57,559 bases of DNA from a virus (taxonomy: Duplodnaviria > Caudoviricetes): IMG/VR virus record IMGVR_UViG_3300005538_000014, positions 1-57,559 of that record, one strand, 5' to 3'. The notes under the pieces are model-generated. The model did no database searches, was not told where the DNA came from, and saw nothing but the letters and a program-made list of their open reading frames with translations. Within the stretch, counting starts at the first letter, position 1; each line of letters opens with the position of its first letter. Positions 1 through 57,559 of this stretch are shown here, piece after piece. The translations under genes and the position numbers were made by a program.

Positions 1-489
1 GACGCCGTTCGGCGCTGCCCCGAGGCAATGGCGCTGATCAACGGTGCCGACATCGAGTCCTCCTATTTCGCTGAGGATCCTGCGACCGGGCTGATGGTTC
101 GTGCCAGGCCGGACATTTTCCACCGCAAGACTGGCGTCATGGTCGACCTCAAACGAACCGTGGATGCTTCCGAGGAAGGTTTCGGTAGATCAGCGTCGGA
201 GTTCCGCTACGACGTGCAGGGCGCTTGGTATCCCTACGTGGTGAACCTCGCGACCCGCGAACAGGTACACCAATTCAAATTCATCGCTGTCGAGTCCGAA
301 TATCCGTACGTTATCGGAATCTACGACTTGCAGCCGGAAGATTTCATCGGCGGCCTCGAACAGGCGCGCCGAGACCTCGAAACCATCGCCGAGTGCTACC
401 GCACAGGCGCTTGGCCTGACCACTCGATCACAACGAAACCGCTGAGGTTTCCGCCGTGGCACAAACGGCGAATTGGGAGTGTCCATTGA
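1..489 (+). CDS. RecE/exonuclease VIII-like PD-(D/E)xK nuclease (5'-partial)
   Basis: Frame open from base 1; IESSYF...RARPD...MVDLK...YDVQGAWY...FKFIAVESEYPY motifs typical of DUF3799/RecE C-terminal nucleases. Confidence 0.8.
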   Translation, partial: DAVRRCPEAMALINGADIESSYFAEDPATGLMVRARPDIFHRKTGVMVDLKRTVDASEEGFGRSASEFRYDVQGAWYPYVVNLATREQVHQFKFIAVESEYPYVIGIYDLQPEDFIGGLEQARRDLETIAECYRTGAWPDHSITTKPLRFPPWHKRRIGSVH

Positions 490-932
490 TGAAACTCGTC
501 GTCAACAACCCGGCCGGAGTGGCGTACCTCGCGCTACTGGCGCAACTCGCCGCGCTCAATGATGCGCGCGAGAAGGAGCTTGTCCGCATCGACTCCAAAT
601 TGGATGGCATGCGCGAAGCAATGCTGGCCGACCAGGAGAAATTGCACGCGGCCGCGACCGAGGAGGTAGCCGCACTCGAAGCGCAGATCGCAGCCCTCCA
701 CGAGGAGATCGCGGAACGCAAGCAACGGCTGACGGACGACTTGGTGGAAATCAAGGACACGTTCCAAAAGGCGGAGGGTCTGGCATCGACGGCGCGGGAA
801 AAGGCGTTTGCCGTACACGCGAAGAAGCGCGCCGCCATCGTCGCAAAACTCGAAGGTGCCGGCGAGCGCGGCGCAGAGTTTCAGCGGAAGATTATCGAGG
901 CCGGGCTTGAGGCGTTCGCGACGGCCGCTTGA
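489..932 (+). CDS. coiled-coil hypothetical protein
   Basis: ATG at 489 overlaps the upstream TGA; Ala/Glu/Lys-rich helical sequence. Confidence 0.65.
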   Translation: MKLVVNNPAGVAYLALLAQLAALNDAREKELVRIDSKLDGMREAMLADQEKLHAAATEEVAALEAQIAALHEEIAERKQRLTDDLVEIKDTFQKAEGLASTAREKAFAVHAKKRAAIVAKLEGAGERGAEFQRKIIEAGLEAFATAA

Positions 933-1117
933 TGTTCAACCTTGATCTTCGCCCAACCGCGCTCGGCGTCAAAGAGGTCGTCATAAGGCCGGAAATTGGC
1001 GGGATGCAGTTTTGCATGCTGCCGGATGAAGCCGACCAGTTCGCCAACAGACTCATCGAAGCCGCGCGGATGGCGCGGGAGAGTATCAACCGAAGGGGAA
1101 ATCATGCTGGAAGATAA
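929..1117 (+). CDS. small hypothetical protein
   Basis: Overlaps both neighbours, fills the operon gap. Confidence 0.5.
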   Translation: MMFNLDLRPTALGVKEVVIRPEIGGMQFCMLPDEADQFANRLIEAARMARESINRRGNHAGR

Positions 1118-2078
1118 CGTACAAGTAATTCCGCCCGGACCGCCCGTCGAGGCGTACGAGCAGTCGCGCTCGGTCGCGCCCATGGCACCGGGCCGCTCGC
1201 TCGCGGAACACGTCAACGCCGGCACCGTCGCGGTCGAACAGGCCCGCGCCGAAGCCGAGGTTATGACGAAGATCAAGATGGCGATTGCGTTCCCGCGCAA
1301 CGAGCACGCGGCAACGCAGAAGATCATCCGCGCATGTCAGGAGTTGTCGCTGGCGGAGGAGGCATTCTACGAGTTCAGCCGCGGCGAGACCGTTACAGGC
1401 CCGTCGATCAGGCTCGCCGAAGAACTGGCGCGGTGTTGGGGCAACATCGAGTCCGGCCTTGTCGAACTCAGCCAGAAAGACGGCGTGAGCGAAATGCGCG
1501 CTTACGCGTGGGACAAGGAGACGAACACCGAATCCGTCCAGAATTTCACCGTGCGCCACATCCGCGACACTAAGAGCGGCGGCCGCGCACTCTCGCAGCA
1601 GCGTGACATCTACGAATTGACCGCCAACATGGGAAGCCGGCGCTTGCGTGCGCGCATCCTGGCGATCCTTCCCAAGTGGTACGTGCGGCTCGCCGAAGAC
1701 GAGTGCCGGAAGACGCTGCGCTCGGGCGACAAGGCAACCGTTGCGGAGCGCAGCCGCAGGATGCTCGCCGAGTTCACCCGCTACGGTGTCAACGTCGCCA
1801 TGATCGAGAAGAAGATCGGCAAGCCGTTCGATCAGATCACGGGCGATGACCTCGTAACTCTCCGCTCAGCATTCACCGCGATCAAGGACGGCGCGTCCGC
1901 CGTGTCCGAGGTGTTCCCGAGCGATGAAGCGAACAAGGGCGGCCTTGCGGCGGCTCTCACAGCGGCAACCGAAGCTAAGCCGGACGCATCGGCATCGAAG
2001 GGCGCGAAAACAAAGGCCAAGGAGCAGCCTCAGAAGGCGGAGGGTGCCGCACAGCAGGGAGACGGTGACGTATTCTAA
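1104..2078 (+). CDS. putative single-strand annealing/recombination protein (RecE partner)
   Basis: RBS AAGGGG before ATG 1104; AIAFPRN...AEEAFY...GPSIRLAEELARCWGNI motif of phage proteins commonly found beside RecE-like nucleases; function inferred from context. Confidence 0.55.
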   Translation: MLEDNVQVIPPGPPVEAYEQSRSVAPMAPGRSLAEHVNAGTVAVEQARAEAEVMTKIKMAIAFPRNEHAATQKIIRACQELSLAEEAFYEFSRGETVTGPSIRLAEELARCWGNIESGLVELSQKDGVSEMRAYAWDKETNTESVQNFTVRHIRDTKSGGRALSQQRDIYELTANMGSRRLRARILAILPKWYVRLAEDECRKTLRSGDKATVAERSRRMLAEFTRYGVNVAMIEKKIGKPFDQITGDDLVTLRSAFTAIKDGASAVSEVFPSDEANKGGLAAALTAATEAKPDASASKGAKTKAKEQPQKAEGAAQQGDGDVF

Positions 2079-2309
2079 ATGGTCGAACGCACCACGGAGT
2101 ACCTCACTCCACAGGAGGTCGAGGAGGAGTTTCGCGGAAGCATCACAGTCCGCACACTCCAACGCTGGCGCAGTGACGACCGCAAGTACGGCCCACCGTA
2201 TCTGAAGGTTGGCAATCGCATCCTGTACCCACGCGACGGACTGAAAAAGTGGGCGAAGGAAAACGAGTACGCGTCAACGAGTGACTACGGATCGAAGAAA
2301 GCAGCCTAG
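2079..2309 (+). CDS. excisionase-like/HTH_17 DNA-binding protein
   Basis: YLTPQEV...ITVRTLQRWR...GPPYLKVGNRILY pattern of Xis/AlpA-type winged HTH. Confidence 0.8.
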   Translation: MVERTTEYLTPQEVEEEFRGSITVRTLQRWRSDDRKYGPPYLKVGNRILYPRDGLKKWAKENEYASTSDYGSKKAA

Positions 2310-2379
2310 TTCGGCAACGGAAACATGGCTGGAAAACCACTGCAACGCGCCGACGTTTCCGGGCGCAAAGGAGAGTAGC

Positions 2380-2832
2380 TTGACAGGTACCACAACAACG
2401 GCCGGATCGACGCCGGCCACCACGGGGTTCTTCGCGAACGCCATCAAGTGGGTCGAAGGCGAGATCAGTGCCGCGGAAACAGCAGTCACGGCCGAGGCCG
2501 CGGTAATCTGGAATGATGTGAAGGAAGAGGCGCTCGCGATCGAGCCGGAGGTCGTCGAAGCGTTCGACAATCTGTTCAGCCAGCTTGCGCCGTTCGCGGT
2601 CGCGGCAGCCACCACTGTCGGCAAGGACATCCTGAGCGGCAAACTCAGCACGAGCGAAGGCCGCTCACAGGTGATCACGCAACTTGGTCAGAAGGCGCAG
2701 ACGTTGGGCTATTCGCTCGAACAGCAGGGCGTTACGTCCGCGATCAATCTCGCCACGGAGTTCGGCGTCGGCGTTTACAAGCTCGCGACCGGCCAGTCTG
2801 TAGGCCAGCCGCAGAACCCGGCCGGAGGGTAA
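2380..2832 (+). CDS. hypothetical protein
   Basis: AGGAG RBS at 2369-2373 before TTG 2380; followed by a hairpin at 2821-2841. Confidence 0.6.
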   Translation: MTGTTTTAGSTPATTGFFANAIKWVEGEISAAETAVTAEAAVIWNDVKEEALAIEPEVVEAFDNLFSQLAPFAVAAATTVGKDILSGKLSTSEGRSQVITQLGQKAQTLGYSLEQQGVTSAINLATEFGVGVYKLATGQSVGQPQNPAGG

Positions 2833-2872
2833 TTTTCCGGCTCATTTGTTGAAAACTCCCTTGGAAGACCGA

Positions 2873-2903
2873 GAAACGGCGCGGCTGTCAACCGCGCCGT
2901 TTC
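2873..2903. terminator. stem-loop between convergent operons, probable terminator
   Basis: GAAACGGCGCGG-ctgtcaa-CCGCGCCGTTTC perfect 12-bp inverted repeat just after the last lysis gene. Confidence 0.65.
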
Positions 2904-2907
2904 AGTC

Positions 2908-3162
2908 TCAGCTTTTCGCGCAGGCCCGCGCGGCGTCGCGCATCGCCTGCCAGTCCTTTTCCATTCGCATGATCACCGGAGACTTTGCGGCGATCAGCGC
3001 CTTGGCGAGCTTGGCCTGGTCAGCCCTTGACCAGTCCTGTGTCGGAATGCACGTCGCGTGCAGATTGATCGTAACAGGCGCGGGAACGGGAGCCGGGTTG
3101 CCGGACAGGGCCGCGCAGCCACACACAGCCACGCACAGAGCGATAATTCCGAGCTTACGCAT
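2908..3162 (-). CDS. lipoprotein, probable o-spanin (Rz1-like)
   Basis: MRKLGIIALCVAVCGC lipobox, Pro-rich linker, last gene of the lysis cassette. Confidence 0.7.
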   Translation of the reverse strand: MRKLGIIALCVAVCGCAALSGNPAPVPAPVTINLHATCIPTQDWSRADQAKLAKALIAAKSPVIMRMEKDWQAMRDAARACAKS

Positions 3163-3379
3163 TACCCGCCTCCAATCGTTTCAGCGCCTCGTCGTCCGTC
3201 TTTGGCGCGTTTGCTTCGGCCTTTGCGATGTTGGCTTCCGTTGCGGCGTTCGCGTTCGCAATGTCGCGCTGCGCTTCCGCCGTTCCCTGTGCGACGCCGG
3301 CCGCTTGCTGTTTGCCGCCGAACAGCCATTGCGCCACCGACACGGCAGCCGAAATCAGCGCGGCAACGATTGTACCCAT
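3155..3379 (-). CDS. probable i-spanin (Rz-like)
   Basis: Start 3379 coupled to the upstream stop (TGATG); N-terminal TM segment then Ala-rich helix; precedes the lipoprotein. Confidence 0.55.
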   Translation of the reverse strand: MGTIVAALISAAVSVAQWLFGGKQQAAGVAQGTAEAQRDIANANAATEANIAKAEANAPKTDDEALKRLEAGNA

Positions 3380-3627
3380 CACTTTCCCCTCAAATGACGC
3401 GCCACGCGCGCCTTCATTACAGCGCCGTAAACCGAGAACACGGCACCGATGATGGTCACACCGAGTGAGACCCATCCCTGAATCTGCGTAATGTGACCGT
3501 TCACCCACATGAACATTGAACTCACTCCGCCGCCGCCCCACAGCACCCACGCGTGTTTGATGGCGGCATGTTCGGATTGCCCCGCCGCGATCTCAGCCCC
3601 GTAATCGCGAATACCCTGCATGACCAT
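3379..3627 (-). CDS. probable holin
   Basis: 82 aa with hydrophobic segments and a basic C-terminus, directly after the endolysin. Confidence 0.5.
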   Translation of the reverse strand: MVMQGIRDYGAEIAAGQSEHAAIKHAWVLWGGGGVSSMFMWVNGHITQIQGWVSLGVTIIGAVFSVYGAVMKARVARHLRGK

Positions 3628-3628
3628 T

Positions 3629-4276
3629 TTACGCGCTCCCGTCCATCAGTCGTTGTACGCCAGAGACGCCGCACGCCTGCAAGGCGCGGTGCCAGCAGTC
3701 GGCGCGCTCCGCTTCCCCGCCCTCCCCGCCGTTGATACGCAGGGTGATTGCGGCGAATTTTCCGAGATCGGCCAGCGTGTTCAGGTGATTTGACCACCAG
3801 TACCAGGCCGCACTCCGCGCCGCGTTGCCGGGCTGCAGGAGCAAGTCAGGATCCGCTACGAGCGGCAGCCCGAGGTTGACGCCGCAAGCCGCATATTCTC
3901 CGCGGCCGGTAATTTGCAGGAGGCCCCGGCCGCGGTAGCGCCATCCGTCTCCGCTTGCCTCGTTTCCATTCCCCATCCGGTTCGCATAGACGCGATTCGC
4001 GATGCGCTCCGGGAAATCCGCGTAGTGCGGAACGTCGCCCGGTGTGAAATGAGACGGGAAGGCCCGCAGGAGCGCCGCGGCCGAGTAGCGAAGGTTCTCC
4101 TCCACAACAGAGAACCACTCGCTCTCGTACGCCGCTTCCGCAATGAAGGCGGCGCGCCGATAGGGCGTTGTGATGTCGAACTCCGCCATTGCCGAATTGA
4201 GCGGCGCAACATAGGCGCGCACGCGATCAATCGGGCATTTCGCCACGGAGGAGAGGAGCGCAGCCGTGATAACCAT
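3629..4276 (-). CDS. endolysin, glycoside hydrolase family 19
   Basis: AAFIAEAAYES, EENLRYS, ANRVYANRMGNG, GDGWRYRGRGLLQITGR, AAWYW, ITLRINGG. Confidence 0.92.
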   Translation of the reverse strand: MVITAALLSSVAKCPIDRVRAYVAPLNSAMAEFDITTPYRRAAFIAEAAYESEWFSVVEENLRYSAAALLRAFPSHFTPGDVPHYADFPERIANRVYANRMGNGNEASGDGWRYRGRGLLQITGRGEYAACGVNLGLPLVADPDLLLQPGNAARSAAWYWWSNHLNTLADLGKFAAITLRINGGEGGEAERADCWHRALQACGVSGVQRLMDGSA

Positions 4277-4289
4277 GACGCCTTTATGG

Positions 4290-4296
4290 CGTCACG
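4290..4296 (-). promoter_or_regulatory. late-promoter motif (CGTGACG-C-CATAAA-N6-ATG) before the endolysin
   Basis: One of 13 copies spaced 13-14 nt from a start codon. Confidence 0.7.
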
Positions 4297-4300
4297 ACGC

Positions 4301-5482
4301 TCACCGCGTTTCGATGGTGAGCGTCAGGCTCCAATCGGCCGGGAGCAGGATAAGTTGCTGCCCGAATGTCAACGCGTTCTTGCCAACCGGAATGCCGGCG
4401 CTGCCGATGATGATGTCGTTGGCGGTCGTACCGTTGCCCAATTTCACGGTCGCACCCGCATTCGAGGAATCGACCATGAGGCCAACCGTAACTGTCTCGC
4501 CGATCTGGAAAGACTGAGGCGATGTGCATGTCGCTGTGAGCGCGATCATGGCGCTCGCCGCAACCAGCCCAAGGCCGTGCGTGAACGAGACCATTGACGA
4601 GTTCGACCAAGCGCCAGCGGCAACTGTCATGGTATAGATGTACGTTCCGCGGATAGTCGTAAAGTTCGAGCCGTCGAAATAGATCGTGACAGCGGTGCCC
4701 CCCATGCCGGCGCGTGACGAAACGCCATCGAGCGTGGCACTGGGGTTGGGATTGATCGTCAGGGTTCCGCCGACCGTGGCCGGAATTGAGAACGTCGCCA
4801 TCCACCCGGCAGACAGATTGTTCGGGTTAAGTGTGAGGGTCGTGCCGGCCGTGAAAATGATCGTGGTATTGTGGTCGCTTTGCAGCGCCGTGTACGAGCC
4901 GGAACCGTTCTCGCTCGCGTTGACCAGCGTTGCCGGGTCCGTATTGCCAGCCCCGACATTCGTTCCGTCCGCGGAAACGCGCGCCGCGCGGCCGCCAGCA
5001 AGGATGTAGCCGGAGCCAGTCGCGGTTTTGAGTGTGACGCTGTTCGTCCCGGTGCAGCGATTGATCACCTCCCAATCGCCGGAATTTGGGAAGGCGACGT
5101 TTGTGGAAGCGGTAAGCGCGCCGGTCAGGATGATTACCTTGCACCCGTATTGCGCTGCCGTGAGAGTGTTGGTGCCGTTTGTAATCGGCACGGTGACTAC
5201 ACCGCCTGCCGCGTTCGCAACGAAGCTGGTCGTCGCGAGCTTCTGTGAGGAGTCGCCTGTGGCCGGGTTTGGTCCCTTCGGAGTGCCTGTGAAGAACGGC
5301 GAGTTCAGCGGCGCAGCCGACGATTGGAGCGCCGTCAACTGCGCATTGAGCCAGTTTGTCCGGTTCGCGAGATTCGTGAGGCCGGCGTTGGCCGGGCCGG
5401 AAACGCCGCCAGTAACCGGGTCCGTCGTGTCCACGCCTTGAACGTGGGCGTCGTAATTGGTGGTTTCGGTGATATTAAACAT
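4301..5482 (-). CDS. tail fibre protein
   Basis: DPVTGGVSGPANAGLTNLANRTNWL N-terminus and APLNSPFFTGTP...KLATTSFV fibre motif; follows baseplate genes. Confidence 0.85.
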   Translation of the reverse strand: MFNITETTNYDAHVQGVDTTDPVTGGVSGPANAGLTNLANRTNWLNAQLTALQSSAAPLNSPFFTGTPKGPNPATGDSSQKLATTSFVANAAGGVVTVPITNGTNTLTAAQYGCKVIILTGALTASTNVAFPNSGDWEVINRCTGTNSVTLKTATGSGYILAGGRAARVSADGTNVGAGNTDPATLVNASENGSGSYTALQSDHNTTIIFTAGTTLTLNPNNLSAGWMATFSIPATVGGTLTINPNPSATLDGVSSRAGMGGTAVTIYFDGSNFTTIRGTYIYTMTVAAGAWSNSSMVSFTHGLGLVAASAMIALTATCTSPQSFQIGETVTVGLMVDSSNAGATVKLGNGTTANDIIIGSAGIPVGKNALTFGQQLILLPADWSLTLTIETR

Positions 5483-5495
5483 GGCCCGAGCGTGC

Positions 5496-5502
5496 CGTCA
5501 CG
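5496..5502 (-). promoter_or_regulatory. late-promoter motif (CGTGACG-G-CACGCT-N6-ATG)
   Basis: 13 nt before ATG 5482. Confidence 0.75.
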
Positions 5503-6375
5503 TCACGGCGAAACATAATTGAGGTTGCGGAGCAGATTGCCCGCGGCCCGGCATGCGTTGATGATGTCGGTGACGACGTGCTGGACATAGCTTGGGTCCG
5601 CACCGTCGCTGAAATCATAGCTATAGGTTACGTCAAACTGATTGTACGAGTATGTGACGACGCTATTGTAATTGATGGCTCCGTTATAGGTGTTCGCACC
5701 GTTATACGTTGCCCCTCCAACCGTCGTCGTGACATCGGCTACGGTCGTATCCTGATTGGTAAATCGTGTGATGGCGAGTTCCATTGCCAGATTGTTGCAA
5801 TTCTGGTTGACGATGGACGCCATCATGCGGTTCGCGTAGTGCGTGTCGCTTTCCGTTGCGCTCTTGCGGCCGATGTTTCCGTAGTACGAGCCGAGTGTGT
5901 CGAGAAAAAACCCGCTGGCAGACGGATTCCCGTTGTCCAAGATGCTCAACTGCGCCGGCGCGGCCGCAATCGTATCCTGCAACTGTTCAAGCTCGTAGGC
6001 TTGCGCTTCGAGGTAGGCGTACAGGAGGTTGGTGTACCCCAACATCGGCTGGCCGCTGCCGCCCGACGAATCCAGGAGAACCAGCGCGCCGAGGGTTGCG
6101 TTGTCCGTTCCGTCGACGTAGGTGACAGAGTAGCCTGGCTGCGCAGCGATATAATCGGCCAAGCCAGCAATCGTGTACTGGCTCAAATCGATGGTGAGGC
6201 CGGGAACGGTGGTGCTGCCAGTAGTGATCGCGGTTGTCAGAAAGCCGTCCGAGACCGTCCACGTCATGGACGAGCCGGCAGCGCCGACAAAAATAACGAT
6301 CAGCGCATTGAAGAAATCTGGATCGGTCCAGAACGCTTCCGTCAGGAATGAGAGGAGTGTTTGCGTGAGCAGCAT
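5503..6375 (-). CDS. baseplate wedge protein (P2 gpI-like position)
   Basis: ASGFFLDTLGSYYG...ESDTHYANRM motif; lies between baseplate J and the fibre. Confidence 0.7.
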   Translation of the reverse strand: MLLTQTLLSFLTEAFWTDPDFFNALIVIFVGAAGSSMTWTVSDGFLTTAITTGSTTVPGLTIDLSQYTIAGLADYIAAQPGYSVTYVDGTDNATLGALVLLDSSGGSGQPMLGYTNLLYAYLEAQAYELEQLQDTIAAAPAQLSILDNGNPSASGFFLDTLGSYYGNIGRKSATESDTHYANRMMASIVNQNCNNLAMELAITRFTNQDTTVADVTTTVGGATYNGANTYNGAINYNSVVTYSYNQFDVTYSYDFSDGADPSYVQHVVTDIINACRAAGNLLRNLNYVSP

Positions 6376-6378
6376 CGG

Positions 6379-7482
6379 TTAGATGCCCGTGATCGCGATG
6401 GTTCCCGGCATCAGCTTGTGCGAAAAGTTCGTTGTCTGGTCCGTCGTCGGTGCGGACATGGTGTAATTGTCCACACCCTTGATGCTCTTCGCGAGGAACA
6501 CAGCTTGTGAGCACTCGAAGGTGTCACCAATGCCGAGGCTGAGGATGTAGTTGGTAATCGCGGTTTGCACGAGCGGCGCAAGAACGGACGAATCGTATCC
6601 CGGCAGCGCCGAGACGTTGGCCGTGACGTTGAGGTTCGTCGACGTCGCGGCGCTCACGACCAGATTGACGCCTGCCGCTTTGTACCCCGGAACCTTTTGG
6701 CCCGTGTTTGGGTCGATGTAACCAAGCAGGATGTTGGTAACTTGGGTGAGGAGCGCCGAAGAGGCGACCGTATTGGTGCCGTTGTGGACGTACACCGTGA
6801 CCGTGCCGATTGTGTCGTTGACTGACGCCGAAAGCACTTGCTCGCTAACGGAGCCGGTCTGATCGAGCAAGACGGCCGTGCTGCACCCATAGATCAGGCC
6901 AGCCACGGTCGCGCGCGCGAGGGACTTAATGTAAGCCTGAAACCGCTGCTTGCGCTGCGCGTCCGTCTCGGCGTCGCGGCCGTTCACAAAGGCCGCCGCG
7001 TTCGACGCCGAGGTGAATCCGGTAATGGGAGTTGTGGGAGTGAAGCTCGTACCAGCGGGGATGTTGCCAACAGGCCCCGTCGCACTCGCCCCGACAAGCA
7101 CGTTGCCGTTGGTATTGCCAGCGGGGATGGTGACATCGGCCGCGGAGGTGTAGGTAACGGAGCCGCCCGTGTACTGGAACACGGTTCCCGCAGGAATGAG
7201 CGTATCCGTAGCCTGCGCCGTGATATTGACGCCGATAAGGCCGCTTGCCGCCATCGCAACGAGCGCGGCGAAATTGAACGTGTTGTATGTCGCGACCGGG
7301 ATGGCTTCGAGCAGCCCGTTCATCACTTGCTGGTAACACTGGTCGATTTCGTTCGCGGGCGCTTCAACAAGGGTGCGCGCGATCGATCCCACCGAAAAAT
7401 CCGTGATCTTCGTGGTCCCCGCCTTCATGCGGTTGACCATCGAGGCCACGATGGAGGGGAAATTCTTGATCTGGAAGGCCAT
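6379..7482 (-). CDS. baseplate J-like wedge protein
   Basis: ITDFSVGSIARTLVEA, IPAGT, GPVGNIPAG, NGRDAETD...RF...SLARAT motifs. Confidence 0.9.
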   Translation of the reverse strand: MAFQIKNFPSIVASMVNRMKAGTTKITDFSVGSIARTLVEAPANEIDQCYQQVMNGLLEAIPVATYNTFNFAALVAMAASGLIGVNITAQATDTLIPAGTVFQYTGGSVTYTSAADVTIPAGNTNGNVLVGASATGPVGNIPAGTSFTPTTPITGFTSASNAAAFVNGRDAETDAQRKQRFQAYIKSLARATVAGLIYGCSTAVLLDQTGSVSEQVLSASVNDTIGTVTVYVHNGTNTVASSALLTQVTNILLGYIDPNTGQKVPGYKAAGVNLVVSAATSTNLNVTANVSALPGYDSSVLAPLVQTAITNYILSLGIGDTFECSQAVFLAKSIKGVDNYTMSAPTTDQTTNFSHKLMPGTIAITGI

Positions 7483-8099
7483 TACGCGCTCACGTCGACA
7501 TCTACCGACCCGTTTACCGTCACGGCGCTCGCAGAGACATTGATTGCCGCCCCCTGTACGGTCACTGAAATCTTGCCGACCGAAACTGTCCTTTGATCAG
7601 AAAGGATTGTGGCCGACGCATAAGACCGCGCGAGCAGACCCGCGGTCGGCCCATTCACGCTGCCGATGAGCTTTCGGAGGCGACTGCCGTAGCTCGGATA
7701 CCAGAGCATCCGCCCCTGGCGCGTTACCAACTTTGTACTGACAGCTTGCTCGTAATTGTCGCTGCCGGAGACAACAGCGAAATCACCCATGCCGTCACCC
7801 GACAGTCTGCCGTTTTGCAGGGCAATGTCGGTGCCAAGGGCGGTGTCCGCGGTCGCCGCGAGCGGCATGAGCAGCGCGGCAGACGGCACCATGATAGTAC
7901 CGCCATTCAGAATCACTTGCTCGGTTGCCTGTGTCTCGTCGTCAGTGAGGTACGGGTAAACGAGGTTGTTGATGTAAATGAGGCTCGGCCATTGCGACAC
8001 ATCGCCAAGCTCACGCGCGGCGACCTTTTGCAAGGTGTCGCCGACTTGCGTTTGGACGAAGCGGAAGCCGCGCAGCGGCCTATTGAGATTGATAGCCAT
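7482..8099 (-). CDS. LysM-like plus gp25/gpW-like baseplate wedge protein
   Basis: N-terminal QVGDTLQKVAARELGDVSQW (LysM-like); C-terminal GTDIAL...VSGSDNYEQAV...YPSYGS (gp25-like). Confidence 0.75.
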   Translation of the reverse strand: MAINLNRPLRGFRFVQTQVGDTLQKVAARELGDVSQWPSLIYINNLVYPYLTDDETQATEQVILNGGTIMVPSAALLMPLAATADTALGTDIALQNGRLSGDGMGDFAVVSGSDNYEQAVSTKLVTRQGRMLWYPSYGSRLRKLIGSVNGPTAGLLARSYASATILSDQRTVSVGKISVTVQGAAINVSASAVTVNGSVDVDVSA

Positions 8100-9262
8100 T
8101 ACGGGAACGAAATCCCGGCCGCCGCGGTGGAGAGCATGTACGCGAGGTCATCGGCATCCATTGGCAGCGTTGCAGGGTCCGTGATTTTCAGCGTATCGAG
8201 CGCGGACTGCGCGTCGGTCGTCACCGCGGCCAGCGTCGTAGGCTCCGGCGTGATGGTCTCGAATGCGTTTTCATTGATCAGCGGGCTAATCGGCGAGCCG
8301 CCAGACGTGGACGAGCACGAGGATGCGCCGTACACATCGGTGAAATCAGGGTTCGTTTTCATGCCAGAAAAGACGTTGGTAACAACGCAGTACGCGTTGT
8401 CGAAGGCCGACGCCGCCCCCATCAACTCGGCTTGCGAGCCGTAATCGCTCGGGTTCGCGATGGCCCCGAGGGTGTAGAGCGCGTTACGCCCGGCGCGCGA
8501 AACGTCGGCCACAAGGCCCATCAAATCAGCGGCGGAGCCTACCAACGGGCCAGCCGTGGATTTGATCACGCCAATGCCGGTGTTGAGCGTCGTAACCGCT
8601 GTTTCCAGAAACTGCGCCAGGGGATCGAAAAGGCTGCCGCTCGCGAGATCGCCGGCACTCAGGCCAGAGATCAGGTCGTAACTCCCCTGCAGGCTTTCGA
8701 GGCCGAGCGTTGACTGATCTTGCGACAGGAGCGAGTCGAACTGGCTGAAATCGTCCTCGCTGTCGCCAGCGAGCGCGGCGTCGAGTTCTGACGCGAGAAC
8801 CGTCAACGTGATCTGGTACATCATCAGGAGCGGGCGCGCCCGGCTCCGCTTCAAGATGAATTGGTTTGGCGCTACGATTGAGGCGAAGCCATCGAGAGCA
8901 TCGGCGAAGATCAGCTTGACGCTGTTCGGATCCTGCCCGGCCGCGCGCGCCTGGTCGCGCAAGGCGTGCCACTGGTAATAGACGAATTGCTGCAACTGCT
9001 GAAAAAGCGCAACGCCATCGGCGCTTTCCGTCCCGCGCCACCCCGTGTGCCCGGAAATGACGATAGTTGCGAGGCCGGGGCCGAAATTGTCAACGAACGC
9101 CGAATTGCCGAGAGTCTGTTGGACTGTCAGACGCGACGGGTCCGAGCGCGTCAAATCTTCTGGTCGAATGTTAAGCTGAAATGAGGAAATTTCACCCGTC
9201 AGGCCGTTATCCATGACGAAGCTAATAGGCCGATACCACGATTTTTGAGTGGACGGAATCAT
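8099..9262 (-). CDS. baseplate/tail-tube initiator-type virion protein
   Basis: FQLNIRPEDL...PSRLTVQQTLG...FVDNFGPG...ISGHTGW motif; baseplate context. Confidence 0.65.
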   Translation of the reverse strand: MIPSTQKSWYRPISFVMDNGLTGEISSFQLNIRPEDLTRSDPSRLTVQQTLGNSAFVDNFGPGLATIVISGHTGWRGTESADGVALFQQLQQFVYYQWHALRDQARAAGQDPNSVKLIFADALDGFASIVAPNQFILKRSRARPLLMMYQITLTVLASELDAALAGDSEDDFSQFDSLLSQDQSTLGLESLQGSYDLISGLSAGDLASGSLFDPLAQFLETAVTTLNTGIGVIKSTAGPLVGSAADLMGLVADVSRAGRNALYTLGAIANPSDYGSQAELMGAASAFDNAYCVVTNVFSGMKTNPDFTDVYGASSCSSTSGGSPISPLINENAFETITPEPTTLAAVTTDAQSALDTLKITDPATLPMDADDLAYMLSTAAAGISFP

Positions 9263-9275
9263 GCGACGACGGTAG

Positions 9276-9282
9276 CGTCACG
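9276..9282 (-). promoter_or_regulatory. late-promoter motif (CGTGACG-C-TACCGT-N6-ATG)
   Basis: 13 nt before ATG 9262. Confidence 0.75.
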
Positions 9283-9306
9283 TTCCGTCGTAACTCGGTG
9301 AGCAGC

Positions 9307-9573
9307 ATGTTCGAGTGGTTTATCAATTCCGACATTGGCGCGCCCATCTACGTGCTCTGCATATTCGCGGCCGTAGCCGCAGCCGTATTCGGTTTCTGCT
9401 GGCTCATAATGAAGGCCGCCAAGGTGCCGGGCGTGCCATCAGTCATCCTTGGCCTCATTCTCGCCATTGGCGGCGCTGTCGTCGCCGGATTCCACGGCGC
9501 GGTTATCGGCTTGCTTATCGGCGTGTTCGTGGCCGTTTTCAGTATGGCGAACCGACAGCGGCCGAGCGCCTGA
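9307..9573 (+). CDS. small multi-pass membrane protein (moron)
   Basis: About three hydrophobic helices; fills the gap between two - strand baseplate genes in the opposite orientation. Confidence 0.6.
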   Translation: MFEWFINSDIGAPIYVLCIFAAVAAAVFGFCWLIMKAAKVPGVPSVILGLILAIGGAVVAGFHGAVIGLLIGVFVAVFSMANRQRPSA

Positions 9574-10371
9574 TTACCCTGTCGGGAGGCCGGTCGTGCC
9601 GCCGCCAGTTTGTACGCCACCGTGCGTGTGATGGCTGACGGTGTGGCCGCCGTTGAACGTCCCCTCACCAGCGGCCGTAACTGTGCCCGGACCGTTGATG
9701 TTGCCGTTCTTGTCGATTGTTACCCCATTCAGGTTGATTTGCCCGTTCGGGGTGGTGATGGTCGCACCACCGCTGCCATTCACGGTCGCGGTGAGATTGC
9801 CGGCATTCGTGCTTGTGATGTTGCCGCTCGGGTCGATGTCGACCGTGGCTTTTGTCGCGCCGCCGTTGTGAACCTCCAAATGGACATGCACGGCAGCCGA
9901 GGTGTTCTTTGAAATCTTCCACTTGCCGTCGAGATCGAGGCCAGTCAAATCCTTGTGCGTGGTATCCGTCGCGATGCGGAGGTATGTTCCGCTCGGGTGA
10001 TAGAACTCGAAATTTCCATTGTCGTCGGTGTAGCAGTAAACGTCACTCGGATCGCGCTTGATGCGCGCACTGAATACCGACTCGTCAAAGAGCATCTGGC
10101 AGACTTGGGGGTACACAAACCCAAGGACGATTGGGCGCTTCCCGACGAATCCGACACACGCGATGATGTCGCGGTTCCCCGATGCTTGCGGATCGTACTC
10201 GTTGTTCGGATCGGTTACGGTTGGGGCTACCAGGCCGGATTCGCCGAAATCCGTTCCCGAGAGATCGCACATGCACTGCACCATCGGGATTGCTTGCCCG
10301 TTTCGGAGCATCAGGAGATCAACGGCATTCGCGCCGTTATGAACGCCACAGACCTTCGCAAACTCAAGCAT
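9574..10371 (-). CDS. baseplate central spike (gpV/gp5-like)
   Basis: OB-fold-like N-terminus, beta-repeat C-terminus and terminal HHTHGGV metal-binding tip; start MLEFAKV overlaps the hub gene end. Confidence 0.85.
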   Translation of the reverse strand: MLEFAKVCGVHNGANAVDLLMLRNGQAIPMVQCMCDLSGTDFGESGLVAPTVTDPNNEYDPQASGNRDIIACVGFVGKRPIVLGFVYPQVCQMLFDESVFSARIKRDPSDVYCYTDDNGNFEFYHPSGTYLRIATDTTHKDLTGLDLDGKWKISKNTSAAVHVHLEVHNGGATKATVDIDPSGNITSTNAGNLTATVNGSGGATITTPNGQINLNGVTIDKNGNINGPGTVTAAGEGTFNGGHTVSHHTHGGVQTGGGTTGLPTG

Positions 10372-11857
10372 AGACACCCGCCGCCGCCATTTCGGTGAGG
10401 TACGGGCTTGCCGATCCACTGCCCTCCTCAATGCGTTGAATAAACCCTGTACCGCGGTCCAATTCGGCCGTAGTCCGATAGGTGCGGAACGGCAAGTAGG
10501 TATGCGTCACGGCCGGCACATAGTATTCCGAGTTCAGGCCGCCGCCATTTTGACCGCCGCGATTGATTTGCAGGATGGTGCCGGCCTTGATCGTTTCGTC
10601 GCCGCGCAATTCGGCCGCACCCTTCTCAAAGACCACGTTGTCCCGATTGAGGTTCGCGAGCAGCTTGCGTTTGGCAATCATATAGTCGAGGACGTTCTGG
10701 TTGCCCGTGTCGTAATCGCCCTGCTTTTTGCCGTCGATACGTGGGCCTTGCTGAGATTGCACTTGCAGCATGCGGAGTCCGTACAGAGTGTCCGTCGAGT
10801 TCGGATAGTCGTGGAGGTAGAAATCCGAGACATCCTGTTGCTGCGCCGCGGCACGGAAGAGCACGGGATCGGTCATGCTGTATTGCTGCGCGTCAACCCA
10901 ATAATAGTTATAGACACCAGCGTCAGAGCGAGTGACATTGAGCGAGACCAGCGCATCATCGAAAATCGGGTTGACAATAGGAGGATTGGTGACTGGCTGA
11001 ATCCAAGCCCCTGTCGGGTCTTTGTATGGCATGGGGCGGTACACGACGTACGGAGCGTCCTCCCGATCCTCTACATACAATTCATTCTGGAAGAGGTCGC
11101 CAAAGTATCGCATGAGGTCGTAGATCGAGCCACCGGCCCACGCGTTGGTGCCGAACGGCGAAACGATGGCGTTTTGCACGGTCGCGTCGACCGCGAAGCT
11201 GACGATTGGTGATTGCGCGCCATTCGAGCCTCCGCTCGTTTGCATGTTGTCGATGAATTGCTGAACTGGCCCTTCCACCAACTGTTGAATGAACTCGGAG
11301 GCGTCCAGATTGGCGTCCGTGCTGATCCCGTAGTTCACGAACAGCTTGAAATAGGTGAGCAAGTCCTGACCGAGAACATGGTTCGGCAGGTACACAATCT
11401 GACACATTTGCAGGAGTTTGCCGTAGTCCTGACCGGAGACCGTCACCGTCCGCTGCGGCCCACCGGCAGAGCCGATGGTTTCCCCGCGGGTTACGTTCGT
11501 GACAAGCCCCCTCATCATCAGCGGCAGCCCGGCCGGCGTTCCGAGGCCGGAGTAAAGCGTCGCATCGCGCGCCATGCGGATTTCAATGACATCGAGCGGC
11601 TCGATTACGCCGTAGAGCGAGTCCATTGAATCGAGATCGAGCTTGTCTGCGAGTACGACCGAGAACATGCCGCACGGTTCGCGCACCGATTTACGCGTGA
11701 CGACTTGCCCGAACTCACCGATGTACGGTGTGAGGTCGACGGTGCGCGCGGAACCCTGAAACCGCTGCGACGCCGCGATGTTGCCGGAGACGGTAGCGCG
11801 CCCAATGTTCTTCTTGAGCACCACCGAAATTTGCGGCTCAAAAACCTTAACCGCCAT
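10364..11857 (-). CDS. baseplate hub protein
   Basis: Lies between tape measure and spike; GMFSVVL, MMRGLVTNV, VTVSGQDYGK, YYVPAVTH motifs. Confidence 0.75.
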   Translation of the reverse strand: MAVKVFEPQISVVLKKNIGRATVSGNIAASQRFQGSARTVDLTPYIGEFGQVVTRKSVREPCGMFSVVLADKLDLDSMDSLYGVIEPLDVIEIRMARDATLYSGLGTPAGLPLMMRGLVTNVTRGETIGSAGGPQRTVTVSGQDYGKLLQMCQIVYLPNHVLGQDLLTYFKLFVNYGISTDANLDASEFIQQLVEGPVQQFIDNMQTSGGSNGAQSPIVSFAVDATVQNAIVSPFGTNAWAGGSIYDLMRYFGDLFQNELYVEDREDAPYVVYRPMPYKDPTGAWIQPVTNPPIVNPIFDDALVSLNVTRSDAGVYNYYWVDAQQYSMTDPVLFRAAAQQQDVSDFYLHDYPNSTDTLYGLRMLQVQSQQGPRIDGKKQGDYDTGNQNVLDYMIAKRKLLANLNRDNVVFEKGAAELRGDETIKAGTILQINRGGQNGGGLNSEYYVPAVTHTYLPFRTYRTTAELDRGTGFIQRIEEGSGSASPYLTEMAAAGVYA

Positions 11858-14405
11858 CTGCGCCCAACCCCATGTTGAAGGCTGGCAGCGGAGCGTAGCC
11901 ACTCGCGCCACCAGGATTGAAACTTTGCAGAGACACCCGGTTCAGCGGCACGCCACGCGAATCGACCATGTTAAGGTTGACCTCGTGCGAGAATTTGACG
12001 TGCTTCAAAATCTTGTCGGCGTACAACGGATCGCCGCCGCCGTTGTAAGCCATGAGGGCGTCGTGAATCCTCCCCTTTGAGTGAATGAGGTCCGCGAGGT
12101 AGTGCAGCCCGGCATTCACGTTTTCGTCAGGGATGTCGCGGTTCAAACCGTATCCGCGAGCCGTGCGACGGGTCACTTGCATGATTCCATGGACGCCAGT
12201 CGGGCTAGTCGTGCGCAGGCCCATGGAGGATTCCTGCATCGCCTGCGCTTCGGCCAATTTGGTAAAATCGGCAACAGACATTCCCGCACGCGCGGCATAT
12301 TTCGCCGCATACTTGTCAACGAGCGCGCGCGCGGCCTTCTGAATGGCAGATCGAGTGCCGGAGGTCGCGGGGCCGCCGCTTCCGCTCCCGCTCCCGCCGC
12401 CAATCCTGTTGCCATGCGCGTCGAAACCGACATCCCGCATGTGCTTCTCGATTCCTTGACGCACCGCATTGGAATAGTCGTTCTGTACGCTCCCACTCTC
12501 GGCCCACCATGGGTTGTCGAAATAGGGAAAGAGGTCGTCGAGCTTCGACGGGTTTCCGGCCTTCACCGACGCGTCAAAGCGGGCGCTCCCCATCTTGATT
12601 GCGTCGTCGAGCTTCGGCACGTCTGGATTGAGGCCAAGAATTGCCCCGACGCGGAGGTTTGTGTCAGCCGACAAGCCGATGTCTCGCCGCGACTTGTACT
12701 TTTTGATAAAATCGGTTTTCGCCTCTTGTTCGTAACGCAACTGCGCCTTGTACTCTTCTGGTGCCAAATGTTGCGCGAGAGCCTCTACAGACTCTTTGAT
12801 CCTATTCAGGATGGGCGTGATGTTGCCGCCGAGCCGCGTCAACTCGTCGGTGATGTCCTTGGTCGATTTCAGGATCGCCTGCCCCGGATCCTGATACTGG
12901 TTGAACTTGTCCTCGATCTTGTCGCGCTCGCTCTTGGACAGCTTGGCCGGGTCGGCGGTCATAAGCTGCCGCGCGAACGCGAGTGGGACACCCCACTGGT
13001 TTGATGCGAACTCGGTTGCCAATTCGTCGTTGCCGCCAGCCTCGCGTTTGATTTGCTGCCGGACAGCCTGCAAGACGGTCTGATTGCTGAATTTCCCCCG
13101 GCCCACCCATCCGGCAAACGGACCGCCAGCGCCAAACGCGCGTTGCGGCGTGCCAAAGAGGCCCTGTTGCCACAGGGCTTTCGAGGCGAACGGATCGCGG
13201 ATTCCGAATTGTTGCTGGAAGGCACGCATGCTCAAATTCATGCTGGCCTCGCCGAACGCGCCGCCCTGGCGCTGCGCGGCGTCAGCAGTCGCGAGCATCG
13301 ACGCCGTGTCGCCGGGCGTCATTCCGGGGCGCTTCGTGCCGGTGAGTGCGGCCAACTCGCTCGCGTAGCCCTCTACATTGGGCGTCGAGAGCGACATTCG
13401 CGCGGCCGTGATAGCGAAGCTCTGTACGGCGGAGATCATCTCATCCGCCTTGGCCGGATAGCCGCCCTTCTTGATTGCGTCCGCGATCATGTTCGCGAGG
13501 CGGCGGTTCTCGTTGTCGCGGCCGCCTGTGACGCCAAGGCGCTGCATTGTCGCCATGAAATCGACGCCGGAAGCGTTGTCGATGCCGAACGCGGCAGACA
13601 GGCCCAATCCTTGGCGCAGCCCGCGGATGCCGCCGCGGCCGCCGCTCACGCGCACGTACTCGTTTGCGAGCTTGGCGGACTCCACATACGTCACTGCCAG
13701 GCCGCCAGTTGCGGCGCGCGTTTGCGCTTGCAGTTTGTCGAAACTCTCGCCGAGATCGCCCATGCGGCGGCGCAGCGTGTTGATGCTGATTGCTTCGTCG
13801 GAATAGAGTTCGTTCGCCTTACCGACCATCGAGCCGACAGCACCAATGCCGGCGAGTGCAAGCGTGGAACCGACCATCGACATCGCCATAGACGGCGCAC
13901 GCCCGGCCACGCGGCCCATCGTGCGCCTCCACCACGGCTGCGGTCCTGGCGGCTCCTCCTCCACCGGAGGTTCGCCGTACTGCGCGGCATAAGCCGTGCC
14001 CTGCAACCCAACTTGGATCATGCGCATACGATGCGCACGAGCGTCCGACGCATTCTGGAAAGTGCCGGTGTGCCCGCGATACCACTCGGGGAAATCATCG
14101 AACTGGCGCACGCGCTGAGAGCCAATGGAGCGGCTCTTCCGCATGCGATCCCAATTATCGAGGAATTTTTTTACATCATCGTCGGAGAACGGCTTGCGCT
14201 TCTCCCGCTCCAAGATGTTTTTGACGCTTTTGAGAGTCTCGGCGGATCGCTCCACCTGTTTCATTGCCGAGGCGAGCTTCTCCGCCGCCTTGGCATTGCG
14301 CTCCATCGACGACGCGGCAGACTTTGCGGCGCTGTCAAGCTGCCGGATGTTCGCATTCGCGCCGGACGTGTTTGCGCCAACGTCGATGTCGATTTTTTGC
14401 GTCAT
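11847..14405 (-). CDS. tape measure protein with C-terminal lytic transglycosylase (SLT) domain
   Basis: Long Ala/Gly helical protein after the chaperones; AMQESS...HGIMQV...NVNAGLHYL...ALMAYNGG SLT motifs. Confidence 0.9.
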   Translation of the reverse strand: MTQKIDIDVGANTSGANANIRQLDSAAKSAASSMERNAKAAEKLASAMKQVERSAETLKSVKNILEREKRKPFSDDDVKKFLDNWDRMRKSRSIGSQRVRQFDDFPEWYRGHTGTFQNASDARAHRMRMIQVGLQGTAYAAQYGEPPVEEEPPGPQPWWRRTMGRVAGRAPSMAMSMVGSTLALAGIGAVGSMVGKANELYSDEAISINTLRRRMGDLGESFDKLQAQTRAATGGLAVTYVESAKLANEYVRVSGGRGGIRGLRQGLGLSAAFGIDNASGVDFMATMQRLGVTGGRDNENRRLANMIADAIKKGGYPAKADEMISAVQSFAITAARMSLSTPNVEGYASELAALTGTKRPGMTPGDTASMLATADAAQRQGGAFGEASMNLSMRAFQQQFGIRDPFASKALWQQGLFGTPQRAFGAGGPFAGWVGRGKFSNQTVLQAVRQQIKREAGGNDELATEFASNQWGVPLAFARQLMTADPAKLSKSERDKIEDKFNQYQDPGQAILKSTKDITDELTRLGGNITPILNRIKESVEALAQHLAPEEYKAQLRYEQEAKTDFIKKYKSRRDIGLSADTNLRVGAILGLNPDVPKLDDAIKMGSARFDASVKAGNPSKLDDLFPYFDNPWWAESGSVQNDYSNAVRQGIEKHMRDVGFDAHGNRIGGGSGSGSGGPATSGTRSAIQKAARALVDKYAAKYAARAGMSVADFTKLAEAQAMQESSMGLRTTSPTGVHGIMQVTRRTARGYGLNRDIPDENVNAGLHYLADLIHSKGRIHDALMAYNGGGDPLYADKILKHVKFSHEVNLNMVDSRGVPLNRVSLQSFNPGGASGYAPLPAFNMGLGADGG

Positions 14406-14412
14406 GCCGAGA

Positions 14413-14682
14413 TCATGGCGTCACGCGCGGCGCAGTGCCGTCAGCGCACTCACGCTGAAACTCCTCCAACTCCGCCTCGAAATCGTCGTCGACCCACTCC
14501 TCACCGTTCGGATTTTCGGTGTAATAGTGGGCGTAGAAATCCGTCAGCATTTCCTCAAGTGTTGCTTCGAGGAAGAGTGGATCGTTGGGCGCGAGGTTGT
14601 ACTTGCGGCGGAACCAAAATTCGAGCGTGCCTTTAAGCCGCTTTCCCTGCTCCCGCGCCCGGCTTTTGAGTTCCCGCTCGAA
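14413..14682 (-). CDS. frameshifted extension of the tail assembly chaperone (gpGT-like), absent from the ORF track
   Basis: +1 frame from TTT-CGA (14683-14678) reads FERELKSRAREQGKRLKGTLEFWFRRKYNLAPNDPLFLEATLEEMLTDFYAHYY... to TGA at 14415-14413. Confidence 0.7.
   Translation of the reverse strand, partial: FERELKSRAREQGKRLKGTLEFWFRRKYNLAPNDPLFLEATLEEMLTDFYAHYYTENPNGEEWVDDDFEAELEEFQRECADGTAPRVTP
14419..14425 (-). promoter_or_regulatory. late-promoter motif (CGTGACG-C-CATGAT-N6-ATG)
   Basis: 13 nt before the tape measure ATG 14405. Confidence 0.75.
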
Positions 14683-14983
14683 ACGCGGCCCGCTTATCGC
14701 GAAGCGCGCCCCAAACCGTCCAAAGGCGTTGATACGTTTCGTCGGTTTCCGGGTCCATCGCGTCGATGTCCCAACCTTCCGGCACCTCTACAGCGAGCAC
14801 CTTGAGTTCGGCCATGACGGACGCGAGGTGCTGGAAATACTCCGGCACGTCGTTCAGGCCCTCGGTCAGCCGCGAATACTCGGCCTCGATCATCGCCTGG
14901 ATTCGGAGGTTCTTTTGCGCGAACCGGAACGTGCCGACGCCTTCAACGTCGACCACGAAATCGCTTGCAGATTGTTTCATCAT
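14633..14983 (-). CDS. tail assembly chaperone
   Basis: 116 aa between tail tube and tape measure; VEVPEGW motif. Confidence 0.75.
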   Translation of the reverse strand: MMKQSASDFVVDVEGVGTFRFAQKNLRIQAMIEAEYSRLTEGLNDVPEYFQHLASVMAELKVLAVEVPEGWDIDAMDPETDETYQRLWTVWGALRDKRAAFRAGTQKPGAGAGKAA

Positions 14984-14996
14984 GCGGCGAGCGTGC

Positions 14997-15003
14997 CGTC
15001 ACG
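14997..15003 (-). promoter_or_regulatory. late-promoter motif (CGTGACG-G-CACGCT-N6-ATG)
   Basis: 13 nt before ATG 14983, just downstream of a terminator. Confidence 0.75.
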
Positions 15004-15030
15004 ACCAGTTTTTTCGCTGAAAAACTGGAC

Positions 15031-15059
15031 AAAAAAAGAGCGGACCCGAAGGCCCGCTC
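15031..15059 (-). terminator. rho-independent terminator after the tail tube gene
   Basis: - strand GAGCGGGCC-TTCG-GGTCCGCTC-TTTTTTT. Confidence 0.9.
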
Positions 15060-15086
15060 CAAGATTGCACCGCAAATGAAAGGAGT

Positions 15087-15509
15087 TTAGACGCCCGTCC
15101 CGCGCGCGTCGAGCGCGTAGAAGGTGCCATTCGCCATGACGATTTGATGCTTGGTGATTTCGACATCGCCGGAGGCGTAGGAGCAGCCGACATAGGTACG
15201 GAGAACGTCTCCGCTATCCTTGTCCTGTACGACGAAATCGAATACCAGTCCCTGCAGCACCTCGTCCCCGTTCTCAGCGAAGATGCCATCCTTCACCATG
15301 AGTTCCTTGTTGAGGATCATCTTGGAGACAGAGATCGTGTGCCGCGCCACGGTCGGCACGTATTCCTGTGCGTGGATGTCGCCGACGCCGCTTGCCATTT
15401 CCGGCGCGTAATCGTCGTTCATGCGGACGGACTGGATAAGCCCGTACTGCTTGCCGTCGAACGTAACGAGCGTTCGGTTGCCGCTACGAGTTTTCAGATT
15501 GACTTGCAT
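15087..15509 (-). CDS. tail tube protein
   Basis: 140 aa directly after the sheath; GLIQSVRMNDDY, GVGDIHAQEYVP, YVGCS. Confidence 0.85.
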   Translation of the reverse strand: MQVNLKTRSGNRTLVTFDGKQYGLIQSVRMNDDYAPEMASGVGDIHAQEYVPTVARHTISVSKMILNKELMVKDGIFAENGDEVLQGLVFDFVVQDKDSGDVLRTYVGCSYASGDVEITKHQIVMANGTFYALDARGTGV

Positions 15510-15524
15510 TGACTATGCGCCCCC

Positions 15525-17555
15525 TTACGCGCTGGCCGAGCCAGAGTACGGAACGGCGTACACAGTGACCGTCACGTAGTTGACCGGAATGACTGGCGAG
15601 ACTTGTCCCGTCACCGCGATCACATCGCCAACGAGCGTCGCGCTGAGGTTCTGGAACGGCGGGTTCGTGGAGTCGCCCGCGAGCACGCCAGGTCCGTTCG
15701 GCTCCGGCACGGCGAGGCCGTTCAGGCACGTCTCGGAGATCGAGATTGCCTGTGCCAGAACATCCGGCGTCCCCTTCTTGCCGATGAGAGGTTTGAGCGC
15801 CGCGCGCCACGAAAGCAGCACGTAGTCCAGTGCGGAGCCGGTCGAGATTTCAACCTTGTCGTAGCTGTTATCGTTCAGCCACGTACTGACGCTCTGAACC
15901 ACCTCGAAGCCGTCCGGCGTCTGCACGACACAGAACACGCCGCCGTTGATCAGGGCGTCCGTGTCGGACGGAACCCGGAGTTGCCCGGAAGTTCCGTCGT
16001 GATGCAGAGTCGGAGCAAGGCCGCGCACGATCAGCGACTTGCCGGTGAGCGGAGTGCCCGGCCCCGCGCCAGCGAACCCGCCAGCAACGAGGGCTGCCAG
16101 AATGTACGGCGCGTAGGTGTTAAGCTGCTTGCTCTTGCCGTTGCCAGCGCCGACCGGATAGTCCATGTAGCTCTGATAAATCAGGCCCGTGCGGTCGCTG
16201 TTGAAGAGAAGCGCCTGTGCGAGGGCCTGGTCATCCGTGGTGCCGCTCGCCATGCCGAAGAAATTGCGCCGCTCGGACCGCCCGATGGTGGACATGTACT
16301 GCGCGTGCGCGTCCGCCATCGCCCCGATTGTGCCGCTGCTCGAAAGAGCGCACAGCCACCGACAATCAAGGATGGTCTGCATGAGCGTGAATGCGTTGGA
16401 CCAGTCGCCATTCACCGGACTCTGCACGATCTCGCCCGAGAACGGCGTGTTGGTCACGACCGCAAGGTTGCCCTGAACGCCGAACAGGTTTTGCGCGTTC
16501 GTGGTGAGCGGCGAATAGGCGCTGTTCAGGTAGTCAACGACCGCCTGAATGTTGCCCGTCGCGGTGTAGAGGCCGGTCTTGACGTCGACAGTCGTACACT
16601 TGTCGAGGTTGTTAAGCACCGCCTGCCCGGCGTAGCCATTGACCGGAGTCGCGGCAAAGCCGACCGCATTGGCGTTGATGTACGCGCACATGTCGTCGAT
16701 GCGGTTGAAATTCGCGAGCGTAAGCTGCAAAATCTGCGTTCCAGACGGCGCATACAGCGTCAGCGTAGCGTTGCTGATCGTCATTTGTGCGGATGCAGCC
16801 CCGCCACTGTATTGGATCGTAAACAGGTTGCGGTGAATGTTGTCCTGAGAGTAGGACACCGCGCCGAGGGCCACCGTGACGAGGTAGCCGTTCTTGCTGC
16901 CGTTCGCGACCGAGATCGACATGTTGTTGCCGCGACCCCACGACTGCGCCTGGACGCTGATCGCGTTGTTGCCCGCGCCGTCCTTGAGCATCGTGGACGC
17001 CTGCACGAGATCGCCGAAGCACTGGTACGTGCCGAGCACCGTTGCAGCGCCAGGGTTCGAGGCCAGTGGATATGAAAAGTGCGTGGGATCGACCACGGTG
17101 ACGACGAGGCCGGAGCCATTGTAGCCGGAGGGCGTACAACCGGCGATGGTTACCTGATCGCCATTCGTCATGTTCGAGGTCGAGGCGACTTGCACGGTGA
17201 CCGTGCCAGAGGTCCACGACAGGCCAAGGATTGCAGTCGGCCCGTAGCCGGCCTTTTGGTTTTTCACGACCCGGATACAGGAAATCGTGCTCGGCGCGCC
17301 GACATCATCGTCGTCGGATGGATTGAAGGCCGCGCGGCAAGCGTCAACGAGGTCGCCGCTGATGAAGATGGATTGCGCCTGCGCCGGGCTGGATACCTCG
17401 GTTTCGACGCCAGGCTGGCCGTCCTTGGCCGTGCCGACCAGAACGAGCTTTGTACCGACGTTCTGGTTTGCCGGAGACATGGCAGAGTCATTCACCGCGC
17501 TCAAAACTTGGGGCGTGGTGTATTGCTGCCCGTTGTAGAAAATGCCCGCAGTCAT
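15525..17555 (-). CDS. contractile tail sheath protein
   Basis: LVLVGTAKDGQPG, AQSIFISGDL, HAQYMS, PGTPLTGK, LINGGV, VVQSVST, SPVIPVNYV sheath motifs. Confidence 0.9.
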   Translation of the reverse strand: MTAGIFYNGQQYTTPQVLSAVNDSAMSPANQNVGTKLVLVGTAKDGQPGVETEVSSPAQAQSIFISGDLVDACRAAFNPSDDDDVGAPSTISCIRVVKNQKAGYGPTAILGLSWTSGTVTVQVASTSNMTNGDQVTIAGCTPSGYNGSGLVVTVVDPTHFSYPLASNPGAATVLGTYQCFGDLVQASTMLKDGAGNNAISVQAQSWGRGNNMSISVANGSKNGYLVTVALGAVSYSQDNIHRNLFTIQYSGGAASAQMTISNATLTLYAPSGTQILQLTLANFNRIDDMCAYINANAVGFAATPVNGYAGQAVLNNLDKCTTVDVKTGLYTATGNIQAVVDYLNSAYSPLTTNAQNLFGVQGNLAVVTNTPFSGEIVQSPVNGDWSNAFTLMQTILDCRWLCALSSSGTIGAMADAHAQYMSTIGRSERRNFFGMASGTTDDQALAQALLFNSDRTGLIYQSYMDYPVGAGNGKSKQLNTYAPYILAALVAGGFAGAGPGTPLTGKSLIVRGLAPTLHHDGTSGQLRVPSDTDALINGGVFCVVQTPDGFEVVQSVSTWLNDNSYDKVEISTGSALDYVLLSWRAALKPLIGKKGTPDVLAQAISISETCLNGLAVPEPNGPGVLAGDSTNPPFQNLSATLVGDVIAVTGQVSPVIPVNYVTVTVYAVPYSGSASA

Positions 17556-17570
17556 TGGTTACCCCCCCCG

Positions 17571-17846
17571 TTACGCTGGCAGATTGATGAAGGCCGCGTA
17601 GCGCGCGGCGTAGTTTGTGCGTGTGTCGTACGTGCGCTTGCCGACCGTCTCGTAGTGGTAGAAGCCCTTGAGCAACTCCACTCGCTTGTCCGCGTGCGAT
17701 TGGGCGCGGCAAAAATCGGTAATCGAAATCCGCGGCTCTGCTTCCGCTGGCTTCTCCGCGACGGGCGTTGGCCCGCCAGCGGAAACCGGGACAACGCCCG
17801 TATTCAGTGGAGCGGCCGGCTTCGCCGCTTCGGTTTCATTCGACAT
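17571..17846 (-). CDS. small virion-associated hypothetical protein
   Basis: RBS AAGGGG; occupies the position just before the sheath gene. Confidence 0.6.
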   Translation of the reverse strand: MSNETEAAKPAAPLNTGVVPVSAGGPTPVAEKPAEAEPRISITDFCRAQSHADKRVELLKGFYHYETVGKRTYDTRTNYAARYAAFINLPA

Positions 17847-17858
17847 AGTTCAACCCCT

Positions 17859-18698
17859 TCACGTCTCCGTTGCTGTTACCGTCACGTCGGAAATTGGCGT
17901 ACCGTCCGCGAAATCGATCACGCTCGGAGCGAGGCAGGAGAACTCGCCAACGGCCTGATAGACGGGACTGGAAAAGGTCTCGAAATCCTCTTGGTTGGAG
18001 ATCGAGAAATCGATTGTTTCGCAGCCGAGGCTTTCAAAGACTGGCAAATTGCCAATCACGACCGCCTTCAATGCGCGCCGAAGCACGGCGCGTTCGTTCG
18101 GATTCTGCGACCAGGCGATGAGAGTCAGGCGAACGCGCGAGAGCCAGCCCTCATCGGCATGAAACGTGCGGAAAATCGGGTCGAAATAGTCACCAGAGAG
18201 GTCTTCGCCGATCCCGCGAACCTCTGACGAGTCGCCAGAAACATGCACGGTGACGCACGGCCACTTGGCGTTTTCAAAAAGCGGCGGCGCGGAATAGACC
18301 GGGATGTAGTCGTTGTCGTGGGTGAGCGTTCCCGCCTCCACATAGGCGCGCAGCCCATCTTCGAGGCGCGAGCGCATGACGCTTGCGACGTCTTCCGACA
18401 AGTCTGTGAATTGGGAGTTCGGGGTCGCCGAGACGATGTTCGCGAGCGTCCACCATGCGGCCGGGTCGAGATCGTATTCGGCGTAGTAGTACAGGGTGCC
18501 ATTTGACAAGTTTTGGTAATCGATCACCGATGTCGACGCGGCGTCGCCATCGAGCACCACAAACGCGTCCGGGTCGTCGTACCCCGTGAAGGTCCGCGTG
18601 AGCTTGCGGAGGATTCGCACCTCTGCCGTGCCAGCGGGCGGGCTGAATAGCACCTTGACGGCAGTCCCGACCGGGAGCGGCACGGCGGCGTTGATCAT
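17859..18698 (-). CDS. tail completion/terminator-type protein
   Basis: Position before the sheath; WPCVTVH...SQNPNERAVL; FN3-like N-terminal part (LSNGTLYYY). Confidence 0.6.
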   Translation of the reverse strand: MINAAVPLPVGTAVKVLFSPPAGTAEVRILRKLTRTFTGYDDPDAFVVLDGDAASTSVIDYQNLSNGTLYYYAEYDLDPAAWWTLANIVSATPNSQFTDLSEDVASVMRSRLEDGLRAYVEAGTLTHDNDYIPVYSAPPLFENAKWPCVTVHVSGDSSEVRGIGEDLSGDYFDPIFRTFHADEGWLSRVRLTLIAWSQNPNERAVLRRALKAVVIGNLPVFESLGCETIDFSISNQEDFETFSSPVYQAVGEFSCLAPSVIDFADGTPISDVTVTATET

Positions 18699-18711
18699 GG
18701 CGGCAGACTGC

Positions 18712-18718
18712 CGTCACG
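18712..18718 (-). promoter_or_regulatory. late-promoter motif (CGTGACG-G-CAGTCT-N6-ATG)
   Basis: 13 nt before ATG 18698. Confidence 0.75.
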
Positions 18719-18793
18719 ACGCCGTTGTGATTCTCACCACCTCAGAATCTTCGGTAAGGCTGTCGGCAGACGTGTGTTGTCTCATCCGGCCCC

Positions 18794-20383
18794 ATGACGA
18801 AGCGAAAGCGACAGGGGCCGCTCTGCCCCAAATGCGGCGGCCCCGTGGTTCGAGCCGGACACGCGCGCGGCGTCCAGAGATACCAGCATGGAGGCGACGG
18901 CAAAAATCCGTGCCGCTGGCACGGCACGAAGCCCGTGCAGCACGCATCGGACCAAAGCAAGGGTATCGACAGGGTAGCCGCGGATCGCCTCTACGCGAGC
19001 GTTAAAACGGCAGAGCGCAAGCGTTACGTGGTGACGGCGGCGCAGAACGCCACGCCGATCAACAAAGCGTTCTTCGCGAGCCTCCTCACCTACTGCAAGG
19101 AGCGCCGCGCCCAACTCATTGTCATTCCATACCGCTACAAGAATCCCACCTCGATGTGGAGCGAGAAGGCGGAGCACGACGATTGGTGGGCGTCGGAACT
19201 TGCGCCGCACCTTCTGGACCGCCGCACGCAACTGAATGACAACCTTGTGTTGCTTTCGGACATCAAAACGCAACCGACCGCTACGGCACCGCTCCAAGGG
19301 TACGAGACAATCAGCGGCGGAAACTCCGCCATCATCGGGCATCCGAAGATCGAATTGAAATCGGTTCCCGCTCCGCAGTCGCGCTTGCCGAAACTCCTGC
19401 TTTCAACTGGCGCGGTCACCGTCAAAAACTACATCGAGTCCAAAGCCGGCAAGCAGGCCGAGCACCACCATTCGTTCGCCGCAACAGCGGTCGAGGTTTC
19501 TGGCAAGAAATTCCACGTCCGCCAGCTTAACGCCACGCGGAACGGCTCCTTCATCGATTTCACGACGGAGTACGACGGCGAAAACACGCGGCATGCGCCA
19601 TGCGAGGCCCTTGTCATGGGCGACAGCCACGTCGAGTTCATCGACAAGCGCGTGGCGGCCGCGACGTTCGGGCCTGGCGGTCTGGTCGAGGCGCTCAAAC
19701 CCAAATATCTCGTTTGGCACGACGTTCACGATTTCTACAGCCGCAACCACCACCACCGCGGCCGCGTGTTCGTCAACCTGGTCAAGCACGTCACGGGCCG
19801 CGACGACGTGGAGAAGATGCTCCGCGAGACGTTCGCCTACGTGGACAGCGTGACGCCAGCGTACGTCCGCAACATCTTCGTGCCATCAAACCATCCTGAC
19901 GCGCTTGCTCGATGGATCGAGGAGACCGATCCACGTCAGGATCCTCGCAACTGCATCTTTTGGGCGCAGACGTTCGCCGCGATGGCGGAGGGAGCGCGAT
20001 GGACAGAATCCGGCGCGAGCACGATTGACCCGTTCGCCTATTGGGGAAGGCGCTGGCTGAAAACCTCCGGTCAGGCCACGTTCCTGCATCGCGGCCAGAG
20101 CTTCACAATCAAGGGGATCGAGGTTGGCTTCCATGGCGACAAGGGCGCGAACGGCGCGCGCGGAACCGTCAAGAGCTACTCGCGCATCGGCGTCAAAACC
20201 ATCACCGGGCACGGCCACGCGCCCGAGATCAAGGATGGAGCCTATCGCGTAGGAACGAACTCGCTTCTCGCCCTCGAATACAACACGGGCGCGCCGAGTT
20301 CATGGCTTCACACCGACTGCACCATTTACGCGAACGGCAAGCGGTCACTCATCAACATCATCGACGGGGAGTTCAGGGCGTGA
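18794..20383 (+). CDS. calcineurin-like metallophosphoesterase with N-terminal Zn-ribbon
   Basis: CPKCGG; MGDSH, WHDVHD, PSNHPD, FHGD, GHGH metal-binding motifs. Confidence 0.7.
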   Translation: MTKRKRQGPLCPKCGGPVVRAGHARGVQRYQHGGDGKNPCRWHGTKPVQHASDQSKGIDRVAADRLYASVKTAERKRYVVTAAQNATPINKAFFASLLTYCKERRAQLIVIPYRYKNPTSMWSEKAEHDDWWASELAPHLLDRRTQLNDNLVLLSDIKTQPTATAPLQGYETISGGNSAIIGHPKIELKSVPAPQSRLPKLLLSTGAVTVKNYIESKAGKQAEHHHSFAATAVEVSGKKFHVRQLNATRNGSFIDFTTEYDGENTRHAPCEALVMGDSHVEFIDKRVAAATFGPGGLVEALKPKYLVWHDVHDFYSRNHHHRGRVFVNLVKHVTGRDDVEKMLRETFAYVDSVTPAYVRNIFVPSNHPDALARWIEETDPRQDPRNCIFWAQTFAAMAEGARWTESGASTIDPFAYWGRRWLKTSGQATFLHRGQSFTIKGIEVGFHGDKGANGARGTVKSYSRIGVKTITGHGHAPEIKDGAYRVGTNSLLALEYNTGAPSSWLHTDCTIYANGKRSLINIIDGEFRA

Positions 20384-20994
20384 TCATCGTTCCTGAACTG
20401 CAAAAGGTATTCATTCTGGTGCCGCGCACCGGGAGTGGGTCGCTGTACCGAGAACTGCATCGGGTCTATCCGCGGTCAATGCTGCTTTACCGCCACATGG
20501 AGGCGGACGGATGCCCGCGCGGCTATGATCGATGGCAGCGCGTCGGCTTCGTGCGGCACCCGCTGATGCGGCTGTGGAGCCTCTTCCGGTTCATGCAGCA
20601 ATTCACCGAGAGCGCACACACAAAGGACATCGACGAGGCCCGGCGTATCCAAGAACAAACTCGCTGCGGGTTCGAGACTTGGTTGCTCCACAACGATGCG
20701 CCATTCACCAAGGCTCACGATCTCGTTGGAACCCACATCTACAGGCCCATCATGTGCCGAATTAACGGCGCGCCAGAAAACAAGTGCAGTCAGTACGACT
20801 ATCTTCGGCCGGACCTTGGAACGCTGGTACTCAAATTCGAGAATCTGCGCGAGCACATGACTGAGTGGGGCTTGTCGCCGACACTGAGAAAAAACCACAT
20901 CGGCAATCCGCCGCCGCCTCTATCGCCAGCAATTTCCGACCACATCGCGCGCTATTGCGCGTGGGATTTGGAACAGCACTGCGCCTTTATCTAA
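20380..20994 (+). CDS. sulfotransferase-family (Sulfotransfer_2-like) protein
   Basis: GTG overlaps the upstream TGA; VFILVPRTGSGSL (5'-PSB loop-like), GFVRHPLMRLWS (3'-PB-like), LKFENL. Confidence 0.65.
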   Translation: MIIVPELQKVFILVPRTGSGSLYRELHRVYPRSMLLYRHMEADGCPRGYDRWQRVGFVRHPLMRLWSLFRFMQQFTESAHTKDIDEARRIQEQTRCGFETWLLHNDAPFTKAHDLVGTHIYRPIMCRINGAPENKCSQYDYLRPDLGTLVLKFENLREHMTEWGLSPTLRKNHIGNPPPPLSPAISDHIARYCAWDLEQHCAFI

Positions 20995-21005
20995 CGGGAA
21001 GACTC

Positions 21006-21434
21006 ATGAGCACGGAAACAGGACAAATCAGAACCTTCAATACCGGCGCAAACCGCAACGCAGAGACCGGGAAATACGATTACGAGGGATTCATGTCCCC
21101 GCTCGTGCTCGAAGCCTTTGGGGCATACATGCACTTTAACCGGCACCTCGCTGACGGCACGCTGCGCGATAGCGACAACTGGCAGCGCGGCATTCCGCAG
21201 CCAGTCTACATGAAATCAGGCTGGCGGCATTTCTTTGATTGGTGGAAGCACCACCGCGGCCTCACCATTGGTGAGGGGCTGGTTTTCGCCATCTGCGGCC
21301 TCCTGTTCAACGCGCAAGGCTATCTGCACGAATTTCTCAAAGCGAACCCTGGCGCGCTCGCGGCGGCCATTTCTGCCAACGAAGCCGCCAGAAAAGCCCG
21401 CTGGAACGCGGCAAAAACCGACAAGGCGGCGTGA
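21006..21434 (+). CDS. dATP/dGTP diphosphohydrolase-like (DUF5664-like) protein
   Basis: RTFNTGANR...GKYDY...SPL...DNWQRGIP...SGWRH...ICGLLFNA. Confidence 0.6.
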   Translation: MSTETGQIRTFNTGANRNAETGKYDYEGFMSPLVLEAFGAYMHFNRHLADGTLRDSDNWQRGIPQPVYMKSGWRHFFDWWKHHRGLTIGEGLVFAICGLLFNAQGYLHEFLKANPGALAAAISANEAARKARWNAAKTDKAA

Positions 21435-21473
21435 CTGTAATTTCGCCCCCGGACGAGAGGCGGGGAGACGCAA

Positions 21474-21965
21474 ATGACGACGGTCGCATGGGACGGAAAA
21501 ACGATGGCATGCGACTCGTGTTGGAGCTATGAAAACGCTGTTGACACGCTGCAAAACAAGATCACGCGTCTCCCGAACGGGGCGCTCCTCGGCCAGGCAG
21601 GAGACAACGACGCCCGCGACATCATCAAATTCCTGTCCGGTGTGAAATCGCCAGCGAAGCTCCCGAGCCGCTCCCGCCTCCAAAGGTTCAAAATCGATTT
21701 CCTTGGTCTGATGGTCTTCTCGAATGGCCGCGTGTTCAAGATCGCGACGGCAACGGACTACACCGATCAGGAATACGATGTTGGCCTTTGGGAGGTGAAC
21801 GCCGGCATCAATGCCATCGGAACCGGCGCGATGATCGCTATGGGCGCGCTGGCCGCTGGCGCGTGCGCTCGGGAGGCAGTCGAAATCGCATGCAGATACG
21901 ACGTAAACTCCCGCACTCCCATTCACACGTTCACCCTCAATGACAACGCTAAAAGTAAGCGTTGA
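21474..21965 (+). CDS. Ntn-hydrolase (HslV/proteasome beta-like) peptidase
   Basis: N-terminal MTTVAW...ACDS, KI, GQAGD, AIGTGAMIAMGAL, AREAVEIACRYD. Confidence 0.8.
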   Translation: MTTVAWDGKTMACDSCWSYENAVDTLQNKITRLPNGALLGQAGDNDARDIIKFLSGVKSPAKLPSRSRLQRFKIDFLGLMVFSNGRVFKIATATDYTDQEYDVGLWEVNAGINAIGTGAMIAMGALAAGACAREAVEIACRYDVNSRTPIHTFTLNDNAKSKR

Positions 21966-22731
21966 TCTCGCACACCTGACCGCCATTTCTGGCGCGGTCG
22001 AGGCGGCCGTCTTTCAAAATCTATCTTCCGCTGTCGATAAGGTCGCGGCCGTTGGCGCACAGCGATGGCGCGAGGCGGCGTTTCGCGCGAAACTCTGGCG
22101 GACAGAGGCGCAGATGTACGCAGACTCGATCAGCTACCGCATGACGGGACCGTACTCCGCCACAATCAGTGCGACGTACCGCTACGTCGAGGACATCGAG
22201 ACTGGCCGCCCCGCGCGCGACCTCAAAGTGTTGCTGAATACCAGCAACAAGGTCCGGCGCAACAAGAAGGGCCAGCTTTATCTCATCATCCCAATGCGGC
22301 ACGCGAACCCGGCGTCGACGGGCGGAGAGTTCGGCCGCCCCATGCCGAAGCACATTTACGAGGAGGCGAAGAGCCTGGCACCGTCGCGCGTGACCGGCAT
22401 GGGAAAGCGCTTGTCGGCCCGTGGCGTCATGGTCCCGCAGCGCAAATACCAGTGGGGCGGCCGGCTGCCGGAAGGTCTCGCGCCGAAGATGAAGCCGCAC
22501 CACGCGACTGACATCTATTCCAACATGTACCGCTTCAATGCGGAAAGCGGAAAATCAGGCAGATACTCGAACTATCTCACGTTCCGCATCATGGGCGAGT
22601 GGCAGACAGACAAGTGGATCGTCGCGCCGAAACCCGGCCTCTACATCGCCAAGGGTATTGCCGATGGCTTGCAATCCGATGCGCCCCGGATTTTCGAGCG
22701 CGCCTTGCAGGCTGACCTCGCGGCCGCTTAG
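21940..22731 (+). CDS. probable virion morphogenesis (neck/tail-joining) protein
   Basis: IETGRPARDLK...YLIIPMRH...YLTFRIM...WIV..PG resembles proteins found between neck and tail terminator genes; by-eye recognition only. Confidence 0.5.
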   Translation: MTTLKVSVDLAHLTAISGAVEAAVFQNLSSAVDKVAAVGAQRWREAAFRAKLWRTEAQMYADSISYRMTGPYSATISATYRYVEDIETGRPARDLKVLLNTSNKVRRNKKGQLYLIIPMRHANPASTGGEFGRPMPKHIYEEAKSLAPSRVTGMGKRLSARGVMVPQRKYQWGGRLPEGLAPKMKPHHATDIYSNMYRFNAESGKSGRYSNYLTFRIMGEWQTDKWIVAPKPGLYIAKGIADGLQSDAPRIFERALQADLAAA

Positions 22732-23366
22732 CGGCCTCCGTAAAGATCGAACCGTCGCGCGAGAAATTTCACCGGCAGCGACGCGCCCTGATTGTTGTTC
22801 CGCGTCGACGGCAGATGCGTGTAAACGTAAAATTCGAGGTACTTGACGCCCGTCACGGTGTACGCCGTATCAGCCGGAGGCGCTGTTTGCCCTGTCGTCC
22901 ATGACAGGCTTCCGTCCGCGTTGACCGTTGGGATGGATCCCTGAATGATTTGCGTTCCCGTTGGGTCGAGCCAAAACACGGCCGAGATACTTTTGATCGT
23001 TCCGGTCAGCTTGTCATTCGCGCCCGGCTCGATCACGAGCGAGAATGACACCGTGGCGTAGAGCGCGCGAATGCGGTCATATTGAGCGGCCGCATACATT
23101 GGTGAGTCAGAGCCGACAGTAAACAACGCGTCGCCTTGCTCCCACGTCCCGAACTGAGCGAAGGCTTTATCGTTCCGCATGTTCTGCATGCCAGCGAAGC
23201 ACGTCACCTCGTCCGCCCAAATGCGCCCCTTGCCTTTGCACACAGGGCAATTCGGCTTCGACGCGCCGGTTGTCGGGTCCACGCACGGGCACGCCGACGC
23301 AGACCGCCAACCGAACGCCTGCATGTTGTTGATCATCCCGTTGAAGAAATCGACGGAAAAATCCAT
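22728..23366 (-). CDS. head closure/neck protein
   Basis: WRSASACPC...CPVCKGKG Zn motif, YDRI; start coupled to the upstream stop. Confidence 0.7.
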   Translation of the reverse strand: MDFSVDFFNGMINNMQAFGWRSASACPCVDPTTGASKPNCPVCKGKGRIWADEVTCFAGMQNMRNDKAFAQFGTWEQGDALFTVGSDSPMYAAAQYDRIRALYATVSFSLVIEPGANDKLTGTIKSISAVFWLDPTGTQIIQGSIPTVNADGSLSWTTGQTAPPADTAYTVTGVKYLEFYVYTHLPSTRNNNQGASLPVKFLARRFDLYGGR

Positions 23367-24181
23367 TACGCGATCATCCCGATCATGCCCGCGCCGGCGC
23401 CGTGAATCTTTGTCCACAGGCCGCCGTTCGATCCCTTTGGCCCAAAGAGCGCGAAATCAATTTGCTCCTGGTAATCGGAAATCTTGAACGCGAGTGATTG
23501 TGACATGCCGTCAACCGAGCCGGAGACGGAGCTAGGCTGATAGATACCCTGCATGATTTTGAGCAGGGCCTTTTTGTAAATGACATCGATCAGATGCGGC
23601 CAGTTTTCGGTTGCGCCAATGCCCGTGCTGTCAGTGATCCCCAAGCCGGCGTCGTATTCGACTTGGATCATGGCCGGGATTTGCGAGCCGCCGCCGAGGG
23701 CCTGCATCAGGAATGCGCCGAGCGGCGCGACGAATTGCGAGGACGCGGGTACAAGCCGGATATGACCGTACTTTTTATCGAGGCGCAGCCAGTCGTTTGG
23801 AATCGCGAACACCGTGCTTGTCGGGTTCGGATAGACCATGTTGATCGACGTAACGCTGATAATCGGGATATGCCGCGTGACGATGTAGCCCCACCGTTCG
23901 TCACGGAAAAAATCGGCGTCGTAATCGTAGCCAGGCTCTACCGTCCACGGCTCGCCATTCAGAGCGGCGATTTGCTCATCTGTCGGGTCGTTGCCGCCAG
24001 AGAACACATGCGTCTCCTCGAAGAAAACCTTGAGCGAGATCGCGATTTCCTGTTCGGCCGCCTGAATTTGCTGCAAAATGTAGTCGTCGGAGAACGTCGC
24101 CTTCGGGAAATACATCGCCTGTACCGGGGCGAGCCGGTCCGCGCGGAACGCGGTAACGTCACTGCCCTCGAAAATGCTCAT
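23366..24181 (-). CDS. head-tail adaptor/neck protein
   Basis: IQAAEQEI, YDYDADF, PIISVTS, IQVEYDAG, SSVSGSVDGMSQS. Confidence 0.7.
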   Translation of the reverse strand: MSIFEGSDVTAFRADRLAPVQAMYFPKATFSDDYILQQIQAAEQEIAISLKVFFEETHVFSGGNDPTDEQIAALNGEPWTVEPGYDYDADFFRDERWGYIVTRHIPIISVTSINMVYPNPTSTVFAIPNDWLRLDKKYGHIRLVPASSQFVAPLGAFLMQALGGGSQIPAMIQVEYDAGLGITDSTGIGATENWPHLIDVIYKKALLKIMQGIYQPSSVSGSVDGMSQSLAFKISDYQEQIDFALFGPKGSNGGLWTKIHGAGAGMIGMIA

Positions 24182-24192
24182 CGCGCGCCCTC

Positions 24193-24231
24193 AAAAGAGA
24201 ACGCGCGGGAGGCACCCGGCCGCCCGCGCGC
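24193..24231 (-). terminator. probable terminator/attenuator after the capsid operon
   Basis: 8-bp GC stem CGCGCGGG/CCCGCGCG followed by TTCTCTTTT on the - strand. Confidence 0.55.
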
Positions 24232-24253
24232 TTGGTCTATACTCGCGTCACGC

Positions 24254-24802
24254 TTAGCGCGTGCCGAGTGCTCCGACAGCCGTTGGGCTGTCGATGATGT
24301 CGTAGTACGTGACCGTGAGACCCGCAGTATCGAGAGCGGTTGTGCCGCCAACGAAATTCGAGCCACTCGCATTATCCACCACAACGATTCCGATCATCAC
24401 CAGCCCGCTCGAAAGAGTGGCAAGCAGCGAGGAGGAAGCGATAGCGGCATCGTGATTCGACTTTGCGCCGCCGAACTGGCTTGACAGCGTGCCCGAGCTA
24501 TTGATGAAGAACGAGAACGCGCCACTCTGGCCGTTGGCGATGGTGCCCGAGAGCGCGGCCATGTCGGTGTTGGCCGCCTTACGGATGATCGTCCCGTTTA
24601 CCAGCGCAGCAAACGCGCTGCCAGCTTTGACAAGTGTCGAACCCGCGCCATGAATGACGAGGCCGGCCTTGCTGAGCATGGTATAGCTCGAATACGTGAT
24701 GATGTCTGTCAGCACGCTACCGATTTTCGCGTGCGATGCGGCAGGCGAAGAGCGGTTGAGCATGTCCCGCAACTGTGCGGCATTTGTAAAACCAGCGTCC
24801 AT
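24254..24802 (-). CDS. putative capsid decoration/structural protein
   Basis: Small-residue-rich beta-type protein two genes after the major capsid gene. Confidence 0.5.
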   Translation of the reverse strand: MDAGFTNAAQLRDMLNRSSPAASHAKIGSVLTDIITYSSYTMLSKAGLVIHGAGSTLVKAGSAFAALVNGTIIRKAANTDMAALSGTIANGQSGAFSFFINSSGTLSSQFGGAKSNHDAAIASSSLLATLSSGLVMIGIVVVDNASGSNFVGGTTALDTAGLTVTYYDIIDSPTAVGALGTR

Positions 24803-24826
24803 GTCTTTCCCCTATCCGTTGGACGG

Positions 24827-25099
24827 TTACACGAGTGCGGTCTGTGCCGCGCCCTCTGTCTTCTCGCCATCGGCAGGCGGAGGAGGCGGAGGAGTTTCTT
24901 CTTTGCGCTCGCCGGCCTTTTTCTTCGGCGGCTCCTCGATCGCGACGACCTCGAAATGCTCGCTGTCGCGGAACTGTGCGGCACCCGCCTCATCGACAGG
25001 TTCAACGGTCCGTTTGCGATTCTTGTGCTTCTCGAAGGCGAAGCCGTTGATGTTGTCGCCCGCGTTCGGATGCGAGCAGATTACGTGAAATTTCGGCAT
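24827..25099 (-). CDS. small hypothetical protein after the major capsid gene
   Basis: RBS AAGGA before ATG 25099 (MPKFHVIC); Pro/Glu/Lys-rich tail. Confidence 0.6.
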   Translation of the reverse strand: MPKFHVICSHPNAGDNINGFAFEKHKNRKRTVEPVDEAGAAQFRDSEHFEVVAIEEPPKKKAGERKEETPPPPPPADGEKTEGAAQTALV

Positions 25100-25178
25100 T
25101 GGATGTCCTTCAAAATTTGCCGGGGAGTGTCGGCTACAACCTCGCCACTCCCCGGCTTTCTTCACCGCTTGTTTGTGC

Positions 25179-26699
25179 TTACGTTCCCACGCCGTACGGA
25201 CGCCACACCTGAGCAGTCGGCAGGATGTTCTTGATCACCGAGTGGTGACGCCGCTTGCCGATGCGGAGGTAGCCGAACAGAAGCTGCGCCCACGGGATGA
25301 TGGCGGAGTTCGTCGGGTAAAGCTGGAATTTCAGCATCGGCAGAAGCTGCCGCCACGAAATCGCCAGCGCGCCAGGCGACATGTTGAGGATGTACGCCTT
25401 GGTCGTACCCGCGATGTCACTGTTGTAGTCCGTCCACGTCGTGGTCGCGCCCGCAACTGCGATGCGCGCAACCTCACGGTAGTCCGAACCCCAACCGGCA
25501 GGACCGGAACCGGCGATCACGTTTCCGCCGCCCTTCGCCGAGCGGTAGATGATGTACCCGGTTTCCTGCGCGCCGGCCGAGCGGGTGATGGTGAGCACCA
25601 CCTTGTTGCCCGCCACGACGTTCTGCTGTGCAGCCACCTGGAACATCGGCGACCCACCGGAAGAGTTCACGCCCGCGACGCCGTAGTAGTACAGGCCCGC
25701 GCTGTTGTCGCTGTTCGCGAACAGCGAGGCAGCGTCCGCCGACTGCGCGGCGGCCACGTTTGCGGGAGTCTGCGCGGCGTTGGCGGTCGCAATCGTCGGG
25801 TACAGAACCTCGAACGGCTGCAACTGCAAGTCCTCACGGATGAAAACGTCCGGCTGGTTGGCAATGTCACCCCACGAGGTGCGAATGCCACGGACCGGAG
25901 CGCCGAGGCTCAGGCCGCCCGCGCCAACATCCGGCAGCGGAACACGGAAGGCGGGATCGAGCTTCGTGTCGAAATCCGCCTGCACGCCCTGACTGCAAAA
26001 GATGTCGGTCGGCGTACCAAAGTTTCCGAACCCGGCAATCGTGGCGGCCGCGGAGTTCACCGGGGCGATGCCATTGAGCGCGGCCGCGCGGATGTCGACG
26101 ATGTTGGCGGCCGGAACCTGACCGGCAGCAACACCCGCCTTCATCTGCGCATAGATGCCGTCAAACTCCAACGGGTTCACGGTCGAGTCACCCTCGAACG
26201 AGAGGTACTCGGCGTCCGTCAGAAGCTGCAGCGCACCGTTGCGCTGTTCGACTGCCTCGGAGTCGGCGATTGCGCCCTGCAAGGTCTGGACAAGCGACAC
26301 CTGACGCTGAGTCATGAGGTACTTGACCAGGCCGACGCGTCTGGCGTACGTGCCCTGAGTCTGCGCGATTGCACCCGTTTCCGAGTTCGTCGAGCCACCG
26401 GGAAACCCGCCAACTCCGCTCTGTTCCGTCCATTCATCGACGGTCGCGATTGCGTTGGTCTTCGTGAACTTGTTGAAAAGACGGAAATGCTTGTTCTCCT
26501 GAATGGTGGAGAGCAGCGTCTTTTCGAGAGACTGGACGCGCAGCGCAGCGCCGCCAGTCAGCGTCGAAACGTCGGTGCCGTAGCCCGCGGTCAACGCCTT
26601 CTGGAGTTCGCTGATTGCGTCCATCCCCATTTCGGCAGCGGTAGAGCCACCGACAACCGGAGCGCCGCCAGCCTGTACGTTAGGCAACTGGATCAACAT
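25179..26699 (-). CDS. major capsid protein
   Basis: KALTAGYG...GGAALRVQSLE, YARRVGLVKYL, FEGDS...LEFDGI, GFGTPTD-like motif, QLLPMLK; resembles SPO1/Twort-type capsid proteins. Confidence 0.9.
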   Translation of the reverse strand: MLIQLPNVQAGGAPVVGGSTAAEMGMDAISELQKALTAGYGTDVSTLTGGAALRVQSLEKTLLSTIQENKHFRLFNKFTKTNAIATVDEWTEQSGVGGFPGGSTNSETGAIAQTQGTYARRVGLVKYLMTQRQVSLVQTLQGAIADSEAVEQRNGALQLLTDAEYLSFEGDSTVNPLEFDGIYAQMKAGVAAGQVPAANIVDIRAAALNGIAPVNSAAATIAGFGNFGTPTDIFCSQGVQADFDTKLDPAFRVPLPDVGAGGLSLGAPVRGIRTSWGDIANQPDVFIREDLQLQPFEVLYPTIATANAAQTPANVAAAQSADAASLFANSDNSAGLYYYGVAGVNSSGGSPMFQVAAQQNVVAGNKVVLTITRSAGAQETGYIIYRSAKGGGNVIAGSGPAGWGSDYREVARIAVAGATTTWTDYNSDIAGTTKAYILNMSPGALAISWRQLLPMLKFQLYPTNSAIIPWAQLLFGYLRIGKRRHHSVIKNILPTAQVWRPYGVGT

Positions 26700-26774
26700 G
26701 TACTTTTCCCCTTCTTCACACCCCGGCGTTTCGTCCGGCGATTGCTTTTTGTTTACGTTTCGTTCTTTTCGTGA

Positions 26775-27368
26775 TTACGCGAGAACGCGCCGCACGAAAT
26801 CGGCGTCGGGCTGTGCGCCCTTGTTGATGGCGTTCTCCGCTTTCGTGAGTTCGACGCCGCTCACCTTGCCGGCGAGATTCGCTTCGAGCGCCTTCGCGAG
26901 GAACGTGGACGGGTCCATGCCCGTGTCGTTCGCCTTGCTGACCTCGGTTGCGGCAGGCTTTTCGTTGATATGCACGACGCTCTTGCGTGGCTTCGGAGCA
27001 GCGCGCAGCGTTGCGACCTCTGCCTGCAGAGATTTCACGACGGTCCAGACGTTACCGAGAGCCGTTTCGGCTTTCTCCGCACGCTCGGACAGCGCCTTGA
27101 AGAGCGCAGTGCCATCGACGGCCGTACCTTTTGTGCCGTCCTCGAAAGTGACCTCGAATGACTTGCCGACCTCGTCGTCCTCTTCTTCGGCCTCTTCGTC
27201 GGCGTCCGCGTCGGCTTTGCCCTCCGCGGCCGCGGCAGCGATCTTGCCGTCGCCAGCCTTGTCGCCAGCGGGCAGCGCCTTGCTGACATCGGTTGCTTTG
27301 CCGGCGATCTCTTCAATCAGCTTGTCGAAATCGGGCTTCGCCGCCGTATTCTCGGTGTTTGCAGTCAT
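26775..27368 (-). CDS. capsid scaffolding protein
   Basis: Acidic/helical protein between protease and capsid genes; many K(A/S) sites. Confidence 0.65.
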   Translation of the reverse strand: MTANTENTAAKPDFDKLIEEIAGKATDVSKALPAGDKAGDGKIAAAAAEGKADADADEEAEEEDDEVGKSFEVTFEDGTKGTAVDGTALFKALSERAEKAETALGNVWTVVKSLQAEVATLRAAPKPRKSVVHINEKPAATEVSKANDTGMDPSTFLAKALEANLAGKVSGVELTKAENAINKGAQPDADFVRRVLA

Positions 27369-28249
27369 TACGTTCCCCTTTTGATTCGGTTTCTGAGGTC
27401 GAGCATGAATCGCTCGGTGTGTTCGGCGGCTTCATCCGGCCCCATGCCGAACGCCCTCTCCGAAAACTCTTTGATCGATTGCGCGCACGGCGTTCCGAGT
27501 TTGCCGTCACGAATTGCTTTCGAGATTTGCTCGCGGTAATCGAAATAATTGAGCGGCTTGCCTTGCAGCGATTGCTCGCGCAGCGAGCCGCCACCAGTGA
27601 GCGCGGCGGAATCTGTACCGTAACCAGCCGTCAGCGCCTTGGTGATGTCGAAGCCGCCTGGCGTCCAACACTTGGCGAACGCACCAACGGGAACCGTCGC
27701 GCACGCGTCTACGTGCTGGTTCACCGGAGTTTTGGACATGCCGATGTTGTGCCAGCGCAAACTCTTGATGATCACGCGGCGGGACTGCGTTTTCGGATCG
27801 ACTTCAACAGCCTTGTTAAGGGCTTGCCCGCCAACGCTCGCGTACCAGCGAGCGGGAGGGTGACAATCGGTCAGAGACGACCAAAACTGGTTCGCCTTTT
27901 CGGCGGCCGGGCCGTTTCCGCTATAGATTTCACATTTGACGAAGGTCTGGTTGCCGCTCGGGCGTACCTCTTTCGGCTGACCAATCTCGTAGGTAGCGGA
28001 ATCGGGAATGCCGAGCCGCGGCCCGATTTTGGTGAAATGCTCGATGTCCACATTGCCGTAGCGGAGGTAATAGTCGGCCGACTCCTGCAACGCCTTGGCG
28101 ACGATGGTTTCGTTTTGAAGGTCCGTACCCTCGTTGGACGCCTCACAGAACAAAAAGCGTTTGCCGCCCTCGGTTCGGGGCGTCGCTTTGAACACGCCAG
28201 CAATGCTGATCGTGTCGGGTGCGGCAGCCAAAAGTTCGGCGTCGTTCAT
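27368..28249 (-). CDS. prohead protease
   Basis: EASNEGTDLQNE, GNVDIEH, IGQP, ASVGG, IGMSKTPVN motifs of the herpes/HK97-fold maturation proteases. Confidence 0.85.
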   Translation of the reverse strand: MNDAELLAAAPDTISIAGVFKATPRTEGGKRFLFCEASNEGTDLQNETIVAKALQESADYYLRYGNVDIEHFTKIGPRLGIPDSATYEIGQPKEVRPSGNQTFVKCEIYSGNGPAAEKANQFWSSLTDCHPPARWYASVGGQALNKAVEVDPKTQSRRVIIKSLRWHNIGMSKTPVNQHVDACATVPVGAFAKCWTPGGFDITKALTAGYGTDSAALTGGGSLREQSLQGKPLNYFDYREQISKAIRDGKLGTPCAQSIKEFSERAFGMGPDEAAEHTERFMLDLRNRIKRGT

Positions 28250-28263
28250 GCGCCGAACCGTAC

Positions 28264-28270
28264 CGTCACG
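28264..28270 (-). promoter_or_regulatory. late-promoter motif (CGTGACG-G-TACGGT-N7-ATG)
   Basis: 14 nt before ATG 28249. Confidence 0.75.
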
Positions 28271-28317
28271 ACTGATTTTGAGAGAAAATTGCGGCGTGGT
28301 GAATCACGCCAAGGCAG

Positions 28318-28548
28318 CTAATCCGGCTTTGCGAGCACGCGATCAAGGCGGCCGCGCTCCAAGACGAGCGCCTGATACTCCTCGGCCGCGGCCGCGTCCG
28401 TCAGGGCGCGTGAGCGCAGTTTGGCGAGATTGCCGTCAATCTCCTCGCGGCGCGCAGCCGCGGCATTTGCGATGCTGTGCTCGGCCCGCTTCTGGCGCAT
28501 TGACAGGCCAGCGAGTTCAGCGAGCGCGCCCGAAAGGTCTTCTTTCAT
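28318..28548 (-). CDS. small helical hypothetical protein
   Basis: ATGA overlap with the MTase stop. Confidence 0.6.
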   Translation of the reverse strand: MKEDLSGALAELAGLSMRQKRAEHSIANAAAARREEIDGNLAKLRSRALTDAAAAEEYQALVLERGRLDRVLAKPD

Positions 28549-29807
28549 GCCGCCAGGAGACTCCCTTGCGCGGTGTCACGGTCATACTTGCGGGCACCGA
28601 ACTCCACGCGCGCGGTCGCGATCTTCATATAGTCCCCATCACGCTCAATGCCGGTAAAGCGCAGCCCTGCGAGCATTGCGCCCTTGCCCGTGGAGCCACT
28701 CCCCATGAAGGGGTCGAGCACGATGCCGCCCGGAGGCGTCATAAGCCGGCAGAGGTAAGCCATGAGCGGCGTCGGCTTCACTGTCGGGTGATTGTTTCGG
28801 CGCTTGCGAGCCGCATTGAACCCTTCCCCGCCCTCTTCGATCACGTCGCCATTCGCCTCTTGCGACTGTGCGAGGTTCGAGCGTGCGAGCACCGCGTACG
28901 GCAGGTGTTCGCAGCCCTCCTCGCGATCCTGCTTTGACGCCTTGGCGCAATAGAAGAATCTGGCCGCGGAGCCGCCGAAATCATGAGGTGTCGCGGCCGC
29001 TCGCTTTTTGTACGCGCGGTAGACCGCCCCCGTGCTCGCGCTCGGCTCGTTACCATAGACAGGCGCTTGCTGGCCCGCGGCGGCCGGGAAGAGCGCCAGC
29101 ACCTCATCGCTGCCGTCGTGAATGAAATTGGCAGGCCAGCGCCCCTTCGGCGTCAGCACGGCTACATTCTCTTCGACGGACTTGGAATTGAAGCCCCACC
29201 CATCTTCCGGTCGCACATTGCGTGTGATCTCGCGGCCGACATCGCGCGCGTCCGCATCGGACACGGGCACGCGGCACCCATCGATCATAATGAACCCCGT
29301 GCCCCACTTGCGGATGTTCGACATGATGGTGCGCTCAGAAAGCGGCTTGCGCGCCCATACGATAGGCTCCCACGCGGGTTTGAGCGCGGTCCCACGCCCT
29401 TCGCCGGCAGAGTGGGATTTCGGCATGCCGGAGCCGTAGGCCCACGCAATTTGGTCGAGAATCTCGAACCCGGCATCCTCGATCGCGCACGCCATGCGGT
29501 GGTATCGGCGGGTTGCAGAGAACGCGACCAAGTTGGCACCGGGTTTCAGGATCCTCAGAACGGCGGCCCACGTTTCGGGCCGAAACGCGATGTCTCCGCC
29601 GTCCCACTGCTTTCCCATGAACCCGGCGCTCGCCCGCGCGAACGCTCCGTCCGTACCGAATTTCGCAGGAGCCGCGTTCGCGCCGCCGAACCGCTTGACA
29701 ATAGATGTCAAATGGTACGGCGGGTCCGTGACGCAGGAGTCAATCGAGTTTTCCGGCAGCAACGGCATGACATCCATGCAATCGCCGAGACGCAGATCAT
29801 ATCTCAT
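28545..29807 (-). CDS. DNA amino-methyltransferase (N4-C/N6-A, beta class)
   Basis: VTDPPY (motif IV) precedes HPTVKP and VLDPFMGSGSTG (motif I). Confidence 0.92.
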   Translation of the reverse strand: MRYDLRLGDCMDVMPLLPENSIDSCVTDPPYHLTSIVKRFGGANAAPAKFGTDGAFARASAGFMGKQWDGGDIAFRPETWAAVLRILKPGANLVAFSATRRYHRMACAIEDAGFEILDQIAWAYGSGMPKSHSAGEGRGTALKPAWEPIVWARKPLSERTIMSNIRKWGTGFIMIDGCRVPVSDADARDVGREITRNVRPEDGWGFNSKSVEENVAVLTPKGRWPANFIHDGSDEVLALFPAAAGQQAPVYGNEPSASTGAVYRAYKKRAAATPHDFGGSAARFFYCAKASKQDREEGCEHLPYAVLARSNLAQSQEANGDVIEEGGEGFNAARKRRNNHPTVKPTPLMAYLCRLMTPPGGIVLDPFMGSGSTGKGAMLAGLRFTGIERDGDYMKIATARVEFGARKYDRDTAQGSLLAA

Positions 29808-32800
29808 GTTGCCCCCGCCTGTTCGTGTTCCACAGAGCGTTTGCGCAGGAAATAGGCCAGCCCCGTATCGTCGAGACTCTCCATCGGCGTCGTCATAAGG
29901 TCGCGGAGCGCGTACTTGTCCCGCAGCCGGCGTCGAGCGCGATCTTCGTCAGGATGGTTCGCGACCAGATCAATCAATTCCACGTCGTGCTTCTGCCCGA
30001 TGCGGTCGACGCGGCCGTTGCGTTGGGCGTGCGTCTTTGCCGTGTCGGGAGTGTCCGTGTTGATCACGTATTGACCGCGTTGGGCATTCAAACCAGTCGC
30101 CGCGGCATCGCTCGCCACGAGATAGTCTGCCTTTGCGGCCCCGGCGTCCGGGTTAAACATTTGACCTTTGTGCGCTTTCGCTTTCGAGCCATCTTTACCC
30201 GTGATGCTGACGACAGAATGACCGTCGTTTGCGAGCCGCTTTGCGATCTGTTCGACGGCATCGAGCGAGTGAGCAAAGATCACCGCTGGCTTGCCCGGCC
30301 GCTCAGCAACGAGCTTGGCAATCGCGTCGACCTTGGCTCCGCCGTTGTTGATGATGTTGCGGATTGCGGCGTCTTTGGTGATTCCGAGGCTCTTCTGCAA
30401 TTCCTTGGCAACGCGTTCGTGCTCTTCTGCCGGCACCCCCTCGAACCCGGCCGGGTTCAACTTTTTCAGGCCGGGAACATCCACCTCACCGCGCATGCGC
30501 GCGAGGCGGATGTTCGCCACTGTCTTTTCGACATCGGCGAGGGCCGCCTTTTGTTCGTCGGAGAGTTCGACCTTGTGCTCGCTCCGCGTGGCCGTGATGT
30601 CTGGATCGATCTTTGATGGATATTGGAACCGCGCGAGTTCGCGGCGCAGGCCGTCCCGTGCCGCAATCGTGTCAGGCCCGTACCGCCGCATAAACGCATC
30701 GCGGTCGGTGTATCGTGCCGGGTCCATCTTTTGGAGCAGCGAGAATGCTTCCGAGGCGTCATTCTTTACCGGGTCGGCGGAGGCGTTGACGTAGTAAGGC
30801 GTCGTGTCCGAAAGCGCGTCGATCACGTTGGCGAGTTCCGAATCCTCCTTGCCAGCCCGATTGAGCGTGTTGTGACCCTCATCGACATTGAGATAGTCGT
30901 AATTGATCCCTTCGGCGCGCATGACGCCGCGGAGCCACAACTTTCTTTCCTCCCGCGACATCGCAGCGAGTTTTGCCGCCATGTCGTGTTCCGACAGCCC
31001 GGCTTGCTTTGCGCCGAGGTGAACCATGTCATCGCGGAACGCTTGGTGCGTCATCACGGAGAAATCGTTGGATTGATCCTTGTACGCGGCAATGCGCTCC
31101 TCCCGCGATGCGCCTGGCCGCGCGTGCCACTTGTATGTGCCGGGTTTGAGGAACCGGAGCGCATCGCCGTTGTACTGGCCTTGCACGATGGATGGCACGA
31201 GGAAGAGGCCCCGCTTGGCTTTGCCCTTCTCTTTCAGATTTGTGAACCCGGCCATGCCGATCAGCGTCTTGCCGCTGCCTGTCCCGAACGAGAGAACGGC
31301 GCGCTTATTGGCCTCGATGTACTTGATTGCTCGCTGCCGAGCCGCGTTCTTGCCGCCGCTAAACTCCGGCGTGATCAGCTTCACCGGCTCGCCCGGCCGG
31401 AAATTCCGGCCGACCACCGGCATCATCGCCGCAATCTTGTTCTCCGCCTCATGCCCGATGGTGACGCGCTCATCAGCTTCGAGCGGGCGGGCCTCATTCG
31501 CCGCATCCGATGTGGCGAAAAATCCCATTTGCGCCGCATCGAAACCAGCCTCTTGCGCTCGCGCCGCGTCGAGCTTGTGCCGGACGGAGCCGGGAGCGTA
31601 TTTGCCGGACGTGCGGTTACGAAGGCGGTCGACCATGGCCCGCTCTTTCGCGAGGCGAGCTTCCCGCGCCTTCGGGTCAACCGCATCAAGATGGTTCAGG
31701 TTGTTGCGGATAGACACGCGTCCGGTTTTCAGCGGGGCCTTGGGATTGAGTGTGTTGTATGCTTTCGCGAACTCGCCAGAGACGCGCGAGCGCACCAAGT
31801 CCTGTACCGCCGCATAGGCGTTCACTGGCCCGTGCATCGCCTCTACATATTTCGGCCACGAGAGCGTTGCGGCGTTGATTTGGGCCGAGAGATCGTCTTT
31901 GCGATTGCGCCAGGCGGACCATTCCGGGTTGTCCACCATTTCCCCGAACATATCTTCGACCTTGCGCTCAGGCTGTGCGGATTTGAGCTTGTCCAATTCC
32001 TCGCGCATTGCTCGCATGTCGGCGGATTCGCGAGCTACGTGTTCAGCGAAAAACTGACGGAGGCCAGCCTGATCTTGTGGCGACAGTTCCCCAATCGGCT
32101 TGTACGCGGCGACGCCTGCCGGTTCCGACGCAAGCGCGCGGTGGAGCGCCTCGGTCGACGTCTCGTTGATCTCGAATGACTGCCGCTGGATTGGCGTGCG
32201 CTCCTCGCCATACCGCGAGCGCACGAAATCGTCCGCCATCTTATCGAGCGCCGGTTGCAGCCGTTCAGGCGGGACCATCTTGCCGCCCTCATCCCAAAGC
32301 GGCAGGATTTTGTTGAGCGCATCGAGATACTCTTCCGGCCGGCCGGTTTTCTGAATGGTGTCGGCCGCTTGCAGGTCCGCGATAATGTCCGCGGCCGCGT
32401 CTCCGTCCGCGGCTCGCGCGCCAGCATATTCCGTGATGCTTTGCGCGAGATCGTCACCGGGCTTGAACGGTTCGGCGAATTGCGCCGCGACGCCGGGTTC
32501 TGGATGCAGAGTGAGGTCCGGCCGCGCAGCAACGCCGGGAGGAACCCAATTCTCTTCGTCGTACTTGCCGTTGATGATTTCGAGGTTGCGCTTCACTTGA
32601 CCGAGGTCGGCGCGGCTCACTGGCTCGGCAAGGCGATCCATGCCTTCCGGTGTAACAGTGAGCACGCGATTGCCGCCCGCGGCATCAATCGAGTAATCGC
32701 CGCGCTGCAAGCCGATGGCGCGGCATTGGCGAATTGCCTCTTCCACCGTCGCATGCCCGAGCGACACTTGAAGCGGCTTGTCAGATTTGCCGCCCTGCAT

Positions 32801-34306
32801 CGCCAGCACGAGAGCGGCGTTCGCTTCCATTTCTCCCATCGCCTGACCCAACACCTTTTTGGCCTCATCGATGGCTTCCCCGCGACGCCGGTTGATTTCT
32901 TGAAGCGCCACAATGTCATCGCCGGTCTCCGCTGTACCGAGTTCCATTTCGGCGGCGTGCGCCCGGAGTTCCTGTGCGCGTTTGATGGCCTCACTGGACA
33001 TCGTGGGATAGGTGTTAAGATGGAAATCTTCCATCCCTTCCGCAATTTGCTTGCATTCGGCGGGCGAAAGGTCGTTTCTGAGACGACGCGCAAGAACCTC
33101 GGCCGCTCCCGCAATCCCGAGAACGTCCACAACACTGCGATCAACGAGGGCGTGCCCGCCAGCCGCGAGCGCCAGCGCATTGATGGAATTGAACGCGCCA
33201 GCATTGATCGAGCCGGACATCGCTTTCACCGGGTCCGGGTCGTCCTTTTTTGCCTCTGCCAGAAACGCGCGAGTACTGATCGTGCGGAGATCGTTCGCGA
33301 CCTCCCCCTCTGTTGCTTTGTCGACCTCGGCGTCCTCCACCTCGATCACGTACCCCTTGGGTTCGGTTTCCGACGCCGCGATTTCCTTGCGCGCCGCTTT
33401 CGCCTTTTGCTCGGCGAGCTTGAGCTTCTTTTCCAGTTTCAGGAGTTCGAGCGCGCGCTTCGCGTCGACGAGCTTCGGCGCGAGCTTCTCATCCTGGCCC
33501 TCACGGATGGCTTCAAGGTTGCCCTTGACCAGCTTCGCAGTTTCACCGCGCGCGATGGCCGCCTTGCGTTGCTCCGGCGTGAGTTCTTTTTTCGACGCGG
33601 CCGCTTCGGCCGCGAGCGACTCCGGCGTGAGGCCCGCGTGCTCAGCGCGCTCGCGATATTCTGGCGCGAATCCGAGCGGGTTGTGCGGCCGTACCGGGTC
33701 GAGATCATCGACGGCAAGCTGTTCAGGGCTGTCGGAGAGGAGTGGAATTTCACCAAGGTCTGCTTCCGCGCGCACATCGGCGTCACCAAGCATCCGCTCG
33801 CGATTCAGGTTGACAGCCCCTTTGGCCTTTTTGACCATTTCGAGTTCGTGCGCTACGCGCAGCTTGTCGATCAGCGCCGGGTCTTTGCCGGCGACCTTGG
33901 ACTCGTCAAACTGCCATTGCTCGGGCCGCCAGCCCATCGCGCTCGCGACACCCTCCACGAACTCACTCTGAGCCTTGCGCCGTTGTTCCTGTACCTTTCG
34001 ATGCGCCTCTGCTTTTGCATCCTGCAGGCCAAGTTCGCGGTCGCGGTCGCGCTGCTTCTTGCGTGCCTCCCGCCGAGCGGCCGCGCGCTGCTTGATTGTC
34101 TCTTTGAGGTCCGACTCCTTGCGGACGCCAGTCAGCCGGAGGTGGTTCAACGCGCCTCCCGCGCCGCCGATAACTTTTGCGGAACCGTCAGGTTGATTCT
34201 GGATAAGGACAGGCTGACCCTTTGTGTCCGGGCCGTGCGGATGCACAGTAATCCACCGCTCGCCCGGAGCGAGCGCCTTGAAAACGAACACAACTGGCCG
34301 CGTCAT
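29804..34306 (-). CDS. 1500-aa protein with C-terminal SNF2-type helicase/ATPase
   Basis: SFGTGSGKT Walker A, VDEGH, SADP, ATGLNAQ, QRNGRVDRIGQ. Confidence 0.85.
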   Translation of the reverse strand: MTRPVVFVFKALAPGERWITVHPHGPDTKGQPVLIQNQPDGSAKVIGGAGGALNHLRLTGVRKESDLKETIKQRAAARREARKKQRDRDRELGLQDAKAEAHRKVQEQRRKAQSEFVEGVASAMGWRPEQWQFDESKVAGKDPALIDKLRVAHELEMVKKAKGAVNLNRERMLGDADVRAEADLGEIPLLSDSPEQLAVDDLDPVRPHNPLGFAPEYRERAEHAGLTPESLAAEAAASKKELTPEQRKAAIARGETAKLVKGNLEAIREGQDEKLAPKLVDAKRALELLKLEKKLKLAEQKAKAARKEIAASETEPKGYVIEVEDAEVDKATEGEVANDLRTISTRAFLAEAKKDDPDPVKAMSGSINAGAFNSINALALAAGGHALVDRSVVDVLGIAGAAEVLARRLRNDLSPAECKQIAEGMEDFHLNTYPTMSSEAIKRAQELRAHAAEMELGTAETGDDIVALQEINRRRGEAIDEAKKVLGQAMGEMEANAALVLAMQGGKSDKPLQVSLGHATVEEAIRQCRAIGLQRGDYSIDAAGGNRVLTVTPEGMDRLAEPVSRADLGQVKRNLEIINGKYDEENWVPPGVAARPDLTLHPEPGVAAQFAEPFKPGDDLAQSITEYAGARAADGDAAADIIADLQAADTIQKTGRPEEYLDALNKILPLWDEGGKMVPPERLQPALDKMADDFVRSRYGEERTPIQRQSFEINETSTEALHRALASEPAGVAAYKPIGELSPQDQAGLRQFFAEHVARESADMRAMREELDKLKSAQPERKVEDMFGEMVDNPEWSAWRNRKDDLSAQINAATLSWPKYVEAMHGPVNAYAAVQDLVRSRVSGEFAKAYNTLNPKAPLKTGRVSIRNNLNHLDAVDPKAREARLAKERAMVDRLRNRTSGKYAPGSVRHKLDAARAQEAGFDAAQMGFFATSDAANEARPLEADERVTIGHEAENKIAAMMPVVGRNFRPGEPVKLITPEFSGGKNAARQRAIKYIEANKRAVLSFGTGSGKTLIGMAGFTNLKEKGKAKRGLFLVPSIVQGQYNGDALRFLKPGTYKWHARPGASREERIAAYKDQSNDFSVMTHQAFRDDMVHLGAKQAGLSEHDMAAKLAAMSREERKLWLRGVMRAEGINYDYLNVDEGHNTLNRAGKEDSELANVIDALSDTTPYYVNASADPVKNDASEAFSLLQKMDPARYTDRDAFMRRYGPDTIAARDGLRRELARFQYPSKIDPDITATRSEHKVELSDEQKAALADVEKTVANIRLARMRGEVDVPGLKKLNPAGFEGVPAEEHERVAKELQKSLGITKDAAIRNIINNGGAKVDAIAKLVAERPGKPAVIFAHSLDAVEQIAKRLANDGHSVVSITGKDGSKAKAHKGQMFNPDAGAAKADYLVASDAAATGLNAQRGQYVINTDTPDTAKTHAQRNGRVDRIGQKHDVELIDLVANHPDEDRARRRLRDKYALRDLMTTPMESLDDTGLAYFLRKRSVEHEQAGAT

Positions 34307-34319
34307 GCGGTCAACGTAC

Positions 34320-34326
34320 CGTCACG
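34320..34326 (-). promoter_or_regulatory. late-promoter motif (CGTGACG-G-TACGTT-N6-ATG)
   Basis: 13 nt before ATG 34306. Confidence 0.75.
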
Positions 34327-34328
34327 CG

Positions 34329-34700
34329 TCAGCCGTCAATGTCTGGATCGAGCAGCATGAACCAATCGCCATCCGAGTCCGTCACATCGTTGCGACCCAT
34401 GTTGAACGTCGCGTTTTGGAGGTACTCAGTGGCCGCAGCCCTAAGCATACTTTCACCGGACGCGCTGATTTCCGCAGGGATGCGCGCGCTCACGGACGGA
34501 TCGTCGAAATCCCGCAGGATCGGCATTTGATGCTCATCGTAGAACCGCTTGAGCAGCCGCTTGACGAAAAACCAGTATTGGCCGAACAGACGATAGCGTT
34601 GCGGATCCTCAGAGAGGAGTTCGCGGACGTTCTTCGCAAACTCGCGCGCGTCAATCGGCTCAGGCGGCGAGTCGTTCATCGGATTCGTTGTCGTTTCCAT
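34329..34700 (-). CDS. hypothetical protein coupled to the DarB-like gene
   Basis: 123 aa, overlaps the end of the upstream gene and fills the gap to the next promoter motif. Confidence 0.65.
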   Translation of the reverse strand: METTTNPMNDSPPEPIDAREFAKNVRELLSEDPQRYRLFGQYWFFVKRLLKRFYDEHQMPILRDFDDPSVSARIPAEISASGESMLRAAATEYLQNATFNMGRNDVTDSDGDWFMLLDPDIDG

Positions 34701-37700
34701 CTTCTTCGTCCGTCGCGTCCGACTCGGCGTACTCTTTGACCGTCATGGCCGCCCTGTCGGCATTTTCATGTTTCATGTTCTCGTAGATCGAGCCAACGCG
34801 CGCACGCGCGATCTCGGGATGCTTCGCCGCGAGGTGTGCGATGGCAGACAGCACTTTGGGCGTCGGCGGCATCGAGAGCAGCGTACGAACCGCCTCTTGC
34901 GGATCGTTACTGGACGCCAGCATGGCCGCGGACAAATCGTGGTGCCCGGCCGAGTGCGACAGCATCGAAAGCGCCTCGCGCACCGTCATTTTTTCACCCT
35001 GCTTGATGCGGGTGTTATATGACCAGCTTCCGCCATAATAGCTGTACGACTTTTCATGGAACGAGCCGGAGAACATCTGTGCCGGATATTTCGGCTGCGT
35101 CGAGGCCCACCCCGTGCCGCCGCGCTGTGGAATCACGCTCGCCAGCGGCGCGTCGAGCTTGCCCTCGCGCTTCGCGTGCGCCCACAGGATGGCGAGACCT
35201 TTCTTGCTCCATCGCGGAACGCCGTCGTACCCAACCTCAACGGTGGGGACCACGGCCGAGATTGCTTCCGGCAGTGACTTGGCATGGCGCGCGGCCGCAT
35301 TCTGCGCGGCCTCAAATTGCGACTCCGCCTCTTTCTCGAATGTCGAGCCGAACACCGCCCGGCCAGCGTCAAGCCAGCGGTTGGACGACGCGCCGTACTC
35401 GCCAGGATACTTGGCTTTGAGCCGCGGCGTCTCGTTACGGCCGCGCTTGCCGCGCCGTCCATAGTCCGGCGTCGACTCAACCGCGAAATCCTTGGCGCGC
35501 TCATCGGCGATGAACGCAGCAATGGCCGCTTTCTTGTTCGCTTCGCTCGGCAGCATGAAATCATGCGTGTCGAGCATTTCCTTCGCCTCATAGCCGTTCG
35601 CGATAACGGCCGCGCCGCCGCCTTTCGGCACCAGAGGCAGTTTGTTCGCGCTCCAACGGTACGCTTTCAGGCCCTCTTTCAGGCGCGCTTGCAGAGAGTC
35701 ATAGTGCTTCTCCACGACCGACTCAGGGAGACGGCTGACCTCTTCCATCGTGGCGGCCTCGTCGACCTCGTTCTCCGCCTCGGCAGCAGCCTTGCGCTCG
35801 AACTCCTTTTTCTCTTCCTCTTCGTTGTAGTGGAAGGTTTTGGCATGAGCGAGTGTAGCCAGCTCGAACGGAATCGAGTTCCCCGTGTCGCCGTACGGCC
35901 GCGCAATGACCGGCGACTCCGAGTCTCCTGGATGGACGACCTTGATCACCCACTTGCCAGCGGCGTCATGCCCTTCGGGAATCTCGAAGCCGACGCCACG
36001 CTCCAAGGCAGCGCCAGTATGCGGATGCACAATGACGGGAGTGGTCGCGTCGAGGGCGTGCTTCGCGGTGAAATGCGGGTTGTTTTGCAGCGACTCTCGG
36101 GTGCGATCGATCTGGACCGCCAGCTTCTTGGCGCTGATCGTGTCCTTGTTTTTGAGCGCCGCGTAGCTCTGCTTCTTCTTTTGCAGCTTCACGAACTCGG
36201 CCGCAGCGTTTTCGCGTTGCTCGGCCTCGTACCGTTGAAGCGCGGCCGTCTTATCGGACTCGAACCGTGCGCGCGCCTCATCAGGATTGGTCGCGAGCAT
36301 GATCATCATTTCGTCGCGGGAAGGCTTGCCGCGTTCGAGGTTCTCGATGCGGTCGCCACCGTTCCAGAGCATGTCCTGCCAATCTTTCTTGGCCGAAACG
36401 GTCTGGTAGTAATAGCCGTCGAAGCTGCCCTTCGCGAGATAGGTGTGGATGCGGACCGCCTCCTTGAGGTTGCCTTGACGAAGACCGCGGCCGTTGCGTT
36501 GCTGAATCGCTGCCGGCGTCCATGGCAAGTCCATGTGGTGGATGTCCGTTGTGCCCTTTTGGAGGTTGACGCCCTCGCCCATCGTAGGAGTGTTGCCGAT
36601 GACGACCTTGATCTTGCCCGCGTTGAAATCGTCGCAAATGTTCTGCCGCTTGGCCGCAGATGGCGCGACTTGCGCGTTGATAATCGCAATCTGTTCTGCC
36701 GGAATGCCGCCCTTGATCAGTGCATCGCGCAGCTTGTCGTGAACCGCGAGGTCTTCCGCAAAGACCACCTGGCCGCCATCCTTTGCACCATTGACGATTT
36801 CTGTCACCGCGGCGTCGTACTTGGGAGAGATCGCGCCCTTGTATTTCTCCCCGTCATACATTTCGAGGTCCATCGCCGCGTTCATCATGCGGCGAATGAC
36901 GGAGAAGATGTGCTCCTCGCCTTTCGCGTCCCGCTTGCCAGCCGCTTCGCGCGCCTCTTCGCGCAACTGTTCGTAAACCGCTTGCTGTTGTGGCGTCATG
37001 TCGACGAGGTGCATGCGCTCATCGCGCTTCGGCAACACCAGCCCGACATCTTCCGCCGTCTTGCGGTCGATGTACTGGCGCATGATGTCGCGCAACTCAT
37101 CCATATTCTTGAAGCCAACCGTGACAAGACGGCGATAGATTCCGCCGTCAATCCCGAGCACGTTTTCCTCGCGGAACTCGCAGAAGCGGTCGAGGAACTC
37201 TTCGCTGTTGCGGATGCCAATTTTCTCGAATGCTTCCGGCGCTACATGGTGCAACATCGAGTAGACTTCGAGCGGGCTGTTTTTCGTCGGCGTCGCGGTC
37301 AGGAGATAGACATTGTTACCACCTTGCTGCGAGCGCACCCACTTGGCCTTGAAATCCATGTCGAGCGCGCGCTTGGACAGCCCGGAGCCGCCAAGGAACA
37401 GTGGCGATTGGCCGAACCTATCGCGAGCCTCGAAGAGGTTTTTATACGCATGCGCTTCGTCGACCATAAGCATGTCGACGCCGAGTTCGTTGAAATAGAT
37501 TGCGTCCGTACGCCTCTGGAAATCGCGCTTCGCGACAGATTGCGCGTGCTGCTCTTCCATCTTCTTTTCGAGCTTGGTACGCGCTTCCCAATCGCCGTGG
37601 TCGGCGCGGCGCTGCAATGCCTCTTCTTTTTCGGCGTTCAGCGACGCCTTGCGCTGCGCCCAAAAATCTTCCGCCGCGTACTGTGCCTTGATCGCAGGAT

Positions 37701-40680
37701 CGAGGTCGACGTCATTCAACGATTCGCGGCTGACAATGATGAAATCATAATCGTTCTGTGTGATGTCGTGCCATTTGCGGTTCCGCTCCGCGGCCGAGTC
37801 GTCCTTGCCTACCAGCTTCCCGCTTGCGTCGCGCGAGAACGTCGAGCCGATGGTCATGACCGAACAGCCAGGGAACCACGCTTGCGCTTCTGCCAGCCAG
37901 TTTGCGAGAACCGACTTTGGCACGCTGATAATCGGACGCTTCGCAATGCCAGAGGCTTTCGCGAGCCGTACAATGATCAAGCCGCGCGGAGTCTTGCCGA
38001 GGCCAACGTCCGCGGCGATGATACCCTTCTGCGCGTCAAGCGCCCACCGCACGCCTTCGTACTGGTATCCGTTCAGCTTGCGGTCGTCGGACAGGCCGGG
38101 AATCTCAATCGGCTCTTGGGAGTGAACCTTGTTGCGCCAGCCGCGGAATTTGCGATTGTAGAGGTTCTCCACCTCATCGCGGTATTTCGAGCCGCAGAGC
38201 CACGCGTGGAACTCCTCATTCCACTTGTTGACCTTCGGCCAATCCTCCTGCTTCACGCCGCGGCGGTTCAGGTATTTGTCCAGAAGATCAGAATTGAAAT
38301 CGCCGCCGTTGACGAGGAAGATTCCCTTCTCGAATTTCAGCGTGAGCGGCGGCCGGTCCGCGCGCCACGAGTCGCCGTTCGCGATCTTCTCGGCTCGCCG
38401 CTCGTTGAAGAATGCCGCGACGATATTGAGCGGAATGAAGCCGCTCGCCAGCGTGAAATCGACATCATCAAGCCCGCGCGGGTCGATAGCAGCTTCGAGC
38501 GCGCTCTTCTGCTTTTCGAGCTTCGCGCGATCTTCCGGTTTGAGTTCCGTGCCAGCCAGCGCGGCCGTGATCAGGTCGAATTTCGGCCAGAGGTTTCCGG
38601 TAAGGTACGTGTCCATCGTGGTCCACGTACCGTCAGGATTCATCGCAAAGTTCTGCGACGCGTAGAGGTGGTCAAGCGCCTGTTCGGCGTCGCCGCCAGA
38701 CCACGAGGCCGCTACTTGTTCCGGGGTGAAAGTGCCGAACTTTACCGCAAGGTGCTGCGCGGCTGCATCGAATGTGGATTCCAACTCGCGCGGCTTTACA
38801 CCGAGCACGGTATCCGAAAGCGTGCCATCCGGCTTCACAGCGCCGATGAGCCGGAAAAGCTGCTTGTCCGACTGTGCAGCAATCATAAGGTTCGGATTTT
38901 TCGACGGCACGCCGTACTGTTCGACGTAGGCTTTCACGCGGGCGGCGAGGTCCGGCACCTCTTTACCCTGCATCGCCAATTCGATGAGCGGCGCGAGTTC
39001 CTGTGCCGAGGTAATGCCTTGCGACTGCATCACCTCATCGAGGCGGTGCCAGCGGAGCGGGTTGCCCTCCAAGATGTACGTGACGCCATCGACAACCTTG
39101 GTATCGCCTCGCTCAGCGTGGTCGTACGGGCGTCGCAGGCTCGCGGCCTTCACCTTGGCCTGCATCTTTTCATCGCCGCCAACGGCGTTCAGGATGTCGA
39201 CGAGGCTGAAATCGCGATAGCCTGGCGTCTCCGGTTTGAACGCCGCGATTGCTTCCGGCACGCCGTCCATGGAGCCTTCAACGGTGATGTCGTTGCCCAT
39301 CCCGGCTTTCGCGCGCCAGCCCTCGGTCATGGTGCCAAGGATGTTCTTTGCGCCGCGGCCATAGAAATATGAACCGGACAGATACTCGTCGTCCCACACG
39401 CCGAGCTTTTGCAGCACGTCCCGCGGCACCACCATGAGCGCCTGTGCCACGTCCTCTGGACGCTTTTTGAAGAACACGAGGTCTGTGACGACTTGCGTGT
39501 GTGAGTGCTTGAACGCCGTGTTCGGCATGCGGATCGCGCCGACGAAATCGGCTTTGCGGAGGAGCCGCTCGCGCAGGGCACGATTGTTCTTGCCGTCGAG
39601 GACGCCGGTCGGAACGATCATCGCGACCATGCCTCCCGGCTTGGTCTTATCGATGGCGGTGTCCAGAAAGTACCCTTCCGCATTCGGAAGGTTCGGTTTG
39701 TCCTCTTTGATCAAAGCGCCACGGAGGCCGAACGGCGCGTTGCCAATTACCGCATCGAATTGTCGCGTGTCGCGGATCGCGAAATCTTCAAGGCTCTCGC
39801 TCTGGATTTCATCGCTCGGGTGCAGAATGGCCGCGATTTCAGAACTGACCGGATCAATTTCGACACCAACGGCATGCACGCCGGCTGGCTTCGTCGCCAA
39901 GAACACTCCCGTCGCACAACTCGGCTCCAAGATTTCCGCGCCCTCGGGAAGGCCCGCATTGCGAAGCACGTACCAGGCCGCGGCCGCGACCTTTGGATCG
40001 GTGTAGAACTCGTTGAGGCTGTCACCGCAGCCACCGTTGCCGCTGTACTGCGACAACTGCCGACGAACTTGCGCGGTGAACTCTTGATGGTTTCGCAGGA
40101 TCCCGATGCACTTGTCATTGATCTCGCGTCGCTTCGATTCTGTCGTGCCAGCGGGCACGCCCCACGCTGGCACGTCCGCAGGATTAAACGGTTCGTTGAA
40201 ATCGATGGCAGCGAGAACATCGCGCGCGTACTTGGCCGCGACAGGAGACGCCGACGAATTACCGATCATTCCCGGCCGCGGCGGGTTTTCGTGCGCCTCG
40301 ATCGCCTCCTTGAGCGACTCCTTGTCGCCATCCTTGCCAAGTTGCTCAATGAGCGCGAGTTCGGATTGGAGAGGCTCGGCCGTAACTGGCTTGCCGTTGT
40401 GCGGATTCTTCGGGCGCTCTGGAATTTTGCGCTTTGGCTCTTTCTTCTCCGGCGCGGCGGCGGCCGGACGCGAGAACAGGTCCGGCTCCTCTTTCTTTGC
40501 GCGCTTCTCCGGCGCTGGCTCGGGCTTTGCTACCGGCTTCGGCTTCGCTGGCTCTTGCGGGCGCACGCGACGAATGCCGAACGTGGGCTTGCGAACGACG
40601 CCCTCTCGCGTGGTGGAACCGGCGATTGGGACGAGTTTTTCAAAGAGGCCGATCTGCTCGGCTTTCAGGACGATCAGCAT
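34660..40680 (-). CDS. DarB-like N6-adenine methyltransferase/SNF2 helicase fusion (2006 aa)
   Basis: EFYTD, ILEPSCATGVF, VIGNAPF (MTase); ADVGLGKT, VDEAHAYKN, LTATP, MGEGVNLQ, QRNGRGLRQGN (helicase), the architecture of P1 DarB. Confidence 0.9.
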   Translation of the reverse strand: MLIVLKAEQIGLFEKLVPIAGSTTREGVVRKPTFGIRRVRPQEPAKPKPVAKPEPAPEKRAKKEEPDLFSRPAAAAPEKKEPKRKIPERPKNPHNGKPVTAEPLQSELALIEQLGKDGDKESLKEAIEAHENPPRPGMIGNSSASPVAAKYARDVLAAIDFNEPFNPADVPAWGVPAGTTESKRREINDKCIGILRNHQEFTAQVRRQLSQYSGNGGCGDSLNEFYTDPKVAAAAWYVLRNAGLPEGAEILEPSCATGVFLATKPAGVHAVGVEIDPVSSEIAAILHPSDEIQSESLEDFAIRDTRQFDAVIGNAPFGLRGALIKEDKPNLPNAEGYFLDTAIDKTKPGGMVAMIVPTGVLDGKNNRALRERLLRKADFVGAIRMPNTAFKHSHTQVVTDLVFFKKRPEDVAQALMVVPRDVLQKLGVWDDEYLSGSYFYGRGAKNILGTMTEGWRAKAGMGNDITVEGSMDGVPEAIAAFKPETPGYRDFSLVDILNAVGGDEKMQAKVKAASLRRPYDHAERGDTKVVDGVTYILEGNPLRWHRLDEVMQSQGITSAQELAPLIELAMQGKEVPDLAARVKAYVEQYGVPSKNPNLMIAAQSDKQLFRLIGAVKPDGTLSDTVLGVKPRELESTFDAAAQHLAVKFGTFTPEQVAASWSGGDAEQALDHLYASQNFAMNPDGTWTTMDTYLTGNLWPKFDLITAALAGTELKPEDRAKLEKQKSALEAAIDPRGLDDVDFTLASGFIPLNIVAAFFNERRAEKIANGDSWRADRPPLTLKFEKGIFLVNGGDFNSDLLDKYLNRRGVKQEDWPKVNKWNEEFHAWLCGSKYRDEVENLYNRKFRGWRNKVHSQEPIEIPGLSDDRKLNGYQYEGVRWALDAQKGIIAADVGLGKTPRGLIIVRLAKASGIAKRPIISVPKSVLANWLAEAQAWFPGCSVMTIGSTFSRDASGKLVGKDDSAAERNRKWHDITQNDYDFIIVSRESLNDVDLDPAIKAQYAAEDFWAQRKASLNAEKEEALQRRADHGDWEARTKLEKKMEEQHAQSVAKRDFQRRTDAIYFNELGVDMLMVDEAHAYKNLFEARDRFGQSPLFLGGSGLSKRALDMDFKAKWVRSQQGGNNVYLLTATPTKNSPLEVYSMLHHVAPEAFEKIGIRNSEEFLDRFCEFREENVLGIDGGIYRRLVTVGFKNMDELRDIMRQYIDRKTAEDVGLVLPKRDERMHLVDMTPQQQAVYEQLREEAREAAGKRDAKGEEHIFSVIRRMMNAAMDLEMYDGEKYKGAISPKYDAAVTEIVNGAKDGGQVVFAEDLAVHDKLRDALIKGGIPAEQIAIINAQVAPSAAKRQNICDDFNAGKIKVVIGNTPTMGEGVNLQKGTTDIHHMDLPWTPAAIQQRNGRGLRQGNLKEAVRIHTYLAKGSFDGYYYQTVSAKKDWQDMLWNGGDRIENLERGKPSRDEMMIMLATNPDEARARFESDKTAALQRYEAEQRENAAAEFVKLQKKKQSYAALKNKDTISAKKLAVQIDRTRESLQNNPHFTAKHALDATTPVIVHPHTGAALERGVGFEIPEGHDAAGKWVIKVVHPGDSESPVIARPYGDTGNSIPFELATLAHAKTFHYNEEEEKKEFERKAAAEAENEVDEAATMEEVSRLPESVVEKHYDSLQARLKEGLKAYRWSANKLPLVPKGGGAAVIANGYEAKEMLDTHDFMLPSEANKKAAIAAFIADERAKDFAVESTPDYGRRGKRGRNETPRLKAKYPGEYGASSNRWLDAGRAVFGSTFEKEAESQFEAAQNAAARHAKSLPEAISAVVPTVEVGYDGVPRWSKKGLAILWAHAKREGKLDAPLASVIPQRGGTGWASTQPKYPAQMFSGSFHEKSYSYYGGSWSYNTRIKQGEKMTVREALSMLSHSAGHHDLSAAMLASSNDPQEAVRTLLSMPPTPKVLSAIAHLAAKHPEIARARVGSIYENMKHENADRAAMTVKEYAESDATDEEDGNDNESDERLAA

Positions 40681-40693
40681 GACGCGACTATCC

Positions 40694-40700
40694 CGTCACG
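40694..40700 (-). promoter_or_regulatory. late-promoter motif (CGTGACG-G-GATAGT-N6-ATG)
   Basis: 13 nt before ATG 40680. Confidence 0.75.
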
Positions 40701-40726
40701 TCATGCCGATAGCCTTACCGTTCTTC

Positions 40727-40966
40727 TTACTTTTTCGGGGCTGGCTTCTGCGATGCGGCGTACTGCCGATTGATTTCCCCGACAATTTCGTTGGCGTCGC
40801 GGGCCGACAGCGCCGTGCTGTTCTGGACCGAGCGAACGACGCCAACCCAATCCTGCACTGGCAGGGTAACCGTCAGTGTGGGCGGAGGAGGCGGCGTCGT
40901 AGGAGCGTCGGCCAGGGCTGGCACGGCCAGCGATGCGAGCACAACAAATGCAAGAAACGACCTCAT
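40727..40966 (-). CDS. small secreted protein (79 aa)
   Basis: MRSFLAFVVLASLAVPALA-D signal peptide; AAGGAAA RBS upstream. Confidence 0.7.
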   Translation of the reverse strand: MRSFLAFVVLASLAVPALADAPTTPPPPPTLTVTLPVQDWVGVVRSVQNSTALSARDANEIVGEINRQYAASQKPAPKK

Positions 40967-41034
40967 TGCGTGGCACTTTCCTTTTCGATTGAGCGTCCCA
41001 TTTACGCCACCCCCCTGCCGACAGCCTGACTGTT

Positions 41035-44000
41035 TTACCGGCAGATGACGTTCAGATTGTAAACGATGGACGCCGTGAGCGCCGACGATGTGTTGCTGAT
41101 TGAAACTCCGGTCGTGGTGGACGACACGTCGAACTTTGAAATCGCGGTTGCCGTGTTCCCACCAACGGCAGCAAAGACGCAAACCGGCGCAGTGCTGAAC
41201 GTACCGTTGTTGAAGGCCAGCGTGAAGATCGTTGACGAGGCAACCGGACTCGAACCCTCGGTGAAATTGATATTGAACGCCTGGTCGTCGCCAGTGACGG
41301 AATTGCACGTCGGCGACGTTCCCGCCGATGTACCGAACGTGACGTTGCTGCACGCTTGCGCGGTGCCGCCCTCAATTTCGTGCCCGGTGTGAGTCAACGT
41401 GGTGAACGTGCCGGCCGCCGCCGCCGCGCCACCAATCGCAGGCGGTGACGCAAGGTAGGACGAGAAGCCTGACCCGGACACGGTGCCCGACGCAGACAGG
41501 CTTGTGAATGAGCCAGCCGCGGGCGTGGTGCCCCCAATGATCGAGCCGTTGATGCCGCCAGACCCCCACGTACCCGAATCCGTGCCAGTGAATGTGCCGG
41601 ATTCGAGAACCATGCCAGTCGACTTGACGCGCAGGATTTCGAGTGTTGCCCCCGCGTTATCGGCGCACAGCGAAATGTCGCCCGGCGTATCGCCACAGAT
41701 TCCGGCATGAACGTCAGTGCGGTCAGGGAAGAAGGTCGCTTGGGTCGACGACATCCCAACAGCGCCGTCGAAGGTAGGCCCGTGCGCCGCCTGAGCCTGA
41801 ATGACGTTCGCGCCAGTGACGGACTTATTATTGAAGGAAGAAGATGCGCCGAGCGTAAACCCTGACGAACCCCACGAACCGCCATCCGCGAACGTAACCG
41901 TTCCCGTCATGGTGCCGCCCGAAAGGTGCAACAGCGGCGAGCACGTTACAGCGAGTGTGTTGGCGGTCGAGCAGTCGCCAGAGAGGTTTCCGTTCGTGAT
42001 CGAGCTTGCACCCGAGAACGCTGCAAGCTCGCCAGAGGCGGGAGTGCCGGTAGTGGTTACTGTACCGCTTCCGCCGCCGCCAGTCCCAACGGCAACGCCC
42101 TGGACGTAAATGGCCTGCGCGTTGATGGATCCCGCGCCTTTATCGCCGCCCGTAGGCGAGCCAACCGTTACACCGCCATCGTTGTGTTGGCAGAGGCCAT
42201 CGGCAATGGTCGTAGACCCGGATGGTACAGTGGCAAGACACGCTTCGCCCGGCCAACTGGTCGAGCTAAAAGCTCCCTCTGCGTACAGATGCAGAGCGGC
42301 CGCGAGTCCCGTGTGACCCGTCGTTGTGTCGTATTGACCGGCACCGTTGATGTCAGCAAGCAAGTCGCCAGATTGAACGGCCGTTGGGGATGCAACCGTA
42401 CCGTCAGCCCGCGTGCCGCTAAAAAATGCGGTCGCGGCATAGGCGTCCATTTCCACCCGCGATGGAGACCCTGCCTGGCTTGCACCCTGCAACAACGCCC
42501 CACTCTTGGCCGTTGGGAGATTTTGGCTGCCGAGCGTCACCGTCCCGTTACCTGCCGGCGCGAGGTTGATGCTCCCCACAATGCTGCCATGCGTGTTCGA
42601 CGTGGACTTTACGGACAAGTCACCGTAATCAACCACTGTGCTCGTCGAGTCCTCGCCAAGGCCCTGTACGTCCAACATTGTCCCGCTGGTAAGGGCGCTA
42701 CCGGCCTTGATGACGCCAGTGCCAAACTGATTGGTCCAATTCACGAAGGCGTCGGTAAAGTTTCCGGAGAACCTTGAGCCATCGACAAAGCTGCCCCCGA
42801 ACACGACACTGGCGGAGCTTGACACCGTGCCGGTGAGCGGGAGCGTCAGGTTCACAAGGGTTGAACCCGTGATTGAGCCGCACTCGGATCGCTGATGCGA
42901 CGCGTCGCACTGATAGACGGAGGCAACCGTCTCACCAGTCGGGATTCCGGCCACGCCGGTTACAGTCTGCCCGGTATTGATATTCTTGCCGAGCGTGAAG
43001 AGCATGTACGATTGGCCGGACGGCGCGGAGACCGATGGCGAGTACGTCAGCGAGCCAGCAACGGCGTCAAAGCAGCCGATGGTTTCGCCGCCATCGCACT
43101 TGAAGGCTTCATCGAAATAGCCGAACTCTCCGCCAGCGGCAGTGACCCCCGGAATTGGAGACATCGTGGCGGCGATGATTCCGTTGATGATGTGCGCCGG
43201 GTTCTGGCCGACATATTGCGCGTTCGCGCCGCCCGGCCTCATCCTTACAATGTACCCAAACGACGCCGGGTTCGCGCTCGGGCCACCCTCGGCGACGATG
43301 AGGTCTTCGACAAGGCGGCTCAGGCCGGTATCCTGATCTTCGGCAACAACGTCCTCTTCGACGCCGACGCACGCGCCGGCTGTAAGAGAGGGAAGCCCGG
43401 TCTGATCGTTGCACAGGATATTGCCACCCTCGATAATGGCCGTGCTCGGCGCGTTCTTAAACACGTAGCCATTTGCGCCGTTACAGGTCTGAGCCGAGGA
43501 GGTTTGGGTGGTGTAAACCTGGCACGTTCCTTGGTTCGCGATAGAGGACGACTGCGGCGTGCTGTTGCTCGCGTTGATGATGTTGATCGGCTCGTTCGAG
43601 TAGAGCGGCGCAATCGTCGCGAGCGTAAGGGTGAGTTGGCCCGTAGTGTAGGCCGCCACGGTGTCACCGTTGGGAATGCCGGGGCCGTACACCGCCTGAC
43701 CGACAGCAATGTTCACGTTCGCAGTAATTCCGAACGGTCCGGTAGTGCCAGTCGCGACATAGCCGTTCGGCTTGACGGTTACACCCTTTCCCACGGTGAT
43801 CGTCGACCAGAGACACTCATCGAGAACACCGGACCCGCCAGTGTAGTAATCCTGGCGGTCGCAAACCATGTTCGGCAAGCCACCGGACACAGACTCCGTG
43901 ATCCAGCTTCCGAACGGATTGGTGAACCACGACCGAGAGGTGTCGCCGGACGCCTTGGCACCAATACCAGCGAAATCGCCGTTCGAGTTCTTGACGTGCA

Positions 44001-45051
44001 GCGCGCCAGTGCCGTCGAGGTACAGATTTCCGACAGCGGTTGTCGGGACGGTCAGGCCGCCGACCATGGTGAGGCCGCTCGCCGAACTCCATGTCGAGCC
44101 GTCCGGCATCGCAATCGCGCCCGTGAATGACGGCGAATTGAGTGGCGCGAGTGCGGAGAGAGCAACAGTCGAATCGACGACGTTGCCGTTCGCGTCGTAC
44201 TTTGGAACGTCTCCGGTCGTGGTCGTGCCAGTGGCAAGCTGAACCTTGCTGCCATTGCCCTGTGCGCCAGTGACGCCCGAGAGGATGGAGTCGATGTTCG
44301 CGACGAAAGACGCCGCGATCCCACTGTCAACGACGTTGCCGCTTGCGTCGTACTTGGAGAGGTCGCCGGACGTAGGCGTGCCGCTACCAAGCTGAATCTT
44401 CGGACCATTGCCCTGCGCTCCGGTGATGGCCGAGAGGTTGACCGCACCGCTATTCAGGGAGCCGACACGAACAGTGCATCCCGAATTTGTGACATCGCCA
44501 AGCAACGTCGGAATCTGTCCACACCCAAGCAGGCCGCCGAGACCGGCGATGTTTGGCTGCGCCCACGCCAAGGAGCCATCGCCATTGATGCCGGTAACGA
44601 ACTCGTTTGGAGGGGCCGATTGAAGGAACACGCCACCAAGGGTCGTTGTGCCCGGAGGGGATGGAGGCGCAGCGGTCTGAGGCGCGAAGGCGAGCGTACC
44701 ATCGCTGTTCACTCCGGTGACAACTTGGCCCGGAGGCGCGGATTGCGCGTAAACGCCGCCACGCGTGCTCGCGCTCGGCGGGTTCACGCTGGACGGCCGC
44801 ATCACATAAGCGTTGTTGCCAGCGTCATGAATGCAGTTCACGCCGTCGTCGACACAGCCCGCGCCGTAATAGGCGTAATAGACGCCAGCAATGTTGACGA
44901 GCGGCGTCTCGTTATAATTGTGCGTTCGGAATGCCGCGATCGATGGGATAACGTATTGCGGCTGAATTTGCGCGACGGCGGCCGACGCAAGAAAACATGC
45001 CGCAATGGCGAGGGCGGGGCGCGTGAAAGCGCGGCGGAGCGTTTCGAGCAT
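41035..45051 (-). CDS. 1338-aa fibre/adhesin-like protein with N-terminal signal peptide
   Basis: MLETLRRAFTRPALAIAACFLASAAVA-Q; Gly/Ser/Thr-rich; APLNSPSFTG fibre motif; internal duplicated units; many paired Cys. Confidence 0.75.
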   Translation of the reverse strand: MLETLRRAFTRPALAIAACFLASAAVAQIQPQYVIPSIAAFRTHNYNETPLVNIAGVYYAYYGAGCVDDGVNCIHDAGNNAYVMRPSSVNPPSASTRGGVYAQSAPPGQVVTGVNSDGTLAFAPQTAAPPSPPGTTTLGGVFLQSAPPNEFVTGINGDGSLAWAQPNIAGLGGLLGCGQIPTLLGDVTNSGCTVRVGSLNSGAVNLSAITGAQGNGPKIQLGSGTPTSGDLSKYDASGNVVDSGIAASFVANIDSILSGVTGAQGNGSKVQLATGTTTTGDVPKYDANGNVVDSTVALSALAPLNSPSFTGAIAMPDGSTWSSASGLTMVGGLTVPTTAVGNLYLDGTGALHVKNSNGDFAGIGAKASGDTSRSWFTNPFGSWITESVSGGLPNMVCDRQDYYTGGSGVLDECLWSTITVGKGVTVKPNGYVATGTTGPFGITANVNIAVGQAVYGPGIPNGDTVAAYTTGQLTLTLATIAPLYSNEPINIINASNSTPQSSSIANQGTCQVYTTQTSSAQTCNGANGYVFKNAPSTAIIEGGNILCNDQTGLPSLTAGACVGVEEDVVAEDQDTGLSRLVEDLIVAEGGPSANPASFGYIVRMRPGGANAQYVGQNPAHIINGIIAATMSPIPGVTAAGGEFGYFDEAFKCDGGETIGCFDAVAGSLTYSPSVSAPSGQSYMLFTLGKNINTGQTVTGVAGIPTGETVASVYQCDASHQRSECGSITGSTLVNLTLPLTGTVSSSASVVFGGSFVDGSRFSGNFTDAFVNWTNQFGTGVIKAGSALTSGTMLDVQGLGEDSTSTVVDYGDLSVKSTSNTHGSIVGSINLAPAGNGTVTLGSQNLPTAKSGALLQGASQAGSPSRVEMDAYAATAFFSGTRADGTVASPTAVQSGDLLADINGAGQYDTTTGHTGLAAALHLYAEGAFSSTSWPGEACLATVPSGSTTIADGLCQHNDGGVTVGSPTGGDKGAGSINAQAIYVQGVAVGTGGGGSGTVTTTGTPASGELAAFSGASSITNGNLSGDCSTANTLAVTCSPLLHLSGGTMTGTVTFADGGSWGSSGFTLGASSSFNNKSVTGANVIQAQAAHGPTFDGAVGMSSTQATFFPDRTDVHAGICGDTPGDISLCADNAGATLEILRVKSTGMVLESGTFTGTDSGTWGSGGINGSIIGGTTPAAGSFTSLSASGTVSGSGFSSYLASPPAIGGAAAAAGTFTTLTHTGHEIEGGTAQACSNVTFGTSAGTSPTCNSVTGDDQAFNINFTEGSSPVASSTIFTLAFNNGTFSTAPVCVFAAVGGNTATAISKFDVSSTTTGVSISNTSSALTASIVYNLNVICR

Positions 45052-45064
45052 GCCGAAACGCTAC

Positions 45065-45071
45065 CGTCACG
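45065..45071 (-). promoter_or_regulatory. late-promoter motif (CGTGACG-G-TAGCGT-N6-ATG)
   Basis: 13 nt before ATG 45051. Confidence 0.75.
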
Positions 45072-45075
45072 ACGA

Positions 45076-46425
45076 TTAGACGTAGATCAGTTGAATGTCT
45101 CCATCACCGGCAGCTACCGCGGTCGTATCCGAGTCGGCATACGCCTTCGTGATGCCAATGCCAATGCCTGTTACGCCAAGCTGAAAGGCGGCGGCCCCGG
45201 CGATGTCCGCCATCCCCACTTGCGTCCCTGGCGCAAGCCCAATTGTCAGTACAGGGGTATCGGTACCAACTGTCGGTGCCGTGCTTTTGTTGTAGAACTT
45301 GAAATAGATTTCGTAGGCGGCGCGGTTACGCAAATAGCCGCCACAGATCGTGCCGCGGGCTGCTTTGACCAACGTACCGTTTGTCGATGCCGCAGCCGTC
45401 AAACGAAAAATCGTGAGCGGCGCGGCGGCGCTCGCAATGGGACCCAATGTAACAGACCCCATTGTCGTTGTCGCCAAGATGTTCGCACCAACAAGATTGA
45501 CAGCCAAAGCCTTGCTAAGATTGTTGTCCCCTTCGGCAGTCGAAACTTGTACGCGTTGTTCATAGTTGTCGATCACGATAATGCGCTGGATGGTGACCGT
45601 CGTGTTCGACGCCGGAGCGCCGCTGTTCAAGAAGCGGATCAAGAGCTTGTAGAGCTTTTGATCATTCGGGCACTGCGTCGAGACGCGCGAGCCGCCAGCC
45701 AGTTTGCCAGCGAGCGCGTCGACCGCCGCGGTCTGCGCGGTGATGTCTCGGCTGTCGATCTCGATCAAGCATTCCTGCGCCGCGGTCCATGCGGAAGCAA
45801 CGCCGGTAACGCCCGAGGCTACGGAGCTAGAACTGTCGGCAACGGCCTCGCAATGATAGGCAGTAGTGGTGGTGGTGCCGCCGAACTGTACGCCGCCGCG
45901 ATTGGTGAAATCACCTGCCAGATTTGGATTGAGCAGCGGAACCAAAGTTGCCGGGTCGACCTCAACAAGGCCAACGAAGATAGAATTGGCAGCAAGCGCC
46001 TGCGATTTCGACAAAATGACAAGGATGTCCTCCTTGCCGGCGAACGCCTGCTTTGACAGATACCACCGCTCGGCACTCGCGGTCGTATTCATAGAGACTG
46101 CGAGGCCGCTGTTCGACACCGCATCCGTCATGCCCGTGACGCCAGAGCCGATGGCAGCTTGCGCCAGAATGCCGTATCCAAGGTTCACATTCGCGCCGAG
46201 GCCGCCGTCAAGCACATCCCACTTAGTGGGATCGATGGCGCTGCCGCCAAAATCGTCCGAGAACAACGCCTCTTCCGTCGTATTCGTCTGGACGAGGGTG
46301 CCGCGCGGACTATGATATTGCGCTACGCCAGGGCCGAGGGATACCTTCTCGGAGAAGGTGCCATCGCCGTTATCGTGGAAGCTGCGATTGATGCCTTGGG
46401 CAATGCCCGGAGCCGACTGATCCAT
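45076..46425 (-). CDS. putative structural beta-rich protein
   Basis: LFSDDFGG...IDPTKW lectin-like start; C-terminal AASTNGTLVKA...FKFYNKSTAPTVGTDTP domain; RBS AAGGGA. Confidence 0.6.
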   Translation of the reverse strand: MDQSAPGIAQGINRSFHDNGDGTFSEKVSLGPGVAQYHSPRGTLVQTNTTEEALFSDDFGGSAIDPTKWDVLDGGLGANVNLGYGILAQAAIGSGVTGMTDAVSNSGLAVSMNTTASAERWYLSKQAFAGKEDILVILSKSQALAANSIFVGLVEVDPATLVPLLNPNLAGDFTNRGGVQFGGTTTTTAYHCEAVADSSSSVASGVTGVASAWTAAQECLIEIDSRDITAQTAAVDALAGKLAGGSRVSTQCPNDQKLYKLLIRFLNSGAPASNTTVTIQRIIVIDNYEQRVQVSTAEGDNNLSKALAVNLVGANILATTTMGSVTLGPIASAAAPLTIFRLTAAASTNGTLVKAARGTICGGYLRNRAAYEIYFKFYNKSTAPTVGTDTPVLTIGLAPGTQVGMADIAGAAAFQLGVTGIGIGITKAYADSDTTAVAAGDGDIQLIYV

Positions 46426-46445
46426 TTTCCCTTTACCCTAAGATG

Positions 46446-47072
46446 TCAGCGCATCTTCGCGTCACGCCGATACTCTTCGATGGCGCGCTTAGCGTCAGGG
46501 TGCAGCGGGTGCTCTCTGCTCACCGAGGTATTGCGTGATGGAACGTGATCGAAAAGGCCCGGCACCTCGGAGAGTTCGTGGTACGTTTTGAAACCGTAGC
46601 CGCGCATGACTCCGCCAGTGGGGCCGCGGAGGCGGTGTTTCCATTTCTCGCCACCGTGATAACCTGGTTCCAACATTTCTTTGTAGTAGCCGCCAGCCAG
46701 CATGACATCGAGAGCGGATTTCGCCTTCTTCGACAGACCCTCGATTCGTTTATGCAGACCTTCGACACCACTAGAGCCGAAGCGCGACGGGGGCGGCAGT
46801 GCGGCATCTGTGCATGGGTAGCGATGGTCGTACATATTCCCACACCTTGGGCACGGTTCCGGCTCACGCCGAAAGGCGAACAAGTCTTCCTGCTTGCTGT
46901 CAGGCTTCTTGCCGCGCTTGAACGCAACAACAACGCGCTTCTCACTCATGGAACCGTCAGATTCCATGACGTGCATCTTTTTGCTTTTGTGATTCTCGTA
47001 ACCGAGCACCATTCGGCCGGAACGGATATATGGCGCGACCAGCGATTTCGCGATGACTACGACGGTTTTCAT
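46446..47072 (-). CDS. hypothetical protein, probable head cargo
   Basis: Likely start MKTVVVIAKSLVAPYIRSGRMV; CPRC motif; variant promoter motif CGTGATC at 47088-47094. Confidence 0.55.
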   Translation of the reverse strand: MKTVVVIAKSLVAPYIRSGRMVLGYENHKSKKMHVMESDGSMSEKRVVVAFKRGKKPDSKQEDLFAFRREPEPCPRCGNMYDHRYPCTDAALPPPSRFGSSGVEGLHKRIEGLSKKAKSALDVMLAGGYYKEMLEPGYHGGEKWKHRLRGPTGGVMRGYGFKTYHELSEVPGLFDHVPSRNTSVSREHPLHPDAKRAIEEYRRDAKMR

Positions 47073-47094
47073 TGGCCCCACCATTACGATCACG

Positions 47095-48231
47095 TCAGCC
47101 CGGACCCAACTGTTCATCCATCCATTTGAGGAATGCGGGATCGCCGCGGCGCTCTGGCTCTTCCACTGGCACCCATCGGCCGCGGCAATTCGGGTGCATC
47201 ACCCCGGCCGCCGGCCACCACAATTCGTGCGGCTCGCGATCAACGAGGCCATCTTGAGTTTTTTTCCGCGCCGACGCCGAGCGGCCGACGTTCGTTTTGC
47301 CCGGCCACACTTGCGTGTCGCCATCCTTGTCCGGCGCGTCAGGCGCGACAACCTCGAAAATCTTGCCGTTGATCGAGCGGCAGAATGAGCATGCCCCTTG
47401 GTACTTTTCGATGCGCTTCACTTTCCGTCCGGGAGTGAGGGACGCGATCAGACCTTGGTTCGCCAATTCGCCGGTCTCGGTCAGGGCGATACGACGCCAG
47501 TCGCGGTTCCAGTCGGCGAACACATCGCCGAGCCGGGTTTCGAGCGACTCCCGCGCGCCCGGCGTTTGCATGCGCGCCTGTTCGAGATAATCCATGATGT
47601 TGCGGCGCAGCCGGTGACGCTGCGCGTCCGTGAGCGCGACCACGTTCTCAGCGGCATGCGCGTTGCCATACTCCATGATGGCGCGTTGGTGCGGCGTGAG
47701 GCCGAACAGCGCGTCAGCGGCCTCGATCGTCGGCGGCATTGCAACGAGCGCGTTGTCGACGGCGGCCGTCGAAATATCGCGCGCCTGGCGCGCCGCGGCC
47801 ATCCGGCCCAAAATGATTGCGCGGGTCGCAAGCCACTCCGCTTCCGTTCGCAGATCATCGAGAGGGAGGTACCGCTGCACAAGGTAATCGATCAGGAGCG
47901 CCCAATCGTCATAGGTGAAAGTGTCGGGATGCAGCGACTCCAGATAGAGCTTGGTAAGCGCGATCTCCGCTTCCGACCATCGAGCCATTGCCCCAACCGG
48001 GCGCGGCGGCCGTTCGTGGGTGTGCTTGTGCTTTGACCCGGACAGCCACGAACCCAATTCAGCGCGAACGCTTGCGATGCGAGCAAGACCGCGCTCTGTG
48101 AAGAGTTCTACAATGCGTCGAATGTAAGGGTTTTCGTGCGGCCGCCAGATGTCGGAGCCGTCTTCACTTTCAGCCTTGTAGAAGGCATCGAGCACGCAAT
48201 GCGCGTGCTCATCGCAGACATCGAAGAGCAT
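47095..48231 (-). CDS. MuF/SPP1 gp7-like minor head protein
   Basis: RDWRRIALTE, ACSFCRSINGK, MHPNCRG. Confidence 0.85.
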   Translation of the reverse strand: MLFDVCDEHAHCVLDAFYKAESEDGSDIWRPHENPYIRRIVELFTERGLARIASVRAELGSWLSGSKHKHTHERPPRPVGAMARWSEAEIALTKLYLESLHPDTFTYDDWALLIDYLVQRYLPLDDLRTEAEWLATRAIILGRMAAARQARDISTAAVDNALVAMPPTIEAADALFGLTPHQRAIMEYGNAHAAENVVALTDAQRHRLRRNIMDYLEQARMQTPGARESLETRLGDVFADWNRDWRRIALTETGELANQGLIASLTPGRKVKRIEKYQGACSFCRSINGKIFEVVAPDAPDKDGDTQVWPGKTNVGRSASARKKTQDGLVDREPHELWWPAAGVMHPNCRGRWVPVEEPERRGDPAFLKWMDEQLGPG

Positions 48232-48244
48232 CGCGCAATGGTAG

Positions 48245-48251
48245 GATCACG
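48245..48251 (-). promoter_or_regulatory. variant late-promoter motif (CGTGATC-C-TACCAT-N6-ATG)
   Basis: 13 nt before ATG 48231. Confidence 0.65.
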
Positions 48252-48253
48252 AC

Positions 48254-48466
48254 CTATTCGGCGGCGTGCCTTTGTTCGGTGAGTGCTTCCGTGTCAGCCG
48301 CCTCGCCCGCCTCTTTGGCGGTAATCTGGTCGCCGAATTTGATCGGGGCGATGCGATCACCAGTGTATTCGTGCCACTCGCCGTCCACCTTGACGTGGCT
48401 CACGCCTCTGGCCCCTTCGGGCTGGCGGAAGGTCGCGCCGTCTTTTTCGTAGTAGAGAAATTTCAT
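48254..48466 (-). CDS. 70-aa protein, candidate immunity/antitoxin partner
   Basis: Strong GAGGAGG RBS; immediately follows the RelA/SpoT-domain gene; function inferred from position. Confidence 0.6.
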   Translation of the reverse strand: MKFLYYEKDGATFRQPEGARGVSHVKVDGEWHEYTGDRIAPIKFGDQITAKEAGEAADTEALTEQRHAAE

Positions 48467-48507
48467 GTTGACCTCCTCACCACAGATATACCCATGCGGC
48501 GGTGCCG

Positions 48508-50322
48508 CTACAAGTGGGCCTTCTCATATTTTGCCCTTGCTTCGCGATACATTCGTTGCTGAACGTCAACAACCCGCTGGTATTCCGCCTCCGCATCGGC
48601 GGGCCACGGTTTGTCATCGTGGTCCTTGCCGTACTTTGCCTCCAAATCGCGCTCAATCTCGTAGAACTTGTGCGCCTCGTGCTTGGTCTGCACCATGGAT
48701 TTCACGTTCACCTGGATTTCGGCGATCACGCCGTTTTCCATGCGCGCGAACATCTGAATGTCGCTGTACCCCGCCTTGGTTGGCTTCTGAAAGCGGTCCT
48801 TGAACGGCTTGGCGAGCACCATGCCATTTTTCTTCAACCGCTCGATGGTGTGATACACCTCTTCGAGACTGTCGACCGCAATCGTGCAGCGCACTGTGTC
48901 CATCAGCCGGGACCAGTCGCCCTTGTAATCGGTGTTCACCTTTTGCGTTGCGCGATCCTCTTTTTTGAGGGGCGCGATGAAGAGCATGCTTCCCGGAGTA
49001 TTCCACTCCTCTGGCGAGACATCTTCCGGGGATTTGTTCATCCGGCGAATGCCAAGCTGAGTGCAGACCCCCTTGGGACTGGCGAGCCATTTGGTGAGGT
49101 GTTCGAGCGCGGGCTTTGACGCCTTATAGAGCGCATCCTTAGTGGCATGAGGCTGGACCACCACGGTTGGCAACTCTTTCCAACCGTACCGCTTCGCCGC
49201 GGTGTATGTGCGGTTACCGTCGATGATGGTATAGGTGCCGTCGGCGTTCGGGGTGACCTTGATGGGTGCGCGCCTGGCAATCTTGCCGTGGTACGACGCC
49301 ATCATCAGCTTCGGCGCGTTTTCCCCTCCGTGCTTGTTCTCTTCGTCGGTTTTTGAGGAGCGCAGCTTGTCGAGCGCAATGATGCTCGTGCCGCCGTCCA
49401 TCTTGAAGAACCGCTCGTGCTCTTCCGGCATGGACTCCGGCGCGGGAAGCACGCCTTTGACGCGCTTGCTGTACGCCTTGTCGTCCTCGCCATGCAGTCG
49501 CGGCGGATAGGCCGGAGGTTTCGGCGGGGCCTTGCTCGCGCCCGCGTGTTGCTTTGAGCTATTGTTATCCGGCTTTGCGTTACCTGCCGGCTTCTTCACC
49601 GGGCCGCGCTGCAATTCGTTCCAGTACACCTCATGCTTCTTGCCGGAGGCATCGCGAACGGTAGCGCCATCCTGGCCGACATCGGTTACCTCGCCAGAGC
49701 CAGCGGTCTCACCAATTTTGAATTGCACGGAGTCGCCAATCTTTGCCGGCGTCTTTTGCTGCGGCTTCGCCTTCTCCGGCCTCGCCTCGCGCTCTGGCGC
49801 TTTGACCTTCGGAGTCGTGCGCTTCCATCGCTTTGTTTGATGGCCTTGCTTGTCGGTGACATCCTGCAACGACAGGCCGGGCCGGTTTTTGATGGCCTTG
49901 ATAACGTCGATGGGCACGGTGCCGAACACCAGCGCAATCGGCGCGATCGACTTGCGGACCGGCCCCTCTTCGCCGCTGTAAACGTCGGGGTCAGGATCCT
50001 CGATATAGCGCCGCCGTCCGCTCGGATCCGCGGCGATGAAGCCGTCCTCGCCCTGATCGACGATAGTGTACCCTTGTTGCACCTTCACGCGATGACCGAG
50101 AACTTGCTCCCATCGCACCCGGTATCGCTTCTGGTCGTGCGCGCAATCAATCACGCATCCGTCGCGGCCGTGCGCCATAACCTTGCCATGCACAGGCCCA
50201 TGCTTCGGATGGCGAAAGTACACCTCATCGCCGCGCTCCACGTCGGGAGTCGGCAACTCCTCCTCGGTTTCCCGCTTCGCGCCGGGCTTACCGAGTTTAT
50301 TGATGTTATTTGCCGAGCGCAT
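48508..50322 (-). CDS. multidomain protein: SH3/KOW-like repeats + ParB/Srx-like domain + RelA/SpoT-like nucleotidyltransferase
   Basis: APIKV...YTIIDGNRT..AAK..G...LP (ParB-like); PLKKEDRATQKV...LMDTVRCTI...KDRF...GYSDI...AEIQV...AHKFYE (RelA/SpoT synthetase-like). Confidence 0.8.
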   Translation of the reverse strand: MRSANNINKLGKPGAKRETEEELPTPDVERGDEVYFRHPKHGPVHGKVMAHGRDGCVIDCAHDQKRYRVRWEQVLGHRVKVQQGYTIVDQGEDGFIAADPSGRRRYIEDPDPDVYSGEEGPVRKSIAPIALVFGTVPIDVIKAIKNRPGLSLQDVTDKQGHQTKRWKRTTPKVKAPEREARPEKAKPQQKTPAKIGDSVQFKIGETAGSGEVTDVGQDGATVRDASGKKHEVYWNELQRGPVKKPAGNAKPDNNSSKQHAGASKAPPKPPAYPPRLHGEDDKAYSKRVKGVLPAPESMPEEHERFFKMDGGTSIIALDKLRSSKTDEENKHGGENAPKLMMASYHGKIARRAPIKVTPNADGTYTIIDGNRTYTAAKRYGWKELPTVVVQPHATKDALYKASKPALEHLTKWLASPKGVCTQLGIRRMNKSPEDVSPEEWNTPGSMLFIAPLKKEDRATQKVNTDYKGDWSRLMDTVRCTIAVDSLEEVYHTIERLKKNGMVLAKPFKDRFQKPTKAGYSDIQMFARMENGVIAEIQVNVKSMVQTKHEAHKFYEIERDLEAKYGKDHDDKPWPADAEAEYQRVVDVQQRMYREARAKYEKAHL

Positions 50323-52090
50323 AAATCGGCTTCAACCCGAAGCGCGACGGATCAATGGCCTTGGCGAAACTGTCGTCCGACTGGCCGAAATCGCCCTCGC
50401 GCTTCTCTGGATTGCCCCCTTGTTCTTGCCCCGGCTCACCTTGATCCTGTCCGGGCGCGGGCGGTCCGCCAGGCTGATCACCCTGCAACGGCTCGCCCGG
50501 ATTGCCGTCGTCCGGCATTCCAAAGTCCGCTTGCTGCGCTTGCATTTCTTGCTGCTTGAATTGCAGCCATGGAGAGATAAGCGCCGGATTGAGCGGGCAA
50601 TCGCCCATCACGTCGTCGACCTCCTCATCGCCCTGCCGACGCCGTGCCTCATTCCATGTTTGCGTCAGCTTCCGCATTTCAAACCGCTTGTCCGCGTCCT
50701 CACCGTCGAGGCCAACGAACCTGAGCGAGTATTGCGGCGAGAACGGACGGATGAAGAAATCGGTGTACTCGCACGCGAAATGCGAGAGCAGCGGTTCGAG
50801 ACCTTTATCGTTCGAGGAGGTGATCTTCTGTTCGGTGTCGCTGCCAGACAGTGGCGCGCGGCCGGAGGTGAAACTTTCCATCGACACCTCTTCCGGCGCA
50901 ATCCCGTAGATGGCACACGCGAGAGAGGTGAGAAGACTCATCCATTTGCCGAACGCCATTTCCGTCATTTGCGCGCCGACCTCAAGGAAATTGGCCTTTG
51001 CGTCGGCGTCGCGCGATGTCAGGATCGGCAGATTGTGGACATTCTGGATTCCGCGCACCATCGCGACCCACAGGCGCTTGAACGCCGCGAGGTCGGCGTT
51101 GTCGTAATTTCCGACAAGCTGCAGAATGCCGCGAGGGATTGAGTTCTTCGTGAAATACGACCCGTTGTACTCCAATGTATTCAGGAGGTGCGTGACGACG
51201 CGGATGAGCATTTCCGTTTCGCCATAGCCGTATCCGCACGCGAGCACGTCTGTACGCGGGTTGCGAACCTCGTACGTCAGATCGTAATGGGTGTACGCCG
51301 TGCGGATGTTCCCCTGAATAACTTGCAGGGCGAACACCTCGTCGTCGCCGTCATAGCCCTCTTCCGTGCAGAGCCGCACGGTCGCGCCGTCGACGGCGTA
51401 AATGCCATCCAGGCCAAGCGACTTGTCCGACTTGAATTGTGTTTCGACTGGCGCGGCGTCCATCGCGAGGGAATCGCGGATGCGCTTCGCCATGAATTGC
51501 GGGAAGGTGTCACGCTTCAAGAGCTTGCGCTTGCGCGGGTCGTCCTCCCACCCGCAATTCAGAACGAACTTTTGCAGAAGGTCGATGGACTGCTTGTTCT
51601 CGGCATTGAGTTCGTGATTCTTGTCAATGTGGTGAATGACGAAGCCGGGAGCTTCCGGTTCAAGTTGCGGCCGGCAGAAGCGCAGCACTTGCCGGATGCG
51701 CGTCAGGACGATGGCGTTCAGGATCGGCGTTTGATCCACCATTGTACGCATCGAATCGAAATTGAGCAGGCCCGGCCGATCCCAATACTGCCCTTGCGCC
51801 GCAATCTGGAAATCGTCGAGCATCACCGATTGCATGCCGCCCTTGCGGCTTTGCGACGGGTATTTGACCTGGTTGATCGACTTGTTGAACGCCTCGGCTG
51901 CAATCTCTTGCTGGATGAAATCGATCACTGGCTGAATTTCAGCGCGCGGAATGAGCGCGGACTCAAGTGTACTTTTGTTGATTTCGGCTTGCGCGTCGTA
52001 GCGTTCCGTGAATGGCGCGCGCGGGCTGAATGCGACCGACCAAACGCCGGGAGCCGCGGTAGCAGCGGCCGTTTCCTTTTTGCGAGCCAT
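50306..52090 (-). CDS. portal protein
   Basis: RDSLAMDA, YAVDGATVR, VRNPR...GYGYGETE, YFTKNSIPRGIL, CAIYGIAPEEV, KGLEPLL, TWNEARR. Confidence 0.9.
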   Translation of the reverse strand: MARKKETAAATAAPGVWSVAFSPRAPFTERYDAQAEINKSTLESALIPRAEIQPVIDFIQQEIAAEAFNKSINQVKYPSQSRKGGMQSVMLDDFQIAAQGQYWDRPGLLNFDSMRTMVDQTPILNAIVLTRIRQVLRFCRPQLEPEAPGFVIHHIDKNHELNAENKQSIDLLQKFVLNCGWEDDPRKRKLLKRDTFPQFMAKRIRDSLAMDAAPVETQFKSDKSLGLDGIYAVDGATVRLCTEEGYDGDDEVFALQVIQGNIRTAYTHYDLTYEVRNPRTDVLACGYGYGETEMLIRVVTHLLNTLEYNGSYFTKNSIPRGILQLVGNYDNADLAAFKRLWVAMVRGIQNVHNLPILTSRDADAKANFLEVGAQMTEMAFGKWMSLLTSLACAIYGIAPEEVSMESFTSGRAPLSGSDTEQKITSSNDKGLEPLLSHFACEYTDFFIRPFSPQYSLRFVGLDGEDADKRFEMRKLTQTWNEARRRQGDEEVDDVMGDCPLNPALISPWLQFKQQEMQAQQADFGMPDDGNPGEPLQGDQPGGPPAPGQDQGEPGQEQGGNPEKREGDFGQSDDSFAKAIDPSRFGLKPIYALGK

Positions 52091-52104
52091 GCGCGCGACT
52101 ATGC

Positions 52105-52111
52105 CGTCACG
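52105..52111 (-). promoter_or_regulatory. late-promoter motif (CGTGACG-G-CATAGT-N7-ATG)
   Basis: 14 nt before the portal ATG 52090. Confidence 0.75.
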
Positions 52112-52113
52112 AC

Positions 52114-52151
52114 AAAACGGCCCGGCGAGGAATCAACCTCACCGAGCCGTT
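52114..52151 (-). terminator. rho-independent terminator of the ssb/RNA transcript
   Basis: - strand AACGGCTCGGTGAGG-ttgatt-CCTCGCCGGGCCGTT-TT. Confidence 0.7.
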
Positions 52152-52266
52152 CCGCGAGCGAGGCCCCCTGCCACGCTCTTCCCCTTCGCCAGCCACACCC
52201 TTACAGGGACACCTAACCGCCATGCGGCTTCGGGTTTGAGTGGCTGGCTCCCCCCTGAGTATTTGT

Positions 52267-52333
52267 GCGGCGCTCTACCGGCTGAGCTACCCGGCCCGTA
52301 GGCCGGAGCGGGACTCGAACCCGCGACCTCCGC
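52267..52333 (-). ncRNA. circularly permuted tRNA-like module A
   Basis: - strand GCGG-AGGTC-GCGGG-TTCGAGT-CCCGC (T arm)-TCCGGCC-TACG-GGCCGGG (acceptor stem closed by a tetraloop)-TA-GCTC-AGCCGGTA-GAGC (D arm)-G-CCGC. Confidence 0.85.
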
Positions 52334-52336
52334 TTT

Positions 52337-52416
52337 GCGCTGCTCTACCAGACTGAGCTACGGACAGATGCCTATAGCTGCATCCGCCGACTGGATTTGA
52401 ACCAGTGACCTCGCGC
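52337..52416 (-). ncRNA. circularly permuted tRNA-like module B
   Basis: - strand GCGC-GAGGTC-ACTGG-TTCAAAT-CCAGT (T arm)-CGGCGGATGC-agctatag-GCATCTGTCCG (extended, looped acceptor)-TA-GCTC-AGTCTGGTA-GAGC (D arm)-A-GCGC. Confidence 0.82.
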
Positions 52417-52430
52417 TTCCGTACCGTTCG

Positions 52431-52883
52431 TTAGAACGGAATCTCGTCGTCCTCCGGGGTGAATTGCTGTGTGCGCGATTGCGTCGCGCCGGACGAACGG
52501 TTGCCGCCGCCGCTTTCGCTGCCGCCGTTGCTGTCCTTGCCGCCGAGGAGAACCAGCTTGGAGTTAAAGCCGTTCAGCACGATCTCGGTCGTGTACCGAT
52601 CAACGCCGTCCTTGTCGGTCCACTTGCGCGTCTGCAACTGGCCTTCGACGTAAACCTTGGAGCCTTTCTTGAGGTACTTTTCGGCGATACCCGCGAGGCC
52701 GTCATTGAAGATCACGACCCGGTGCCACTCGGTTTTCTCTTTGCGCTCGCCTGACGACTTATCTTTCCAGGACTCCGACGTGGCGAGGCTCAAATTGACG
52801 ATTGTGCCGCCCGACTGCGTTTTCCGCGCCTCGGGATCCTGACCGAGGTTTCCGATCAGCATTACCTTGTTCAACGAAGACAT
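52431..52883 (-). CDS. ssb: single-stranded DNA-binding protein
   Basis: [16 protein letters not shown]...[10 protein letters not shown]...TEWHRVV...[16 protein letters not shown]...DDEIPF. Confidence 0.97.
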
Positions 52884-53053
52884 CGATTTTCCTTGAGGAA
52901 AGCGTTGTCCCGGCGAGTGTCGGCCAAGCCTGCACACTCGCCGGGACGGTCCCCCCACTTTTGCCCCCGGTGGGTATCGGGGTTGGGTTCTGCTCCCCTT
53001 CTGGCTCACCACTTACGCAGGTGACTCGCTTCCCCGAGGTGACTTGACCTTGC

Positions 53054-53060
53054 CGTCACG
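53054..53060 (-). promoter_or_regulatory. late-promoter motif (CGTGACG-G-CAAGGT) driving a leadered ssb transcript
   Basis: Intergenic consensus match just after the dnaN stop; predicted start near 53040. Confidence 0.65.
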
Positions 53061-53075
53061 ACTGGTGGAGAGCAG

Positions 53076-54188
53076 CTACAATCTCATCGGCATGACCACG
53101 CCAAGCGTTTCCGCGTCACCTTCGCCCTCGATCAGCGCAGGGCTTCCCGCGTCCGCGAGGTAGAACGTGGCGTTTTCCGCATTGAGCGACGACAGGATGT
53201 TCCGCATGTACGTCGGATTGAAACCGACCTCGATTGGGGAGCCATCGTATGATGCCGTGAGCTTGTCCGCGGCGTCTCCGTGATCCGGGTGCCGGCACGA
53301 GAGTTCGAGCGGCTCGCCACGTTTCAGGCCCAACCCGACAGGGCTGCGATTTTCCCCGACAAAGGCAACGCGGTCGATCGCATCGATAAGCGCCTTGCGG
53401 CCCACGTTCATCGTGTTCTGACCGCGCGGCGGGATCACCCGGTCGTAATCAGGAAAGGTGCCGTCGATCAGCTTCGATGTCAGATTGGTTTCCCCGAACT
53501 CGAAACGGATTTTCGTATCCGTCACGCGCACCGTCACGTACTCGGAGTACGAGTCGATAAGACGCCGGAGTTCGAGCACTGCCTTGCGCGGAACGATAAC
53601 GTGCGGCATGCCAGCGGCACCGTCCGGCAGCGCGATGTCGCTCCGCATCAGAACGTGGCCATTCGTCGCCACTGACCGCAAACGGTTTGCACCGGACGGC
53701 GCATGGAAATAGATGCCGTTCAGGTAGTACCGTGTCTCTTCGGTTGAAATCGCGATCTTGCTTTTGTCGATCAGCGAGCGCATGTCCGCGCCAGCAACGT
53801 CAAAGATGTGGACGCCGCTCTCGGGCCACGTCATGACAGGGAAATCTTGCGCTGGCAGTCCGGCGACCTGGTAGCGTGCATCGCCCGACACCACGGACGT
53901 TCGCATGCTTTCCGACGCACTCACCTTGACTTGCGAGCCAGGGGGCAGCCGTTTCAGGATGTCGTGCAGCATCGCGGCCGGCAGCGTCGTACGCCCGCCA
54001 GTCTCTACCATCGCCGGGATGCTATCGATGATCTCGATGTCGAGGTCCGTTGCCGTAACGTGCAACCCATCTGGCGACGCATTCAGCAATACGTTTCGCA
54101 GGATTGGAATGACGCCCTTCTTGTCGACGACCCCGGTGACATGATTGAGAACCTTCAAGAACGCGTCGCGTTCAGCCACGAATTTCAT
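53076..54188 (-). CDS. dnaN: DNA polymerase III beta sliding clamp
   Basis: IPILRNVLL, ATDLDI, AISTEETRYYLNGIYFH, VATNGH, SKLIDGTFPDYDRVIP, GFNPTY, VVMPMRL. Confidence 0.95.
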   Translation of the reverse strand: MKFVAERDAFLKVLNHVTGVVDKKGVIPILRNVLLNASPDGLHVTATDLDIEIIDSIPAMVETGGRTTLPAAMLHDILKRLPPGSQVKVSASESMRTSVVSGDARYQVAGLPAQDFPVMTWPESGVHIFDVAGADMRSLIDKSKIAISTEETRYYLNGIYFHAPSGANRLRSVATNGHVLMRSDIALPDGAAGMPHVIVPRKAVLELRRLIDSYSEYVTVRVTDTKIRFEFGETNLTSKLIDGTFPDYDRVIPPRGQNTMNVGRKALIDAIDRVAFVGENRSPVGLGLKRGEPLELSCRHPDHGDAADKLTASYDGSPIEVGFNPTYMRNILSSLNAENATFYLADAGSPALIEGEGDAETLGVVMPMRL

Positions 54189-54535
54189 TTGCCGTTTTCC
54201 CTGGTTTGAAGGTCCGCAACGATCTCGGAAACATCGCCCGCGTTGCGGCAGTCTGCGAGGAGGCGACCAAAGGTGCCAACCATAGCGCCGTCTTTGGACG
54301 GATCGGTTGTGCATGCGAGAATGTATGCAGCAGCCGACATAAAGCCGGAAGCAAGATCAGCGCACGCTTCCGCATCGCCGCTCACGACGACCTGCTCAGA
54401 TATATCGAGCAACTGTCGCAGGATCACTTGCGCCGGGGCCACAGGCCCGGCGATTACGCCTTCTGAATTTGCCACAACAGCCCCGTTGTGTTTCACACCG
54501 GGCAAGAGAACACCAGCAGAACGCCCAATCGTCAA
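54185..54535 (-). CDS. hypothetical protein
   Basis: Probable TTG start overlapping the terminase stop; stop overlaps the dnaN start. Confidence 0.5.
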   Translation of the reverse strand: MTIGRSAGVLLPGVKHNGAVVANSEGVIAGPVAPAQVILRQLLDISEQVVVSGDAEACADLASGFMSAAAYILACTTDPSKDGAMVGTFGRLLADCRNAGDVSEIVADLQTRENGK

Positions 54536-56565
54536 GCCGCGGACTTGACGACAAAAAGGTGACAACCTTGGTCGTTCGCGCCGACAAGCAGATCGCGGTC
54601 GCGGCAACGCGAGCCGTTGGCATCAAATGAGTAACAGGCTCCGCACACCTCACCTCTCGGCAGCGGGTCGAGCATTTGCAGCACAGGAATTGGCAATCCT
54701 GGCATATTCTTCTCGATGCTTTGCACGCGGCGCTCTTCGACGGTCGAGCCAGCTTGCGGGATTGTGAGAGACGTGGTGCCCCACGCGCGCGCCCAAGCCA
54801 CATCGCAGAGCATGTTCGCGTACGAGAAATGAGGATCGATTCCGACCTTCACGACGCGCGTACGGAACTCCTTGATCCCGACCGGCTTCTTTTTTCCCTC
54901 GCTCTCCACCTTGCGCTCCACAATGAGCGCCGTCTTGGTGAAATGCAGAAACACGCGTTCGCGCAGGATTGCGACGCGGCGCTTCTCACCCTTTTCGATG
55001 ATGTCTTGCATCAGGCCGTCAGGATCGGGGAAAAGACACGTTTGATTGAGCATGCGCGCAAAAGCCACTTGCATGCACTTGTACTGATTGAGCGTGACGA
55101 CATACCGCTCCCGCTCCTCGAACTCGGTTTTCCTGTCCGCCTTGGTAACAACCGCGTCTTTCCAGACAAGCATGTCGTCTTTCAAGTCGGCGTAGTCAGC
55201 CAGGAACACGCGGCCGAGGTGACGGTTGGCAAATCTGTGCGCGTCGTTAAAATTTGGATTCTTTTCAACACAACATACCGCGACGCCATAGCGGTCCATC
55301 AATTCGGAGCACCGCGCGAACGGATCGGGGTCGTAAATCTCCTCGGCGTGAATGGTTGCTTGCCGACCATCGGCAAGACGCTCCTTAATCAGTACAACAT
55401 TGAATCGGCCCATCTGGTCGATGCCCATGTATGTGTTGACGCCGCGGTCGCGCCACTGTACGCCTGCGGCGGCCCCGGCCGCGACGCACTTGTTGAGCAC
55501 CTCTTGGTTAATCGGAATTTGCGACGGGTCAGAGTACGGCCGGCCGAGCACGCGATTGTAGAAATTCTGCATGCTGGTAGCGCGCGTGTACTTGTCGAGG
55601 ATTTCCCGCGCCGACACCGTCGGTGACAACATCTGGTGAAACGAAATGCTTTTGATGCCCCGGTAGATCAGGGCGTCGTCATCTTCCGCCCGCCACTCCC
55701 CGCATTGCGGGTCGTCGATCCACCCACCGCAATGAACGCAGCAATAGCGGTAGTCATCGATCGTGGGGTCGAATTTGATGCACGCCGGGAACGCCTCATC
55801 GAGGCGTTCGTGCCGACCGCACGACTTGCACAGCGTCCAGAACGAATGCCGAGTGCCAAGTTTGTACCAGTGGTGAATATCGGCGTCCGGCCAGTTTGCC
55901 GTCGAACCCATGAACTGAAAGCGGATTTCTGAGCCTGACATACGCTCGGCTGTCTTTTCTACGTCATCGATTGTCATTTCCTGTACCTCATCGAAGCACA
56001 GTACATCGACAGGGAACGATTCCGTCATGGCTTTACCGGATGTCCAGAAGAAGCCGAAATTGGAATCGCCCATCGTGCGGATCATTACGTTGCCTTCACC
56101 GCGCTTTGGTGCGCCGTCGTCACCCTTGCGGAGCAACTTGTACGCGTCGGTGGTCCGCATGATTGGCATGAAGCGGTTGGTGGAGATTGCCGCGGCCAGC
56201 TTCATATCCGGCAGGTAGATGCCGACGAAGCATGGCATGAATTTCAGGCCGTAATAGATGGCCGCCAGCATTTCGAGAACGGTGAACCCCACCTGAGCGC
56301 ATTTCATCAAGACCAGGGTGAGACCGTACGCCTCTTCACGCGTGGTGGGGAATTGATCGTAGACCCATGCCATACACGGACGATTGTCCAACTTGAACGG
56401 CTTGCGGTCGACCTTCAACCCTTCCGTGGCGAGCTTCTCGCACCACTGACGGAATGTCATTTCCTCGGGGATGAATTTCTGCCCATCCGTCAGGCCAGGC
56501 CCGAATTTGGTTTCGAGCCGGGCGAGAACCTTACCGAGATCGAGGTTGGCTTTACCTACACTCAT
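54532..56565 (-). CDS. terminase large subunit (lambda gpA-like)
   Basis: LMKCAQVGFT, VLCFDEV Walker B, GSTA, CKSCG/CVHCG Zn ribbons, FYNRVLGRPY, YMGIDQ nuclease motif, DPHFSYA. Confidence 0.9.
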   Translation of the reverse strand: MSVGKANLDLGKVLARLETKFGPGLTDGQKFIPEEMTFRQWCEKLATEGLKVDRKPFKLDNRPCMAWVYDQFPTTREEAYGLTLVLMKCAQVGFTVLEMLAAIYYGLKFMPCFVGIYLPDMKLAAAISTNRFMPIMRTTDAYKLLRKGDDGAPKRGEGNVMIRTMGDSNFGFFWTSGKAMTESFPVDVLCFDEVQEMTIDDVEKTAERMSGSEIRFQFMGSTANWPDADIHHWYKLGTRHSFWTLCKSCGRHERLDEAFPACIKFDPTIDDYRYCCVHCGGWIDDPQCGEWRAEDDDALIYRGIKSISFHQMLSPTVSAREILDKYTRATSMQNFYNRVLGRPYSDPSQIPINQEVLNKCVAAGAAAGVQWRDRGVNTYMGIDQMGRFNVVLIKERLADGRQATIHAEEIYDPDPFARCSELMDRYGVAVCCVEKNPNFNDAHRFANRHLGRVFLADYADLKDDMLVWKDAVVTKADRKTEFEERERYVVTLNQYKCMQVAFARMLNQTCLFPDPDGLMQDIIEKGEKRRVAILRERVFLHFTKTALIVERKVESEGKKKPVGIKEFRTRVVKVGIDPHFSYANMLCDVAWARAWGTTSLTIPQAGSTVEERRVQSIEKNMPGLPIPVLQMLDPLPRGEVCGACYSFDANGSRCRDRDLLVGANDQGCHLFVVKSAA

Positions 56566-57239
56566 AGCGTCGCGTTCATTGTCATGCCACGCTGTGCATC
56601 AAGCTCCTGCAGGCGCTCCATGATGGCGCGGCCAGTGGAAGCGTCGAGCTTGGTCACCTCGTGTACGATCACGTCGTAAAAATTCTGCATCCTCTGGATG
56701 TCCCAAAGGGCCTTCATCGCGGAGATCGCGGTATTGAGAACCTCGGCGCGCAGTTTGATCGACTGCGTAAAGTACATCGGGTTGTGAATTTTCTTTTTGC
56801 CGGTCTCAGGATCCTCGCGCATCGAGTACTCGCGCAGCATGTCGCAATCAGAGAGCATGCCGTCGAGGTGTTCCAAAAAATCGAGCTTGCGCCGCGCCTC
56901 AATCCCGCCGGCCGCGATGATTGCCGGGGGCGGCCGCGGAATGTGTGTTTTAGCTTCCGCGATCTCCGCCCGCTTGGTCATGGTCTGGATCGCATTGCGG
57001 ATCGACTCCGGGTCCGGCGTGTAATTCTTGACCTTGGCGCCGGTCCCGCGGACTTGCGCGACGTATCGCCAGAACCGCCGATCGGGGACGTTCGGATGGC
57101 GTGCCTGCACAATTTTCCAATCGCGTGGCCCGTGGCTCTCCAAGTGCTGCCGGATGTCGGCAAGGCACGATTCGCGCGCGGCAACACTTTCCGCGGACTC
57201 AGGGATTCTGGTTGGGGAGCGTTGGGCCTCGTCCGACAT
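56562..57239 (-). CDS. probable terminase small subunit
   Basis: ATGA overlap with terL; start placed at ATG 57239 from promoter-motif spacing. Confidence 0.6.
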   Translation of the reverse strand: MSDEAQRSPTRIPESAESVAARESCLADIRQHLESHGPRDWKIVQARHPNVPDRRFWRYVAQVRGTGAKVKNYTPDPESIRNAIQTMTKRAEIAEAKTHIPRPPPAIIAAGGIEARRKLDFLEHLDGMLSDCDMLREYSMREDPETGKKKIHNPMYFTQSIKLRAEVLNTAISAMKALWDIQRMQNFYDVIVHEVTKLDASTGRAIMERLQELDAQRGMTMNATL

Positions 57240-57252
57240 GCCCAAACGCTAG

Positions 57253-57259
57253 TGTCACG
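57253..57259 (-). promoter_or_regulatory. variant late-promoter motif (CGTGACA-C-TAGCGT-N6-ATG)
   Basis: 13 nt before ATG 57239. Confidence 0.7.
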
Positions 57260-57398
57260 ACGCCAACAATCGCCCGTATGTTAACGTAAAAAACACGTCT
57301 TGGGCCTATAGTCCTTGAACGAATCGTGGCAGCATGTATCTTGCGCCGCGCAATCGACGGGTTTCGGGGCCTTTCGATAGAGGGGCTATTTGTTAAGC

Positions 57399-57559
57399 AT
57401 GGCTACGAAGAAGCAGTCGCCTAGTCGACGTAAGTCGCAGAGCCAGATCACTAGGGAATCGCGGTCCAAGGAAGAGGACGCCGTGAGGCTGCGCCTGATC
57501 GCGGCGCGCGAAGCGGCCGGACTCACTCGTCGTCAGATGGCGGAGAAACTAGGGTGCCG
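57399..57559 (+). CDS. Xre-family HTH regulator (3'-partial)
   Basis: GAGGGG RBS; MATKKQ...RLRLIAAREAAGLTRRQMAEKLGC; divergent from the late region. Confidence 0.7.
   Translation, partial: MATKKQSPSRRKSQSQITRESRSKEEDAVRLRLIAAREAAGLTRRQMAEKLGC

Follow-up and report, generated by a model that had tools for sequence, protein, structure and literature searches.

A Tas1/Apk-like RelA/SpoT synthetase and its probable Tis1-like partner among phage head genes: a candidate virion cargo on a predicted beta-rich carrier

Tas1 (Apk1) and Tis1, a T6SS pair of Pseudomonas aeruginosa in which Tis1 is the immunity protein of Tas1, are the nearest solved relatives (PDB 6OX6) of the two proteins described here. 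Phages P1 and T4 are known to carry enzymes within the head (Dar in the former, Alt and IP in the latter); a targeting segment directs their packaging, the prohead protease trims them, and they are injected along with the DNA. In temperate phages, clusters of Apk2, IapK (Tis1-like) and Aph1 are described, in which the (p)ppApp synthetase toxin is fused to MuF (Ahmad et al. 2023, PMC10083569; Paulet et al. 2025, PMC12226406). According to the former account, the Tis1-like gene is always present in such clusters and the hydrolase only sometimes, and both virion carriage of these toxins and their benefit to the phage are stated there as open questions (PMC10083569). Finally, the polyvalent proteins of phages have been described as multidomain proteins that are packaged in the virion and act against the host, with RelA/SpoT, ParB-type, InPase, MuF and portal-fused domains among their combinations (Iyer, Burroughs, Anand, de Souza, Aravind 2017, PMC5512222).

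In the current study, we analyzed a stretch of 57,559 nucleotides from a tailed phage (IMG/VR record IMGVR_UViG_3300005538_000014; hereafter, the window), whose minus strand encodes, in order, a portal protein, a 604-aa protein, a 70-aa protein and a 378-aa MuF-like protein. The features discussed below are as follows.

50306..52090, minus strand: portal protein gene (PF04860, 36.1 bits, below the cut-off of 39.1; phrog_15361, 1e-29; phrog_12, 1.4e-25)
48508..50322, minus strand: candidate polyvalent cargo protein, 604 aa, comprising carrier, ParB/Srx-like domain and Tas1-like RSH synthetase
49603..50250, minus strand: N-terminal carrier module, residues 25-240 (AF2 strands, Spt5/KOW fold matches, weak ProQ_C)
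49888..49980, minus strand: disordered linker, residues 115-145, with two [LMIV]xK[AS] motifs (alignment and pLDDT)
49147..49482, minus strand: ParB/Srx-like domain, residues 281-392 (ParB_N below cut-off, SbnI profile match)
48511..49146, minus strand: RelA/SpoT-type synthetase domain, residues 393-604, Tas1/Apk-like (Pfam, phmmer, profile, Foldseek)
48472..48478, minus strand: ribosome-binding site GAGGAGG of the 70-aa gene (read directly; 5 nt before the ATG)
48254..48466, minus strand: 70-aa partner, probable Tis1-like immunity protein (fused homologues, synteny, fold matches)
47095..48231, minus strand: unfused MuF-like minor head protein gene, 378 aa (hhalign; phrog_581 and PF06152 matches of relatives)
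27368..28249, minus strand: head maturation protease gene, given as context; candidate cutter of [LM]xK[AS] sites (phrog_1028, 1.7e-29)

Like the Apk2 clusters, the present family places a Tas1-like synthetase among phage head genes with a small, probably Tis1-like partner always behind it and, only in some cases, an HD-domain alarmone hydrolase. Unlike in Apk2, the synthetase carries no MuF fusion, a MuF-like protein instead being encoded by a separate gene downstream; the carrier is an unrelated module, predicted to be of beta-barrel type, accompanied by a ParB/Srx-like domain; the partner is frequently part of the same polypeptide; and both syn3 and the hydrolase of relatives differ. The relatives found here are PHB04-like myoviruses of about 90 kb and metagenomic contigs. 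With respect to Tas1-Tis1, the phage head-gene carrier stands in place of PAAR/T6SS delivery, identity is only about 20%, and the match of the partner is weak.

The portal gene adjoins the 604-aa gene upstream and overlaps it by 17 nt. Of 28 related loci, 25 have a portal gene directly before the carrier (the remaining 3 are cut by a contig end) and 23 have a MuF-like gene, and the order of portal, carrier-payload and, further on, MuF-like gene is conserved. In cargo-free relatives, the order is portal, MuF-like, protease, scaffold and capsid. The view that the 604-aa gene occupies a head-gene slot in which cargo would be expected is supported. The 378-aa protein itself matched no family in Pfam or PHROG; the profile of its family, however, aligned with two Pfam-verified Phage_Mu_F segments (hhalign 79% and 89%; E 1.7e-5 and 2.5e-6), 6 of 19 relatives matched phrog_581 ("minor head protein") and 4 of 19 matched PF06152, and Yersinia phage fHe-Yen8-01 has a homologue annotated as a "particle associated protein." There is thus moderate support, by profile comparison, for regarding this product as MuF-like. 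The open reading frames and the strong ribosome-binding site of the 70-aa gene are as an earlier note on this DNA, made from its letters alone, had described them, and the unfused MuF gene that it listed holds with that moderate support.

The same note had read the C terminus of the 604-aa protein as RelA/SpoT synthetase-like, and this proved correct. The RelA_SpoT family (PF04607) matches residues 454-554 above the Pfam cut-off (29.4 bits versus 27; 33.6 bits in the genome search), and the Tas1 chain 6ox6_A was the sole PDB sequence match below 0.01 (phmmer, 2e-7). In a profile search, Tas1 came top at 1.1e-15, 12 orders of magnitude ahead of the next RSH protein (1.3e-3), and in Foldseek it ranked first (E, 1.5e-8), with RelP (1.0e-6), RelQ and Rel also matched. 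K453, D475, R478, D521, E535, Q537, H551 and Y554 are invariant in 98/98 relatives, K461 and Y519 are kept in 97/98, and the family motifs align with KxxxRAxQK, DxxR, GYS and EIQVN of Tas1; these we take to be syn1 (basic), syn2 (DxxR), syn3 (GYx) and syn4 (ExQ), respectively. That assignment of names draws in part on PMC12226406. The above-threshold family match, the RSH fold and the conserved catalytic and substrate-binding motif residues place the domain in the RSH superfamily, and its nearest characterized relative is Tas1/Apk rather than a housekeeping enzyme or a (p)ppGpp-making small alarmone synthetase. At syn3, the window protein reads D-I-Q and does not have the adenosine-type signature; within the family, the first position is D521 in all 98 members and the third (position 523) is Q, L, N or M. 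As described in PMC12226406, the adenosine-type signature is GxN and the guanosine type SxH, and exchanging them left specificity unchanged, which makes syn3 a signature rather than a proven determinant. Given the missing GxN and the invariant D521, the enzyme could use an acceptor other than that of Tas1/Apk2.

The 70-aa protein has a homologue fused to the C terminus of the synthetase in 19 proteins. Among synthetase-bearing cluster representatives, the partner domain is fused in 15 of 53 and is otherwise a separate ORF right behind the synthetase; in one form or the other, it accompanies all 26 carrier-synthetase loci for which downstream DNA was available, and it was found in none of 26 zeta-type proteins and none of 66 ORFs from zeta-type loci. 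The pairing of synthetase and partner is therefore obligate and includes natural fusions. Judged by sequence, the 70-aa gene is a split-off version of the domain that other phages carry fused behind the synthetase, and a functional tie between the two is supported. A structural model of the protein (pLDDT 79.6) points to Tis1. Foldseek placed Tis1 (6ox6_B) first among 350,542 chains, albeit weakly (E, 0.39; prob, 0.80), and VIA-align placed it first of 48,161 (Z 4.5, rmsd 3.4, 54/76 aligned; next Z 3.5), a Z value in the range that the tool calls common and thus a weak match in absolute terms. A search of the PDB with the partner-family profile gave no significant sequence match. We regard the 70-aa product as a probable Tis1-like immunity protein.

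The N-terminal carrier module of the 604-aa protein matched no family in Pfam, PHROG or NCBIfam. The AF2 model is confident (mean pLDDT, 85.7), with strands at residues 33-79, 86-108 and 198-233, and the three motifs that had earlier been read as SH3/KOW-like units (residues 46-55, 87-94 and 210-219) do fall inside these beta-rich units, with which weak Spt5/KOW fold matches are consistent, as is a weak ProQ_C match (14.5 bits; 17.2 bits in a second search). From the model, the carrier appears to be built of small SH3/KOW/Tudor-like beta units and to constitute a previously undescribed family, with 315 cluster representatives at E<=1e-3, common to the synthetase-type and zeta-type proteins. 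Neither PAAR nor Phage_Mu_F matched the 604-aa protein at E<=0.1, as had been anticipated in calling the carrier non-MuF; given this and the separate MuF-like gene, we do not class the protein as Apk1 or Apk2. The ParB/Srx-like domain called previously is retained with some qualification. The family profile matches SbnI, a kinase of the ParB/Srx fold, at 1.2e-4 and, at about 0.01, Noc/ParB, but the ParB_N match (22.2 bits, residues 353-390) is below the cut-off of 26.3. ParB/Srx superfamily members have a conserved arginine-rich nucleotide-binding box, GERRxR; here, the motif is instead DGN(R/G)T, and R351, D368, G369 and T372 are invariant in 17/17 homologues. The domain is accessory, being missing from many homologues, including that of PHB04.

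Two internal sites noted earlier only as RKS and VIKA were located at VRKS122-125 and VIKA140-143. Their lysines, K124 and K142, are invariant in all 17 aligned homologues and lie in a disordered linker (pLDDT < 50 at residues 115-140). Copies of [LMIV]xK[AS] are in excess in the scaffold-like protein (7 versus 0.87 expected; 0/300 shuffles reach 7) and the head maturation protease (6 versus 0.48; 0/300 reach 6), and an instance, LQKA, occurs at residue 32 of the capsid protein; in the 604-aa protein, the excess is modest (4 versus 1.49; 9/300 shuffles reach 4). The motif also sits between synthetase and partner domain in 19/19 fused homologues, although these are mutually related and do not represent 19 independent events, and in one relative (P0113) an InPase domain is inserted at the linker boundary. 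We take the linker motifs to be putative head-protease processing sites and a module boundary.

In other phages, a zeta-toxin kinase replaces the synthetase on the same carrier. Carrier polyproteins, which reach five modules in relatives, also bear InPase, HD_4 and Acb1 anti-CBASS domains (P0118, 104.2 bits; P0122, 104.6 bits). A fused InPase occurs in L012 as well. HD_4 hydrolases account for 10 of 23 scanned neighboring ORFs of relatives; the window has no HD_4 gene, but the record is only about 62% complete. Distant copies of the synthetase are fused to Portal_Mu (L037), Phage_portal (L041) and Phage_Mu_F polyvalent proteins (L034 and L039). Payloads are swapped on one carrier, and the head-operon slot is conserved. 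In having ParB-like and RSH domains on one chain among head genes, the 604-aa protein resembles the polyvalent proteins, and its relatives show exactly such combinations. It differs from them in that neither an MPTase processing domain nor a match to the LPD or DdrB-ParB families of Pfam was found here, and processing would instead fall to the head maturation protease; moreover, neither the N-terminal carrier nor the Tis1-like partner domain features in the text of PMC5512222 consulted here.

The reading toward which we lean, with a little more than even confidence, is that the locus encodes a virion-cargo, adenosine-type pyrophosphokinase together with a Tis1-like protein for immunity, and that the carrier is neither that of Apk1 (PAAR) nor that of Apk2 (MuF). 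The beta-barrel carrier would place the 604-aa protein in the prohead beside portal and MuF, with the ParB/Srx-like domain and the Tas1/Apk-type RelA/SpoT pyrophosphokinase as payload, and the 70-aa protein would block the acceptor site of the enzyme during virion assembly. Upon ejection into the next host, the enzyme would be freed and would most likely move pyrophosphate from ATP onto adenine nucleotides, yielding (p)ppApp. ATP would thereby be depleted and purine synthesis blocked, an early step of takeover or counterdefense. A capsid-delivered effector had already been proposed in the earlier note. Its multidomain make-up, its RSH synthetase, its non-MuF carrier and its place among head genes were all recovered; delivery by the capsid is what we infer, together with packaging, ejection, head-protease cleavage at [LM]xK[AS], the product and the phage benefit.

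It is conceivable, if unlikely, that the acceptor is not ATP/ADP. With GTP/GDP, the enzyme would reprogram host transcription by way of a (p)ppGpp-type signal, and with some other nucleotide, such as a host immune signal, it would likewise serve counterdefense or takeover rather than act as an ATP-draining toxin. The invariant D521, in a syn3 that departs from both SxH and GxN as these are given in PMC12226406, would fit such an enzyme, as would the Acb1, InPase and HD_4 domains on the same carriers, which would set the payload among nucleotide-signal enzymes, and the alarmone-signal role proposed for polyvalent RelA/SpoT domains by Iyer et al. 2017 (PMC5512222). The associated hydrolase also fits; that of PHB04 is MESH1-like (4.6e-36) and not Aph1-like (7smg, only 6e-4), so that G and A products are not separated by the hydrolase. 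However, Tas1 is by far the nearest characterized relative, an obligate inhibitor-like partner argues for a product harmful to the producing cell, and Tis1-like partners are reported in PMC11782079 to pair with (pp)pApp makers, pZFD partners being those of tRNA-modifying enzymes. Little credence, in our estimate, is due to the view that the pair acts inside the cell as a toxin-antitoxin, exclusion or addiction module, just happens to lie in the head operon and is never packaged. Toxin plus cognate inhibitor is the classic layout of such modules, and packaging of the MuF-Apk2 toxin is still described as unproven (PMC10083569), but the position of the gene between portal and MuF-like gene is strictly kept, fusions of this synthetase lineage to MuF and to two portal families exist, one carrier has swapped payloads and is joined to counterdefense domains, protease-type motifs lie at module borders, and PADLOC gave no defense model matches.

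We consider it very improbable that the enzyme is a tRNA-CCA pyrophosphorylating toxSAS like CapRel, FaRel2 and PhRel2, which would shut off translation with the nearby tRNA-like RNAs as decoys or targets. The fold is common to these enzymes, and CapRel structures are among the fold matches of the synthetase (9erv, E 5.8e-5; 7ztb, 1.5e-4), but Tas1 and the small alarmone synthetases that make nucleotides rank far above them, and neither CapRel nor FaRel2 gave a sequence-level match in PDB searches with the synthetase. The best structural match of the partner is Tis1, with no pZFD or CapRel chain among the matches listed for the 70-aa model. HD-type small alarmone hydrolases reportedly also reverse tRNA pyrophosphorylation and cannot tell the tRNA reading from the nucleotide reading. 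The tRNA-like modules, about 2 kb away, turned out to be YrlA-like (Y RNA-like); in a small test, such modules lay upstream of a zeta-type locus (1/1) and were seen in none of the synthetase-type loci (0/4), and the suggested link to CCA-less tRNA mimics is not supported. The earlier alternative of a nucleotide-signaling or tRNA-modifying effector is accordingly narrowed: a Tas1/Apk-like enzyme with a Tis1-like partner agrees with its first half, and the tRNA half is unsupported.

Building on the virion-cargo reading, one may tentatively see in the N-terminal double-barrel module a third delivery class, one that would join PAAR and MuF as a vehicle of alarmone-synthetase toxins, heading head-cargo polyproteins whose payloads comprise the Tas1-like synthetase, zeta-toxin kinase, InPase, Acb1, HD hydrolase and RadC/SNF2. 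The protease would cut [LM]xK[AS] after the lysine at every module border, and the toxin would consequently be armed inside the capsid once the covalent Tis1-like domain is removed. The invariant syn3 Asp may point to an acceptor nucleotide unlike that of all characterized RSH enzymes. The family is a cleaner test bed for virion carriage, with a cultivated member (Bordetella phage PHB04, gp034/gp033/gp032), toxin and MuF on separate genes, natural portal fusions and swapped payloads, and its conserved candidate cleavage sites would let virion mass spectrometry check packaging and processing directly. It also brings alarmone-type toxins together with virion-delivered counterdefense enzymes, Acb1 among them, on a single polyprotein scaffold. 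As regards the P1 Dar and T4 Alt/IP proteins, neither DarA nor the capsid-targeting sequence of T4 showed a sequence relationship to the carrier; a DarB-like protein (2006 aa) is encoded in the same head block, and a weak DarA_C match (18.3 bits) was obtained for one relative, P0023.

Comparison of the 604-aa protein with its 62 homologues by BLAST revealed that it is built from three separable modules, as follows.

Residues 1-270: module 1, common to all 62 homologues
Residues about 285-392: module 2, ParB-like, in some homologues only
Residues 392-604: module 3, the synthetase

The Pfam model RelA_SpoT matches residues 454-554 (29.4 bits against a cut-off of 27), and ParB_N matches residues 353-390 at a score (22.2 bits) that lies below its cut-off of 26.3. 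In an AF2 model made from 60 sequences (mean pLDDT, 85.7), residues 281-604 form one continuous, well-modelled block, and the N-terminal portion consists of beta units (33-79, 86-108, 150-168 and 198-233) and disordered stretches (1-19, 115-140, 176-189 and 241-260). In 15 of the 62 homologues, a Zeta_toxin domain (PF06414; 72 to 89 bits where scanned) takes the place of the synthetase; the N-terminal module, hereafter called the carrier, is the same. No family-level match was found for the carrier (PHROG and NCBIfam matches of the 604-aa protein cover its ParB and RSH portions, apart from a weak match to ProQ), and its ESM Atlas neighbors were uninformative, all having a TM below 0.5. The carrier family comprises 315 cluster representatives at an E of ≤1e-3; within the phage collection searched, Bordetella phage PHB04 was the sole bearer of either the carrier or the synthetase.

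Within the RSH superfamily, the synthetase falls on the Tas1/Apk side. Tas1 was the only match of the 604-aa protein under an E of 0.01 among all PDB sequences (2e-7), and a 17-sequence profile recovered Tas1 at 1.1e-15 and the next RSH enzyme at 1.3e-3. Foldseek likewise placed Tas1 at the top (E, 1.5e-8; TM by target, 0.63), followed by RelP and RelQ, with CapRel far lower. Furthermore, K453, D475, R478, D521, E535, Q537, H551 and Y554 are invariant in 98 of 98 family members. Taken with the Tas1 matches, these invariant motif residues indicate an enzyme that is under selection, and on their account the reading of the domain as a dead enzyme was rejected. Another reading, that of a CapRel-like fused defence protein, was rejected from its context, namely, the phage head operon, the fusions to portal and MuF proteins (see below), and the lack of any match to the PADLOC defence-system models among the five genes examined.

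The 70-aa protein has no family match in Pfam, PHROG, NCBIfam or PADLOC searches, and its family profile retrieved nothing significant from the PDB sequences (best E, 0.37). It does match a domain that 19 of the 62 homologues carry as a fusion C-terminal to the synthetase (BLAST E down to 1e-12; HMM E of 1e-20 to 1e-28). When 41 related viral contigs and PHB04 were surveyed, a homologous ORF (56 to 95 aa) or a fused domain was found behind the synthetase in 28 loci, and one or the other was present in each of the 26 carrier-synthetase loci whose sequence extends downstream. We also classified the payloads of 136 further carrier-bearing representatives, drawn from the best 150 of the 315. The synthetase occurs in 53 of these, 15 of which have the fused partner domain, and a zeta payload occurs in 26, none of which has it; another 52 consist of the carrier alone (mostly short and probably truncated), and 5 have a tail without assignment. 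Similarly, none of the 66 ORFs in eight zeta-type loci with the same portal-to-MuF-like synteny matched the partner HMM. Given this absence from zeta-type proteins and loci, the partner is specific to the payload and not to the carrier.

As to what the partner might be, the AF2 model of the 70-aa protein (family folded alone; pLDDT, 79.6) had the same top match in three structure searches, each of them weak. This match was Tis1, which is the immunity protein in the crystal structure of Tas1 (chain 6ox6_B). It ranked first by Foldseek against 350,542 chains (E, 0.39; probability, 0.80; 22% identity), in a second structural look (Z, 4.5), and in an independent comparison with 48,161 representative chains (Z, 4.5, with the next at 3.5; rmsd, 3.4), where 54 of 76 residues were aligned at 20% identity. 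These weak scores carry weight because Tis1 is the cognate inhibitor of Tas1, which is the synthetase's own top match.

The nature of the partner bears on the product of the enzyme. In the relevant passages of Dominguez-Molina et al. (PMC11782079), Tis1-like domains neutralise makers of (pp)pApp at the acceptor site, and pZFD domains act on tRNA-modifying toxSAS, which they neutralise at the donor site; under this scheme, a Tis1-like partner favors a nucleotide product over tRNA. The syn3 signature is GxN in the adenosine type and SxH in the guanosine type, as given in the text of PMC12226406, and the first syn3 position in the present family is an invariant Asp, unlike either. Since the same text reports that exchange of syn3 motifs leaves specificity unswitched, we consider a (p)ppApp-type product to be probable rather than settled.

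In relatives, proteins of the HD_4 (SpoT-type hydrolase) family, about 176 to 256 aa long, lie right behind the partner gene (10 of the 23 neighboring ORFs scanned). The PHB04 hydrolase is MESH1-like (4.6e-36) and weakly resembles the (p)ppApp hydrolase entry 7smg (6e-4). No HD_4 hydrolase was found in the window, a linear 57,559-base record with an estimated completeness of ~62%. An inhibitor gene always and a hydrolase sometimes is also the pattern of MuF-fused Apk2, as described in passages of Ahmad et al. (PMC10083569), and the 604-aa/70-aa system appears to work like Apk2-IapK-Aph1 and Tas1-Tis1. In one related locus (L012), InPase (144.6 bits) is part of a single fusion with the carrier, the synthetase and the partner domain. 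In the cultivated relative PHB04 (9652-10925), the synthetase and partner are followed by the MESH1-like HD hydrolase, a calcineurin-like (NinI-type) phosphoesterase and then the MuF-like gene; this phage also encodes an RtcB RNA ligase upstream of the portal.

The gene layout and domains described in the earlier note were confirmed. All genes of the region lie on the minus strand and are listed here in that order.

54532-56565, minus: large terminase, first in order, then a DnaN-like clamp and SSB
Between SSB and portal, minus: non-coding stretch of 340 bases
50306-52090, minus: portal
48508-50322, minus: 604-aa gene
48254-48466, minus: 70-aa gene
47095-48231, minus: 378-aa gene
After the 378-aa gene, minus: three genes without family (223, 449 and 1338 aa)
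After the 1338-aa gene, minus: DarB-like methyltransferase/helicase, 2006 aa (phrog_10089, 1.2e-125; phrog_11801)
After the 2006-aa protein, minus: 1500-aa helicase (phrog_62), then a DNA methyltransferase
27368-28249, minus: head maturation protease
Between head maturation protease and major head protein, minus: scaffold-like protein, 197 aa; with the protease it spans 26775-28249
25179-26699, minus: major head protein

In cargo-free relatives (Yersinia phage fHe-Yen8-01 and Pseudomonas phage Dolphis), the order is portal, 378-aa homologue, protease, scaffold and capsid, from which it follows that the head block has two sites where extra genes are inserted, one of them occupied by the 604-aa locus. 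A second cargo island (28545-45051, minus) separates the MuF-like gene from the head protease. It holds the 2006-aa methyltransferase/helicase, the 1500-aa helicase, the DNA methyltransferase and the three family-less proteins, of which the 1338-aa protein is Gly/Thr-rich. The SSB and DnaN-like sliding clamp (52431-54314, minus) unusually interrupt the packaging/head block between large terminase and portal.

We infer that the 604-aa protein is phage head cargo, on the basis of its conserved slot, fusions to virion proteins, polyvalent make-up and MuF-like neighbor. In 25 of the 28 loci, the gene immediately upstream is the portal (a contig end cuts the other 3), and in 23 the MuF-like gene follows downstream. 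In four loci, more distant copies of the synthetase are fused to virion proteins.

L037, 4459-6615: synthetase with a Portal_Mu portal (106.2 plus 30.8 bits)
L041, 2590-6606: synthetase with a Phage_portal portal (72.4 bits)
L034, 2201-8488: synthetase in a Phage_Mu_F polyvalent protein (66.2 bits), with ART-PolyVal
L039, 4492-9726: synthetase in a Phage_Mu_F polyvalent protein (56.3 bits)

A separate zeta-toxin gene lies behind the L034 fusion. Carrier-headed polyproteins, among the best 150 of the 315, also contain Acb1 (104 bits), InPase, HD_4 and RadC/SNF2 modules. Passages of PMC5512222 describe phage polyvalent proteins with the same module make-up, for which packaging and injection are presumed, and the 604-aa protein fits this concept. 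The 378-aa neighbor is MuF-like, and its homologue in the Yersinia phage is annotated, as deposited, as particle-associated. The polyproteins include P0118 (1082 aa), P0122 (1430 aa), P0077, P0157, P0113, P0197 and P0070, and their modules include Acb1 (anti-CBASS), a RadC-like JAB and an SNF2-type helicase.

The internal RKS and VIKA sites noted earlier are indeed present, and both linker-copy lysines do not vary across the 17 homologues aligned. The motif [LMIV]xK[AS] is a candidate site of cleavage by the maturation protease of this phage group. The scaffold-like protein has 7 copies (0.87 expected) and the head protease 6 (0.48 expected), counts that none of 300 composition shuffles reached in either case; the major head protein has one copy, LQKA at residue 32. 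The 604-aa protein has 4 (1.49 expected; reached by 9 of 300 shuffles), and the 50 predicted proteins of the window have 53 in total (30.8 expected). Among related proteins, each of the 19 fused homologues has a copy in the stretch that separates the synthetase from the partner domain, and 16 of them have a further copy just behind the partner domain; these homologues are related to one another. In the longer polyproteins, copies are found at module borders, and the InPase of P0113 is inserted exactly in the carrier linker. Our hypothesis is that the head protease cuts proteins of the 604-aa type into modules at these sites; where the immunity domain is fused, it would thereby be set free within the capsid. 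The family-less 449-aa protein also has 4 copies (0.68 expected; 1 of 300 shuffles).

With no PAAR and no fused MuF, the 604-aa protein falls outside Apk1 and Apk2 as defined. In an mBio 2025 survey of delivery domains, neither "ParB" nor "Apk3" appears in the main text, and its passages on MuF, portal, phage and capsid describe no such carrier; its figures and supplements could list such architectures. Figures and supplements aside, we found no published description of the carrier family in the text consulted of PMC5512222, PMC10083569, PMC12691689, PMC11782079 and PMC12226406. The same holds, with figures and supplements again a place where such architectures could be listed, for the alternation of synthetase and zeta payloads on the carrier, the cis-fused Tis1-like domain, and protease-type motifs at module borders. 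The finding makes directly testable the question of whether phage (p)ppApp toxins are virion cargo and how they are armed.

The interpretation in the earlier note stands in part: the RelA/SpoT effector with its linked small gene is supported, and the proposed link to tRNA-like RNAs is not. ARAGORN found no tRNAs in the window, and no Rfam match reached its gathering threshold. Under permissive settings, the stretch 52050-52480 matched YrlA (Y RNA-like) twice, at 45.6 and 28.1 bits against a gathering threshold of 69, and matched tRNA once in part (27.8 bits; gathering, 29); all three scores are below threshold. Among five related loci tested (limited flanks), the single zeta-type locus had similar YrlA-like matches and the four synthetase-type loci had none; the modules do not track the synthetase payload, and no tie between them was seen. 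The YrlA matches (RF02553) lie in tandem, overlapped by the partial tRNA match, at 52265-52410 (minus) in the 340-base portal/SSB gap, and these modules are what had been called CCA-less tRNA mimics. The zeta-type locus L044 has similar modules and four true tRNAs upstream of its portal (2531-2668).
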